From: Rhizaria sp. SCN 62-66 | Taxonomy: Eukaryota | Assembly: GCA_001724265.1 (NCBI GenBank) | Contig: MEDY01000063.1 | Span: forward strand, 1-64,000 | DNA length: 64,000 nt | Direction: 5' to 3' | Shown here: positions 1 through 64,000 of the stretch, piece after piece | Position numbering within the stretch: position 1 is the first letter of the stretch | Layout of the letters: the number at the start of each line of letters is the position of its first letter | Position numbers and translations under genes: made by a program | The notes under the pieces: model-generated | The model's database searches: none | What the model was told of the DNA's origin: nothing | Seen by the model: only the letters and a program-made list of their open reading frames with translations

Positions 1-1
1 C

Positions 2-904
2 TGCGCCTCGTGCATGGCCGCCAGCACGGCCTCGGTCAGCTGCTCGTACTGCGCCGCCACCAAGAGCTGCTACGTTAAGGGCGCCGAAAGCGGGACATGT
101 AGTGCCGAGTTTTTGACGTCAAACACCATGTGTGGCGCTCCCGCTGGCCCCGGTACTGGCGTTGACACCGGGAGTGGCACTGGCACCGGCAGTGGCACTG
201 GCACTGGCACGGGCACTGGCTCCGGTACTGGCACTGGGAGTGGCGCCGACACCGACGACACAGTTGATGGAGGAGCCAATAACGGCGGCAGCAACACCAG
301 TGGCACAAAGTCCGGCAGTGGTGGCGGCATCGACATGGCGATCATAATCGGCGCTGCTGTCGGTGGTGTCGCGCTGATTATCATCATCATCGTCGTGCTG
401 TACTGCCTCTGCTGCCGCCGCAAGGCCAACACGGACAACAAGGCCGACAACAAGAACATGACCGCCCCCGGTGATACTGATCCTAACGTTCCTGTCGTTG
501 TCGCCGTAATCACCCCTAACGAGAACACCGAGAACGACATTTACACTGACGCCAACGCTGACGTGAACGCGGGCGCAGGTGCCGGTAATCATATCGATGA
601 CGAAGACGGCGCGCACCTCGGTGCTGTGGAGCCCAATAACAAGCCTTCGGCTGCTGCCGTTGACGTAGGTGCCATGGAGCCTATCGAAGGGGCTTACAGC
701 AACGGCAACGAGGCCCCCAACTCTCAGGTTCAGGCTACCCCTGCTTCCGCGACAGCGACGACGGATGCAGAGAAGGACGCAGCGCCGGAGGATTTTAATA
801 GCAACACGACTGCTAACCAGGCAGAGACGCCGTATCAGGTTGGCTCAGCGGCCTCTGCCCCTGTCATCGTTATTCACAGGGATCCCAACGCAGCTTCCAA
901 TTAA
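2..904 (+). CDS. Single-pass membrane protein with a PSI/plexin-like Cys-rich ectodomain and a Gly/Thr/Ser linker (5'-partial)
   Basis: The frame is open from base 2: CASCMAAS..SCSYCAATKSCY..C (PSI-like Cys spacing), then GTGS repeats, a TM helix (IIIGAAVGGVALIIIIIVVLY), a juxtamembrane CLCCRRK and an acidic tail. Stop is TAA at 902-904. Confidence 0.65.
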   Translation, partial: CASCMAASTASVSCSYCAATKSCYVKGAESGTCSAEFLTSNTMCGAPAGPGTGVDTGSGTGTGSGTGTGTGTGSGTGTGSGADTDDTVDGGANNGGSNTSGTKSGSGGGIDMAIIIGAAVGGVALIIIIIVVLYCLCCRRKANTDNKADNKNMTAPGDTDPNVPVVVAVITPNENTENDIYTDANADVNAGAGAGNHIDDEDGAHLGAVEPNNKPSAAAVDVGAMEPIEGAYSNGNEAPNSQVQATPASATATTDAEKDAAPEDFNSNTTANQAETPYQVGSAASAPVIVIHRDPNAASN

Positions 905-1584
905 ACATCCCAACCCTGTTCACAGTTTCGCAGCCTTGCTGCATTTCCACATAACACTGCAAGGCAGTGTCCTAATTCGCGTATCTTTTCCTCAACATCG
1001 CGGCTAGTTGTTGTTTACATTTTGATCAAAATACATTCGCATAATGCGTGCTTTTTTATATTTCTACTGAGTACAAAATGTATCTTTCGAGTTTAGTGAC
1101 TCATTGCGATGTACTGCTATGCAACATCACAGTGAAAAGTTCATTTTCTTGTTTGTCTGTACACGACAAATGTCGTATCTCCGCAGAATAACTAACACTC
1201 GCACGCCATGTATTTAAATAAGTGTTATAAGTGGAATTACTACAGGATAGCTGAGCTTTCGCTTGTCAGGTACATGTACGTACTAATGTCGAAACGGTGC
1301 CAATATGCCGAGTCAAATCATAAAAGATGCCGATTCGCTCGATGCTCGCAATCTAAACTCATAAACTAAAGGCTTTTGTGAATGGGTTTATTTATTTGTG
1401 TTTGAACTTCTTAGCGTTTAAAGCAAAGTCGTATTGTAGTTTTACGTTACGTTTATGAAATCAATTGCTTATTTGCTCGAACATTACCACTTGAAACGCG
1501 ACTTCGGAGTTCGACTGCGGCACTTGTACACACAGAAACGCGTCGACTATTTGTATTTAGTGCGTTTGCGTGACTTCAGTTACT

Positions 1585-1931
1585 TTAGTGGCGCAGGACG
1601 GTCAGTACGCCGCGGTTGCAGCCCAGCTCGTTGCTGTTGTAGCACGAGTACCCGCACACGTCGGGGCTTGACACGGGGCACACGAGTCCGCCGCAGTGGC
1701 ACACATGGGTCTCGGAGGAAATTGTGCCGTCACCGCAGCGCGTGTCGTGCTGCGCGGGGCAAGGATGCGCGCCGACTCGAGGCAGCGGTGCGTCGTGGGC
1801 GAGTAGCACGCGACGTGGGTTCGGCCGCGTAGCTCGACGGTGCACTCGCGCTCGCTGGGGCCGCAGAAGGACGCGCTCGCGGCGGCAGCAAGCAGCGCAA
1901 AAACCAGGCAGAGCAGATCGGACTTGTTCAT
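1585..1931 (-). pseudogene. Secreted Cys-rich CBM52-like carbohydrate-binding protein with a 1-nt frameshift (pseudogene or sequencing error)
   Basis: Signal peptide MNKSDLLCLVFALLAAAASA, then ACYSPTTHRCLESARIL. A second frame continues CPAQHDTRCG..CHCGGLVCP..CGYSCYNSNELGCNRGVL to TAA. Adding one base near 1761-1762 gives a coherent 115-aa protein. Confidence 0.6.
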
Positions 1932-2963
1932 CGTGCCGTAACGTAGCTGGGCCATGGCAGAACAAGGAAACATCACAAAACAAAGTATGTGTTATGCATT
2001 TATGTTAAAATGCAGCATTTTATTTTCTTTTTCTATGGGCTGTGACACGATCTGATTCGCTGGAGAACATGACCTTTTGACGTCTTCCTAACAAGCTGCG
2101 TTTGACAGTACTGAACAACACTGTCTTGCGATGCCAGTGTTCATGGAATGTTTATTAACGCTTTACTAGTCTATTTGGACATCCGCCCTGTACACGCCCT
2201 TACGTTTAATTTTGTTTATTCAATGATACACCTGAGAATTCTTGATACTCGTAATATTTTGATATTTAATTCTACTGTAGTACTTAGTATCCTTTCCCGA
2301 ATCGTCTTGATCATTGTGTTCCCAAGATATGTTCTTGTATAATACAGTATACACTGTACTATTAATACTAGTATATAATATCAAGCGCATAATTGCGTCC
2401 CAGCATACTTTAAACAAGAAGAGACAATACATTTAGATATAAAAAACAGCATACCGCAAAAATCCTGGCACCAGGCTTTGTTAAGATGATAACCCCAGTA
2501 TATTTGTTACTTGAGCTCTGCGTCACCACGAACGGTTTGTTCACGAACGGTTTGTTCATAGCCGTTTCTCTCGGTCAGGTCGTCGGAAGGCAAGCCGCGA
2601 GAGGTGGGGGACGACGTCTTCAGAAGAGACGAGTCGTCATCGGCAAGTCTTACAAACACGGTTTCGCTCATTAACTGCTCTGGTTCGGTTCTGCCGCTGC
2701 GTTTTTCGGCTTTACACGACCTTTCTCAGTATTCATACGAATTTGCACATGGATTTGCATCAGTATGTACTGTGTTTAAGCGTTCGGCTTTCCGGCCTAC
2801 AAGGAACACTCATCGCAGAGGAACGGGCTTGATGCTATCTTCTTATTTTGCCGTGTTAAAGCGCATTGATTCCACAATGAAAGCGTTTTCTTGGGTTCAA
2901 ATGCTTACAACACATCTTCATTAATTCGTATTTTCGACTTGTGCGCTTTTATTGTAGATTAAG

Positions 2964-4079
2964 ATGCGCTTCTCCGGTGCTATGCTTGCTGTCTTTGTGG
3001 CCTTCGCGGCCTTCGTTGCTGCCACTCAGGCTGCTTCTTCCTGCCCCTTCCAGGCTGCTCAGAACGGTGAGCTCGTCAACGACGAGGAGTTCATTCGTGC
3101 TGCCTACTCCAAGTTCCTCAAGGACCACCACGGCAACTCCAACCGCGCCCCCGTCGAGGTTGAGAGCCGCTTCCACCTCTTCCGCGCCAACTACATCCGC
3201 GCGATGGAGCTGAACGCTGAGCTCAACGCTGCCCGCGGCACTACCGGCCTCGTTGCCCACGGTGTCACCAAGTTCTCCGACATGTCCCCCGATGAGATGC
3301 GCGCCTACACCGGCTACGTCCGCTCCTCGGAGAACATCCGCCAGCGCTACTTCGACTCCGCCAAGGACCAGACGTACCGCGGCAGCGAGCCCGCTCTCTC
3401 TGACTGGCGTAAGGAGAAGGGTGTCAACACCGCTGTCAAGAACCAGGGCCAGTGCGGCTCCTGCTGGGCCTTCAGTGCCGTCACCGCGGCCGAGGGTGCC
3501 ATCGGCGTCAAGTACCGCAACAACACCGACACCGATGCCGAGCTCTCGACCCAGCAGGTCGTCGACTGCGACAAGCGCTCCGCCGGCTGCCGGGGTGGCG
3601 ACCTCCCCCCCGCGTACGACTACATCACCAAGCGCGGTGGCCTGATCGCTGACCGCGACTACCCCTACACCGCCAAGGACGGCACCTGCCGCGACACCCA
3701 GGCCAGCCTCCAGTCTCAGATCCAGGGCTACGAGTGGACCATCCCCCCCTGCACCTCCGGCGGCTGCGGCAAGCAGGACGAGACCCTGCTCTCGCAGAAG
3801 ATTGCCGAGAAGGGCCCCGCCGCCATCTGCGTCTACGTCACCAACGACTGGTACAGCTACACCGGCCCCGAGCCCCTCTCGGCGTCGTGCGGCTACGACT
3901 ACTACTCCCTCAACCACTGCATCACCCTCGACGGCCTGATTGAGGAGAAGGGCCAGCTCGCCTGGGTCGCCCGCAACAGCTGGGGCACCTCCTGGGGCAT
4001 TGGTGGCTTCATCAAGTTCCCCTTCGGCAAGAACTCCTGTGGTCTCGCCGACGAGGTCGCTCACGTCATTGTCGCGTAA
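2964..4079 (+). CDS. Papain-family (C1A) cysteine protease, cathepsin L/F-like, intronless, 371 aa
   Basis: Signal peptide; I29 prodomain (ERFNIN-like ESRFHLFRANYIRA and HGVTKFSD); catalytic motifs QGQCGSCWAFS, LNHCI and RNSWG; strong GC3 codon bias. Confidence 0.95.
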   Translation: MRFSGAMLAVFVAFAAFVAATQAASSCPFQAAQNGELVNDEEFIRAAYSKFLKDHHGNSNRAPVEVESRFHLFRANYIRAMELNAELNAARGTTGLVAHGVTKFSDMSPDEMRAYTGYVRSSENIRQRYFDSAKDQTYRGSEPALSDWRKEKGVNTAVKNQGQCGSCWAFSAVTAAEGAIGVKYRNNTDTDAELSTQQVVDCDKRSAGCRGGDLPPAYDYITKRGGLIADRDYPYTAKDGTCRDTQASLQSQIQGYEWTIPPCTSGGCGKQDETLLSQKIAEKGPAAICVYVTNDWYSYTGPEPLSASCGYDYYSLNHCITLDGLIEEKGQLAWVARNSWGTSWGIGGFIKFPFGKNSCGLADEVAHVIVA

Positions 4080-4740
4080 GCCGTTGTCGGTCCGCTAACT
4101 GACGTCTTAGGCAACTGTTGCTTTAGTCAAAGTCGAACCCACTCGACGTCGTGCCACCTCCTTGCGTGGACGAAGACACACTGCCCCGAGTGACGCGAGC
4201 TTGTGCGGCGGTCACTGCGGGTCTCACGCGCTGCTCTTTGTTGATACGATGTGTATCTTTTACAAACAGCGCGCTGGCTCCGCAGCGTATGCTCTCTGAT
4301 GGTTCGGATCGCGCGCTATTGCGCCCATGTTGACACCCAGTCAGTCGCATAGCGACACTGGCTCCGTGGGCTGCGCGCGCCCCGTCCGAGCGCCGGCCCG
4401 CCGCTCCGCGACTACGCGATCTCACCACACACTTTCATAGCCAAAATTTGTTACAAATGTTTAGAGAGTTTCAAGAAACACCAGAAGCACTCCTACAATA
4501 CAAACGCATCTTTTCTTATTCTTTAATCTGTATATTTTCTGTTAGGTTTCTCTGTTTCTCTGCGCTGCTTTCTTTGCGACACATGTTAATTTAATGGTGA
4601 CATTAGTTAAACGAGTTTGAGCCGAAGCGCATCTACAATTTGTTGTTTATTTTGCTATTTTCTTCCTGTCCTATGTATACATTTAATATCTCAACCACTA
4701 ATTAAAGCATATTACGTCTGAAGCTCTCAGTCTACTCCCC

Positions 4741-7700
4741 TCACATCTCGACGGACTTGGCGTAGCTGCGCACGGCGTCGACGCCCGAGGCCAGCGCGGG
4801 ATCGAAGAAGCGTGCGAGGCCCTGGCGAAACGCCTCGGGCTGCGTCAGGAACGCGTCGTGGCCGTGCGCGGACCGCACGGTGTCGAACTGCAGCCGCGGC
4901 GCGTGGCGCGGGCCCAGCGCCTCGGCCAGCGCGGCCATCTCCTCGACCGGGATCAGGGCGTCCTCGCGGATCCCCACCAGGTACAGCTCGCTCGCACCGC
5001 CGTTGCTGCTGTCACTGCTGATGTTGTTGCTGCTGCTGCTACTGCTGCTGCCGATACTGCTGTGCAGCGGCTCGAGGCCGAGGAGCAGCCGCTGCGCGCC
5101 GCTGGCCTGCGCGCGCGCGCGCACCAGCGCGCGCAATGACTGGGCCGCCCCCTGATCCTCGCCGCCAGCGCGTTGCGGGGCGTCAGCAGCCCCAGCGCGC
5201 AGGAGGCGCGCCTGGCCGCGGTAGTGCTGGCGCCAGCCGCGCGCGATGGCGTCGATGTCGGCCAGGTCCATCAGCTTGCTCATGGCCAGGTAGCACTGCA
5301 CGTCGTAGACGCCGCGGAAGCGCTCGGCCGCCAGACGCATGTACGCCTCGCACTCCAGCACCGCGCCGCCGCCACTGTGGCCGTAAGCGCGGTTATGGCT
5401 GTGGACAGAGCTGGCCTCGGCGTCGGAGTCAAAGTCGAAGTCGAGGTCGTCGCCGTCGTCGCTGTTGGCTGCGGAGGACGCGGCCCAGGCGAAGCGGGCG
5501 TCGAACTCGCTCCTACGAAGTGGCAAACAGAAGTTAAAATAAAGATAGATGTAAGAGTTTTGTACAGATTTGAGGAACAGATATGGATTATCTACTCTAT
5601 ATTCAACAGTAAAACACGATCAAACAAGTCAATAAAGAGATGCATGAATTGAGCAAAGCCGTCAAGTCGTACCTGGTTCGGTAGGCGAGCGTGCCGACGA
5701 GCCTGGCGGCGTCGAGCGCGGTGGCCGGCGAGCCGCCCTGCGCGAGCGCCTGGCGCAGCGCCGTGCGCTGGACAAAGCGCAGTGCGGCCGTGGCGGGGGA
5801 TGTCTTGCCCGTCGTGCAGATGACCGCGGCGCGCGGAAACAGCCCCGGGACGAGCGCGGCGAGCGAGAGCGCCTGCATGCCGCCCATCGACGCGCCCACC
5901 AGCCCCCACAGCCCGCCGCGGCACGCAATGGCGTCAGCCGCGTCAGCGTCAGCGTCAGTGTGGGCATGAGCGCGAGTGAGCAGGCGGGTGGGAACGAGGC
6001 CGGAGAGCAGGTGCGCGGGCACGCGGGCGCTGAGGCGGCCGTAGGCACGCTCCCACTCAGGGATACTCCTGCCAGAGCCATTAGAGCCATTGCTGCTCGA
6101 GCCGCTAGAGCTGGCGCTGGAGCTGGCCTTGCGGCGGGAGGCGGCGCGGACGCGGCTGAGCCAGTCGGCCGCAGTGGCGGCCACGGCGCCCTCGTCGGCC
6201 TCGAGCGTCAGCAGCCGCGACCAGTACCGGGCCTCCGCCTCCGCCGCCGCCTCCGCCTCCGTCTCGGCCTCAGGGCGCAACTTGGCGCTGCCGCCGCGGG
6301 GCCGGGCGAGCTCATCCAGGAGCCAGGGTCGCAGCGCCAGCGCCGTGGCCGCGGGCGGCGGCGCCAGCGACAGGAGCAGGCGCGCGCGCTCCCCGGCCCT
6401 CGCGGCCACCGCGGCAGCAGCAGCAGCAGAGTCTGTGGCAGCGCGAGCGGAGACGGCGACGGAGGCCGAGGCGGCGGAAGTGATGCCGCGAGTGAAGGCA
6501 TCGGCAAGCAGCTTCGGCGGTACCGTACCGGCGTTGTCGTCGCTGCCGTCTGCGCTCTGCCCCAGCGCGGCCGCGGCCTCGGCGGCGTAGCGCGGGGGTA
6601 GCGCACGCACGGCGAGAAACTGCTGCAGCAGCGGCGCGGGCGGCCGCGGGTACCGCCACGCGCCGCGCAGCCCGCCGCACGGCAACACTATGGGCACCGG
6701 CATGGACGCAGACGCAGGCGCGGTCTCTGCCGCAGTCGCCGTTGCATTCGCCGTTGCAGACTCGCAGGGAGCAGAGGCTGCTGCGTCGGCGTTCGCAGTG
6801 CCGCTACCGATGCCGCTGCCGCTAACGCTGCCGCTGCAGTTGCTGTTGTCGGCGGCCTGGACGCTGGGCACCGCGGGCGGGGTGGCGGGCGCGAGCGCGA
6901 GCGCGAGCGCCAGGCCGAAGGGCGACGCGGGCGCCACCGGCGGCAGCAGCGGCCGCACCGACCGCCATTGCGCTCTTCCGCTCGCAGTGGCAGTGGCAGT
7001 GGCACTGGCGCTGGCGCCGGCACTCGCGGCAGCATGGGGCACGGGCACGAGGGCCCAGCGCGAGCCGTCGGGGCCCCAGTGTGTGCGGCTGTGCGTGGGC
7101 GCGCGACTCGCGGGGACGCGGCCAGGCGCGCCGTGGTTGCCCGCACCGTGGCGGCCGCCGGCGCTCTGAGGCACCCCGAGCTCGAGCCAGCCCTGGCCGT
7201 GGTCGCCCGCCCTTGGCGTACTGCGCTCCGAGTCGGCGTCCGCGTCGCCCTCCGCGTTGGGCTCCGAGGCGCGCCAGATCATCGGCGGCGGCGGCAGCCC
7301 CGTCGGCATGGTGTCGGGCAGCAGGCTCAGCGCCTCTACCGGCGGCAGCTCGCCCGTGGTGCCACCCGCAGCAGCAGTCACCGCAGCAGCAGTCGCCGCA
7401 GCACTCGCACTCGAAGCATGAGTCGCGGTGATGACGGCACCGTTACCGTCGCCGCCAGCCGCAGCGTCGCAGAGCGGCAGCGCGAGGCTGGTGCGAGTCT
7501 GCGCGACTGCGGCGGCGTCGGCCGAGTCGGTGGCCAGTCCCAGGTGCGCGAGCAGCAGCGCGTGCGCGAGCGCCTGGTCCGCGGGCGTGACCACTGGGAA
7601 GCCGCCGCCGAAGCCGAAGCGGCCCGCAAAGCCGCTGACAGCGCCGGCGCCGACAGAGCCGGTGCAGTCGGGGGCGCTCAGCAGGGCGCGCTCTGAGTCC

Positions 7701-10314
7701 GCCACACTGCTCGCCGCGGTGATATTCCCGCTGTGCGAGTGCGCGTGCGAGTGCGCGTGTGGATGCGTGTGTGCATAAGTGCTGCCGAGCGCGGCGGCGA
7801 GCGCGAGCGGCAGGGCCGGCGCGAGCGGGGACGTGCTGCCGAAGGGGTTCCCCAACGGCGCGGGGCACACCACGCGCACCCGCCGCGAATCCAGCGCCGG
7901 CTGCGGCGGCGGAGGCGGCTGCGGCGGCTGAGACTGAGACTCATGTGGCTGCGGGGACTGGGCACTGGAGCCCACGTGCGCGATAAAGGCGCTCGCGTCC
8001 GCGTCGTCGTCGTTGGGCCCGACGGTGTGCTGCCACCAGCCCTCGGCGCGCGGCGTCGCGGCCAGCAGCCGGGCCACCAGCGGCGCCGCGCCGGGGGCCG
8101 TGTCGTGGTTCTCTAGCCACTGCGCCACGGCCGCGCCACCCGGCAGCAGGCCGTGCGCCTGCGAGCGCCACCGCTGCGCCTGCAACTGTGTAGAGGGGGA
8201 CTGCGAGGGTAGTGGCAGGGCGCGGGCGTCGCGCGCGCACTCGAGAGCGACTGCGAAGCTCACGGCGGAGATGATGGCGCGCTCGGCGGCGGCCGCGGCA
8301 GCGACGGAGGCCGCCACGGACGCGACCGCAGCAGAGGCAGCAAAAACAGCTGCGCCGGGAGCAGTGCTACCGACAGCAGCAGTTGCGGCGGTGGTGTTGC
8401 TGTTGCTGGCGCAGTGGCGCGCAACGTTGCTGTGCACCGCGACGCTGACTGCCGCGGCGCTGCAGTCGGCCGTGACGGTCCGCGGCGGCAGCAGGTCGTC
8501 CAGTCCGCACACCAGCGCGCTCCCATCGTCGCCGCTCACCGCGCCCACTAAGCTCTGCTGCTGACAGTGCTCTTGTTCGAGTCCCCAGAGCTCCGCGGCG
8601 CGCGCGGCGAGCCAGAGCGCGTCGGCGGGCGAGTAGGCGGCGCAGGCGGCGCCCAGCGAAAGCAGCGGATCCAGCAGCGTCAGCACGCTAGCGCCGTGCG
8701 CGATGTCCGCGCCGCTCACCGCCACTGTCCCGCCCGCACTGGCGCTGCGGCCACTGGCGCTGCTGCTGCCACCGCCGTTGTTGTCGTGGTTGCAGTGCGC
8801 GGGCGGAAGCGGCCAGCGGCGCGCGAGCGAGTGCTGCGTGACCGAGGCGCCGTGTGACATCGAGGGCAGCACCACCACCGCGGGCACCGCCGCGTTGAGC
8901 GCGGCAGACGCAGACACGGACGCTGGCGCCGCGGCGGGACCCGCAGCAGGCGATCCTGCGGCACTTTGCTGCGACTGCTGCTGCGGCGGCGGCTGCTGAA
9001 GTTGTGACGGGTGTGGTTGCAGCTGCAGCGACGAGACCAGGGGCGCGAGCACCGCGGGCAGATGGGCCAGGTCCTGCGGCTCCACACTGTCCACCATCGC
9101 CTCGGGCTCGGGCTCGGGGTCCGGCTCCGCGAACGACTGCGCCACAGCCGCTGTCTGCGCGCGACTGTTGTTGCGGGTTGCGAGGGCCTGGGTTTGGTGC
9201 ATGTACTGCCGATACAGGCCGTGCCCGTGCGATGCGTTCGCCCCGCCGCCGCCGCCGCTGCCGTGGCCGTGCGCGTGCGCGCGATGGCACGACGGCCGGT
9301 GCGGCCAGGGCAGCGCGTACATGCCCACATTCGCACCGTTACTATCGCTACTATCACCATTGCTATTGTAGCTGTTATCGCTCACTGACGCCGCGCCAGC
9401 GCCCGCACCGGAGCCCGCGCCGGCGCCTACACTGGGCGCGAGCAGTGCGCTGTAGGCGAGGACGGCGAGCTGCTCGCGCGCGGCGCGCATGAGCCCGAGG
9501 GCGCGGTCGCCGGCGGCCGCTAGCGCGCGCGCGTCGACCAACGAGAGCGGCCCTGAGAGCAGCCGCGCGGGGGCGCTCGCACCGCCGCCGCTGCCGCTGC
9601 TGCCGGCGGTGGCGACGCTGCACCCGCTGTTGGCCTCAGTGAGCACGGCGACGAGCACGCGAGCGAATTCGGCAACGTCGCGCTTGGTCACCGCGGCCGC
9701 CCTGCCCGTGGCCAGCAGCGTGCACAGCCGCGGCGCGGGGGCCAGCGGCCGCGGCAGCACGCGCGCAAAGGGCGCGGCCTCGGTCAGGTCCAGGTACTGC
9801 ACCTCCAGCGCGGGCAGAGCCGCGGGGCTGACTGAGAGCGGGAACGGGCGGTTCAGCGCAACCTGTCACCGACGATAGCACAAACATGAGATACAACACC
9901 GTATATAAGTGAGAGTAGAGATAAAACGCAGTAGATGTGAAAGAAGTATATCAACATGACATCGTGAGTTAAAACTGTTGATATTTCATTTTGCGAAAGG
10001 TATACATCGGTTAGTGCTTGGTCTCTGCTGATCCATGTGCGACATACCCTTGCGAGGTGGAGGTTGCTGGGCAGCAGGATGGATAGATTGGGGATCGGCA
10101 GCGCCGGCTCGCTCACGGACACCGCAGGCAAAAGCGCAGCGCGGCGCGCGCGGTGCGGCTGCTGCCCGGCAGCGGCGTTAGCGGCCGTGGCGCTGGTGCT
10201 GAAGCTGCTGCGGCAAGGAGCAGTGACCGAGACAGAGGTGTGCGCAGTGCGTGTGTTCAGCGCGACGGCGGCACGCGGGGCAGCGCGGACGCGAGCAACG
10301 GCAGCAAAGAGCAT
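4741..10314 (-). CDS. MetX/Cys2-family homoserine/serine O-acyltransferase (alpha/beta hydrolase), about 1742 aa with huge low-complexity insertions and a probable mitochondrial presequence
   Basis: Exons 10314-10048, 9862-5673 and 5512-4741 (GT-AG introns, frame preserved). Family motifs occur in order: FPLS..LPALEVQY, EGWWQHTVGP, LDSRRVRVVC..LGNPFGSTSP, FPVVTPADQA..LLLAHLG, GASMGGMQAL (catalytic Ser), ARLVGTLAYR|SEFDARF, ECEAYM..YLAMSKLMD, GIREDALIP (Asp), HGHDAFL (His). Confidence 0.85.
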
Positions 10315-10991
10315 GCGGGCGCGCGGATGCACAGATCAAGCTGCGACTGAGAGAGAGACTCGGAGCAACAAGGAGCGAGAGAATCGGCGTGGGGCTTCAA
10401 GTGGAGGAGATAGGTTTTGGCAAGATATGCACACCTTCGCAAGAGATACAAGGCAATTCAAAGACAACAGCATAAATATAATAAGATGTACAATTGGAAA
10501 TCACAATATTTAAATCAGTTGATAAAGCTTACATGATCAGCGTAGTTTTGTAGGTCGGGCGTGGATGGTGGTTGTGCAGTTGCAATGGGGGGTTGGTTGC
10601 AATAGTTTGTTCGAGCTGTAGACATCATATTATCGACTGACAATTAAGTGCAAGATGACAAGACTCAGGTTTGACTATTCAAGAGAAAAGATGGCGGCAC
10701 ACAACGGATGTCTTCATGGTCTACTCAACATGTTTCGTTAGCCCTTCCGTCACTCACCCGTCAACGACGTCACCGCAGTCTCCGTCGCTACTCCCGAAGA
10801 CGGCCACACACTTCATGCTTCTCTCTGCTGACATCGAAACCAAAAGGCGCGAACTTATTTCTCACCAGCTCTATACTTTCAATCCTGTGCTTTGCTTCCC
10901 TCGCCTCTCCCTGCCCCTGCTCCCACCTTCCGTGTGCCTCACTGTGTCCTCTCGCTTCCCCCGCGCTCTTCGCACCCACAGCAGAGCCGCG

Positions 10992-12183
10992 ATGCTTCCC
11001 CACCGCTCCCTGATACTCTCCGCGCTCCTGGCCGCCGCGCTGGCGCTACTGGCATCCTCAGTCGCCGCCGCCTTTCCCTACTCGGAGCCGTCCTTCGGCG
11101 CGGGCGTCGCGGCCGACGGCGGAGCGCCCTGCTGCGGTCGCCCGCCGGCGTTCCCCGTCAAGCCGCTGGTGGCGTCGCCGCCGATGACGCGCGCGCACTT
11201 CGGCCCCTCGTTGGCCGCGCCGCCCGCGGAGTGGGACTGGCGCGACCACGCCCCGCTGGTGGACCACCTCTCGCAGCGCTCGGCCGTCACCTGGTGCGGC
11301 GCCTGCTTCGCCGCCGCCACGGCCGTGGCCATCTCTGACCGCTTCCGCATCGCGCACCGGCGCCGCTTCGGCCAGCGCCGCCTTTCGACGCAGGCGCTGC
11401 TCAACTGCGGCGGGCCCGTCGGCGCGGGCAACTGCAACGGCGGCAGCTGGGAGATGCTCTACGACCTAATCTCGCGCAAGGGCGTGACCGACGACACGTG
11501 CATGCCCTACATGGGGCTCGACCGGTCGGTGACGCCGCAGCTGCCATGCTGGGACACCATGTGCCGCGAGTGCACGCTTGACGGCTCCTGCCGCCTGATC
11601 CCGAACCCGCCCAAGTACTACGTGTCCTCCTGGGGCTCGGTCGCGGGCGAAAAGGACATGGTCGAGGAGCTCTACAACCGCGGGCCGCTGACCTGCTATA
11701 TCTACACGCATTTGCCCGAGTTCTCGACCTACAAGGGCGGGGTCATCCCGCACGTGCCCGTCACACCCGCGGGCAACATCACGCACGTCGTCGAGGTTAT
11801 CGGCTACGGCGTCGACGCCGAGACCAAGACGCCTTACTGGACCGCGCGTAACTGGTCGGGTACGCCGCTGTTTTCGTCACAGTTTATACTTATTCTTGCG
11901 ATTTTATTTGAATAGCTCACTTCTATAGCTGTATTCTACAATTTATTTTGTGTATCACGATGTTTCTCTGTGCGAATTACTGGATATTGTTAAGATGTGT
12001 TACTAGTACTCTAATATCTTATCATCACTTTTTCCTTTGTGCTCTTTACCGCTCGCTTTAGGCTCGCACTGGGGTGAGGACGGCTTCTTCCGCATTATCC
12101 GCGGCACCAACTCGATGAATATTGAATGGAATTGCGGCTGGGGCGTGCCCTCCTTCGAGCCCGCCGCCGAGGCCGGCCTCTAA
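10992..12183 (+). CDS. CTSZ: Cathepsin Z/X-like C1A cysteine protease, 329 aa
   Basis: Exons 10992-11859 and 12062-12183. Signal peptide, short propeptide with Cys, WDWR, SQ..WCGACFA, LSTQALLNCG, GVTDDTCMPY, ELYNRGPLTC, THVVEVIGYG, RNWSG|SHWGEDGFFRIIRG. Confidence 0.85.
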
Positions 12184-12612
12184 GCAATCTAAACAGATTC
12201 TTCTCTAAACAGACTCTAAGCAAGCTGTCTGCTGAGTAAAGCCTAAAGCTGCGCACTCGGTACAGCAGGTTGTGATGGCTTTAGATGGTTATATAATCCT
12301 ATTATTATGAGTATTAAATATGTTGTTCTATAGTTTACGTGATTTCACCACTACAATACATTATCTGTAGTGAATTTAACATGAATGTGACTTTGCATGT
12401 TAAGGTGACAGACTGGAGTGAAAAGAAAAAAGACTCTGCTTTATTGTTTGATCTAAATAATAAAAACAAGACAATGTAACACATTACATTTCACATTAAG
12501 ATTGTTTCATGTGGATATTGACTCTTGACTAAGACTAAATATGTCGTTTTGTTGCTAAGTAACGACGCCGCACTGAAGCCGCCGTGCTGCCGAAGACAGC
12601 CGAGCTTTTGCT

Positions 12613-14040
<1,428 letters not shown>

Positions 14041-14646
14041 GGCCCCGTGATCCTGTCACTTGCACACGCGATTACAGCGAACGGAGCGAGGAGACGGGAG
14101 TTGTAGTGCTGGTGTGACTGAGAGAGCCTATTGCGACTTTGTGAGCACAGGTAGCGACATAGGTAGAGTGTTCAAAGGTGTGAGTAACGATGTTAAAACA
14201 AATGTTAAGCCAAATCACACAAAATGCAAGTTATTATTGTAACAACGGAGAGTTCACACCGGGCCAAAGTGATTTCGATAAGTGAACTTTCTTTCGAAAT
14301 TGATCGTCCAAGGAGCGGTTCGCAAAAAATATTTCAATAGCAAGACCACTGCTGGAACGAAACGGCCACACTATTGATTCCATTCCTGTACTTTGAAGAG
14401 TCCTCTTCTTGATTTATCAAAACAATAACCTTTTAAAAAAACGTGCATATTTTTTTGTTCACAAATGGGTTTCGCGTTTGACGATCTATTTCTACCGCAT
14501 CACCTCGGTTTCAGTCCCCAATCTCCACTCATCTTCGTTCCATCACCTCCATCCACACGTGTCTCCCCAGCCTTTTCCCTTCACGCATTTGCTTTTGCAT
14601 CACACCCACTCTAGGTGCAGTGTCACAACCAACTCGCTTCTCCGCT

Positions 14647-16989
14647 ATGAGCAGCAGCAGTAACCCCAAGAGCGGCGGCTCCGGCTCCTCTGGCTCGGCG
14701 CCGCCGGCCCCGCTGCCGCAGAAGGCGCCGCTGGCCAAGTTCCGCCCCGCGAACCCGCGCGTGGGCGACCGCATCTGCACCGAGATCAAGGGCCGGCCCT
14801 GGATTGCGGGCGCCAAGTTCGAGACGCCCGCGCTGTACCAGTCTCCACCTACAGACGTCGTCGCGGACCGGCTAGCGAAGCAGGGCCCCTGGTCGAACCC
14901 GCGGTCGAACCTGGGCACCGTCGTCGGCGCCTCGGCCAACCGGCGCGAACTCACCGTGCGGCTCGACGAGCGCCGCGACCAGAAGCCCCACAACGTGACG
15001 CTCGACGCACGCCTCGTTGTCGACGGCTCGGGCGGCCGCACCTTATCGAACCAGCAGGTCGGCCTTCTGATCGAGACCGTGGTTCGCGAGGAGAAGGCGC
15101 TCGAGCGCCTCCACGCCAGCCGCCTGCGCGAGGCCGCCGCCGCCGCGGACGCCGCCACGGCTGCAGCTGCCGCCGCTGCGGCCGCCGCGGCCACCGACGC
15201 CGAGGCTGAGGCCGCCGCGGCCGCGGCCGCCAACGCCAGCGCGACGGCCGCTGCGGCCGCGGCCGCGGCCGCGGCCGTGGTGGCGTCGCTGGTGGTGGCC
15301 GACCCGGCGGCGGTGGGCAACACGCTCCCGCTGGCCTCGGTTAAGGCGCAGGGCGAAGCCATCGCCTCCCGGCTCGCGCGCCGCCAGGCGGCCATCCAGA
15401 GCCAGAGTCACGGTTACAACCACGGTCTCAACAGCAGCGGCAGCGGTGCGCGGGGCGGCGTGGCCGCGCCGGCCAACGGCGAGGTGCTGGTGGTACGGGG
15501 CGACGACGGCACCGAGACGACGATCGTGGTGCCCTTCCATGTCTCGCAGATCACCGTCCTGCCTACAGGGCCCGCCACCGGCAGCGCCAACAACGAGACT
15601 GCGAGCGCCGGAGCCGCGGGCAGCGCGCCTGTTGCTGTGGCGGGCGCTAGCGGCGCCGCCCCGGCTTCCGTGGGTCTGGTCGCCGCGCCCTACGCTGCCC
15701 CGTACATGCCGCCCTCGTCCAACGGGCTGCAGTCGGAGTCGCAGGCGGCGCAGTACGCCGCGCTCATGTCCGGCGCTGGCTCGGCTGCCCACGCCCACGG
15801 TCACGGGCACTCTGCCGGCGCCGCTGCCGCCGCGGCCGCGCTGGCTGCCGTCGCGCCCCGACCCTCGTCGCGCGCGGGCCGCGTCCGGCCGCAGACGCCG
15901 GTGCTGTCCTTCGCCGCCGCGCCCACCGCGCCCGCCGCGCCCGCGCCCGCCGCCGCCGCTGTGTACAGCAACCACGCCGAGGCCAGCGCCGGCGCCCGGC
16001 ACAGCGGGTACAAGCCGCAGCCGCAGCCGCAGGCCCAGTACCAGGGCGCACAGTCGCAGTCTGCGGCCAGCAGGCGCGCCGCCACGGCATGGCTGGCCGC
16101 TGGCGCTGCTGACGCTGCTGGCTCTGAGCAATATGACGAGTACGCGCCGAGCAACGCAAGCACGCGCTCATTCATCAATAATAGCAGCTCCGCGAGTCAG
16201 AGCACTGGCGGCGGCTTTGCCAGCGCCGGCCGCCCTTGCACCCCATCCGGCCAGCCCATCACCTGGGTCCCAGCGCCGGCCCCCGCCCCCGCCTCCGCCC
16301 ATAGTAGCGCCCACACCGGTGCCGCGGCGCCGTCCGTACCGAGCAACAGCAACAGTGCGAGTGCAAATGCGAGCGTGAAGCGCAGCCAGACCGGCCGCCC
16401 CTCGGCCCGCGGCGCCGGCCACAGCAGGCCCCAGTCCGCCTTCGCCTTGGGCCCCAGCCACGCGCAGTCTCAGTCTCAGTCTCAGCAGCAGGGCGGCGGC
16501 TGGGGCGGCGGCCAAAACTCTTTCACCGCCTCCGGCCCAGTCTCTGGCCCCGCAGTCTCCGGCGGTTTCAGCGCTGTGCCGGGCCGTGCAGTGACCCCCG
16601 TGACCCCCGGGCTGGCGCTCAAGCACAACAGCACGGCGCGCCCCTCCAGCGCCCGATACGGCGCCGGGAGCAACGCGGCGTTCGGCGCGGCGTTCAGCGC
16701 GACCCAGCCCAGTAGCTCGTTCCTGCGCCAGGACTCGGCCGCGGTCGTCGCCACGGGCGCCGGCGGCGGGTACAGCGGCTTCTCGGGGACTTCAAGTGGG
16801 CTCGGCCCGCAGACCACGCCGCGGACCGTGGGCGGGGCCGTGGGGACCGTGGGTGCGGGGACCGGGAGCGCGAACCCCAAGCGCGCGAGCGGGGTCGGTG
16901 TGGGCCGCGCCCAGAACAGGACCGAGCGGCTCGACTTCCAGAACTTCATCTCGCCCGCCGCCACGGCTAGTGGCGGCGCTTACTACTGA
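14647..16989 (+). CDS. Hypothetical protein, 780 aa, intronless: globular N-terminal region plus an Ala/Gly/Ser-rich disordered tail
   Basis: Long GC3-biased ORF from ATG 14647 to TGA. The first roughly 150 aa are high complexity (RVGDRICTEIKGRPW..NLGTVVG..LTVRLD). The tail has repeated RPSS/RPQT/RPSA/RPQSA motifs. Confidence 0.75.
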   Translation: MSSSSNPKSGGSGSSGSAPPAPLPQKAPLAKFRPANPRVGDRICTEIKGRPWIAGAKFETPALYQSPPTDVVADRLAKQGPWSNPRSNLGTVVGASANRRELTVRLDERRDQKPHNVTLDARLVVDGSGGRTLSNQQVGLLIETVVREEKALERLHASRLREAAAAADAATAAAAAAAAAAATDAEAEAAAAAAANASATAAAAAAAAAAVVASLVVADPAAVGNTLPLASVKAQGEAIASRLARRQAAIQSQSHGYNHGLNSSGSGARGGVAAPANGEVLVVRGDDGTETTIVVPFHVSQITVLPTGPATGSANNETASAGAAGSAPVAVAGASGAAPASVGLVAAPYAAPYMPPSSNGLQSESQAAQYAALMSGAGSAAHAHGHGHSAGAAAAAAALAAVAPRPSSRAGRVRPQTPVLSFAAAPTAPAAPAPAAAAVYSNHAEASAGARHSGYKPQPQPQAQYQGAQSQSAASRRAATAWLAAGAADAAGSEQYDEYAPSNASTRSFINNSSSASQSTGGGFASAGRPCTPSGQPITWVPAPAPAPASAHSSAHTGAAAPSVPSNSNSASANASVKRSQTGRPSARGAGHSRPQSAFALGPSHAQSQSQSQQQGGGWGGGQNSFTASGPVSGPAVSGGFSAVPGRAVTPVTPGLALKHNSTARPSSARYGAGSNAAFGAAFSATQPSSSFLRQDSAAVVATGAGGGYSGFSGTSSGLGPQTTPRTVGGAVGTVGAGTGSANPKRASGVGVGRAQNRTERLDFQNFISPAATASGGAYY

Positions 16990-17794
16990 GGGCAGAACAG
17001 AGTGGAACATATCAGTGGTTGACTGACTGAGCTTGAGCTGTGAGCTGCGAGCTTTGTGAGCGAGCGCGGGCGTATTGTCCAACGAACATGAGTTTATTCT
17101 TAACTGGCAGGACTTCTGCATTTGAGAACTTATCTTTGTTTTGTATGTCTTGTCTAACTGACTTTATTAGTTACTATATTTTAATTTTATCTCTCTGTGC
17201 TGCTGTCTTTGTGTCTTGCCGTCCGCTTTTTATCGTATCTGCGTCACTGTGTTCGTCCACAGCTCCTCTCGGAGCGATGCGGCCAAGCCCAGGTCTGGCT
17301 GCTGATGACGAAAAATAACAACCATACACTGTGTCTCCCTCTGAACATTTATTAACAAACATTCTTTAGCGATAATAATCAATTTTCAAGTTGTACACTT
17401 TGCTTTTGTACTGGAAACCAGTGCGCTGCCCACAGTCACTTGGCTGCAGCGGCTGATTGGTCGAGGAGCCGAGAGCGGGCCGATTCGAACAGGGCGGCGA
17501 GTTCTTTTCCTTAGATTAGAGCGGGATCCCGTTGTTTGTTTTGCCTGATTTTACTCTGAATAGAGTTTTATGACTGTGATTTATCTCAATTCTTTTTTCG
17601 TTTTTGCTCTGCGTTCGTAGACCCGCGCTTTCTGTGCCCCCACAGGACCGCCTTTCGTTTGCCGCAACCGTCAAGTGTTTCAGGAGGACTCGTATCCCCC
17701 CGAAGCTCTTCCCGCTTGTTTCCGCGCTCGGTTTGCGTGTTTTCCTTAACAGCAAGAGGGACCCCGCGCCGGGTTGTAGCGCTATTCACACACA

Positions 17795-19969
17795 ATGTCA
17801 TCCGCCGAAGTTATCGCGGGTCTCTTTGACGACAGCGACGACGACACCACGACGCAGACCACCGCCTCCTCGGTCCCCGTCGTCGCTGCCAACGCAACTG
17901 CTGCCGATGAGTCCGCACCCGTGACGAGCAACGCCGCGGCCGCCGCGATTGCCAACGATCTCTTTGATGATGACGACGACGACGAGGCGGAGAACGCCGT
18001 CAGCAGCAAGGCTGCCAAGGCCGCTGACTCCGCTGCCCCTGCTGCGAGCTCGCGCAAGGTCGCGTCGTCCTTCGGTATCATCCGCCGGCCGCGCGCGGCC
18101 GTCGCCAAGGGCCCCCCCAAGCTCGTCGCAACCCCCGCGCTCCCGGCTTCGTTCCTCCCAGCGCCTCACGTCGCGAGCGACAGCTCCAGCTCTTCTCGCG
18201 CCAGCGCCAGCGCAGACTCGGTGCGCCCGTCGTACCCGGCGTCGGCGTCGGTGGCGGTGCTGTCGCTGCCGTCGATGCTCGCCGTGACCGACGCGCCCTT
18301 TTCGCCCGCGACCTTCGACCCCGCCGCGGCGGCCGCTCTGCTGTCCCCGGCGCGCGCGGCCATCTCGCAGGGCGCGCTCGGCGTCGTCCGCTGGCGCCAG
18401 ACCGCCGCCGGGCCGCAGTCCAACGCGCGCCTCGTGCGCTTCGAGGACGGCACGCAGCTGCTGCAGGTCGGCGACGAGCTCTTCTCGCTGCAACGCGATA
18501 AGACAGACCCCCGCGTGCCCAGCTTCGTCTTCGCGCAGCTCCCGGTCACCGATTCGCCGCTCGACCAGACCGCCGCCGCCAAGGCCGCCGCCGCTAAGGC
18601 CGCCGCCGCCAAGGCCGCCGCTGACGCCGCCACCGCGGCTGCTGCTGCTGCTGAGGGCAGTGACAGCGCGAGTGCTGATGCTGCCGCCGCCGCCGCTGCC
18701 GCCGCCGCCGCCGCTGCCGCCGCCGCCGCTGCTGGGTTTGTCCCGTCTGCGGCCGAGGGCTCTGTGATGACGGGCGTGGCAAGCGTGCTCGAGGGCGCCC
18801 CCGCGCTGCACTGCATCGCGCCCATCGCAGAGCGCATCAAGGTCAAGCCGGCCGTGCTGTCGGTGCGCACTAAGCAGGCCGTGCGCGAGACGGGTCGCCT
18901 CCTCACGCGCACGCGCGGCGTTGAGGCCAGCGACCAGCTCTTCTCCGCAAACGCGCTCGTACGTCGGAACTGAAACCGCGATAGATATTTCTTGAATTTG
19001 AGATATTTTTTGTTTTTTCTTTCCGTTTTAATGTTTTATATTTTTTCATTTGTTCTCTCATATCACTGTCGAACTTTGTTCCTATTGCGATGTATTCTGA
19101 ACAAACAAATCTTATCCCTCTCTCTCATTTCTTCCACATTTTGCACTGTTTTGCCTTTTCTTCCACAGATCGCTGAGCTGACGAAGCAGGCAAAGGAGGA
19201 GGAAGCCCGTCTGCGGCGCCTGGACCGCTCTTCGCTCAAGGACGCGGCCCAGTCGGCGTACCGCTCTGCCATCTCCGGATCCGCCCACGGCCACCCCTCC
19301 GGCCAGAGCGCCAGCTCGAAGCTCTTCGCCTCGCTCGGGCTCGGACCCGGCCGCCGCGCCGGCGGCAGCGGCGGCGCGGGCGCGGACGGGTTCGAGTACG
19401 ACGACGCGGCCTTCGACGAGCTCGATGGCGACGACGACGACGGCTACGGCCGGTCCAGGGCCCGCGGTGGCGCCGGCGCCGGCAGCAGGAAGCGTGCTGC
19501 GCCGAGCGGCAAGGGCCGCCGGGGCGCGCGCGCGGGGGACAGCGAGAGCGAGGGCGAGAGCGTCGGCGAGAGCGGCGACGACGACGAGGAGGAGGACGAC
19601 GGTGCCGACATCGAGGGGCTCATCGCGAGCGACGAGGACGATGACGACGAGGGAGAAGAGAGCGAGTTTGGCTCGGACTCTGGCAGCGACGCGGGCGGCC
19701 GCAAGAGCAGCAAAGCTTCCAAGAAGGGCAAGAGCAGCAGTAGCAGCAAGCGCAGCGATAAGAAGGACAAGAAGGACAAAAAGGACAAGAAGGAGAAGAA
19801 GGAGAAAAAAGAGAAGAAGGAGAAGAAGGATAAGAAAGACAAGAAGGACAAGAAAGCCAATGGCGAGGACGAGGACGAGGACGAGGTCACCAGCAAGGGC
19901 AAGCGCCGCCGCGTCGTTGTCGCCGACGACGACGAGGACGACGACGACCTGGTCGACCACTCCGAATGA
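17795..19969 (+). CDS. LEO1: RNA polymerase II-associated PAF1 complex subunit Leo1, 654 aa
   Basis: Exons 17795-18958 and 19169-19969. Leo1 core motif VVRWR..QSNARLVRFEDGTQLLQVGDELF; acidic and Lys-rich C-terminus. Confidence 0.85.
19760..19856 (+). repeat. Coding 9-nt tandem repeat encoding (KKD/KKE)n in the Leo1 C-terminus
   Basis: About 11 units of aagaaggac/aagaaggag. Confidence 0.85.
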
Positions 19970-20477
19970 GCACGTTATTCACACTACACACAGTTTTGTC
20001 AGCGCTAAATGATCCGAACGAGACGAGACAGCGGCTGCGGCTGCTACATTGATTGTGGTTGATAGTGTCGCGTTGTAATTCTGTGTCTATCTTTTGTTTC
20101 CTGTGAGTGTTTGTGTTCAGGTGCAAACATGTACTTCGAGTTTCTGCTTTGTGCCTGTCCGTGTTTGTTTTCTCTTTGTTTCAGTAAAATAGTTATTAAG
20201 TCAATTCGTAGAACAGCTGTTTCTTTATGTTTCATTCTATATATGTATACTCTATATATTGTGCTCCTGCATGAGCACTTAAATACACAACTGCCTCAAC
20301 TTTCACAGGGTTCAATCTAATCTACTAGCGTTGTATTGAACGATTGGTCCAAGGCTCAAGTCTTCGCATCAGCCTCATAGCTGGCCCTAGTTTGGGCCTA
20401 ATCTGCGCCACTCACTGTATTCACTCGCTCAGACACTCCCACGGATCCTCACATTGTCGAATCTCACAACATTCACC

Positions 20478-21451
20478 TCACGCAGTGTTCCCGGCCGCCG
20501 CCGCGGCAGCTCCAGCGGCGGCCGCGGCGTTTTCGTCGTCCTTGGGGAAGCGGCGCGTGTGGACCAGGTGGCTGCCGATGACGACGCGGTAGAAGGACAG
20601 CGGGTGGTAGTCCTTCATGTAGTGTCCGCCTAGACGCAGGTTGGTGACGGCCACGCGCGCGGGCACGAAGCGGCCCGCGCGCGCCTTCTGCTCGCGGCGG
20701 ATCTCGGCCGCCTCGAACTCGGCCACGGTCAGGAAGCCCCACTCGTAGCAACATTGGTCGAACTCCTCGGGCAGCACGATCGTAAGGGGGTCCACGTACT
20801 TGTCGCCCAGCGCGCGCTTAGCCTCCTCCTCCTCTTCTTTGATCTAAAAAGCGGGCGAATACAAAGGTTTGGAAAGAGTGAGAAAGACGTTTAAAGTGAA
20901 GACATTCACATAAATATAGTATCAATTCAACGGGAGTTCAAACGAGATATGAAATACAAAGTTCATCGGGCTTCACGCTGAAGCGAGTCGATATAGCGTA
21001 CCATTTCGAGCTTCTTCGGTCCTGACTCGCGTTCGACGCGGCGGTAGAAGACCTCCTTGGCGAGGCGCTTGCGGGCCTTGATGCGCTCGTCGTAGTACAG
21101 GCGCTTAAAGTCCTCGACGAGCATGTCGGGCGAGCACACGACCTTGGTGGCCGAGGTCAGCGGCGCGATGCAGGGCGCCTCTTGCTCGCTTTCCTTGCCG
21201 CGGGCCGCCGTGTCGACCGCGCGGCCCTCGTGTGAGGCCTGGTAGTTATTCGCGGCTGTCGCCGAGGCGTTGCCGGAGAGCGTGTCGTCGTACTGTTGCA
21301 CGATAACGTGAAAGTGGCGCTCGGGCATCTGCTTGTGTGTGTCCATGGCGGCCACGAAGGTGTTGAAGTCGACGTCCCACTTGTCCATCACGCACGAGTC
21401 CAGCGACGCCTTCGCGCGCTCGTGCACGAACGGGAGGTTCTTGTGCGACAT
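20478..21451 (-). CDS. Hypothetical protein, 271 aa, with a ubiquitin-like fold split by two insertions
   Basis: Exons 21451-21002 and 20843-20478. Segments HFHVIVQQY / TKVVCSPDMLVEDFKRLYYD / NLRLGGHYMKDYHPLSFYRVVIGSHLVHTRR parallel the ubiquitin beta-grasp elements. Confidence 0.7.
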
Positions 21452-21887
21452 TGGCTCTCAGACGGTCTGTTAACGCACACTCACAATCCTATTGCTCTCT
21501 CAGGGGCGTCAGCAGGGGCGGAAACGGTGAGGGAAAGCTGAGGACAAAAGAGAAAGCAAGAGGAGTAGAGTGAGACAGGGTCCGAAGGTGTATCAAGGGA
21601 TGGCAGCACTTTCAAGATATTTAATTACAAAAAGTGAAGTAAACAAAACGTTTTTAGCGCCATACAACAACCACAAACAATTTAACGATGAAGTGATAGA
21701 GATTGAGCGTCATTAAGATCCGCCCTAAGAGTAACGCTTTCAGCCAGCCAGCCAACGGGTGGCCGAGTCTCGACTGCAAGTCAGACTGGCGAGTGACCGT
21801 GAGCCCTTACAGCCCAGGACTCAACCCTTAGACGGAGGCCAAGAAGCACGCCTGGTCGGGACCGGACAACCCCTTCGACGCGGCGCA

Positions 21888-22472
21888 ATGAGCCCTAGAC
21901 GCACGCTTTTATGCACGTGATTATTTGCAAAGCTGGGCACTGCTGTTTTATTGCCTATGTTTGACCCATGTCTCCACTGACGGAGTTTTGCGTGATTTCT
22001 CACCCGTTTTCCCCTTCCCTTTTGCCCTACTTTTGCTCCCGACAGAAGTCATCATGCCCATGGACCTCCCTGAGCGCCGCATCGTACGTATTACGCTCTC
22101 TCATATCGCTTTTAGAAAACCACACTTCTTATCCTATCTTTCAGTCATTCTCATGCACTTCATCCGCCAACGCTTCCACATCAAATGCTCACTCCTGTCC
22201 TTGCTTCCTCTTCCCGCTCGCTCTGCCCTTGCTCTGCCTGCCTTGTGATTGTTCCACCCGCACAGTTCGTGGCCCAGATGCTGACCATCCCCGTCGCCCT
22301 CGGTCTCTGCACTCTGACCCTCAAGACTAAGCCCGCGTTCTCGCACACCAAGTCCATGCCCGACCTGCACCGCTCCATCGGCACCCTCGGTCGCACCATG
22401 GGCTTCTTCGGTGGCCTCTCCCTCGTCGCCGCCGGCATCGCCGTCGCCACCCGCAACAAGACCTTCGACTAA
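21888..22472 (+). CDS. Small two-TM protein (78-85 aa), possibly a Tim17/Romo1(Mgr2)/NDUFA11-like mitochondrial inner-membrane protein
   Basis: The exons 22054-22083 and 22266-22472 (GTACGT...CAG intron) are secure. An extra first exon 21888-21900 is possible via a GC-AG intron. Extreme C/G-ending codon bias; two hydrophobic segments, ending GRTMGFFGGLSLVAAGIAVATRNKTFD. Confidence 0.65.
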
Positions 22473-23518
22473 GCGCCTCCACCGCTTTCTCGCTTGCTCA
22501 GCAGCCGTTGTCGCCACCGACCATGAACGCCGCTGCGTCTTTGCGGTGTGCTGGCGTGCCACCAAAGTGCGCTTTTGCTCTATAAACGAATCTCAATGAG
22601 CGATGAGCGCGCTTGACGTGACACGACTGCCCGCGCATTCCTCCAACGCCTCCACGTTTGTCTGCTACCGCTATTGCCGCTGCAGCTGCGCTTGCGACGC
22701 GCGTGAAGGCACGACACCCGCGCCCTCAGCTCCGACACGCACTCACTGTTACAGTCCAATTTCTCTGTGAACCGAGTCCGAGCCAGACGGCGCGCGCGCC
22801 GCGGTGCGTCTGCCCTTTGCAGCGCCCGCGCCCGCGCGCCCTCGCTCCCGCGTACCACACCTTTCCAACTGCAGGCTCTCACGTCCGCTAGCACCCTCGC
22901 TCTGCTCTGCTCTCCCTCGTTCCGGCTGCTGTCACGAACAACGCATTCGTCCAGCGCGGAGCCTTTTTGTTTTTCTGCGAGAGCGAAGCAGCGCTAGTGA
23001 GACGAGTCGTAAGAGAAGGTGTGGCTCCGCGAGAGGCTCGATCCAACCAGCTGTGTTTCCCTGTATGGCGATGCGAGTTCTACGTCCGAATTTCTGTAGA
23101 CTTCTCATCGTTGGCAGAGAAAATGGAGCTCTGTCCCGCGCTGTCAACCCACAACAATCCCTTTCGACTCTATTTTATATACTTTAGATATAAATACATC
23201 CTAAATAACTTAAACCAATAGCTTTTTCAGAGCGCAAGTGACAATTTAAACGTATTTTTTTGTATTCTATTATGAGCACACGCTCTGACAGGCTGTACTT
23301 GCGAGTCGATATACACTTCGACAAACGCAAGACCAGTTCTTTGTGGAGCCCACATCAACTGCGCGCATGCCCCATTCATGCATCACACCAACCACCCCTC
23401 CTTCCGGCAACTTCTTTCACAACACATCAAACCCCTAACACAGCAAAGCCCCTGAACGACGATCACTGCGAGTGAACGGTGCACCGTAGAATCTTTGCTA
23501 GAACCACTTACGTCGCAC

Positions 23519-26007
23519 TTACTCGGTCTCAGTGAAGTTGAACTTGGGGTACTTGTCGTAGGTCTGGGCCCAGGTCATGTCGCCGCGGACGATGGCGGCC
23601 ACGGCCTCGACGGCCTCGGAGACCTTGACCTGCGGGGGGAAAAGAGCAACAGACACAAAAGAGGGGAAATATCGGCGAGGTGAGTGCGGTATCAACAAAA
23701 AGCATATCATAAACATATACACTAATGATAATACACATTATGATTGGGTTATGCAGGATTAATAGTAAATAAAGTGGAGAAATACGAGAAGAAAGATAGA
23801 GCGATGAGAGAGCACGAACCTGGATCTGCTGCATGGTGTCGCGCTCGCGGATGGTGACGAGCGCCTTGGCGGGATCGCACGACTCCAGGTCGACGGTGAT
23901 GGCAAACGGGATGCCGATCTCGTCGCCGCGCGCGTACTTGCGGCCGATGGACGCCTTGGCCGTGTCCTCGTTGTACGAGAGGCCCTGGCGGATGGCGGCG
24001 GCGCGGATCGCGGCGAACACGGGCTGGTAGGGCATGTTGCTGGCGACATTGTAGAGACCGATCTTGACGGGCGCGATGACGGGCGTCAGGCGCAGCACCT
24101 TGCGCTGCTCGTCGGCGGCGCGAGAGTACATGGCGTGCTCGAGGATCGAGTAGATGATGCGGCCCAGGCCGAACGAGGGCTCGATGACAGAGGGCAGGTA
24201 CGAGACCGTCGAGACCTTCTGGTCCTTCTCGGTGACCGTGCACTCGTCCGCGGAGAGGGAGACGGTCTCGCCTGAGGCAAGGGTCACGTTCGCGGAGCCG
24301 TTGGCGGCCAGGGACGCGCCGAGGGCCTAGGAAAAGAAAAGTAACAAAATTAAGAAATGTTAGTAATTGCGAGTAAAAAGAAGATTATCAACATATTTAC
24401 GAGTTATATAGAGATATTTTGTGTCATGTTGGCTCAGCGTACCTGAATGGCCTCCTGGGAGAGCTGGAAGACGGCGGCCAGCACCTCCTGGGTCTTGGCG
24501 CCGAGGCGGGCGCCGAGCTTCGGGCGGTTGGGGGTCGCGAAGAACTTCTTGACGATGATGGGCGTCTCGAGGGTCTCGTTCGCGGTCAGGTTGACCTTGG
24601 AGCTCTCGGTGTGGACCTTGAGGTCGTAGGCCGAGCGGTCGGCGTGGCCGACGCACTCGATCCAGCTGCGATGCGAGCAAGAAAAAGAAACACAAATTAG
24701 AACATTTGAGCACAAATGATAGACACATCTCGAATTGAAACGAAGACATCGTCAAATAAAAGAAAAACACATTGAATTCTATCAATACAAATAATATTAG
24801 GTCTTGTTAAGTGAGGGACGTACCCGTAGGAGGTCTTGATCTCGGCGTCCCAGCAGTCCTTGGCGTAGTGGGCCATCTCCGTCTTGAGGTGCTGGCGGAA
24901 GCGCAGGCGCGAGGCGTCGACACCGGCGGTGACGAGAAACATGTGGGTGCGCGCCATGAAGTATGCGAGCGTCTCGTTGTCGATGACACCCTGCGCGACG
25001 GCGTCGCCGATGCTGAGCGTGATGGTGACCGACTTGCCCTCCTCCTGACCGGCCTGCGACAGCAACACGAGCTGGTAGTCCTTGTTGGCGGCGAAGGCCG
25101 GGTGCGACTTGTCGCTGGGGTTGACGAAGTGCTCGATCTCGGCCAGGGGGAACTCGCGCACGCGCAGCAGACCGGCGCGGGGCGCGATCTCGTTGCGGTA
25201 GGCGAGGCCGATCTGCGCCGCCGCGAAGGGAAGCTTGTGGTTGTTGTACTCGTACAGACGGCGGAAGTTGACGAAGATGCCCTGGGCGGTCTCGGGACGG
25301 AGGTAGCCGACGGCCTTGCCGGTGGGGCCGATGCTCGTCTTGAACATGAGGTTGAAGGTGCTGACCTCGGAGACGGGGTTGCCGTTCGCGGTGACGCCGA
25401 ACTCCTTGATCGCGGCCTCCAGCTCGGGCTTGGTCATGCTGCCGGCCTTAGCGGCGGCGGCCGTCACGGCGTCGAAGTAGACCTGGTTGCCCTTGGTGTC
25501 GGGCAGGGCGAGCAGCTGCTCACAGCGCTCCTCGAGCAGCTTGTCGGCGCGGTGGTACTCGTTGGTGACCGTGTCCTGGACCATGAAGTCAGTGAAGCGG
25601 TCCACGTGACCCGACGCCTTAAGCACAACCTCGGGCGTCATGGACGAGCACGAGATCTCGAGCATCGACTCGGAGAGCACGAAGTGCTGGCGCCAAAAGG
25701 ACTGGAGGTTGGCCATGAGGGAGCAGCCGGGCGGGCCGTAGTCGTACAGGCCGGCCACACCGCCGTAGATCTCGAACGAGGGGACGTAGAAGAACTTGCG
25801 CAGGAGCAGGTCCTCAAGGTCGGCGCGGAACTTGGCGACGGCGGCGCGCTCGGCGTTGCCGGCCTCGTTTGCCTTGGCGATGGCGTTCTTGGCGTCCTTG
25901 AGCTGGGCGACGAGCGCCGCGAGCTCTTCCTTGTTGTGCTCGGGGGTCGACTTGAGGGCACGCACGCGGTCGCCGAGGTCGGCAGCGGTCTTGATCAGGG
26001 CCTCCAT
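23519..26007 (-). CDS. GARS: Glycyl-tRNA synthetase (eukaryotic alpha2 type, N-terminal WHEP domain), 674 aa
   Basis: Exons 26007-24824, 24665-24443, 24326-23820 and 23629-23519. Motifs FEIYGGVAGLYDYGPPG, YLRPETAQGIF, RNEIAPRAGLLRVREF, EMAHYAKDCWD, G|WIECVGHADRS, VIEPSFGLGRI, SIGRKYARGDEIG. Confidence 0.97.
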
Positions 26008-27329
26008 GTCAATACTGAGACGAAGCAGCAGCACCAGCAGTCGTGGCGTCGGGCGGAGCGACAAAGAGTGGTTGTGGAGCAAGGTGCAGATGAAAGAGCG
26101 CAGGGTTTGGGCGCAGGATTCGGAGAGATGGATAAAGATTCAGTCAAAGTTAGAGGTGGTTATAAGAAGAAAAATACGCGAATGAATGGTTGGCATTATG
26201 GAAGACTGAAAGAAAAAGGCTATGGGAAGAACATGCTGCCCAAAGAGAGTGGACGATGAGGTGCGGAAACCCCTCAGTTTAGTAGTGTTCGAAAGGCGGA
26301 ATCCGAGCAAGATATGCACAACATCAAAACCAAACAAATCGTGAAAACCGAGTTCGCAGCCTATTATAACCGAGGCACTTCATAGCAAGCCAACAAAGGC
26401 ATAGACAAGACCCCTATATACCCCGTGAAGTAGCTTGCGTCATCTCGCCTCTCACGCCCACATCCCCATTCGGTTTTGTGGTCGGGGCTGGAGGACCGAT
26501 AAAATAGGCCTGCAGCTGCACCAGCAAATGAGATATTTGAACGTGGATGGTGAGCGAAACAGGCGAGAGTTCTTGAAGTAGTGATTTAGGTCTATTCAAC
26601 GATGAGGTTTTATGTATTGGCATTATTATGATTTCTTACAAGGAGGGTTCAGGCGCGCTTGGTCTTGGGTCAAGCGCTCTTAACCAGAGCTAACTCGAGA
26701 TGCTTGGTCCTACCCGCGTGCCAGAGGCTGATGGCTCGACTGCTACTGCCCACGATCGTCTGTGCAGGTACGCACATGGCGGGTGTATGCTGCGATGCGA
26801 TGGTATCGTTGTGTCGCGTGATTAAGGTTGAGAGCGAGACCGATAAGCATATGAGAGATTGAGGTGACCTTCGCATCACTCACTCTTGTCACAGCGCAAG
26901 GACGCTTGCCGAGCTGCTGAACTGACTGCTACTGACCAGGGGAAGTGCTAGGATGGGATGTAGAGTGCCATGGGGGCTAGCTTTGTAGCAGGGCTTAAGT
27001 TAGGGCTAATGACGTGGTGGCGCGAGATCGTTTGAGTCGGGGTCAGCACACTAATACAAGGCCTTGACGAGATCTACTGACAGCTGCCAAAATAAAAATG
27101 AAGTATGTGATATATAATCTAAGGTTGAAAGATATATACAAAGTCTGGCTTTAAAGAGACTGATGAAGAGTCTGAGGGCGTTGTGAGTATGCTTCTGAAA
27201 ACAATTGGTGGTGAAATGCTCACACTCGGTCAAACGGAAGTGATTTGAGGTCGGTTGGGTCGTGGTGTTTTCGTCGAAGATCTACGAACGGCACGTCGTA
27301 CGATACCCTCACGGGAGTTTCAACTAACA

Positions 27330-30300
27330 ATGGTACGTTAAGTTCTGTCTATATCTCTTTTTCCTTTTCCAAAACACCCTTGTTCAACCCCTTTGCGGAC
27401 CGCGCTGGCGGCGGTGACGCTGCAGCACTCCAGACTCTCTGGATCTGTCCATTCCCGCGCCTTGCTACACTGCACCGTTCCACTGCTCCGGACTGATCTA
27501 TGCATTAACGTCCTGCGTCATGGAACGTGTTTACCCGTGCGATGCAGCAGTTACTATTCGCATCTGTCTTTGCCTCCAAAGAAGTCTCTCTATCCAGACC
27601 CATCTTGCTGCCTCATCCCGCCGTTGATAATCTCTTTATCTTCGCCGACTTACACTGCTCCCATTCCGTTTCCTCTCCGCATCATTTCTTATCTCCGCAT
27701 TTTTCCACTGGAATTCTACTCACGCACGACGCCTTGCTGCCTCTCTTGTCGTTTTGCCTCAACTACCACTCTGTCCAATTTCTGCCAACGGCTTGTCATA
27801 CGAACTGTCTGCTCTCCCCTCTCGTTCCCGTTTCCGCATCTGCACCGCTTTCTCTCAGCCGTCTGATCCCCCCGCCAAGAAGCCCGCGCCTGAGGAGGCC
27901 GCGAAGAAGCCCGCCGCCGGTGGCAACAACGCCAACAACAAGAAGAAGGACGAGGCCGATGCCGAGTCCTCGCTCAGCCCCGAGGACCGCAAGCTCAAGG
28001 AGGCCCTCGAGGCCGCCGTCGCGCGCCTCATTGCCGCCCAGGTACATATCTCACCTATTTCACATTATCACGCAACTAATTACTTGCATCTTGCCCTCAG
28101 TATGCCCTGGTCTGATCCGTGTTGCTCAATCGTTGTCTTTGTCTAGACCTGTATTTGTCCAACAACTCACTCTTCTCTTTACCCTTTCTATCATGTTCTC
28201 TGCTGTTTGTTTCTTGATCTATCACGCTCGCGACGCAGGATGCCGGCGTGTCTGATGCGGATTTCTTCGCCCAGCAGCGCTCCGCCCTGGACGAGCTGCG
28301 CAAGGAAGTTAAGAACGCGACGTCGTCCATGACCGCCATCCCCAAGCCGCTCAAGTTCTTGCGCGCGTCTTACGGCCCACTCAAGGCCTGCTACAACGAT
28401 CCCGTGCGCATGCGCGTCGGCGGTGCGAACCCGAACAAGCCGCTGCTGGCCGACGTGCTCTCGATGCTCGCCATGACCCAGGGCTCGGAGAACCGCGAGG
28501 TGCTTGCATTCCGCCTCCTCGGCTCACAGGTACGATCTCGAGCGATATCCACCGCAAAACGAACGCAAAGCGAGTTCAAGTTTATTATTCGAACTGTTTG
28601 TCATTATGTTTATTCTAAAAACATCTGATTTCTTTGGCTCACTCATCTTTCCGTATTGCTTTCTCTCTCTTGTTTTAACGTACCACCAGGAGCCTCTGGC
28701 GGAGTGGGGCACGGAGTACATCCGCGCGCTCGCCGGCGAGGTCGGGCTTGAGCACCAGAAGATGGTCGAGGAGGACCTGTCGCCCGACGAGCTGGTGACG
28801 CTGATCGACAGCATCATCGAGTACGACTTCGCACACAACGCTGAGTTCGAGGCGCTCGACCTGCTGATCGAGGTCGGCCAGGTGTCCAAGGCCGTGCCCT
28901 TCATCACGGCCGACACTGCGCTGCGCTGCGGCAAGTACCTGCTTGCGTGCGCGACCTACCTTGACGTCGAGGAGCAGGAGGCTCTGTACCGCTCGGCCGT
29001 GGACATGCTGCTGGCGCACGGCCACCACGCCTACGCCGTGATCGCGGCGCTCAAGCTGCCCGCGATGACGCCGCTGAGCGACGCCGACGCCGCCTCGGAC
29101 GCGGCCGAGGCCGGTGAGGTGGACGTGACGGCGCCCTACGCGGCGCGCGACCTGACCGTGCTGCGCTGCTTCGCGGCCGTGGCCGAGGACGAGGCTGCAC
29201 AGCGCCAGCTGGGCTACATCCTCGGCTCGCAGCGCGTGTACCTGCCCGCCGTCGAGGCGCGGTACGCCGCCGCCGCCGAGCCCATGGGCAACGTGGCGCT
29301 GTCGCAGCAGTTCCTGGAGCTGGCCAAGGACCTGGACGTGCTGGAGCCCAAGGCGCCCGCGGACGTGTACAAGGAGCACCTTGAGGACCGCGGCGTGGCG
29401 ATGCGGCGCGCGCACGGCACGCCGGCCTACGACTCGGCCATGCAGAACCTGTCGGCGACGATGGTCAACGCCTTCGTCAACCTCGGCTTTGGCAAGGACA
29501 CGCTGCTGCTGGGCGCAGATGGCGCCGCGAGCAACAGCGAATGGCTGTTCCGCCACAAGGACGCGGGCCTGACCACGGCCGCGGCCTCCGTCGGCATGCT
29601 CTCGCTCTGGAACGTCGAGGAGGGCTTCAGCACCACGGACAAGTACAGCTTCGCCAAGACGCAGCCCTTCGTCACCGCAGGCGCGCACCTCGCCTCAGGC
29701 CTGCTCTCCACGGGCGTGACCTCCGACATGAACGCGTCGCTGGCGCTGCTGTCGGAGCAGCTCGAGTCGGAGAGCGAGGACACCCGCGTCGCGGCGCTGC
29801 TCGGCCTCGGCGTCGCCTACGCCGGCTCCTGCAACGAGGAGGTCATGGAGCTCGTCGTGCCGCTCGTGGCCGACGCCGCCAACTCGATCGCGCTCGTCTC
29901 GATGGCCATCTTCGCGCTGGGCCTCGTCTTCACCGGCTCCGCTAACGCAGAGCTCTTCGGCACCGCGGTTGAGGCGCTCGCCGACCGCGACAACGGCGGC
30001 GCCGACGCCGCCGCGGCCGGTGGCGACCTGGCGCTGCCCGTGGCGCGCCTTGCGTGCATCGGCATGGGCCTGCTGTACCTTAACACGCAGCGCTGCGAGA
30101 TGGCGCTCGAGGTCGCGGCCGCCGTGCAGCACCCGATTAAGGCGTATCTGCTCTCCGTGGTCGAGACCTTCGCCAGCGCGGGCACCGGCAGCGTGCTGCA
30201 GCTGCAGAAGCTGCTTGGGCTGTGCGCCGAGAAGCCCACCGGCTCTGTCGACGGCGACGACGAGGAGGAGGAGGAGGAGGAGGAGGCCGAGGCCGGCGCC

Positions 30301-31698
30301 AAGGGCAAGGACGGCAAGCCTGTCGCCGCCACCGCCGCCGCCTCTGCTGGCGTTGCTGGTGCTGCTGCTGCTGGCTCTGCTGCCGGCGCGGCCGGTGCTG
30401 CTGGCGAGGAGAAGAAGGACAACAAGGACGACAAGGACAAGGCTAAGCTCACCGCTGCTCAGGTACGTCAGTCAGTCAGGTCAATAACAAAGATGTTGTA
30501 TGAAGATATTTTTCTAATTAATTGAAAAGCGAATAGCAACATTAATTTTGTATTTTTTAATTGTGATTGTAGTCAGTTCATTTGCAACACAATTCCTTTA
30601 TCCATAACTCAAACCACCCACTTTTCACTTTTCCACCCCTGATATGATCTGATCTGATTGATCCCCTCGTGTTTTCACTGCAGCTGACTCTGAAGAACCT
30701 GCCCCGCGGCTCCTCGGTGCTGGGCCTGGCCGCCGTGGCGATGGGCGAGGACCTCGCGTCGCAGATGGCGCTGCGCTCGCTGGACCACGTGTACCAGTGC
30801 GGCGACGTCCACGTGCGCCGCGCAGTGCCGCTCGCCCTCGCGCTCGTGTCTGTGTCGAACCCGCAGCTTCCCGTGATGGACACGCTGTCGAAGCTCTCGC
30901 ACGACCAAGACGAGTTCGTGTCGATGAACGCCGTGCTCGGGCTCGGCGTGCTGGGCGCGGGCACCAACAACTCGCGCATCGCGGCCATGCTGCGCAACCT
31001 CGCCGCCTTCTACTCCCGCGAGCCCCACCACCTCTTCGTCGTGCGCATCGCGCAGGGCCTGCTGCACCTCGGCAAGGGCCTCTGCACGCTCTCGCCGCGC
31101 TCGCACGAGCAACAGCTGCTGAACCGGCCCGCGCTGGGCGCGCTGCTGGCGCTGCTGCATCTGTCTCTCGACCTGCCCGAGTCGCTCATCAAGGCGCGCC
31201 ACTACCTCTTCTTCGTGCTGGCCGCCGCCGTGCGCCCGCGCTTCCTCATGGCCGTCGACGAGGCCGGCGCGCAGGTCCCCGTGCAGGTCCGCGTCGGACA
31301 GGCCGTCGACGGCGTCGGCCAGCCTGGCAACCCCAGGTACGTTTACGTTTACGGACTTGACTTCGACTTCAACTTGCGATGGATGATGTTTGTGTTATTT
31401 GTGGCGAGTATATTTAATATTAGAGTCGAGATTGTATTTATAGCAAATATTTCTTCCTGATCTATACTTACTGCTATTTCTATCCCGATCAACTCACTTA
31501 TTCTTGAAATATCTTGCTAATATTTTGTCATCTGAACACAGGACCATCACCGGTTTCCAGACGCACACGACGCCGGTGCTGCTGGCGACGGGCGAGCGCG
31601 CTGAGCTGGCCACGGACGACTACATCGCGCTCACCGAGGTGCTCGAGGGCGTCGTCGTTGTCAAGCCCAACCCCAAGGCCGTCGGCAAGGAGATCTAA
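27330..31698 (+). CDS. RPN1: 26S proteasome regulatory subunit Rpn1/PSMD2, about 1019 aa
   Basis: Exons 27330-27332 (ATG only, inferred), 27859-28041, 28239-28529, 28690-30462, 30684-31336 and 31542-31698. Motifs [71 protein letters not shown]. Confidence 0.97.
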
Positions 31699-32845
31699 GC
31701 ACACAGTAGTAGCTGGATGATCGAAAGCACTGGAGACGAGATGGAAGTGGATTGATGGTGACCGTTGATGCGTGTGTGCGAGACTGCATCCGGGCACAGG
31801 AGTGGCATGAGAGGGCTGGGTCCGTGCTTTGGAGCGCGAATGTAAAGTAGCCCTGATCCCGTCAGCTTTCACGGTTGTGTAAAAGTAGGAAACGTAGAAC
31901 AAAACAAAGAAAAAGTAAAGAAAAACAGAAATCAAAAGCATTGTTTTATTAATAGTAGCAAGGAACATAATATTTTACATATAATAAACCAACAAAGTAT
32001 ATCAAGAGCGAATTTTAGCGTGCTTATTGCTTTGATTGTGATACGGTTCACGATGTGTTGTTGACGATGTGTTGTTGCGTGCACAGCTAGTGCTGGACCT
32101 GAAAAATCGTCAGCCACACACACATACACACATACAGCGCAGAGAGAAAAGACGACTGAGGGGCGACTTTGCAGGAGATTATGGTGGGGTTGCAGTCGTT
32201 GAATACGCATGACTGTGACATATGTTGGTTGAACTTGAGTGTCCTATTGCATGAGAGCTTTCGTTGCAGTTGTGAAGTTTGTATTGGCGTGCTGGTGCAG
32301 GATTGGCGCGGGCTTCTTGGAGGAGGAAGAATCGAGGCGAACTCAATCGCCGCTATTCTCTCTGCTGCCACGCAGCGTTTGCATCCCTACTTCATACTAA
32401 AAATTATTCAATTAAGAGATGTAGATCTACGATAGAGACTTGGTTTTTCTGTCTCTGGCCTCTGTTGCCGTTCTCAAACCACGCTCTTATGCTCGATCAT
32501 CGCCACAACGGACGGATAATGCATCTGTCAACCCCGCTGGCAGCTCGTCGCTCGCTCGCCAGACACTTTATCACGCTACATCACACACAATACTGTCACT
32601 ACTACGTTATTCTAATTTGACGCGTTTAACCTCACCCCGTTTCACTTCACTTTTCCCCACGGCGCCCGCAGCAACAACTCCCTCGGTCTTTAGCGGCAGC
32701 CAAGAGTTGCAATCCTTGCTCTCGCTCTTGCTCCCACTCCCGCTCTCGCGCAGACGCGACAGCACTTTGCGCGCACTATTCGGTAGCCCCGCTCTTGGAT
32801 TGCTGGTTATCACTGCTCGCAAGCAGCGGCTTATCTTCGAACACG

Positions 32846-33057
32846 ATGGAGACGCAGCCGCCCCCCGTACCCCCACCTCCAACAACACCATCAAGCCCTG
32901 CGACTCAGACGAGCTTTAGCTCGAGCTCTAACACAGCTGTTGCTGCTACACAACATGCATCGTTGTTGCAAGAACAGCCGCAGCCACAGCCGCAGTCTAA
33001 GTCGTCTGCGCTCGGCTACGTTCGCAGCTTGCTTGGTCTCTCCAATAGCAGCGGCAT

Positions 33058-33093
<36 letters not shown>

Positions 33094-35678
33094 CAGCGAT
33101 GCCAGCGCTGGAGCGACCGCTGCGGCTCAGCCGTGCAACGCCAACTCAACCACGACTGCCAGTCCGTGCACCTGCTCTACTGACAGCGCTGGCCCTGGCT
33201 CTGGTGCTGCCGCTCGTCCTCAGTTCTCCTACGACCGGAGCCTGCACTGCCCCGACCCGCCGATCTCGGCCCACAGCCCGCCGCACCCGCACATCGCGCC
33301 GCGCAAACCCCTCGTGACCGCGAGCACCGGCCCGAGCGCGAGCGCCAGTGCCGGTGCGGCGGCGACTGTAGCGGACCACGACTGTGTGCCTCCCGTCAAC
33401 ACTGACTCCACCTCTGCCAGTACAGCGACTGCTGCGACGGCGGCTCTCGCGGCGTCTGGCGTGACCGCGCCGGTCTCGCCCGCGTCCGTGACCGTGGCGG
33501 CGCCAGTCCCCGCGCCCGTGGCGGCGCCCGCGCACGCGCACGCGGCGCCGCACGTGCCGTGGTGGCATCACTGCACTGCGGGCGCGCTGGCGGGTGCCAC
33601 GGCGGCCGTGTTCGTGTCGCCGCTCGACGTCGCGCGCGTCCGCGTGCAGGCCACCTCGGCCACCACCATGGCCCTGCTCACCACCAACGCCAGCGCGCCC
33701 GCGAACGCGCACACAGCGGCTCACACGAGTACCACGAGTACCATGAGTTCTGCCGGCGTCGGTTTCGCCTCGGCGGGGCCAGCGCACGGGCTCTCGGGCA
33801 CTGCGCATAGAACGGCCACGGGCGCGGGCGGGCAGGCGGCCGCGCCCGCGCAGCACAGCCACGGCGGCGGCGGACTTGGCCACGGCCACGGCTCCGCTCA
33901 CGGCCACCCTGCTGCTGCCGCTGGGGCCACGACTGCTGCTGGTGCAAGTGCGAGTCCAAACACTGCCGGGGCGGGGACGTACTACGTCCGCGGGCCGCCC
34001 GCCGCGGGCGCCGGCGCCGTTGCCGCGGCTCACGGTCACCCCGTCTCTGGCCCCGTCACCAGCGCCACCCACGGCCCCAACCACGGCCCCGGCGCCGTCT
34101 CTCACACTGGCGCTGGCGCTGGCGCTGGCTCTGGCTCTGGCTCGGGCTCGAGTTCTCGTGTGGGCGCCGCCGCGAGCCGCGCAATCGACTCCGCGGAGGC
34201 CCGCGTGCGGAGCGCGTTCCCAGCGCCGCTGGCCGGCCCCACCACCACCGTCCCGCCCCTTGGCGGCACCCTCAGCTCTAGCTCCAGCACCGGCGCTGGC
34301 GCTGGCTCGGTGTCGAGCGCGAACGCCCGGCTGCGGTCGTGGCTGTCGACGTTCGCGCGGTCCGACCCGCTGGGCATCCGGCTCATCCGATCCATCGCCG
34401 CCGCTGAGGGGCCCAGTGCGCTGTACCGCGGTCTGTCCGCGAACCTGATCGCGCTGGTGCCCAACTGGGTGACGTACTTCCTCGTGTACACGCAGATGAA
34501 GGCGGCGCTGGAGCCCACATTGGCGCCGCGCGTGGGCGCCGCGGGCGCCGACCTGGTCAACGCCGTGGTGGCGGGCGCCGCGACGACGCTTGTGACTCAA
34601 CCCCTGTGGCTGATCAAGGCGCGTATGCAGGTGCAGGGAATGACGCCCGTGTACGCGACGCCCGGCGTTGGTGCCACGGCCGCGCTCATGGCCGACACGC
34701 CGCACGAGGCGCCCGTGCGTTACCGCGGGACCTGGCACGCCATGCGCCACATCGTGCGCACTGAGGGTGTCAGAGCGCTCTACCACGGCATGGTGCCGCA
34801 GATGATGGGGCTCGTCCACGGTACGTTTTGTGGTCAATGACAACAGCAAGGATATCTCGGCGATATCCTGCAGTTACGATTCACCGTTTAATATTTGAGT
34901 TTATTTTATTGATATATTTTAATGTATCACGTTTGATCTCAATCAGAGTGTATTTGCTTCTAATAGTATCTCATCTTCATGCTTCTGTCTACTTTGTCGC
35001 CCCCCTCTAGCCGCGATCCACTTCCCTCTGTACGAGTCGCTGAAGCGGCGCATGCACGCCTACAATGTGTCCCACGGCGTACGCCACGGCCCGCTGCGCC
35101 GCCGCGCGTGCGCCGGCGAGCCCTGCTACGCGGGCGGCTTCTCACGGCCGCACACGCTCGAGACCGACGTGCTGTCCTCCGCGCAGATCGCGCTTGCCTC
35201 GACCTCGGCCAAGACCGTGGCCTGCGTCGTAGCATATCCGCACGAGGTGCTGCGCGCTCGCTTTCAGACGCAGCACCACCTGGCCTCACTGGGGCTCAAT
35301 CAGGGCGCGCTCCACTCGACCGTGCTCTCCGCTTGCAAGGGCATCTACCAGGTACGCAATCGCTCCGCTCTGTAGCACCGTGATTTTGGTTGAAACATGC
35401 ATGTCACGGACAGTTTGACGTCTCTTGTGTGGATATGAGCACTTCAATATTTTGTGCTGCAGGAATAGCCTAATCATAATTCCAAAATTAGATTTTGTCT
35501 CATCTCACATCGTTACATTTTGTCTTTGTTGTATCTTTAGACTGACGGCATCCGCGGCTTCTACCGCGGCCTCAGCATCACGCTCGCCCGCTCAGTGCCC
35601 GCGTGCCTCGTCACGTTCGTGACTTACGAGAAGGTCCTCAAGATGATGGCTGACGCCCGCAGCAACGGCCACGACTAA
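32846..35678 (+). CDS. NDT1: Mitochondrial carrier (SLC25) of the NDT1/NDT2 NAD+ transporter type, 817 aa with a long N-extension and loop insertion
   Basis: Exons 32846-34820, 35011-35351 and 35541-35678. Three signature repeats (PLDVARVRVQ, PLWLIKARMQ, YPHEVLRARFQ) and NDT-type ALVPNWVTYF and GLVH|AAIHFPLYE. Confidence 0.85.
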
Positions 35679-36449
35679 TATGCACTTGTGTTCCCCCGTC
35701 TGGAGAACGTGTATCTATCTCCTGGCTCGACAGTGTGTCGGCTGCCCGCAGTGCGTTTGTCGTGGACCGTTGAGTTGCTTTGGCTCTTGCGCTGCGCGCA
35801 GTGGGGGCTTGACTTGCTTGGCTGACGTGAGACGTCACCAAGCCTTTATGTCAGTCAGTGACTGTGAGCTGCTCAGACTGATAAAGCAACGCCTCATCAC
35901 TGTCTTTGTGCTGATTCCACAGCACACTACAGTCGTTCCGATTGTTTCTCTCGACATTCTATCTATAATTTATTTCTTAATTCACGTTGATTTTGTTTGT
36001 TTCTCCCCTATTTAATCAATGCCTATCTAGCTTTGTTTGTTCGTGATAGTAATTTATTTCCCCCACCCTTCGTTTGTTCTTTACACTAGTGATTACAAGA
36101 ACAACTTTTACGCGGTAACAGCAGTGCTCAGTGCTGTCTTCAATGCACATCTACACTCTTTGTCCTTCTATTTGTTGCCGCTTTGTCATGTGTATCATCA
36201 CACATGCACCCATACCATAATACACCGACTTAATAGTTTATCATCATCAACGCAAGAAAACAATGTGGAGTGGCTCGATTAAAAAAACACTATTGTATCA
36301 TTTTTCGTGACATTTCTTGTCAGTTGTTACACTTTTTACTTGATCTTCTACAGATCTAATATTCATTTTCAAAGAACACATCAATGTCACATGAAAGTTC
36401 ATTGTAACAAACACGCTTCGACCACGCAGCCCTTTAGATGCCATTCTAC

Positions 36450-37845
36450 TTAGATGTTCTCCTCATCGCGGTCCTCGACCTCGTCGTACTCATTGCCGCG
36501 CGCCGACTGGCGCACGCGTCCGCGCCGCGCGGCCTCGAGCGCCTCGTCTTCCGAATCGCCGTCGCGCTCGGCGCCCTCGGCAGAGAGCGAGCGCAGCACG
36601 CCGTGGCGGCCCGACTTGAGGCGCGCAATCAGGTCCGCGGTGGAGAAGTCATCCTGCTCGTCGCCGATGCCCGAGAAGCCCTGGATGCGGTCGACGGCGA
36701 TGCCGTCCTTGAAGAGGACGACCGTAGGCAGGATCTTGATCTGCAGCTTGTCGACGAAGAAGGGCGACTTTTCGGCGTCGAGCCGGATGAAGCGCGTCGG
36801 CAGGTACTTGCGCGCCAGGATCGCGAGATGCTTGTCCATGATCTTGCTGCGCTCAAACTCCTGCAGAGAGACAGTGTGATGAAGCAAAGCAAGAACAAAG
36901 TGATACAGAGTGAGCATAAACCAGACTTAACGAGGACATTTGTGATTATAATTAAGGTTCGCACCATAAAAAGCGTTTAAATAATCATGCATCCAGAACA
37001 GTACTACTTGTAAGTCAACAATGAACGACAGTTCTCGTCGTTTATCTTTTGCTTGTGTTTAGTAGAGTAACGTACGTGGTGGAAGATGTGGCAGATGGCA
37101 TACTTGGACTTGGTGACGGCGGGCAGGAACTCGTCCTGAGTCACGATGCGGTACTCACCGTGGCCCTGGTTGCGGTACTGGGAGATCACGCCGGCAGACT
37201 TAGCCATCTCGGCCGCGCGGGCAGCGCGGATCCTGTGTTGAGCGTCAGAGCATGGAACAAAGAAGAAAGACAAAACAAGAGGATATCTCGTCAGAATTAA
37301 GGGATACAGAAAACAACCCCATGAAATCCGTTTGAAACAAGAATGTAAACATGGATGATGACTGGTAATTAATTCGGCGGAGATATGCATGCAGAATGCT
37401 CGGTGGAAGCGCGGCCCCGTACCTGTCGAGCGCGGCGTCGGCATCGCCGAAGAGGTCATCGTCGCTGTCGGCGCCGGCGTCGCCCGTAGCGTTGCCGTGG
37501 TCCAACCCGTCGCTCTTGTTGCGGAAAACGTCGTGCGTGTTGTCGGCCTCGCCGTCGGTGCCCCGGACGTCACTCTTGGCGTTGGCCATAGAGACATCCT
37601 TGTGCTCACCGGTCTTGACACGGTACTCGTCGTCGACGCCCCACGTGCGCTTCTTGGGCGCGCCGCGCAGCGCCTTGGACATGCTGTCCGCCATGAAGGC
37701 GCCCTGTGTAAACTGCTGGTTGTCCTTGAGCTTCAACATCGACCACTGTGATGCGCGCAGAGCGGGCGAGACGCAGAAGGGCAGATGAGTGCAACGGATG
37801 GGAGCGGGGAAGAGAAGTCAGTCGGTTGGGATGGTTAAACACCAT
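36450..37845 (-). CDS. TXNDC9: Phosducin-like thioredoxin-domain protein TXNDC9/PhLP3, about 297 aa
   Basis: Exons 37845-37843 (ATG only, tentative; alternative start at 37739), 37745-37423, 37232-37076 and 36860-36450. Motifs GHGEYR..EFLPAVTKS..CHIFHH|EFERSKIMDKHL..DAEKSPFFVDKLQIKILPTVVLFKDG..DRIQGF. Confidence 0.9.
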
Positions 37846-38461
37846 TTCACGAGAAAGCAAAAACAGAAATAAAATTTAATTCAGTTTATAATCCATTGAT
37901 ATTGTTATTATTGTCACATAGCGGCAGGGTATGTGCGTTGATTCGTTCAAAGATGGGCTTCATTTCAAATCACTCGCAACCGCTCGCCTCCACTCGCGTC
38001 GGTCAGCCGCGGGTAGCCGTTTCTGCCGCTGCACGTATTTGACAGTTTAACGCATGTCTTAACATAATGGATAGTTTTTCTTCTAACCCCAAGATACCAT
38101 GTAAAAAGCGTGCATTTATGTCTATTGACAATGTTATTATTTCATTTAAGCTTGATGATCAGCCTGTATCCCTGCATCTTCTTGACTGACACTGCAAGTG
38201 CTTAGTGCGCGCTTGTCATTTATCAACTGCAGTCAAAGCTAGACGAACAGATATTAAAATTATAGAGTCGAATTGTTTTCTTTATTAACGCGTTCACTTG
38301 AATAACGCAAATATCTCTTTGTCTGGAACGCGTCTTGTAATGCATATATAATGCTTTTTGTAGTTTGTTTCTTTCCTCGTTTTAAGTTACTCTATCTTGT
38401 TCAAGTCGTCACATCCGACTTCAGGACAACATCATCCTAAAATTTGTGTTCACATGTATGT

Positions 38462-39664
38462 TCACATGCGGCCAGTTGCTTGGAACAGCCGGTTCCCGCT
38501 TGAGTGCCCGGCTAAGTACCCCTTAGCCGTCCGCCCGTCGCCACCGCCCACACCTACATTGCCGCCACCGCCCCCGTAGTGGTAGCCCCCCCCAGCTCCC
38601 TGCTGAGCACTGCCGCCGCCGCCGTAGCTGTGAAGGCTTGCGCCGACATTGCCGCTGTTGGCGTTGTTTTCGCTGTTGACGCTAGCGCCGCGCTGGCCGA
38701 AGAGACTGCCCACGGCGGCGCCCGGCCTCGGCGTCGCAGCCGTCGCCAGCTGACTGTGGGCGGCGAGGTGACTGTGAGCGGGGTGACCGTAGGCAGTCGC
38801 CGCGGCAGGGGTGGCGGCGCCGCCGCGGTAGAGGCCGAGCGCGCCGCCGCCGCCACCGCCGCCGCCCCCGCCTGTCGCCATAGGAGCATTGGCACCGGCG
38901 CTGGCGCTAGGGTTGGGGATGTTGCTGAGAGCGCGGGGCGTTTGGGCAGGGTTGTAGTGGTAGCCGCCGCCGTCGCCACCGCCACCGCCGCCGACAACAC
39001 CCTGCTGCTGCTGCTGCTGCTGGCTACGGAAGCCATAGCCGACGCTGCCGTTGTTGCTGCCGCCTGCAGGCGTCGCCGTGTTTGCACCGTAACTGTTGGC
39101 GGTCGTGGAGCTGCCACGGAAGCCGTGCACAGGCCTGTTGCTGTTGCCACCGTTGTTGTTGTTATTGTTGTTGTTGTACAGTGACGGCGTCGCGGCGCTT
39201 TTGTTGCCATAGCTGTTGCTGCTGCTGCTGCTGTTGTTGTTGTTGGGGGTCGAGACTGGGCCAGGGCCAGGGGTGGCCGCGGCAGAGTTCATCGCGGATC
39301 GGTACAAAGATAAGCCGCCACCGGTTCCACCGGCACCAGTGGCGCCCATGGCCTGCTGCTGGTGCTGACTGTGCTCGCGGTCGCGCTGCTCACGGTCGCG
39401 GCGGTACAGAGACGCACTCGACTGAGCCAGAGACTGCTGCTGCTGCTGACTGCAGTGATCGCTGCTCTGCCCGCTGTTGATATAACTGTGGCCGAGACTG
39501 TGGCCGTGGGCGTGCGTGAGCGCAAGTTGGCTGCCCGCCGCGGGCCCCGGGGCGTTGGCGCTCACGCCGACAGCGCCGTTGGCGGCGTTGCTGCCGGCGC
39601 TGACGCCGTGTCCGGCAGGGGCGGTGCGGGGCCGCGGGGCCGAGGGCACGACGAACGTGTTGCC

Positions 39665-39704
<40 letters not shown>

Positions 39705-41181
39705 TTGCTGCTGCTTTGGCCGCCGGGGATGGTGTTGGTGTCGGGGACGACCGACTCGAACATGCGCTGGAGGCGTTGCTTGGCCCTACACACGTCGCAG
39801 GCATAACACACCCACGAGACAAGCAAAGTTAGCACTTGGACACATCGCAAAATCACCATTCAAATACACGACAGGATAACACATCACAGCACAAAATGTC
39901 ACAGTATATCGAATATATGCAAAACACATGATGCAAAAAATGGTTCGCACATTGTTATTATTGCCCACGTACCGCGTGGTCTCGTCCAGGTCCGTCTCGA
40001 GTCGGTGCAGCTCGCGGGCCTGCGCCGCGCAGTCGCGGGCCTTGGCTGCACACTCGCGCTCCAGCGCGGCCACGCGGCCCGACTGCGCGCCCAGCTCGCT
40101 GCGGGCCGAGTCCTGAGCCGGCCGGGTGTGCATGGAGAGACAGACAGGTGGGCGGGTGATAGCGCGTGATGTGTTAGAGAATGATAATAAGGCAGTGTGG
40201 TGATGGCGAGAGAGAGTGTAACAGTGAGATTGAGTGTCAGAACGTGGGATATCAACTGAAACAGAGTACAAGAGTGTGACATCAAAGACAAGTTAGCGTT
40301 ACTTTGTTTGATTTTGCGTTGTATCGATTTGTTTATCTTAGTGTGTAACAACGTACCAGTTCTCTCTGGAGCGCAGCACGCTCCTAGGCCGCGGTGGCCG
40401 CGGCCGCCGCGGTGGCCGCCGCAGCCGCTGCAGCAACGGCCGCCGGCGTGGCTGTGTTCGCGGAAGCCGCGGCCGCGGCGGCAGAAGCCAGGTCGTGCTG
40501 AAGACGGGCGAGGTGCAAGGAGCGGTGGTAGTCCCAAAAGCCGCATGCGGTGTGCGCCAGCTCCAGGACTGCGGGGCGAAACGGGGAGGAAGAGTGAAAA
40601 GTGAGCAGATTTTATCGCTATATGAAGCGTTTTAGTCACCAAGAAGGCATTTTTCCAGGAGATGAAGAGAGAGTGGAACGTACTAGTGCCAGGCGCAAGG
40701 CCGTAGAGGACGCGGCGGACCTTGTTCGGGTCCAGGTTCAGCTGCTCAATGTCGGTGTCCCTGCAAAACGGAGAAAAAATTGTAAGAAAACACAGTGAGT
40801 GAAACAAAAATGAACGGTATCAAGGTCTATGTGATGAATAAAGGCTTTGGCTTGCGGAAATGAGTGACCGAGCCATGGTATGGAAACGAACCTCTGTAGC
40901 GAGCGGAAGCACGCAGGGCACTGCAAGACGGAGTGGTAGCTGAACGAAGCCTTAGCGCATTCGTTGCCTGGTGAGAAAAAAAGGAATCGACGGTGAGCGG
41001 GGAGTAGGCGCGGACGGTTCAAGTGGAAAGAGACTGGGAGTTTTGAGGACGTGAGGTGTGAAGCTGGCGAACCAGATAACGTACAGAAGATGTGGCTACA
41101 CGACGTCACCGCCGCGGCGGGTTCCGTCAAATTAGCGAAACACTTGTTGCAAGTCAGAAACTCGCTTTTAGTATCTCCCAT
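38462..41181 (-). CDS. HEI10: Meiotic RING E3 ligase HEI10/CCNB1IP1, 642 codons, with an in-frame TAG at codon 145
   Basis: Exons 41181-41085, 40967-40892, 40760-40684, 40568-40357, 40112-39973 and 39785-38462. RING (CNKC..VTSCSHIFC..C..CPAC), LYGLAPGTILELAHTACGFWDY, a coiled coil ending RAKQRLQRMFE, then a low-complexity tail. The TAG is at 40386-40384. Confidence 0.8.
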
Positions 41182-41655
41182 TTCCCATCAAAGGACGCAA
41201 AAACCAAGCAAAAATTCAAATGACCTCGAGACCATTTATTTTTCAAGTTGTACTTGACCCCGGTCAACAAAGACGAACACGAACACTCAGCCGACGACTT
41301 TGATATAGCGCGACCAAATTGAGACTTTTTGCGTTTTCATTTACATTTATGTATTAATATCATCAAATAAAAACACTTATGTTGTCAATTTTGTTACATA
41401 TACAAGCAGAATCGAGATAAAGCTGTTAAACACCAACAAAGTCTGAGCTTGTTTCATCGTTTCTGTTATCGACAGCTATCTCGTGTCTAACATCTCTACT
41501 TCTTCATACGTATCGAATATCATATTATTCTCTATCTATTGCCTTTCATCATGGCAATCACTGAGCTTCAAACTCATCTTCCATCCCATCCTAACTAATC
41601 GCTAGCACTGCTGCGACTGAAGCTCAGCTTAGGCTCTCGCACGCTGCTCAGTTTC

Positions 41656-44600
41656 TTACGCGAACTGCGCACCGAGGGGCTGGAGCGTCTTGCCGTCGTG
41701 CTGGAAGTTCTTGGCGGAGTTGTCGCGCACCTTGCAGTACTCGGTCACGGCGACGAACCAGGCGACCTTGGCGATGATACCGTTACCGATCTTGACCTGA
41801 GTGTCGAGCTCGCTGCGGCGCGCCACCTTCTCCTTCTCCGTGAAGCGCTCGTACTCGCGGCTCTGCTCCATGATCATCTTGGTCGTCTGCGCCGAAGCCA
41901 CAACCTCCTCGGCCACGCGCTTCAGGTTGCCCAGCACGCGGTCCAGCGAAGCCTTGTCCTTAAGCTTGAGCAGCAGCTCGACGCGGTTCTGCACCGCAGG
42001 CCAGTAGCGCCGGTACGCGTTGGCGCCCTCGCCCAGCGGCACCAGCCAGAAGTCCAGGATCATGCGCAGCGCGATCAGGATGTTCAGGCACAGCTGGATC
42101 TTGGGCGCATTCACGTGGTCCTTGAGCGTCGACACCAGCGCCATGCCGTCCTCCTCCTACACAGTGGCAGGTTCGCAAAGAAAGCGAATAAGACATATTG
42201 AGGTGAGATAAATGACAAATAGCGTAAAGATAAAGATACATATAGATATTGCAGTAGGCGACACACATATATAAAATTTAATTGACAGCACATGTTATAT
42301 ATATATATATATATATAAAACAAGGCGTACCTGCAGTTTCTTGGGCGAGTAGCGCGCGCGCGCCATGACCTCGCCGGCGTGGAGGTAGATGGTGCCCAGC
42401 GCCGAGGTGACCTTGATGAGGATGTGGTGGTACTGGTGGTGCCGCGCGACGAGCCGCGCCAGGTGGTGGTGCGCGAGGTTCTCCATGAGCACGCCGAGCA
42501 CCTCGCGGTCGGGCGCGAGCTTGGTGATGAGCGTGGCCACGCGTTCCAGCACGCGCGGGTGGTAGCGCTCCTGCCGCGGCGTGCTCGCGTCGAACGGCAC
42601 CAGGAAGTGGATCAGCTTGCGCGCCAGGTCCGGCTGCGTGAGCACCACGTAGGGCTCGGCGCGCAGCTTGTTGGTGTAGGCGACGGCGATGATGAGGTCG
42701 AGCGCGGCCTCAATCAGCTCCGACGAGCGCGACACGTAGACCCACCAGATGGCCATGCCGACGCCGCCCTTGGCAAAGATGGCCAGCTCGTGGCCCTGGC
42801 CCGCGAGCGCAGAGAGCGCCTGGAAGGCCCACGTCTTGAGGTAGAAGTTGCCGACCTTGACGAGGTTGATCAGCGGGTCCAACAGCAGCTCGTCGTTGAT
42901 CACCTTGCCGCCCGTCTGGATCTTGCGGCAGACGGCGCGCACGAGCTCCAGGTTGTAGAGCTTCGTCACCAGCACGGACCGGTAGAGCCGCGGGACGACG
43001 TTGAGGATGGCGGCGCGCTCCTCCTTGCGCGACTCGAGCTTCTCGAGCCGGCGCGCGCTGTTGTCGATGTATCCCGTGTCGATGAGCGTGCACAGGACCT
43101 CCTCGTTGCAGCTGAAGCCGTTAAGGATGTCAGTCTTGGCCATGCGCTCGACCACAGAGTCACACTGGATGAAGGGGAAACCCTGCGTCGACTTGGAGCT
43201 CGCCTTGGGCTTCTTCTTCATGTACAGAAGAAAGTCGATGATGCGGTCCACCGACCGGTCGTCGCTGCAGTCCGCGGTCACCAGCCTGCGAATAGAAAAG
43301 AAGCAATTACAATCCAAGGCGATATAGATATAGATTGAAGTGTAAGCAAAGGAATCTAGCATAATGCACGGTATGATCTTGGACTATATCGATGCAATTT
43401 GGTGCAATTGGGTGTTATATAATTTACGTACCTGCGCATGGTGAGTTCGTCGGGCAGGACTCCGCCGTCGACGCAGAAGGCGAAGTAGAGCGCAATGCGC
43501 GCGCGCCACTCCTCGCGGAGCGAGTAGCCGCTGCCCAGGTCCTCCTCGCCGCTCTCCAGGTTGACGTTACGCTTCGGTCCACCGTTAGCGCCGCCGCCGG
43601 CCCCGCCGGCCGCCGCGCCGCCCGCGCCCCCGCCGGAGCCCGCGCCGCCCGAGGCGCCGGTGAGCGTGAGGCCAACTTCCTGCTGCTGCTGCTCCTCCTC
43701 CTGCTCCAGCTCGGCCATCAGACGCACAATGATCGAGAGCGGGTCGGCAACGTCCTTGCCGGCGCCGCCCGCGCTGCCCGCCGCCGCGCCGCCGCTGCCG
43801 CCGGCGCCGCCCGCGCCCGCGCCCGCGCCGGTGCTGCCCTTGATCTTGGAGAGGACGGACTGGCAGAACTTGGTGGCGAGCTCGTAGCACTCGACGTCGA
43901 TGAAGCGCGTGCGCGGCACGACGCCCATGATGCTCGACTCGACCTCGGAGAGGAAGTCACGCGTCGACAGCCAGCGCAGCTGCGCGGGCGTGTAGAGCAG
44001 CGTATTTGCGCGCATCTGCATCAGCCAGCGGTCGTAGTAGGTCGGGTGCGAAGTGAGCGTCTTGAGCGTGTTGTAAGCCACCGTGCGCGCCGTGTTCTGC
44101 GTCAGGCTCTGGTGCTTGGCGTGGTAAGCCGCCTGCACCTCGTTCACGCCCTGCAGGTTCTTGGCCACGTGCTTGGCGTAGTCGACCAGGATCGTGTCCA
44201 TGTCGCGGTTCTGCCGCAGCCACGAGCGCCCGTGCTCCTTGAACGGCAGCGGCGCGACGGCCGGGCTCAGCGAGTCGACCAGCGTGTCGAGCGTGGACAT
44301 GAAATCGGGCAGCACCTTGAGCTTGGCGTTGCGCGGGCCGTAAAGCACAAACACCATGTCCTGGAACGTGTCTGCGAAGGGCGGCAGGAAGGCGCGGCGG
44401 CAGCCCATGACGCCGATCTGTCGGTGGGGCGTAAAGATGTGCACGCGGAAGCACGTCCACGTCGACTTGTCGCCCACGATGTTGGCTTTCTTGTGGTACA
44501 AGCCCTTCTCGGGGATGAAGTACTGGTCCTTGGTCACCTCCTGCGCCGTCAGGGCGTGCGCGATCGACTCGACCCAGAAGAAAAAGTCCAGGTTGCTCGT

Positions 44601-46036
44601 GCCCGCGGGCGTGACCTGCACGCCCGCGCCCACGCCGCCGCCGCTCTCGCCGCCGCCGCCGCCGCCGCCGCCGCTGTTGGTGGCGCCGATGCTGTCGGTG
44701 GCGGTCATGTTGAGGCCCAGCGCGTCGCGGCCGCGCGTGAGCGAGGCCAGGTCGGAGAGGTGCCGCGGCGAGTTAAACGTGGTGATGAGCACGGGGTTCT
44801 CGGCCACGCGCCCGCGGCGCTCGAGCGCGATCGTCTCGGAGCTGCGGATGACGTAGGTCGAGCAGGGTCGGTTCGGCAGCGCCTCGTAGCGGTCCACCAT
44901 CTCCTGCGGACCCATGAACATGTAGTCGGCGCGGTGAAACATCCGCAGCTGCGACATGTCGGGCGGCAGCCGCGCGGGCGCCATGTACTGGAACGCCGCG
45001 AGACGCGCGTCGAGCTCGCCGGAGCCCGTGGCGCCACCCGCGCCGCCGGAGCCCGCGGCGCCGCCCACGAGCGTGACGGCGGTCGATGCGGCGCGCTGCG
45101 AGACATCGAGCGAGGCGAAGCGCGTGGGCAGCGAGCTGGCCTCGTTGCGCGTCATCGTGGCGTTGATCTTGAAGCAGATGTGCAGGTTTTCGACGATCTG
45201 CTTGCGAAACGAGGCCGCAAAGCGCAGCGCGAAGGGCACATCGTAGGGCATCGAGTAGGGCGCCTCGGTGGTGGAGCCGTCGGCAGCAGTGAGGGTAGCG
45301 TTGCGGCCCGAGGCGGCCAGCCCGCCGTCAATGACCGCGATGCCCAGCCCGAAGACCTCCTCGCGCTGACGGTCCGCGACGACCTCGGTGAGCGCGTCGT
45401 AGGGCAGAGCCAGGATGATGTGCGGGTTCACCTGGTTCTCGCCGAAGCGGTACTGCGCGGGGATCGGGATGTACTGGCCCTGGATATCACAAAAGCAAAC
45501 AAAGCAACAACAACACAAAAACGAAGCGAAAATGAATGACAGAAATACAGCTGAATGTTAAAATGTACGCCCAACAAGTAGCGTTTATCATCTTTGTTGT
45601 GTGCTATTGGTTGAAGACGTACGGGCGGGGAGCCGGGTCCGAAGTTGGGCTTGAAGGGCGCCCAGCGCGCGAAGGGGTCGACAAGCAGGATCTCCTGCTC
45701 GCAGAAGCAGAGGTAGAGCTCGGGCGACTTGGTGAGGTCGACCTGCGAGGCGAGCGCCGTCGACGAGTACGGCGACGCGTTCTCCGACAGCTTGCGCACC
45801 TCCGTCAGCGTGTGCCGGAAGAGCACTTTGTGGAAGTAGCGCACCTTGTTGACGCCGCCAACCGCGCCGCCGCCGGCCGCGCCGCCGGGGCCGCCCGCCG
45901 CCGAGCCGGCGGCAGAGGTGAGGGCCAGAGCCGAGGACGGCTTCGAGGCGCCCGCGGCGGCGGCGGCGGAGGAGGTGTCATCGCGGCGGAGAAGCTTGTT
46001 CAGCGACGTGAGGCCGATGACTTCGGTCAGGGACAT
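41656..46036 (-). CDS. Large hypothetical protein, 1305 aa, with a C-terminal ARM/HEAT-like helical repeat region
   Basis: Exons 46036-45623, 45479-43432, 43285-42331 and 42156-41656; all GTACG...YAG introns preserve the frame. ARM-like segments include LLDPLINLVKVGNFYLKTWAFQALSALA and IFAKGGVGMAIWWV..LIEAALDLIIAVA. Confidence 0.8.
42296..42316. repeat. (AT)n microsatellite in an intron
   Basis: tatatatata... directly visible. Confidence 0.9.
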
Positions 46037-47108
46037 CGGGGAGCAGCGGGGAGCGAGCGGCGCTGGGGGAGAGCGGCTGCGAACGGGGTGGGAGCGGGTT
46101 AGGCTTTAGGTCGGGAAACTGAGGCTTCTGTGATACGATTGATGCTCGTGTGACAGGGCAGCGCGGCTGCTGCTAGTTGCAAGTGCTGCTGGCGAGTGCG
46201 GCGGTGTCAACGCTGGCGCAAGTATCGTCAGCGACAAAGCGAGACCGAGCGAGCGTGCACTGTGAGAGAACAGGCAAGCAAAGCAGGCGAAGGCTTCGAA
46301 AGCAAAGCAAGAAACCTGCTTAGCTGCAACAAGCTGGCGTTGCCTTAGGAAAAGAGGCGAACGTAACTAAGTGTCAATATTAGGTAAACAACAACGAGTG
46401 GTAGCAAGACATATGTGTGCGGGGTTTAGTGGAGGATTGTAGGAGGCATGATACATTGAAAGAGAGAATAGTGCTGGGCGCCGGTCAGAACGCTGAGGCG
46501 AGCGCTCACGCCAATCTCTCCAGCAGGCGCGTTGGTGCCCCTGGGAAAGAGTCAAATAAAGAGCAATATATTTACGGTGCGGAATATTCATGAATCTAAC
46601 TTACTAAGTTATTAACGTTCAATGGACCCCACCGCAGGACAAGATAGCTCTCAATCGAGGCTCCTTCAAGAAAATCAATTTGAGTTTTTTTCGGTCCAAC
46701 GGCCCAGCCTTCGACAGATGCGATCACTAACCGGTGTACACATCTCGTCAATCAAAGTTCTTAGAATTGAAAACTGTATTTCCTTTCATGCAGTTATTGT
46801 GCAAATCCTGTTCAAGTTGTTTTTTCGAGTTGGGCCATGAATCCAAAGCACATTCATCCACTGAATGCGCCTGCTGGACATTTCTTCTTCGTGATTACTA
46901 CTTAAACACGTGCTAGAAGTGTGGCTAACGAAACTAAAAAGGGTAACCAGCGCAAGACCCATTAAATCAACACATGCACATGATACCCATACATATCTAA
47001 TGCACCGGTGAAACTAATAGTTCATTATTTATCTCCACAAGTCCGTGATAGTGTACCAACTTCACCCGACAAGCAAAGGCATCAAAGCAGCGTTCTTTTG
47101 TTCCGCAA

Positions 47109-47880
47109 TCACGTCATAAACGCGCCCACGCCACCAGTGCCGGCGGAGGTCTGCGTGCGCAGCACGGGCTTGGTGCCGTTGCTGTAGTCAACGAAGTCGG
47201 TCAAGTTCTGGTCGATGAGCGCGTCGAGCCGGTAGGGCACGGCGATCTTCTTGGCGGCGGCCTGCAGGCGCGCAAGCTGGTACTCGCGCTGGGCCACGCG
47301 AGCCGCAAGCTCCGCCTCGCGCGCGCGCCCGGCCGCGACCAGGGCGTCGAAGTTGCTTTGGCGCCACAGGAAGAGGCTGGAGGACGCGAGCAGCCCCCAA
47401 AGCAGCGAGAGGCCGATGACTGTGGCCTTGGTGACGATGTGCTTGCCGAAGAGCAGAAGGTTGATCTCGGTCAGCGAGCTGTTGGCGACGAGCAGCGCGG
47501 CGTGCGCCAGTGTGATGAGTGCGAACAGGGCGGCCGCGACGATGCTCGCCGTCGTGGCGCCACCCTGGGAAGATAGCGGGGTTTACAAAACAAGATTTGA
47601 AGCACAAAATAATAAGTGAATACGGTATGACTTTGACACGCAACGCTAGATTTCATTGGAAATAATATGTCGGAACAACAATCAATAAGTCTTTTTTTTA
47701 TGCGCGTGTGTCGCGAGTTTAGTGTATACGTACGCAGAGGGAAGGTGCTGGCTGGTCGAGGGCGGAGGCATAGGCCTGGGGGGAGGTTGCGGCGGTGTAG
47801 TTGCGCTGAGCTTCCTCCAACGTTGGAACAGGAGGAAGGCGCACCGAGATCACAGGGCGCGGATGCGATTTGAAACACAT
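47109..47880 (-). CDS. Hypothetical membrane protein, 200 aa, with two TM helices and a short coiled coil
   Basis: Exons 47880-47734 and 47564-47109 (GTACGT...CCCAG intron). TM segments IVAAALFALITLAHAALLVA and VIGLSLLWGLLASSSLFLW; stop TGA. Confidence 0.75.
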
Positions 47881-48425
47881 ACAGGCGCGTAGGCAGGCGG
47901 GAGCGCTGCGGTCGGTAGCTGATGGAGTGTGGTGGGGACTGTAGGTTTCGTCGGATAAGACACAAGGAAGACAGCGTAAAATGAGATTATAATTAGATAT
48001 ATATTGAGATAAGCCACGTTCAATTAAGAAATGCTTAAACACAGAGCATTTGACGATGATTGTACGCCAATACGATAGCTGTAAGTTGTGTTCGCTCCCA
48101 CTCATCGCGGCACGACCACAACGGGTCGGACAACGTGTGAGGCAAGCTCCAACGGCTATCTGGTGAGGCGACTTTCGTGAGTCTACAGCGCGATGAAACA
48201 TCCGACTAATCAAAAACAGCTTATATATTCATTGTTAGATTGTTATTTCAGTATGTACATTTTAATTGTATCCCACTGTGACGCTATATAACCCCACTTT
48301 GCCTATCTGTTTTCGCCCCTCTCAGCTCGTTTTCTTTAGCACTTCATCTCGATATCTTTCCCTCTCTCTGCACCAGCTTCCTCCGTGTCCCTACACGCCC
48401 AGGCGTTGTTTTAGCATACTTTTTT

Positions 48426-49964
48426 ATGTCGGGATATGACTTTCGCAACGCAGATGCCTCGTACGTTTCCCATCAGCGATATATTCCTTCATTCGTTCTT
48501 CTGCCACTCTTTCTCAACCACCCCCCTTTATCACATCACAGCACGCTCACTAGCGCTTTTCTTTCCCCACATTTCACGTTGTTTCTTTCCCAGCGGCACT
48601 GCGTATGACGAGACAGACGTGCACTTTGACGATTCAGGCGTGAACGCTGGCGGCGCAAACGGTGGCAGCGACCCTTCCCTTGCTAACAACGCCAACAACA
48701 ACACCAACACCAACGCATTCGGCGCTGGCGCTGGCGCTGGCACTGGCGGTTTTGGCGCTTCAGGTTCTTTTGCCGCTTTTGCTTCCAAGACGGCAACCAC
48801 GGCCCTACCCACTGCATCCGTCTTTAGCGCCAGCTCGAATCAGCAGCAGCCTGCAACGACCCCCACGGGCAGCTTCAGTGCTTTCCGCCCCGGCGCCACA
48901 GCCACTGGTGCAGGCACAGGCTCGGGCGCCATGACTACTGGAGGCATTGGTACTGGCGGCGCGCATAACTACGGCAGCGCGACAGGAAACAGCGCATTCG
49001 GGGGGCCTGTGCTGCCCTCTAGCAGCAGCAACACTAAGGCTCTCGGCTTTGGCGTTGGCGCTGGCGCTGGCACTGGCGCTGGCACTGGCGCTGGCGCTGC
49101 TGGTTTAGACGACCTGAACTTCGACGAAGAAACGGAAAACAACTATAACGACCACAATAACGACACCAATAACAATGTGGATGACGGCGACGATGGCGGC
49201 TACCGCGCAGACACGCGTCCTACCGGAACACACGGCGCCTATGCCGGGACTTATGGGGGCGCTAACCGCGCCGACTCGGGTAGCCGGTACGCGGGTTGGG
49301 GCCACAGCGGCAGCTACGGCGCCGGCTACGAGGACGACGACAATGGTAACAACGGCAACAATAACAACAACCACAACTATAACGAGGATGACGATGCCGC
49401 CGCCGCTCAGGCCGAGGAGGATGACTACAACAACGATCACTTCGACGACAACTACCATAACAACAACTTCAACACCAACGCTAATGCCAACCCGCACTCC
49501 AAGCCCGGCTTTGGCGCTGACGCTGGCGCTGGCGGCGGCGGTGGTGCTTTCGAGGACGATCTCGACGCGGACCTCTTTGGCGCTGCCACGGGCGGCTTGA
49601 TTTCCGTCAAGCCGGCCACCTTTGCGCACAGTCGCCTCCCTTCCAGTTCCGCCACGCCCGTACACAGCAAGGCCAACACGAACAGTATCGCAAACGCCGT
49701 GAGCGTCAACCCTGCTGCTCCTGCTCCTGCCCCTGCTGCTGTTGCTGCGAGCGCAACTCCAGCTCCAACTGCGACTGCCCCTGCTACCACTGGCGCTGGC
49801 GCTGACGCTGGCGTCGGCTCTATGAGTGTTGAGGAGCGGCGCAACTTGCTGCGGCAGCGGCGGCTGGAAGCGGCTGCCCGCGCCTCGGCCTATAACCATA
49901 ACAATGCTGCTGCCGATGGCGGCCATCAAGATGTCTATAGTAATGCCCAGTCACAATCGGAGTT

Positions 49965-49999
<35 letters not shown>

Positions 50000-52219
50000 G
50001 ACCGTCGACGGTGCCGTGGGGCAGGGATGGCGACGACAGCAATAACACAGAGGACAACTACAACAACAGCAACAACAACAATGCTGCTGCTGCTGCTGCT
50101 GCTGCTGGGGATGACCACTACGACAACAACAACAACGCTGGCGGCTTTGCTCATGCCCATAACGCCGACGCCGACGCTGCCGATCAAAGCTACGGTAACA
50201 ACAACGGCGGCGGCGGCGGCTGGGGCGACGCAGACGACTCTCTGCTCGACCTCCTCGGCGGCAGCAACGCCCAATTCAACGCGTCCAACGCCAACGCCAC
50301 CGGCCGCCGCAGCCACGCTCGAAACGCCCCCGCTGCCCCTGCGAGTGCTACTGTGGCGACTGCGCCCGCCCACGGCCAGCACGTCTCGCTTGGCGCCCCT
50401 TCCTACGCCCCCTCAGCCGCCCCCTCAGTCGCTGCTGCCGCTGCGGCTGCTGCGCGCGCGGGTCCGTCGGGCGCCCAGATCGCCGCCGCCGTGGCCGCCG
50501 CGCTGGCCGCGGCCCCCGCCGAGACGGCGCGGTCGTTCAGCCAGGCCGCGGCGCTGGGGGCTGGCGTGCCCCCGGCGGTCGCGGCCGCGGTGGCCGCGGG
50601 CGGGGACAGCCTCGAGAGCGTGGTCTGGGGGGACCACATCGACGCCAAGGGCACCGCAGGCGTCGCAACGTGGTGTCGCTGGCTCGATCTCACGCCCAGA
50701 GACCCCGCGCACCAGGTAGGTTTCTAAGAATGACATGCGCTAAGCAGAACACCAATAGGGATACGCAAGCAAAGATATGCACATTTCGAGTTTAAAGCAA
50801 GACATCGTATAACTCGTATTTAATCGCACATTCGGATGACAATTTATTTTTATTACATCTCATCTTCATCCCCATTTATTATCTCTTGCCATTTGCTATC
50901 TCCTCTTTCAGCCGTACCTGCGGTACGCGGTGCGCGCGGCGCAGTGCACGCTGCCGCCCGCGTTTGAATTCGACCCCAGCACGCGCGCGTACCGGCGGCT
51001 GGCCGACGGCAAGGCCAAGTTCCTCCACCCCAAAGTGGGGACCTTCCTCACCAAGCTCCAGGTGCGCAAGAACAAAGACGCCGCCAAGGCCGAGGCCGCC
51101 GCCGCCGCCGCCTTAGGGGGCGCGACACCCGCGGCCGTGGCGGCGGCGGGCGGCCTAACTTCGTCGACGGGGCTGGACTCCCAGTCGCTGGGCGCGGAGG
51201 CGAGTATTCTGCTGTCGAGCGTGCTGGAGGAAGTCGACCACGGTCACTTCGAGAGCTTCAGCAACAACAATCACAATATCAACAATAATGTGACAATGGC
51301 GGGCATTGTCCACGAGGATGAGGAGCAGAGCACTACCAACACCGCTGCCGCTGCTGCCGCCGCTCCTGCAACTGCGCGTGCAATGGGGACGAACGCGCCA
51401 CCGCGCTTCCCCGCGCCCAAGGAGGGCGTGTTTGACTCCGCGGGCCCCTTGTTTCCTACGGACCCATACTCGTATAACAACAACAATATCGCCATCAACA
51501 ACAACAATGGCGAGGCTGCCGCTGCCGCTGCCGCTGTTGGGACTACCAACGCTGCTGCGGCGGCCCGCGCCCTGACCCTCAAGGCCAGCAGCGGCGGCAA
51601 CGTCAACATCAACAACGCTAACGCATTCGCGGACTTGAACGGCCCCGCTGCGAACGCTACCACCGGCTCCGCCGTCGCCGTTGGCTCTGGCGCTGGCTCC
51701 AGCCCCGCAGACTGCGTCAACGCCAGCTCCAGCGTGAACGCTAACGCCACCGCGGGCGTAGCGAACGCCGCGGGCGTGGTGGTGAATCCTGACGCCTCGC
51801 CGGTGGGCTTCGGCGACCGCACGGCGACCTCGCTGACGTCGGCCTTCGCCTTCAACCAGCAGCACGCCTGGGCCAACACGGCCAACGTCACGGCGACTGC
51901 GCTCGAGTCGCGTCCGCCGACAGCCACGCACCACCAACACAACTACTCCCAGTTCAGCTATGGCAATAACAACATCAACAACAATATCGGGGGAGCACGC
52001 GAGGGTGCGCGTGACGCTCCCGCCGTGGGCAACATCAACCCGTTTGCGCAGCCTCCGTCGTCGGCGCGTGCGCTGGCACTGGCGGCCGTGGCCGAGGTGT
52101 CCTCCCCGTCCGTCGGCGGCGGCTTAACTCCAGCACAGGGCGGCCTGATTTCGAGAAACATCAACGCCGCGACTGGCCCTGCTGCTGCTGCTGCAAGTGA
52201 TGATTACTACAGCACGAAT

Positions 52220-52257
<38 letters not shown>

Positions 52258-55200
52258 CGCGTATAACAGTTCGAGCAATAACTTCAACAACTTCAACGAC
52301 TCCGGCGCCTCGGCCTCTGCGGAGGCGATGATTCTGCAGCGCACGCAGCTGCAGACGGCCGTCGCCAGCGCTGCCGCCGCGACTAGTGCCCCTGCTCCGG
52401 TCGCCGCTGCTGCTGTTGAGACGAGCTCTATCCCTGTCACCGTCAATCCCACAACTGGCGTAAACGCTCCGACTGCTGCGAGTTTGGCATCGATTCCCGA
52501 GAGTCCTGGCTACTTGCCTCAGCAGCAGCAACAGGGCTACACTCCGCAGCAGCAACAGCCGAGCAACATCTTCGGCCAGCAGTACCAGCAGTATCAGCAG
52601 CAGCAGCCGTATTCCGCCCACTACTCTCAATCTCCGGCCCAGTGCCCCCATCTCACCGGCCCACAGCCACAGTTGCAGTCGCCGTCGCAGTCCTCGTCCT
52701 GCGCCGGCTGCAGCGAGCGCGACGCCGTCATTGCGCGTCTTATCCTCGGCCGCGGCAACCCCGCCCCTGTGCTCGCCGACGCCGCTAATGCTGCCGCCGT
52801 TTCTAACGCGAGCGCGAGCGGATGGCCGCGACCGCTGTCGGTGCCGCTATCGGGGCTGCTGCGTTCGCTGATGCCCGTCTACAACGGCGGCGCGGGCCCC
52901 AACGGCGCAGCTGACCCCGGCTCGAACGGCGCCAGCGCGTTGGCCACGAGTGGTAATGGAAACGGCGGCGGTGGCGCGACCTACGCGCTCTCGATTCACG
53001 CCGCGACGACCGCCGCCGCGCTGCGAGCGCTGCAAGACAAGCTGACGGCGACGACCGCGGCGACGGACGCCGCGGCGACGGCGCGCGTGGCGCGGCAGGA
53101 GGCATTGCTGGCCGCGCGCGAGCAGCGCATCGACGCTGAGGCCGCAGCGCTCCGCGACGCACAGGTATGGAAGCCGATAACAATTGCCTTATAGATAATT
53201 AAACAAGCCTGAATCCAGCACACTATGTTTATTTTGTGTGATGCTCTAAATTTAAGTTGGTATAAATATATCAAAAATCTCACATGTATGTCTCTAATTC
53301 TTATCTTTTGTATCTTTCTTATGTTTCCCCTCCTCCAGTCGCGCTTTGCCGCCGAGCAGGCCGCGGTGGCCCAGGAGCGCGCCGCACTCGCCCGCGCGCG
53401 CTCCGAGCTTGAGGCTCAGGCGCGCGGGGTGGCCGCGGACGCCGCGTCGCTGCGCGCGGCGGCTTCGGCCGCGGCGAGCCGGCAGTCGGAGCAAGCACAG
53501 CAGCTCCACGCCGAGGCGGAGGCCGTTCGGTACGTTTACTCGCGCGACGCGAACACAAGATATATTCTTGATTTGAAATTGACATGTGATTATATATCTA
53601 TCTTCAATATGCGCGGTGTTTTTTGATATCTTTTCGACTTTACAGACCAGTATCTTCTCCTGTGATGTATCTCTCATTTCCAACTGTTGTGTTTTGTTCT
53701 TCCGCACTGCAGCCGCACCCGCGACGAAGACGCCGCGACCGTGCTTGCGCTGTCGGACCAACTGGCCTCACTGCGCGCCGAGCACACGGCGGCCGTGGCG
53801 CAGCTGGAGAGCGACCGCGCGGCCTCCGAGGTCACCTTCGCAGCCACCAAGCAGGCCGCCGCCGAGCTGTTGACGCGGGCCACCTCGGAGGCCGAGGCCC
53901 GGCTGGCCGCGGCGGCCGCGGCGGAGCGCCAGGTTGCCGCCGCGCGCGCCGCGTCCGCCGCCGAAGCCGCTGCGGCCGCCGAGGCCGTCGCGGCCGCGGA
54001 GGCGCTGATGCTGCGGACGCGCGAGGATTCCGCGGCCGTGGCGGCGATGGCGGGCGAGGCGCGCGCGCGGCAGTCGCAGGCGGCCGAGGCCGAGGCTGCA
54101 CTGGGCGCGCGCGAGGCTGCCTGGGCCGCGGCGCATGCCGAGGCCGTTGCCGAGGTGCAGCGGCGCATCGACCGCGTCGAGGTCGAGAAGCGCGCGATGC
54201 TCATCCGGCAGGGCCGCGACAGGGCCTTCGCGCGCATCGCCGCCTCAGGCAGCGGCAACAACAACAACGGCGGCACTGGCGGTGCTGAGAGCGGCGGCGC
54301 GGTCGCTTTCGGCGCGATTGGCAACAATAATAATATCAGCAGCGCGAACGAGTACGTGGTGGACGCGGGCGCGCTCATCACGAGCATGCCGCCGTGGGCG
54401 GCGCTCGACGGGGTCTCCGCGCACGCGCACGATCTTCAGAGCGGGCCTGTGGTCGTGGTCGGCGAGCCCGGTACCCTCCTGGGGGCTCGGCTCTCCGCTG
54501 CGGCCACTGTCGCTGCCGCTGCAGCCGCGAACGCCAACAAGGCCGCTGCCGCTGCTATGCCCTCTGCCAGTATCGGCGAGTCCCGCATCAAGGTGATTGA
54601 GAACGACGACGACGACGCCAGCACCACCACCAACGCTGCCGGCGCTAAGACCGCGAGCAGCAGTCGCAGCGTCGCCATTCCTGCCAGCTCCAGCAAATCA
54701 TCTAAGGGGGGTCGGTCTAAGGGCTCTGCTGCGGCGTCTAAGCGCCGCGGCGGCGCCGGCTCTAAGTACGCGCCCAGCGGCAACAACAGCAGCGAGGGCG
54801 AGTGCGACAGCGACTGTGACATGGACTGCGACCGCCACATAGGCCTCGGCAGTCACGGCTACGCACACGGCCACAGCTACGGGTACATCGACCGCTACGG
54901 CGACACGGAGGACAAGGACCGGCTTGCCGAGGCGGCCGAGGCCGTGCTGAGCGGCATGCGCCGCACCCAGGCCCTCGTGACCTCCGCCCTGGACCGGGCC
55001 CGCGCCGCCCGGGCGCGCGCGCGGGCCAGCAACAGCAACAGCAGCGGCGGCGCCGGGTATTCAGACCGCGCGCGGGGCACTTACATGTCCCCCGGCGGCA
55101 CTTACCTGTCGCCGGGCCAGGGCAGAGCGGCGGTGCGCATCCACGACGAGGCCCAGAGCCACAGCGACGTCAACAGTGACAGCGAGCGCGGCTACGACAG

Positions 55201-57271
55201 CGGCTACAACAGCGGCGGCGACGACGACGGCGACGACGGTGGCAACGGGCCCGAGAGCGAGAACATGCAGCTGGTCGCCAAGTGGCTGCGGCTCGCGCGG
55301 GGCGAGGCGGACACGGGCGCCGTGACCGCTAGTGCCGCTGACACAAACTCTAGGCACCGCAGCAACAGTCGCAGCGGCCATAACAGCGACAGCGACGACC
55401 ACGGCCACTACAGCTATAACAACAGCAACAAGCCCAGGCCTGCGAAGTCTTCCTACTACAAAAGCGGTAGCACGAGTCATAGCGAGTGCGACGAGTATGA
55501 CAGCGGCCGCAGCGAGCACAAGAACGACTACCTCCACAGCCGCGGCGGCAGCCGCAGGAACAGCAACAGCAACAGCAACGCTGCGAACAAGCAGCAGCAG
55601 CTGTACAACAACGGGTATGTGTTTGGCAGTGCTGGTTTCGGCGCTGTTGTCGGCAACGCGAGAGCTGCCTCTAAGTACCCCGAGTCTAAGTACCCTGGCG
55701 GTGCGAGCATCGAGGTACTTAGTGACTCGTCGCCCCCGTATTCCCCTGTCAGGAACAACTCTAACAGCGGCGGGACTGAGGGGGCTAAGCGCACCTCTAG
55801 AGAGACTGCCACGAAGCAGCAGGAGCAGATGCAGCAGCCGCCTTACAACGCCTTTGCTGGCATGACCGGCGCGGACGGCGCGTTTGAGCTCCGCCGCATT
55901 GCTCAGGCGCGCAACCACCTCGATGTGAAGCCGCAAGCTGGGGCAGAAGGTAAGCCACCCCTGCACCCCACTTCCCCTCGCCACTACCAGGGCAGCACTG
56001 GCGGTAGCAACAGGAACGGCTCCTCTCGCAAGCACGCCAGTAGTCCCCGCCGCAATCGCCGTGAGCGTGAGTCGAGTGACCGTGAGCGCAACCCCCGTGT
56101 GGGGACTGTGACCGGCGAGGTTGTCGCCGCGCGCGCTGCCGCCAAGGCCCTGCGTGCGCCCAGCAGCAGCGACGCCGCGGGCTACGATGCTCTCGCCGTT
56201 CCCGACGCGACTAATGCGGGCGCCGGCGAGGGCGAGAGTGAGGGCAACTTGTCGTTCCTGCCTTCGTTGGCGACCGACACGACCTCGTCGAGCGACATGA
56301 CTGTCCCGCTCACTGCTGCTGCGAACAATCACGCGAGCAGTGACAGTAACCGCCCGAACAACGCTAAGGGCAGCAATGCCCACGCGAACCTGTACGGTGG
56401 CAGCAACAATGCGCGTCTGTACGACAACTACGTGATTGAGGAGCAGACTGAGCTCCAGACGCTCGAGTCCAGCAAAAGCGACGTCGAAAACAAGCGTGCT
56501 CTGGGCGGCACTAAGGCTGCCGACGTCAAGGTGAACGTCAGCGGCGGCGAGGACGCGGGTGTCGATGACAGTGACACTGACAACCCATCGCTGATGTCCC
56601 AGCTGCGCTTCACTGCGCAGTCCGGGCTCTCGATCTCAGAGGTGCCGCCCACAAACACAGTGAACAACAACGCTCACAATAAGGGTGCATACGGCAAGAT
56701 GAGCGCTTCAACCGTGTTTTCGGCGGCCGGCGCGAGCGGCTTCAAGCCCGCGGCAAGCCCCCGCAACAGCCAAACCACGTCGCCGAACGCGCTCAAGCCC
56801 ACTCTGGCGACCGCCGCCGCCGGTACGACCCCCCCGCGGACGTCGTCCTCCGCCGGCTCGCACGGCCTGAGTCCCCCGACGCAGACGCAGCCCGCGGGCG
56901 CTAACTTGGACGAGTCGCGCGCGCTGAGCGCCCTGGAGCCGCTGGATGCGAGCATCGACGCCGCCGCGGCGGGGTTCGCGGCTGCGCAGTCCGCCGCCGG
57001 CGCGGGGGCGGCCAGCGCGAGCGCGGTCATCGACGCGTATCTGGCCAACCTCAGGAGCGGCAACGCCTCGGCCAACGGCAACGACAATGCCAGCGCTGCC
57101 GAGAAGCGCGAGCATGAGCGTGAGCGGGGCGACAAAGCGCGCCCCAGCAAGCGCAACGTCGTCTCGCCTGGAGGCCAGAGCCACTTGGACACGCTTGAGA
57201 GCCTGTCTGTGGGCGCCAGCAGCAGCTCTACAAGCAATGAGGGCGGCGTCACTTTCGACGAGGCTGACTAA
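48426..57271 (+). CDS. Giant low-complexity/coiled-coil protein, 2719 aa, with an internal CEP164-like degenerate WW module
   Basis: Exons 48426-48460, 48594-50715, 50912-53164, 53339-53529 and 53713-57271; the total is divisible by 3. The spliced module is VATWCRWLDLTPRDPAHQ|PYLRYAVRAAQCTLPPAFEF..YRRLADGKAKFLHP, followed later by an Ala-rich coiled coil. Confidence 0.75.
52220..52258 (+). repeat. (AAC)n coding microsatellite (poly-Asn)
   Basis: About 13 perfect AAC units. Confidence 0.9.
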
Positions 57272-57600
57272 GCGTTCAGTTTGTCACACAAATGATAAAA
57301 CACAATGCTACTTTAGTTTGATTGAATAAGATATTAAAAATACGAATACAAATCGAATATCGGTTTAAGAACAAGGCATACCTACCAATGACGAAAATAA
57401 AATTCTTTGTATACTTGTTGCTTGAACAAAGATCAAACACTAAAACCTATCATAACTTTCCTAAAGTGGCAATGGCCTTCAATTCATATAACTATAGCTC
57501 TTTTACTATTATTATTATTCGTAATATACGACATTCCCCGAGCAGATCACGCGCTTACGTTGCGTCACATTGCATTGTATAGCGTTGCGTTGCCTCAAGC

Positions 57601-60600
57601 TCAGCGCTTGCCGGCGGCGTAACGCTTCTCGACGAACTTCTTGCCCTGCTGCGCCATCCTGTTCTTGATCACCTTGAGCTCCTTGTTGCGCTCCGAATTG
57701 ACGGTGCGCTCGCGGCGCTCGGCCACCTTCTTGGCGCGCTGCACCTTGTTGTGATCGGCGGCGATCTTGCCGATCTTGCGCTGCTCCGACTGGAGCTGGC
57801 GCACGTGGCCCATGAGCCGGTTCGCCTGCGACTCCTCCTTCTCGTACAGCTGCGCGCGGTGGTCCTCCAGCGTGAGCGTGCGCTTCTTGCCCAGCTTCTT
57901 CGGCTTGTTCGCGAACGGCATCGCAGCCTAAGCAAGCGCAAGTTAACAAGAACAAAATAAATGACATGAGAGGAGATGTGAGGGGTTTGTTCTTAAAATG
58001 TCAGAAAGCATAAAGTAGTCACCATTGCACATATAAGCCGAGTTTTGAATCGGCACGGCGTCAAATACGGAGCTTTCATGTCATTACAAGACATTTCCTC
58101 GCAGTGATCGCAACTGCAAGTGTAAGCGTTAGTCGACGTACCTGGAGCTTCGCGGGGACGCGGAGCGGGTTGAACTTCTTCTCGGGCCGCACGATGGGCT
58201 TGTACTCCGAGTCGGGGTTCATCGGCAGCGGGAGGTGCATGTCGGCGCGGATGTCGCGGATGCTGCGCATGCCCTGCCAGCGTTTGCGGTCCGGCGCCAG
58301 CATCGACGACACGGGGTTGTAGTACTCGTACGGGTCGACCTGTAGTATGAAGTATAAACCGCAAAAAAAGCAAAGAGAAACAAGATAAACATGAATGTGA
58401 GTTAATAAACGACAATTGCATCAATAACACATAGATCTATAATAGAAGAGAAGTGAATGCTTTACAAAGGCTTAAACGTGATTTTTCGAGGTTGTAATGC
58501 GTACCTGAGTCCAGGTGCGACAGAAGACGATGTCGGACATGAGGATCTTGTCCTCGAACGTGGCGCGGATGGTGCCCTCCTTGCCCTCGTGCATCACGGC
58601 CTTCTTGATCTGGCCACGAATGCCGGACACGGTCTTGATCTTGGCGCCCTCGAAGCGCGCCGCCTCGATCGCGGACGTGAACATGTCCTGGATGTAGGCC
58701 GTGTTCTTGAGCACCTTGAGCGGCGTGCCGACCAGCTTGAGCTTCTTCATGATCTTGGGCGCCCGGGACATTTCGATCACGGTGCCCGTGCCGGAGACGC
58801 GGAACGAGGCCTGCTGCTTGTTGTCGTCGCGCGCGGAGAAGGCCGACTTGAACGCCATCACACCGGTGTTGGGCGTCGTCAGCGGGCCGTAGAAAGTGCA
58901 CAAGCAGTGCATGTGCTGCGGAGTGTACTTCAGGTAGCTAAAAAGATAGCAATATCGTCAAATGGTTACAAGAAAATATATAAAGTGAGATATGGTGGGG
59001 GATACAAGCACGCTGTTGAAACCAAGACAAGTTGATCAAGAACGACAACATGAATGCATATATTTCACGCAGACAAGTCGAGTATATCCTATAAAAGCGC
59101 GATTTAGCGTTGGATGATGGACGTACCGCGTGCGGCCCATGGCGTCCTCGAGGGAAAACATCGGGAGCGACTGGAAGCGGCGCCACCCGATGGAAAACAC
59201 TAGCGGGTCGTTGGTCTTGAGGATCCTTTTGTGCCAGCGGTGGCGCTTGACGCGCGCGGTGACGAAGCCCAGGTTCTGTTCGTTGGCCAGCAGCGCGCCC
59301 ACGAGCACGGGGCACTTGCGGTCGAAGTACTGCACGAACTCGCAGGGCACGCGCGAGATGAGGATGCGGACGTACTTGCCCGGCAGCGCGCCCTCCATCA
59401 CCAGGCGCTCCGCCTCCGACATGCCCACGAACTCGGCGCGGCTCGCCGCCAGGCGCTCGGCGGCCTAAACAAAAAAGAGAAATGGCGAGGTATACAGACA
59501 CGTGAGAGTAAGAAATGATCAATAAATTGTTATAACTACAATAGAAACAGTTAATGAAAGCCGCGAATCAATGAACGTCAAGTAACCCAGTCAAAAATTA
59601 AGCTTGTAATAAGACGATTTACGTACCTGGTGCTTCTGCGCAGCGAAGAAGTCGTACTCGGGGGCCTTCTTGTGGGAAAAGTCCTTCGGGGCCCGGGGCT
59701 CGCGGCCCTTGTACATGTTGGCGTCGTTAGCCTTCTTCTTCCGGTTGCTGCCTTCGCCCCCCGCCTCCTCACCATTTGCGGCGGCCTCGGCGGCGGCGTC
59801 GTCGGCCGCGTCCTCGGCGAGCTCACCCGCCACGCGCCGCTCCAGGTCGCCGATGAACTGGTGCTTGAGCTTGATTTTGGCGTCCAGGCGCGCGCGGATG
59901 CGCTCGTCCTCGTCCATGTCGCCCCCGTTGCCGTTGCCGTCGGCGTCGCCGTCCCCGCCGAGCCCGGTGCCGAGGGCGTCGTCTTCCTCGAGGAAGCCGT
60001 CGGCGGCGCCGCCTGCGCCGCCGCTGAGCGCGAGCCCGGCCTTGCGCGTCTTGCTCATGCGCTCAGAGTCGCGGCCGCCCCACAGCGTCTCCATGTTCTC
60101 GTCGTCACCGCGGAAAGCGTCGGCCGCGCCGTGGAAGCCGGGGCCTTGCGCGTCGCCCGTCGCGCCGAACATGCCAGCGGCGCCGGACCCAGAGCCATGA
60201 GTACCCCCATGGGTTCCCTGCGCGGGGGCGGCGTCGGGCGCCACGCCGACCTCGGCGCCCCAGTCACCCGTGACGAAGCGGTTGCGCATGACCGTCTCGC
60301 GGTCGACGGCCTCTTCGCCCCACGCGCGCATGTCCTTCTCCTTGCGCAGCCGCAGCGTCGAGTCGACGCCGTCGCCCGCCAACACGGTGTCGGCGGCAGA
60401 CACGCCCTGGCCGCCCGCGTGCGCGCCGTGCACGTTTGTGCTGCCGGCCTCGTTGCCAGCGCGCTTGGGGTTGTTCGCGAGGGAACCAGCGCGCGCGTGG
60501 TTCAGCGAGGAGCGCGCGGTCACTGCCACGCGCGGCTTGAAGAACTCCTCCTCCTCCTCGTCCTCGCCGTCTTCCTCCTCCGCGTCGTTGCCGTCACCGG

Positions 60601-63305
60601 ACGAGGACTTCTTCTTCTTATTGTCCTCGTCGTCGCTGCCGTCGCCGTAGCCGAGCTTGGCCGCGGTCGCCGCGTCGTCGGCCGCCTTGCCCAGCGCATC
60701 GGCGACGCCGTCTGCGCCGTACACGAGTTCGGTCAGCGAGACGGACCGCGCCATGGAGCGGGCGCGGTCGGCCAGGAGCTGCTTCCAGTCGGCCGCGTGA
60801 TCGCCCAGGTCCTCGTTGTCGTCGCCGTCGTCCGACATCAGCAGGGCCTTCTTGCCAGACTTGCCGGCCTTGGCGCTAGCGCCGGAGCCGGAGCCGGAGA
60901 ACTCTGAGGCGAAGTAGTCGGTGGCGTCCTCAGGAGTCGCGTCTTCGTCATCCTCGTCCTCGTCGTCCAACTCGCCTTCAAGGGCGTCCTCGTCCTCGTC
61001 GTTGTAGTCGCCCTCGTCGCCCTCACCGTCCTCACGATCACTCGCGTCGACGTCGTCATCGTCGTCGTCGTTGTAGTAGTCGTCGTCGTTGCGCGCGCCG
61101 CCGAAGTCGTCGTCGTCCCCGCCGTTGTCGTCGTCGCCGTCGTCGTCCGAGTCGTCGTCGCCGTCGTTGTTGTTGACGTCGTCGTCTGCAAAGATCACCT
61201 GGCGACGCACCCGGCCATCGGCGCCGCGCACCTCCTTGACCTGCAGGCGCTCGTACGCGTCCTCGCCGTCCTTGGTGTCGCCGCCCGCGCCCGCGCGCGC
61301 GTTCTTGATGGCGTCCGCGTCCTCGTCCTCGTCGTCGTCGTCAGAGTTGTTGCTGTTAGCCTTGCGGCGGAGCGCGGCGGGCAACGCGTCAGAGTCGTAG
61401 CCCTCCTTGCGAATGGCGTTGATCTTGTCAAACTGCGCCGCCGTGATGCTCTTGCCGCCCTTGAAGAGCGAGATCGTGTGCTCCGTCTCGAGCGCGGTGT
61501 CGATGCCCTTGGAAGACGCGCTGTTGGTGTTGTAATGCATCATCGCGTTATTGCTCGCATGTGGGTTCGTCGCGCCGCTGCCGACGGTCTGGAGCGAGCG
61601 CACGAGGGCCTCGCCGCCCAGCTCGTCGATGGCGGCCTGGCTCAGGTTCGCCGTCAGCGGCGCCTTCTCGCCCAGGCGGCGCGCGATCTCGGCCGGCAGC
61701 ACGGCGCCCGCGCCCGAGCCGGGGATGTCGTCGCCCTCGTTGAGCGCGCGCGCCGCCGTGTCGGCCAGCAGCAGGTGCGCGGGCGTGTAGGTGACCTGCT
61801 TGTCGTTGATCGTGATGTACACCGCGTCCTTGTCGTACACGATGTCGCCCTGTTATCAGTTGGAGTTTAAATCATGAAATATAGATGTGAGGCTAAAAGT
61901 CTAAAAATAATAAAATAATATCACTTTGCAGTTGGTGGTTTAAAGAAATCTAAACTATTTTGTTCACAGAGGAACGCGTATGCCCTCAAAAGTCGAAGTA
62001 TGAGTACGTACCAGGTCTGCCATGGGCGCGTAGATCTGGCGGTCCTTCTCGCGGAGCGAGGAGCGGTAGCTCTTGCCGTCACTGCCGGCCTCGAGCGCGG
62101 CGCCCTCGCGCGCCTCCTGCTGCTGCTGCGCCGTGGGCAGCGGGTCGTCGAGCACGGTGAAGGCGTCGATGGCGAAGTCGCCGACGCCGGCCAGGTGGAT
62201 GTTCTGCCCGGGCTTGAGGTTGGTGCCGCGCACGTAGCCGTAAAGCGCGACCGTGCGGTCCGTCACCGGGTTCGCGGCGACCTGGCCGGGGTGCGTCATG
62301 TCCTCCACGCGGTCTGCCAGCACGTACGAGTGCGCGATGCGCCACGAGAGCGGCGCGGGCTTGACGACCGAGACGAAGCGGCCCAGATTGATCACCTCGC
62401 GACGCAGGTACTTGCCGTGCATGACACCAGAGAAGTAAAAGAGCTTGGAGCCATCGCAGACCTCGGTCCAGAAGCGTTCCTTCATGATCTTCTTGAGTCG
62501 GCGCAGCTGCTTCGACTCGCGGAAGTTGTCCAGGTGGGTCAGGATGCCGATGACCTTGGGGAAACCGTGCGTCTTGAGGATGTTGAGGAACTCGAACGTC
62601 TCCATCTCGAAGCCGAAGCTGGCGTCGATGACGAGCAGCACCAGGTCCGCAACCTTGGCGGCGTCGAGCCTGTGGCGAGCCGACATTTATCAGAAGAGAA
62701 TAAAGAGGGTATATGTGAGTAAAATAAGTTGAAAATAATACAAGCAATAAATGGTGTACTGTCCATGCTTAGACCATAGTATTATCTTAATGCGCATTGA
62801 CTAGCATCTTGAAAAGCAACGTTATATGCAATGGGCAGTGTTATCGCTATAGTTTTGTCGTAAGCACGTACATGGAGCCCATGTCGTTCGCGACCTCGAG
62901 GAAGGTCACGCGGCGCGACTTGCCCGTGGTGATCGAGATCGGGCCCGAGGGGTCGCTGACGTTAACCTTGGAGTAGCTCTTGACGAGCGACTTGATGACT
63001 GTGGACTTGCCGACGCCGGGCGGGCCTGCAACGGCCACAACCAGCGGCGGCGGCACGGCCACCGCGCGCGAGGGCATCACGAAGTGCTGGCGGCGCTGCT
63101 CCATGAGCGAGGCGTAGCCGGCGAGCTTCTTGGCGCGGATCGAAGACGCGATGCCAAACGCGCGCGGGTCGCGGCGCTTGTTGGGGTTGTTCTTAGGGTC
63201 GACGCCTGCCTTCTTGAGTTTGTACGCCGCGCGCTTGTCCGACTTGACGCCGGACTGCTTCGCGCGGAACGGGCGCGACGGCGCCGGGTTGCCTGCGTCA
63301 CTCAT
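57601..63305 (-). CDS. BMS1: Ribosome biogenesis GTPase Bms1, 1536 aa
   Basis: Exons 63305-62872, 62669-62012, 61849-59627, 59464-59127, 58937-58505, 58339-58142 and 57927-57601. Motifs GPPGVGKST, AKVADLVLLVIDASFGFEMETFEFLN, YGYVRGT, IYAPM, RFVTGDW, KRHRWHKRILKTNDPL, GIRGQIKK, ATFEDKILMSDIVF. Confidence 0.97.
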
Positions 63306-64000
63306 GCAGAGGCGGGACCGAGAGGGACGGTGACCTGGAGGGGTGGCGGGGCGCGGGGAGCGAAAAGCGGGAGGACGAAGTTGCAGTTGGTGAGGGGGCC
63401 GTAGTGTGAAAAAACAGGGGTCGGAGCGAGACGGGACGTCAGGTTGGAAAGAAACTACAACAAATTCAAATAGTAAATCAGCGTGTCACTGTTATATACG
63501 CTATTCATATATCTCTCTGTCGATGGGAAAGACCTCTAGGCTCATCTGCCTTCTACGGTGTCCGTGATTGCTGCAGTTGCTTGCTGGAACCATGCTTTTT
63601 CGCGAACCGAGCCGCTTGCAGCAGTCATCGTAGTAGCTTCACCGCGGCGATGGTGGGCAAAGGAGTGTTCGTTACATGGGTTGTTGATGGTGGTACGGTC
63701 GAGTGTTCACATTGTAGTTGGTGGCATAGATGTGTCTGCGAGTTCGAGATGCGTGTAGCGTAATTACACCTGAAAAGTCTTCACTCACTTGCTCTACGCA
63801 CGTCCTCGAAGCTAGTCCAGGCGAGATACCCCCATTACCCGATGGCGGGAAACCTTTCTCTCGCGCGCCCACTCTGCCATTCGCTGCCATATCAACGAAG
63901 CTTTACTAAAACATCCATACTATTGCAAATTATCGCATACTATGCCTTTACTTCTTCTAACGTCGAAATCATTCCGGTACGCCTTCGCAAAGCACTCACC

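Follow-up and report, generated by a model that had tools for sequence, protein, structure and literature searches.

An in-frame TAG codon in a HEI10-like RING-finger gene of a wastewater protist is genuine and probably represents an ordinary nonsense allele

Results

Organization of the window and of the HEI10-like gene

The window, that is, the whole 64-kb stretch of DNA analysed here, is eukaryotic and consists of GC-rich exons (~0.6-0.75 GC, GC3 ~0.8-0.95) interleaved with AT-rich introns and spacers. Its recognised genes encode a papain-family protease, a class II aminoacyl-tRNA synthetase, the proteasome subunit RPN1, Leo1, a mitochondrial carrier and a Bms1-like GTPase. One unnamed sequence is related to the RPN1 exon at 63% identity, and the best named matches of this exon are from oomycetes, at 38-39%; taxonomy in the Atlas went no deeper than Eukaryota. 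The public runs in which a search located the stretch are metagenomes of bioreactors, wastewater and activated sludge belonging to eight studies. Several very long exons (670-1390 codons; 5606-9865, 14482-16986, 43359-45557 and 48415-57268) carry a strong coding signal and match no Pfam family; these are lineage-specific or fast-evolving proteins.

One gene of the window, at 12616-14008 on the minus strand, contains an extra A within an (AAC)n run at about 13048-13063, by which poly-Asn becomes poly-Gln and the frame is shifted. The coding frames on either side of the run are one base apart, with no intron between them, and the lesion is either a real frameshift or a microsatellite assembly slip.

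The gene of main concern here lies on the minus strand and is made up of six exons, which join into an unbroken 641-codon frame from ATG to TGA in which codon 145 is TAG. Its parts are as follows.

41085..41181, minus strand: exon 1, with the ATG at 41181-41179 and the first half of the RING finger
40892..40967, minus strand: exon 2, second half of the RING finger (...CPAC...), donor GTTCGT
40684..40760, minus strand: exon 3, donor GTACGT
40357..40568, minus strand: exon 4 (212 nt), containing the TAG; acceptor CAG (...cgcag), donor GTACGT
40387..40485, minus strand: alanine-rich low-complexity tract of GCC/GCG repeats, codons 112-144, immediately upstream of the TAG
40384..40386, minus strand: the TAG, in frame as codon 145 of 641; plus-strand reading CTA; next base G
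39973..40112, minus strand: exon 5, charged helical or coiled-coil-like segment, donor GTACGT
38465..39785, minus strand: exon 6, 440-codon Ser/Asn/Gln/Gly-rich tail, open to the TGA at 38464-38462

The five introns of the gene have GTACGT (four cases) or GTTCGT (one case) as donor and CAG or TAG as acceptor, and all of them keep the frame. Exon 4 has a GC content of 75%, as in the other exons, and the introns are AT-rich. An exon at 40568-40357 with a CAG acceptor, a GTACGT donor and an in-frame TAG had been described in the original prediction, and the same exon was found again here, with the TAG at codon 145 of 641. Around this codon exon 4 reads ...ATAAAAATAA-TAG-ERAALQREL, and the 496 codons located 3′ of the TAG are fully open, spanning two more introns.

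When searched alone against Pfam, exon 1 matched zf-RING_5 (E 6.8e-5, 23.2 bits, profile positions 1-24 of 43), which is below the 27.9-bit cut-off; the match is partial, an intron splits the RING domain, and the exons were queried singly. Exon 2, queried as a 24-aa piece, had no match in Pfam, and exon 5 gave a weak match to TolA_bind_tri (E 0.09). In the Atlas, exon 1 returned RING-type clusters alone, with scores of 0.79-0.86 that are to be read as leads. No orthologue was found by searching residues 1-40 of exon 4 against longer proteins, nor by a word-based search with residues 1-230 of the tail, and a HMMER search with the whole 440-residue low-complexity tail against 1.84 billion protein representatives gave nothing at E <= 0.001. 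Scans of genome-contig and viral-contig collections yielded no match either.

The spacing of the Cys/His motifs at the N terminus is reminiscent of CCNB1IP1 (HEI10). The likeness to this family may extend to an N-terminal RING finger (here split over the first exons, with the partial zf-RING_5 match below the Pfam cut-off) that is followed by a short helix, by a helical segment rich in charged residues and by a long, disordered tail rich in Ser. The gene differs from HEI10/CCNB1IP1 in that a 33-residue alanine tract and the TAG are located between the RING finger and the helical segment, and in that its tail is without a relative among the 1.84 billion representatives. We therefore refer to the gene as HEI10-like, and its role in meiosis is putative.

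Introns and splicing around the TAG

Introns were modelled junction by junction, giving a set of 33 that combines 28 of 32 earlier junction rows with the five junctions of the HEI10-like gene; the junction row of gene 12616-14008 was left out of the set, being a frameshift and not an intron. Intron lengths fall between 115 and 244 nt (n=33; e.g. 43431-43286 and 59626-59465), and the donor is nearly invariant, with GTACGY in 25 of the 33 introns, A at position +3 in 31, C at +4 in 30 and G at +5 in 32. Three introns of the neighbouring gene are confirmed by the intron-less contig of a relative (L001, 84% protein identity). Together with the narrow range of intron lengths, the donor signature could serve to bin contigs of this organism.

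Scores of the 33 donors range from 6.6 to 15.7 bits. Upstream of the TAG, in comparison, the only GT dinucleotides in exon 4 are those at 40505 and 40437, scoring -7.0 and -7.7 bits, respectively, which bears out the earlier statement that no consensus donor would allow the TAG to be skipped. Since exon 4 is 212 nt long, skipping it as a whole would shift the frame. Acceptors downstream of the TAG, and frameshifting, were checked by hand and offered no frame-keeping route, and neither of the motifs ATATCC and GTATCC, sought as marks of a U12-type intron, is present in exon 4. As far as can be predicted from the sequence, there is no splicing route by which the TAG would be avoided.

The TAG codon in independent assemblies

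The TAG is covered by contigs from three runs that were assembled independently and come from three studies (X1, X3 and X4). The contig of X1, possibly the source run, spans 39751-44616 at a depth of about 34 and has 0 differences from the window across the TAG; the same holds for the contigs of X3 (39751-40693) and X4 (39751-40387, stopping one base beyond the TAG). X1 and X3 display no alternative letter at the TAG, and for X4, as for the RNA library X6, the comparison covers the differences as listed, a minor variant being possible there. The same TAG allele was found in samples dated 2015-2025, that is, ten years apart, and it is thus not a fleeting variant. The TAG at 40384..40386 is genuine in genomic DNA, and the miscall that had been considered in the original prediction is refuted, as three runs of three studies agree on the letters. 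Many unrelated GC-rich contigs pile up on the alanine tract, with loose ends at 40397.

X6 is a polyA RNA library, from which two contigs are listed on the gene, one covering 39957-40247 (over exon 5) and the other 40688-40910 (through intron 2). Both pass unspliced from an exon into an intron, which makes them uninformative on the mature message, and they look like DNA carry-over or pre-mRNA. Among the X6 contigs listed none covers 40357-40568, and thus none of them lies over the TAG.

Terminator usage and in-frame TAG codons

Eighteen gene ends of the window were checked, a small sample that leaves out a 19th, small gene near 1590-2000, and they consist of 10 TAA, 8 TGA and no TAG. The absence of TAG terminators noted earlier (then with 11 TAA and 8 TGA) therefore stands. 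TAGs that close long ORFs (at 53192, 62847, 35373 and 32691) belong to introns or UTRs and are preceded by canonical donors. TAA is the most frequent stop codon despite a GC3 of about 0.85-0.9. The ratio of TAA to TAG at gene ends is 10:0, even though glutamine codons have G over A at the third position by about 13:1 (CAG 441, CAA 34). In eukaryotes TAG typically makes up 20-25% of stops. With such a share, the probability of finding no TAG among 18 ends is 0.018 to 0.006, and it rises to 0.15 if the share is 10%. On the count of these 18 genes, TAG is in some way disfavoured at gene ends here.

As a sense codon, TAG is scarcely found at all. One in-frame TAG was counted across 52 coding segments, which together hold 14,041 sense codons, a recount that agrees with the single case in about 14,300 codons given by the original prediction. 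Scans for further in-frame TAGs flanked by coding signal returned antisense-frame matches only, and the 1253-codon ORF of the relative (L001) contains no TAG. If TAG stood to CAG as TTG does to CTG (46:494), about 41 TAG codons would be expected at equilibrium. The window thus has 0.05 in-frame TAG per gene (one in 19 genes), whereas the two UAG-only lineages described in PMC5304391 have 204 in 126 genes and 384 in 71 genes. This amounts to 1.6 to 5.4 per gene, and most of these codons fall on positions where Gln or Leu is conserved. Those lineages end their genes in UAA and UGA (104+15 and 56+15 cases), and the same paper reports for Guttulinopsis a standard code with an extreme stop-codon skew. 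A further case of UAG-only reassignment in which UAA and UGA are kept as stops is reported in PMC11687900.

An established reassignment of UAG does not fit these data and is rejected, because one TAG was found against about 41 expected and because the known lineages are rich in UAG. Likewise, its absence from the remaining sense codons means that TAG is not a working sense codon. It was correctly stated beforehand that UAG-only reassignments exist in protists, and the Gln and Leu cases are to be found in PMC5304391; the proposal of such a reassignment here fails in its established form. A glutamine had been suggested by the likeness to AAVA-Q-ERAAL in the gene at 53339. The likeness itself was recovered (...AVAQERAAL...), but the glutamine does not follow from it, since both sequences are Ala/Glu/Arg-rich helical repeats and cannot tell which residue would be meant. 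ARAGORN detected no tRNA gene in the whole 64-kb window, and hence none with a CUA anticodon there. The gene for eRF1 does not lie in the window either.

Sequence and structural context of the TAG

The TAG is placed at the end of the lineage-specific poly-alanine tract and not at a conserved residue. It is followed by G, as are 13 of the 18 true terminators (TAA-G in 8/10 and TGA-G in 5/8; e.g. 4077-4080 and 41658-41655), so that its context is not leaky. In the spliced mRNA, the folding of the 60-120 nt located 3′ of the TAG is ordinary, with z values of -0.1 to -1.0 relative to shuffles and rank 20 among 123 segments of the same mRNA. The programmed readthrough put forward in the original prediction finds in the UAG-G context and in these z values neither a leaky context nor a stimulatory structure.

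The codon is contained in a CCTAGG palindrome and falls in a linker of 2 nt that separates two hairpins, both GC-rich, with stems of 8 and 7 base pairs (40365-40410, minus strand); no function is implied by this arrangement.

Discussion

Alternative explanations for the in-frame TAG

The probabilities expressed below are judgements, not computed values, formed from rough priors and three observations (a single in-frame TAG, no TAG among the terminators, and a verified base), and they leave a remainder unassigned. An error of sequencing or assembly would be conceivable at a codon that borders a GC-rich repeat, in a window with at least one apparent frameshift elsewhere, but its probability is practically negligible given that the assemblies of three runs from three studies are identical, with 0 differences, and that X1 has no alternative letter at a depth of about 34. 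A wrong gene model, in which an unrecognised intron, an alternative exon or another gene boundary would put the TAG outside the mature frame, is very unlikely. It could draw on the two RNA-library contigs listed on the gene, both unspliced, and on the exon-wise searches, which gave no orthologue to compare. Against it, all five introns combine consensus donors with YAG acceptors and preservation of the frame, exon 4 is exon-like in its GC content of 75%, no candidate donor occurs 5′ of the TAG, and skipping of exon 4 shifts the frame. Furthermore, the shortest of the 33 introns measures 115 nt, as compared to just 212 nt for the entire exon 4, and the intron type is confirmed next door by the intron-less contig of the relative. 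Under the standard code, the codon could also be recoded at this site only, through readthrough by a near-cognate tRNA or through RNA editing of UAG to UGG, which we regard as quite unlikely. The 496 intact downstream codons speak for it, as does the prediction that the codon's U and A stay unpaired (P 0.96 to 1.0) where 2 nt of linker separate two strong hairpins, with a U preceding the A; a meiotic gene would moreover be the expected type of target. For readthrough, the difficulties are that the UAG-G context is that of the window's own terminators, that the downstream structure is not above shuffles, and that the first hairpin begins inside the codon, whereas a stimulatory element usually begins several bases 3′ of the stop. 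In addition, readthrough in the middle of a gene, with three quarters of the protein beyond the stop, is rare outside viruses. Editing is an attractive, if unsupported, idea for a gene possibly acting in meiosis only. Restorative A-to-I editing of premature UAG is known from sexual-stage genes of Fusarium and Neurospora (PMC10776026 and PMC11156358), and the situation here shares with that of the filamentous ascomycetes a premature UAG, a gene that may be restricted to the sexual phase and a frame that is otherwise intact. It differs in that the A is located in the linker between the hairpins, whereas fungal editing prefers sites in hairpin loops (PMC11156358), and in that a fungal affinity of the organism is unsupported, the best named RPN1 matches being those to oomycetes (38-39%).

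A more far-reaching possibility is that UAG no longer acts as a terminator in this uncultured, GC-rich, non-ciliate eukaryote, being unassigned or weakly decoded as an amino acid while a UAG-only reassignment is in its early phase, and that the TAG of the HEI10-like gene is translated. That is, UAG might have been purged from gene ends, be poorly read by eRF1 and be starting to return as a rare sense codon. We consider this unlikely. The 0/18 TAG ends, the predominance of TAA despite a strong GC3 bias, the position of the lone in-frame TAG within an otherwise intact 641-codon gene and the genuineness of the base are all in its favour, and UAG-only reassignments that keep UAA and UGA as stops do exist (PMC5304391 and PMC11687900). 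With Iotanema spirale (UAG=Gln), the rhizarian exLh (UAG=Leu) and the phyllopharyngean ciliates, the case shares gene ends in UAA and UGA only (10+8 here) and the presence of an in-frame UAG. In the first two, UAGs are many and occupy mainly conserved Gln or Leu positions, whereas there is one in 19 genes here, at a non-conserved site that is, as a single case, silent on the amino acid meant. Also opposed to an early code change are the 1 TAG in 14,041 codons versus about 41 expected, the 0.05 in-frame UAG per gene versus 1.6 to 5.4 in the known cases (PMC5304391), the TAG-free 1253-codon ORF of the relative and the lack of tRNA genes within the window. Moreover, 18 terminators are few, and in the same source Guttulinopsis has skewed stop codons under the standard code.

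An ordinary nonsense allele as the best explanation

We consider that the TAG is a real premature stop under the standard code and that the gene is a null or weak allele, a reading to which we assign a probability of roughly 0.6. With the codon usage of the window, single-base changes can turn sense codons into stop codons by 3087 routes, of which 2274 (74%) yield TAG, as do 79% of the transitions, so that a random nonsense mutation would look exactly like codon 145. The original prediction had held a mutation to be at least as likely as recoding; it is now the favoured explanation, in view of this share of routes, the G at +4 and the ordinary downstream fold. The apparent single-base lesion in gene 12616-14008 indicates, furthermore, that disrupted genes are not rare in the assembly or in the organism.

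In the nonsense-allele scenario, the TAG would have arisen by one substitution from a sense codon, for which CAG, GAG, AAG and TCG, all abundant here, are candidates. Translation would end after 144 residues, that is, after the RING finger and the short helix, and the truncated product would lack the coiled-coil-like segment and the 440-residue tail. As the TAG is located upstream of two exon junctions, the mRNA would probably also be subject to nonsense-mediated decay. A HEI10-like E3 ligase gene would accordingly be present as an allele that is null or strongly weakened and, if the HEI10 assignment is right, the loss would concern a meiotic crossover factor that may be dispensable to a clonally growing wastewater protist. 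The remainder of the gene being intact, the lesion would have to be recent. More generally, the 496 open codons located 3′ of the TAG imply either that they are still used or that the lesion is young.

The case resembles nonsense alleles and young unitary pseudogenes in that a lone stop affects an intact gene, by the commonest mutational route, at a non-conserved site and in a normal termination context. It differs from them in that the allele is found ten years apart and in three studies, and in that TAG serves nowhere else in the window to end a gene. Both differences count against a nonsense allele, namely the absence of TAG from 18 gene ends (p 0.006 to 0.018 at a share of 20-25%, with TAA:TAG at 10:0) and the persistence of the allele from 2015 to 2025, and so do the 496 intact codons 3′ of the TAG and, for the meiotic role, the tentative HEI10 assignment.

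If the TAG belongs to a plain nonsense allele, the finding is an ordinary one, although it would mean that, over at least ten years and in keeping with clonal growth, a wastewater protist lineage has carried a broken copy of what is probably a gene for meiotic crossover. If instead UAG is at an early stage of reassignment, the organism would be an intermediate on the codon-capture route and the TAG of the HEI10-like gene would be among the first examples. Nuclear UAG-only reassignments are, to our knowledge, very rare, and we know of no early intermediate observed in a nuclear genome. What retains value in any case is the combination of a verified in-frame TAG with the lack of TAG terminators, given that the GC3 bias should favour TAG over TAA. 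Full metagenome assemblies containing the organism already exist, and contigs of 70-190 kb occur in the runs concerned.

Relatives of the neighbouring gene

A metagenome scan with the gene next to the HEI10-like gene recovered a single contig of a relative, L001, which is 4128 nt long and stops short of the HEI10-like gene itself. Positions 1-4128 of this contig correspond to 46036-41659 of the window and form a single ORF of 1253 codons, at the 84% protein identity given above and without the three introns of the window gene; L001 is probably a transcript. Its ORF is terminated by TAA, as is the window gene. A second, diverged relative, with ~1 difference per 9 bases, is represented in X4 and X6 by contigs on the neighbouring gene (41716-41785, 42043-42109 and 44773-44868), and these diverged contigs occur alongside contigs that are identical to the window.
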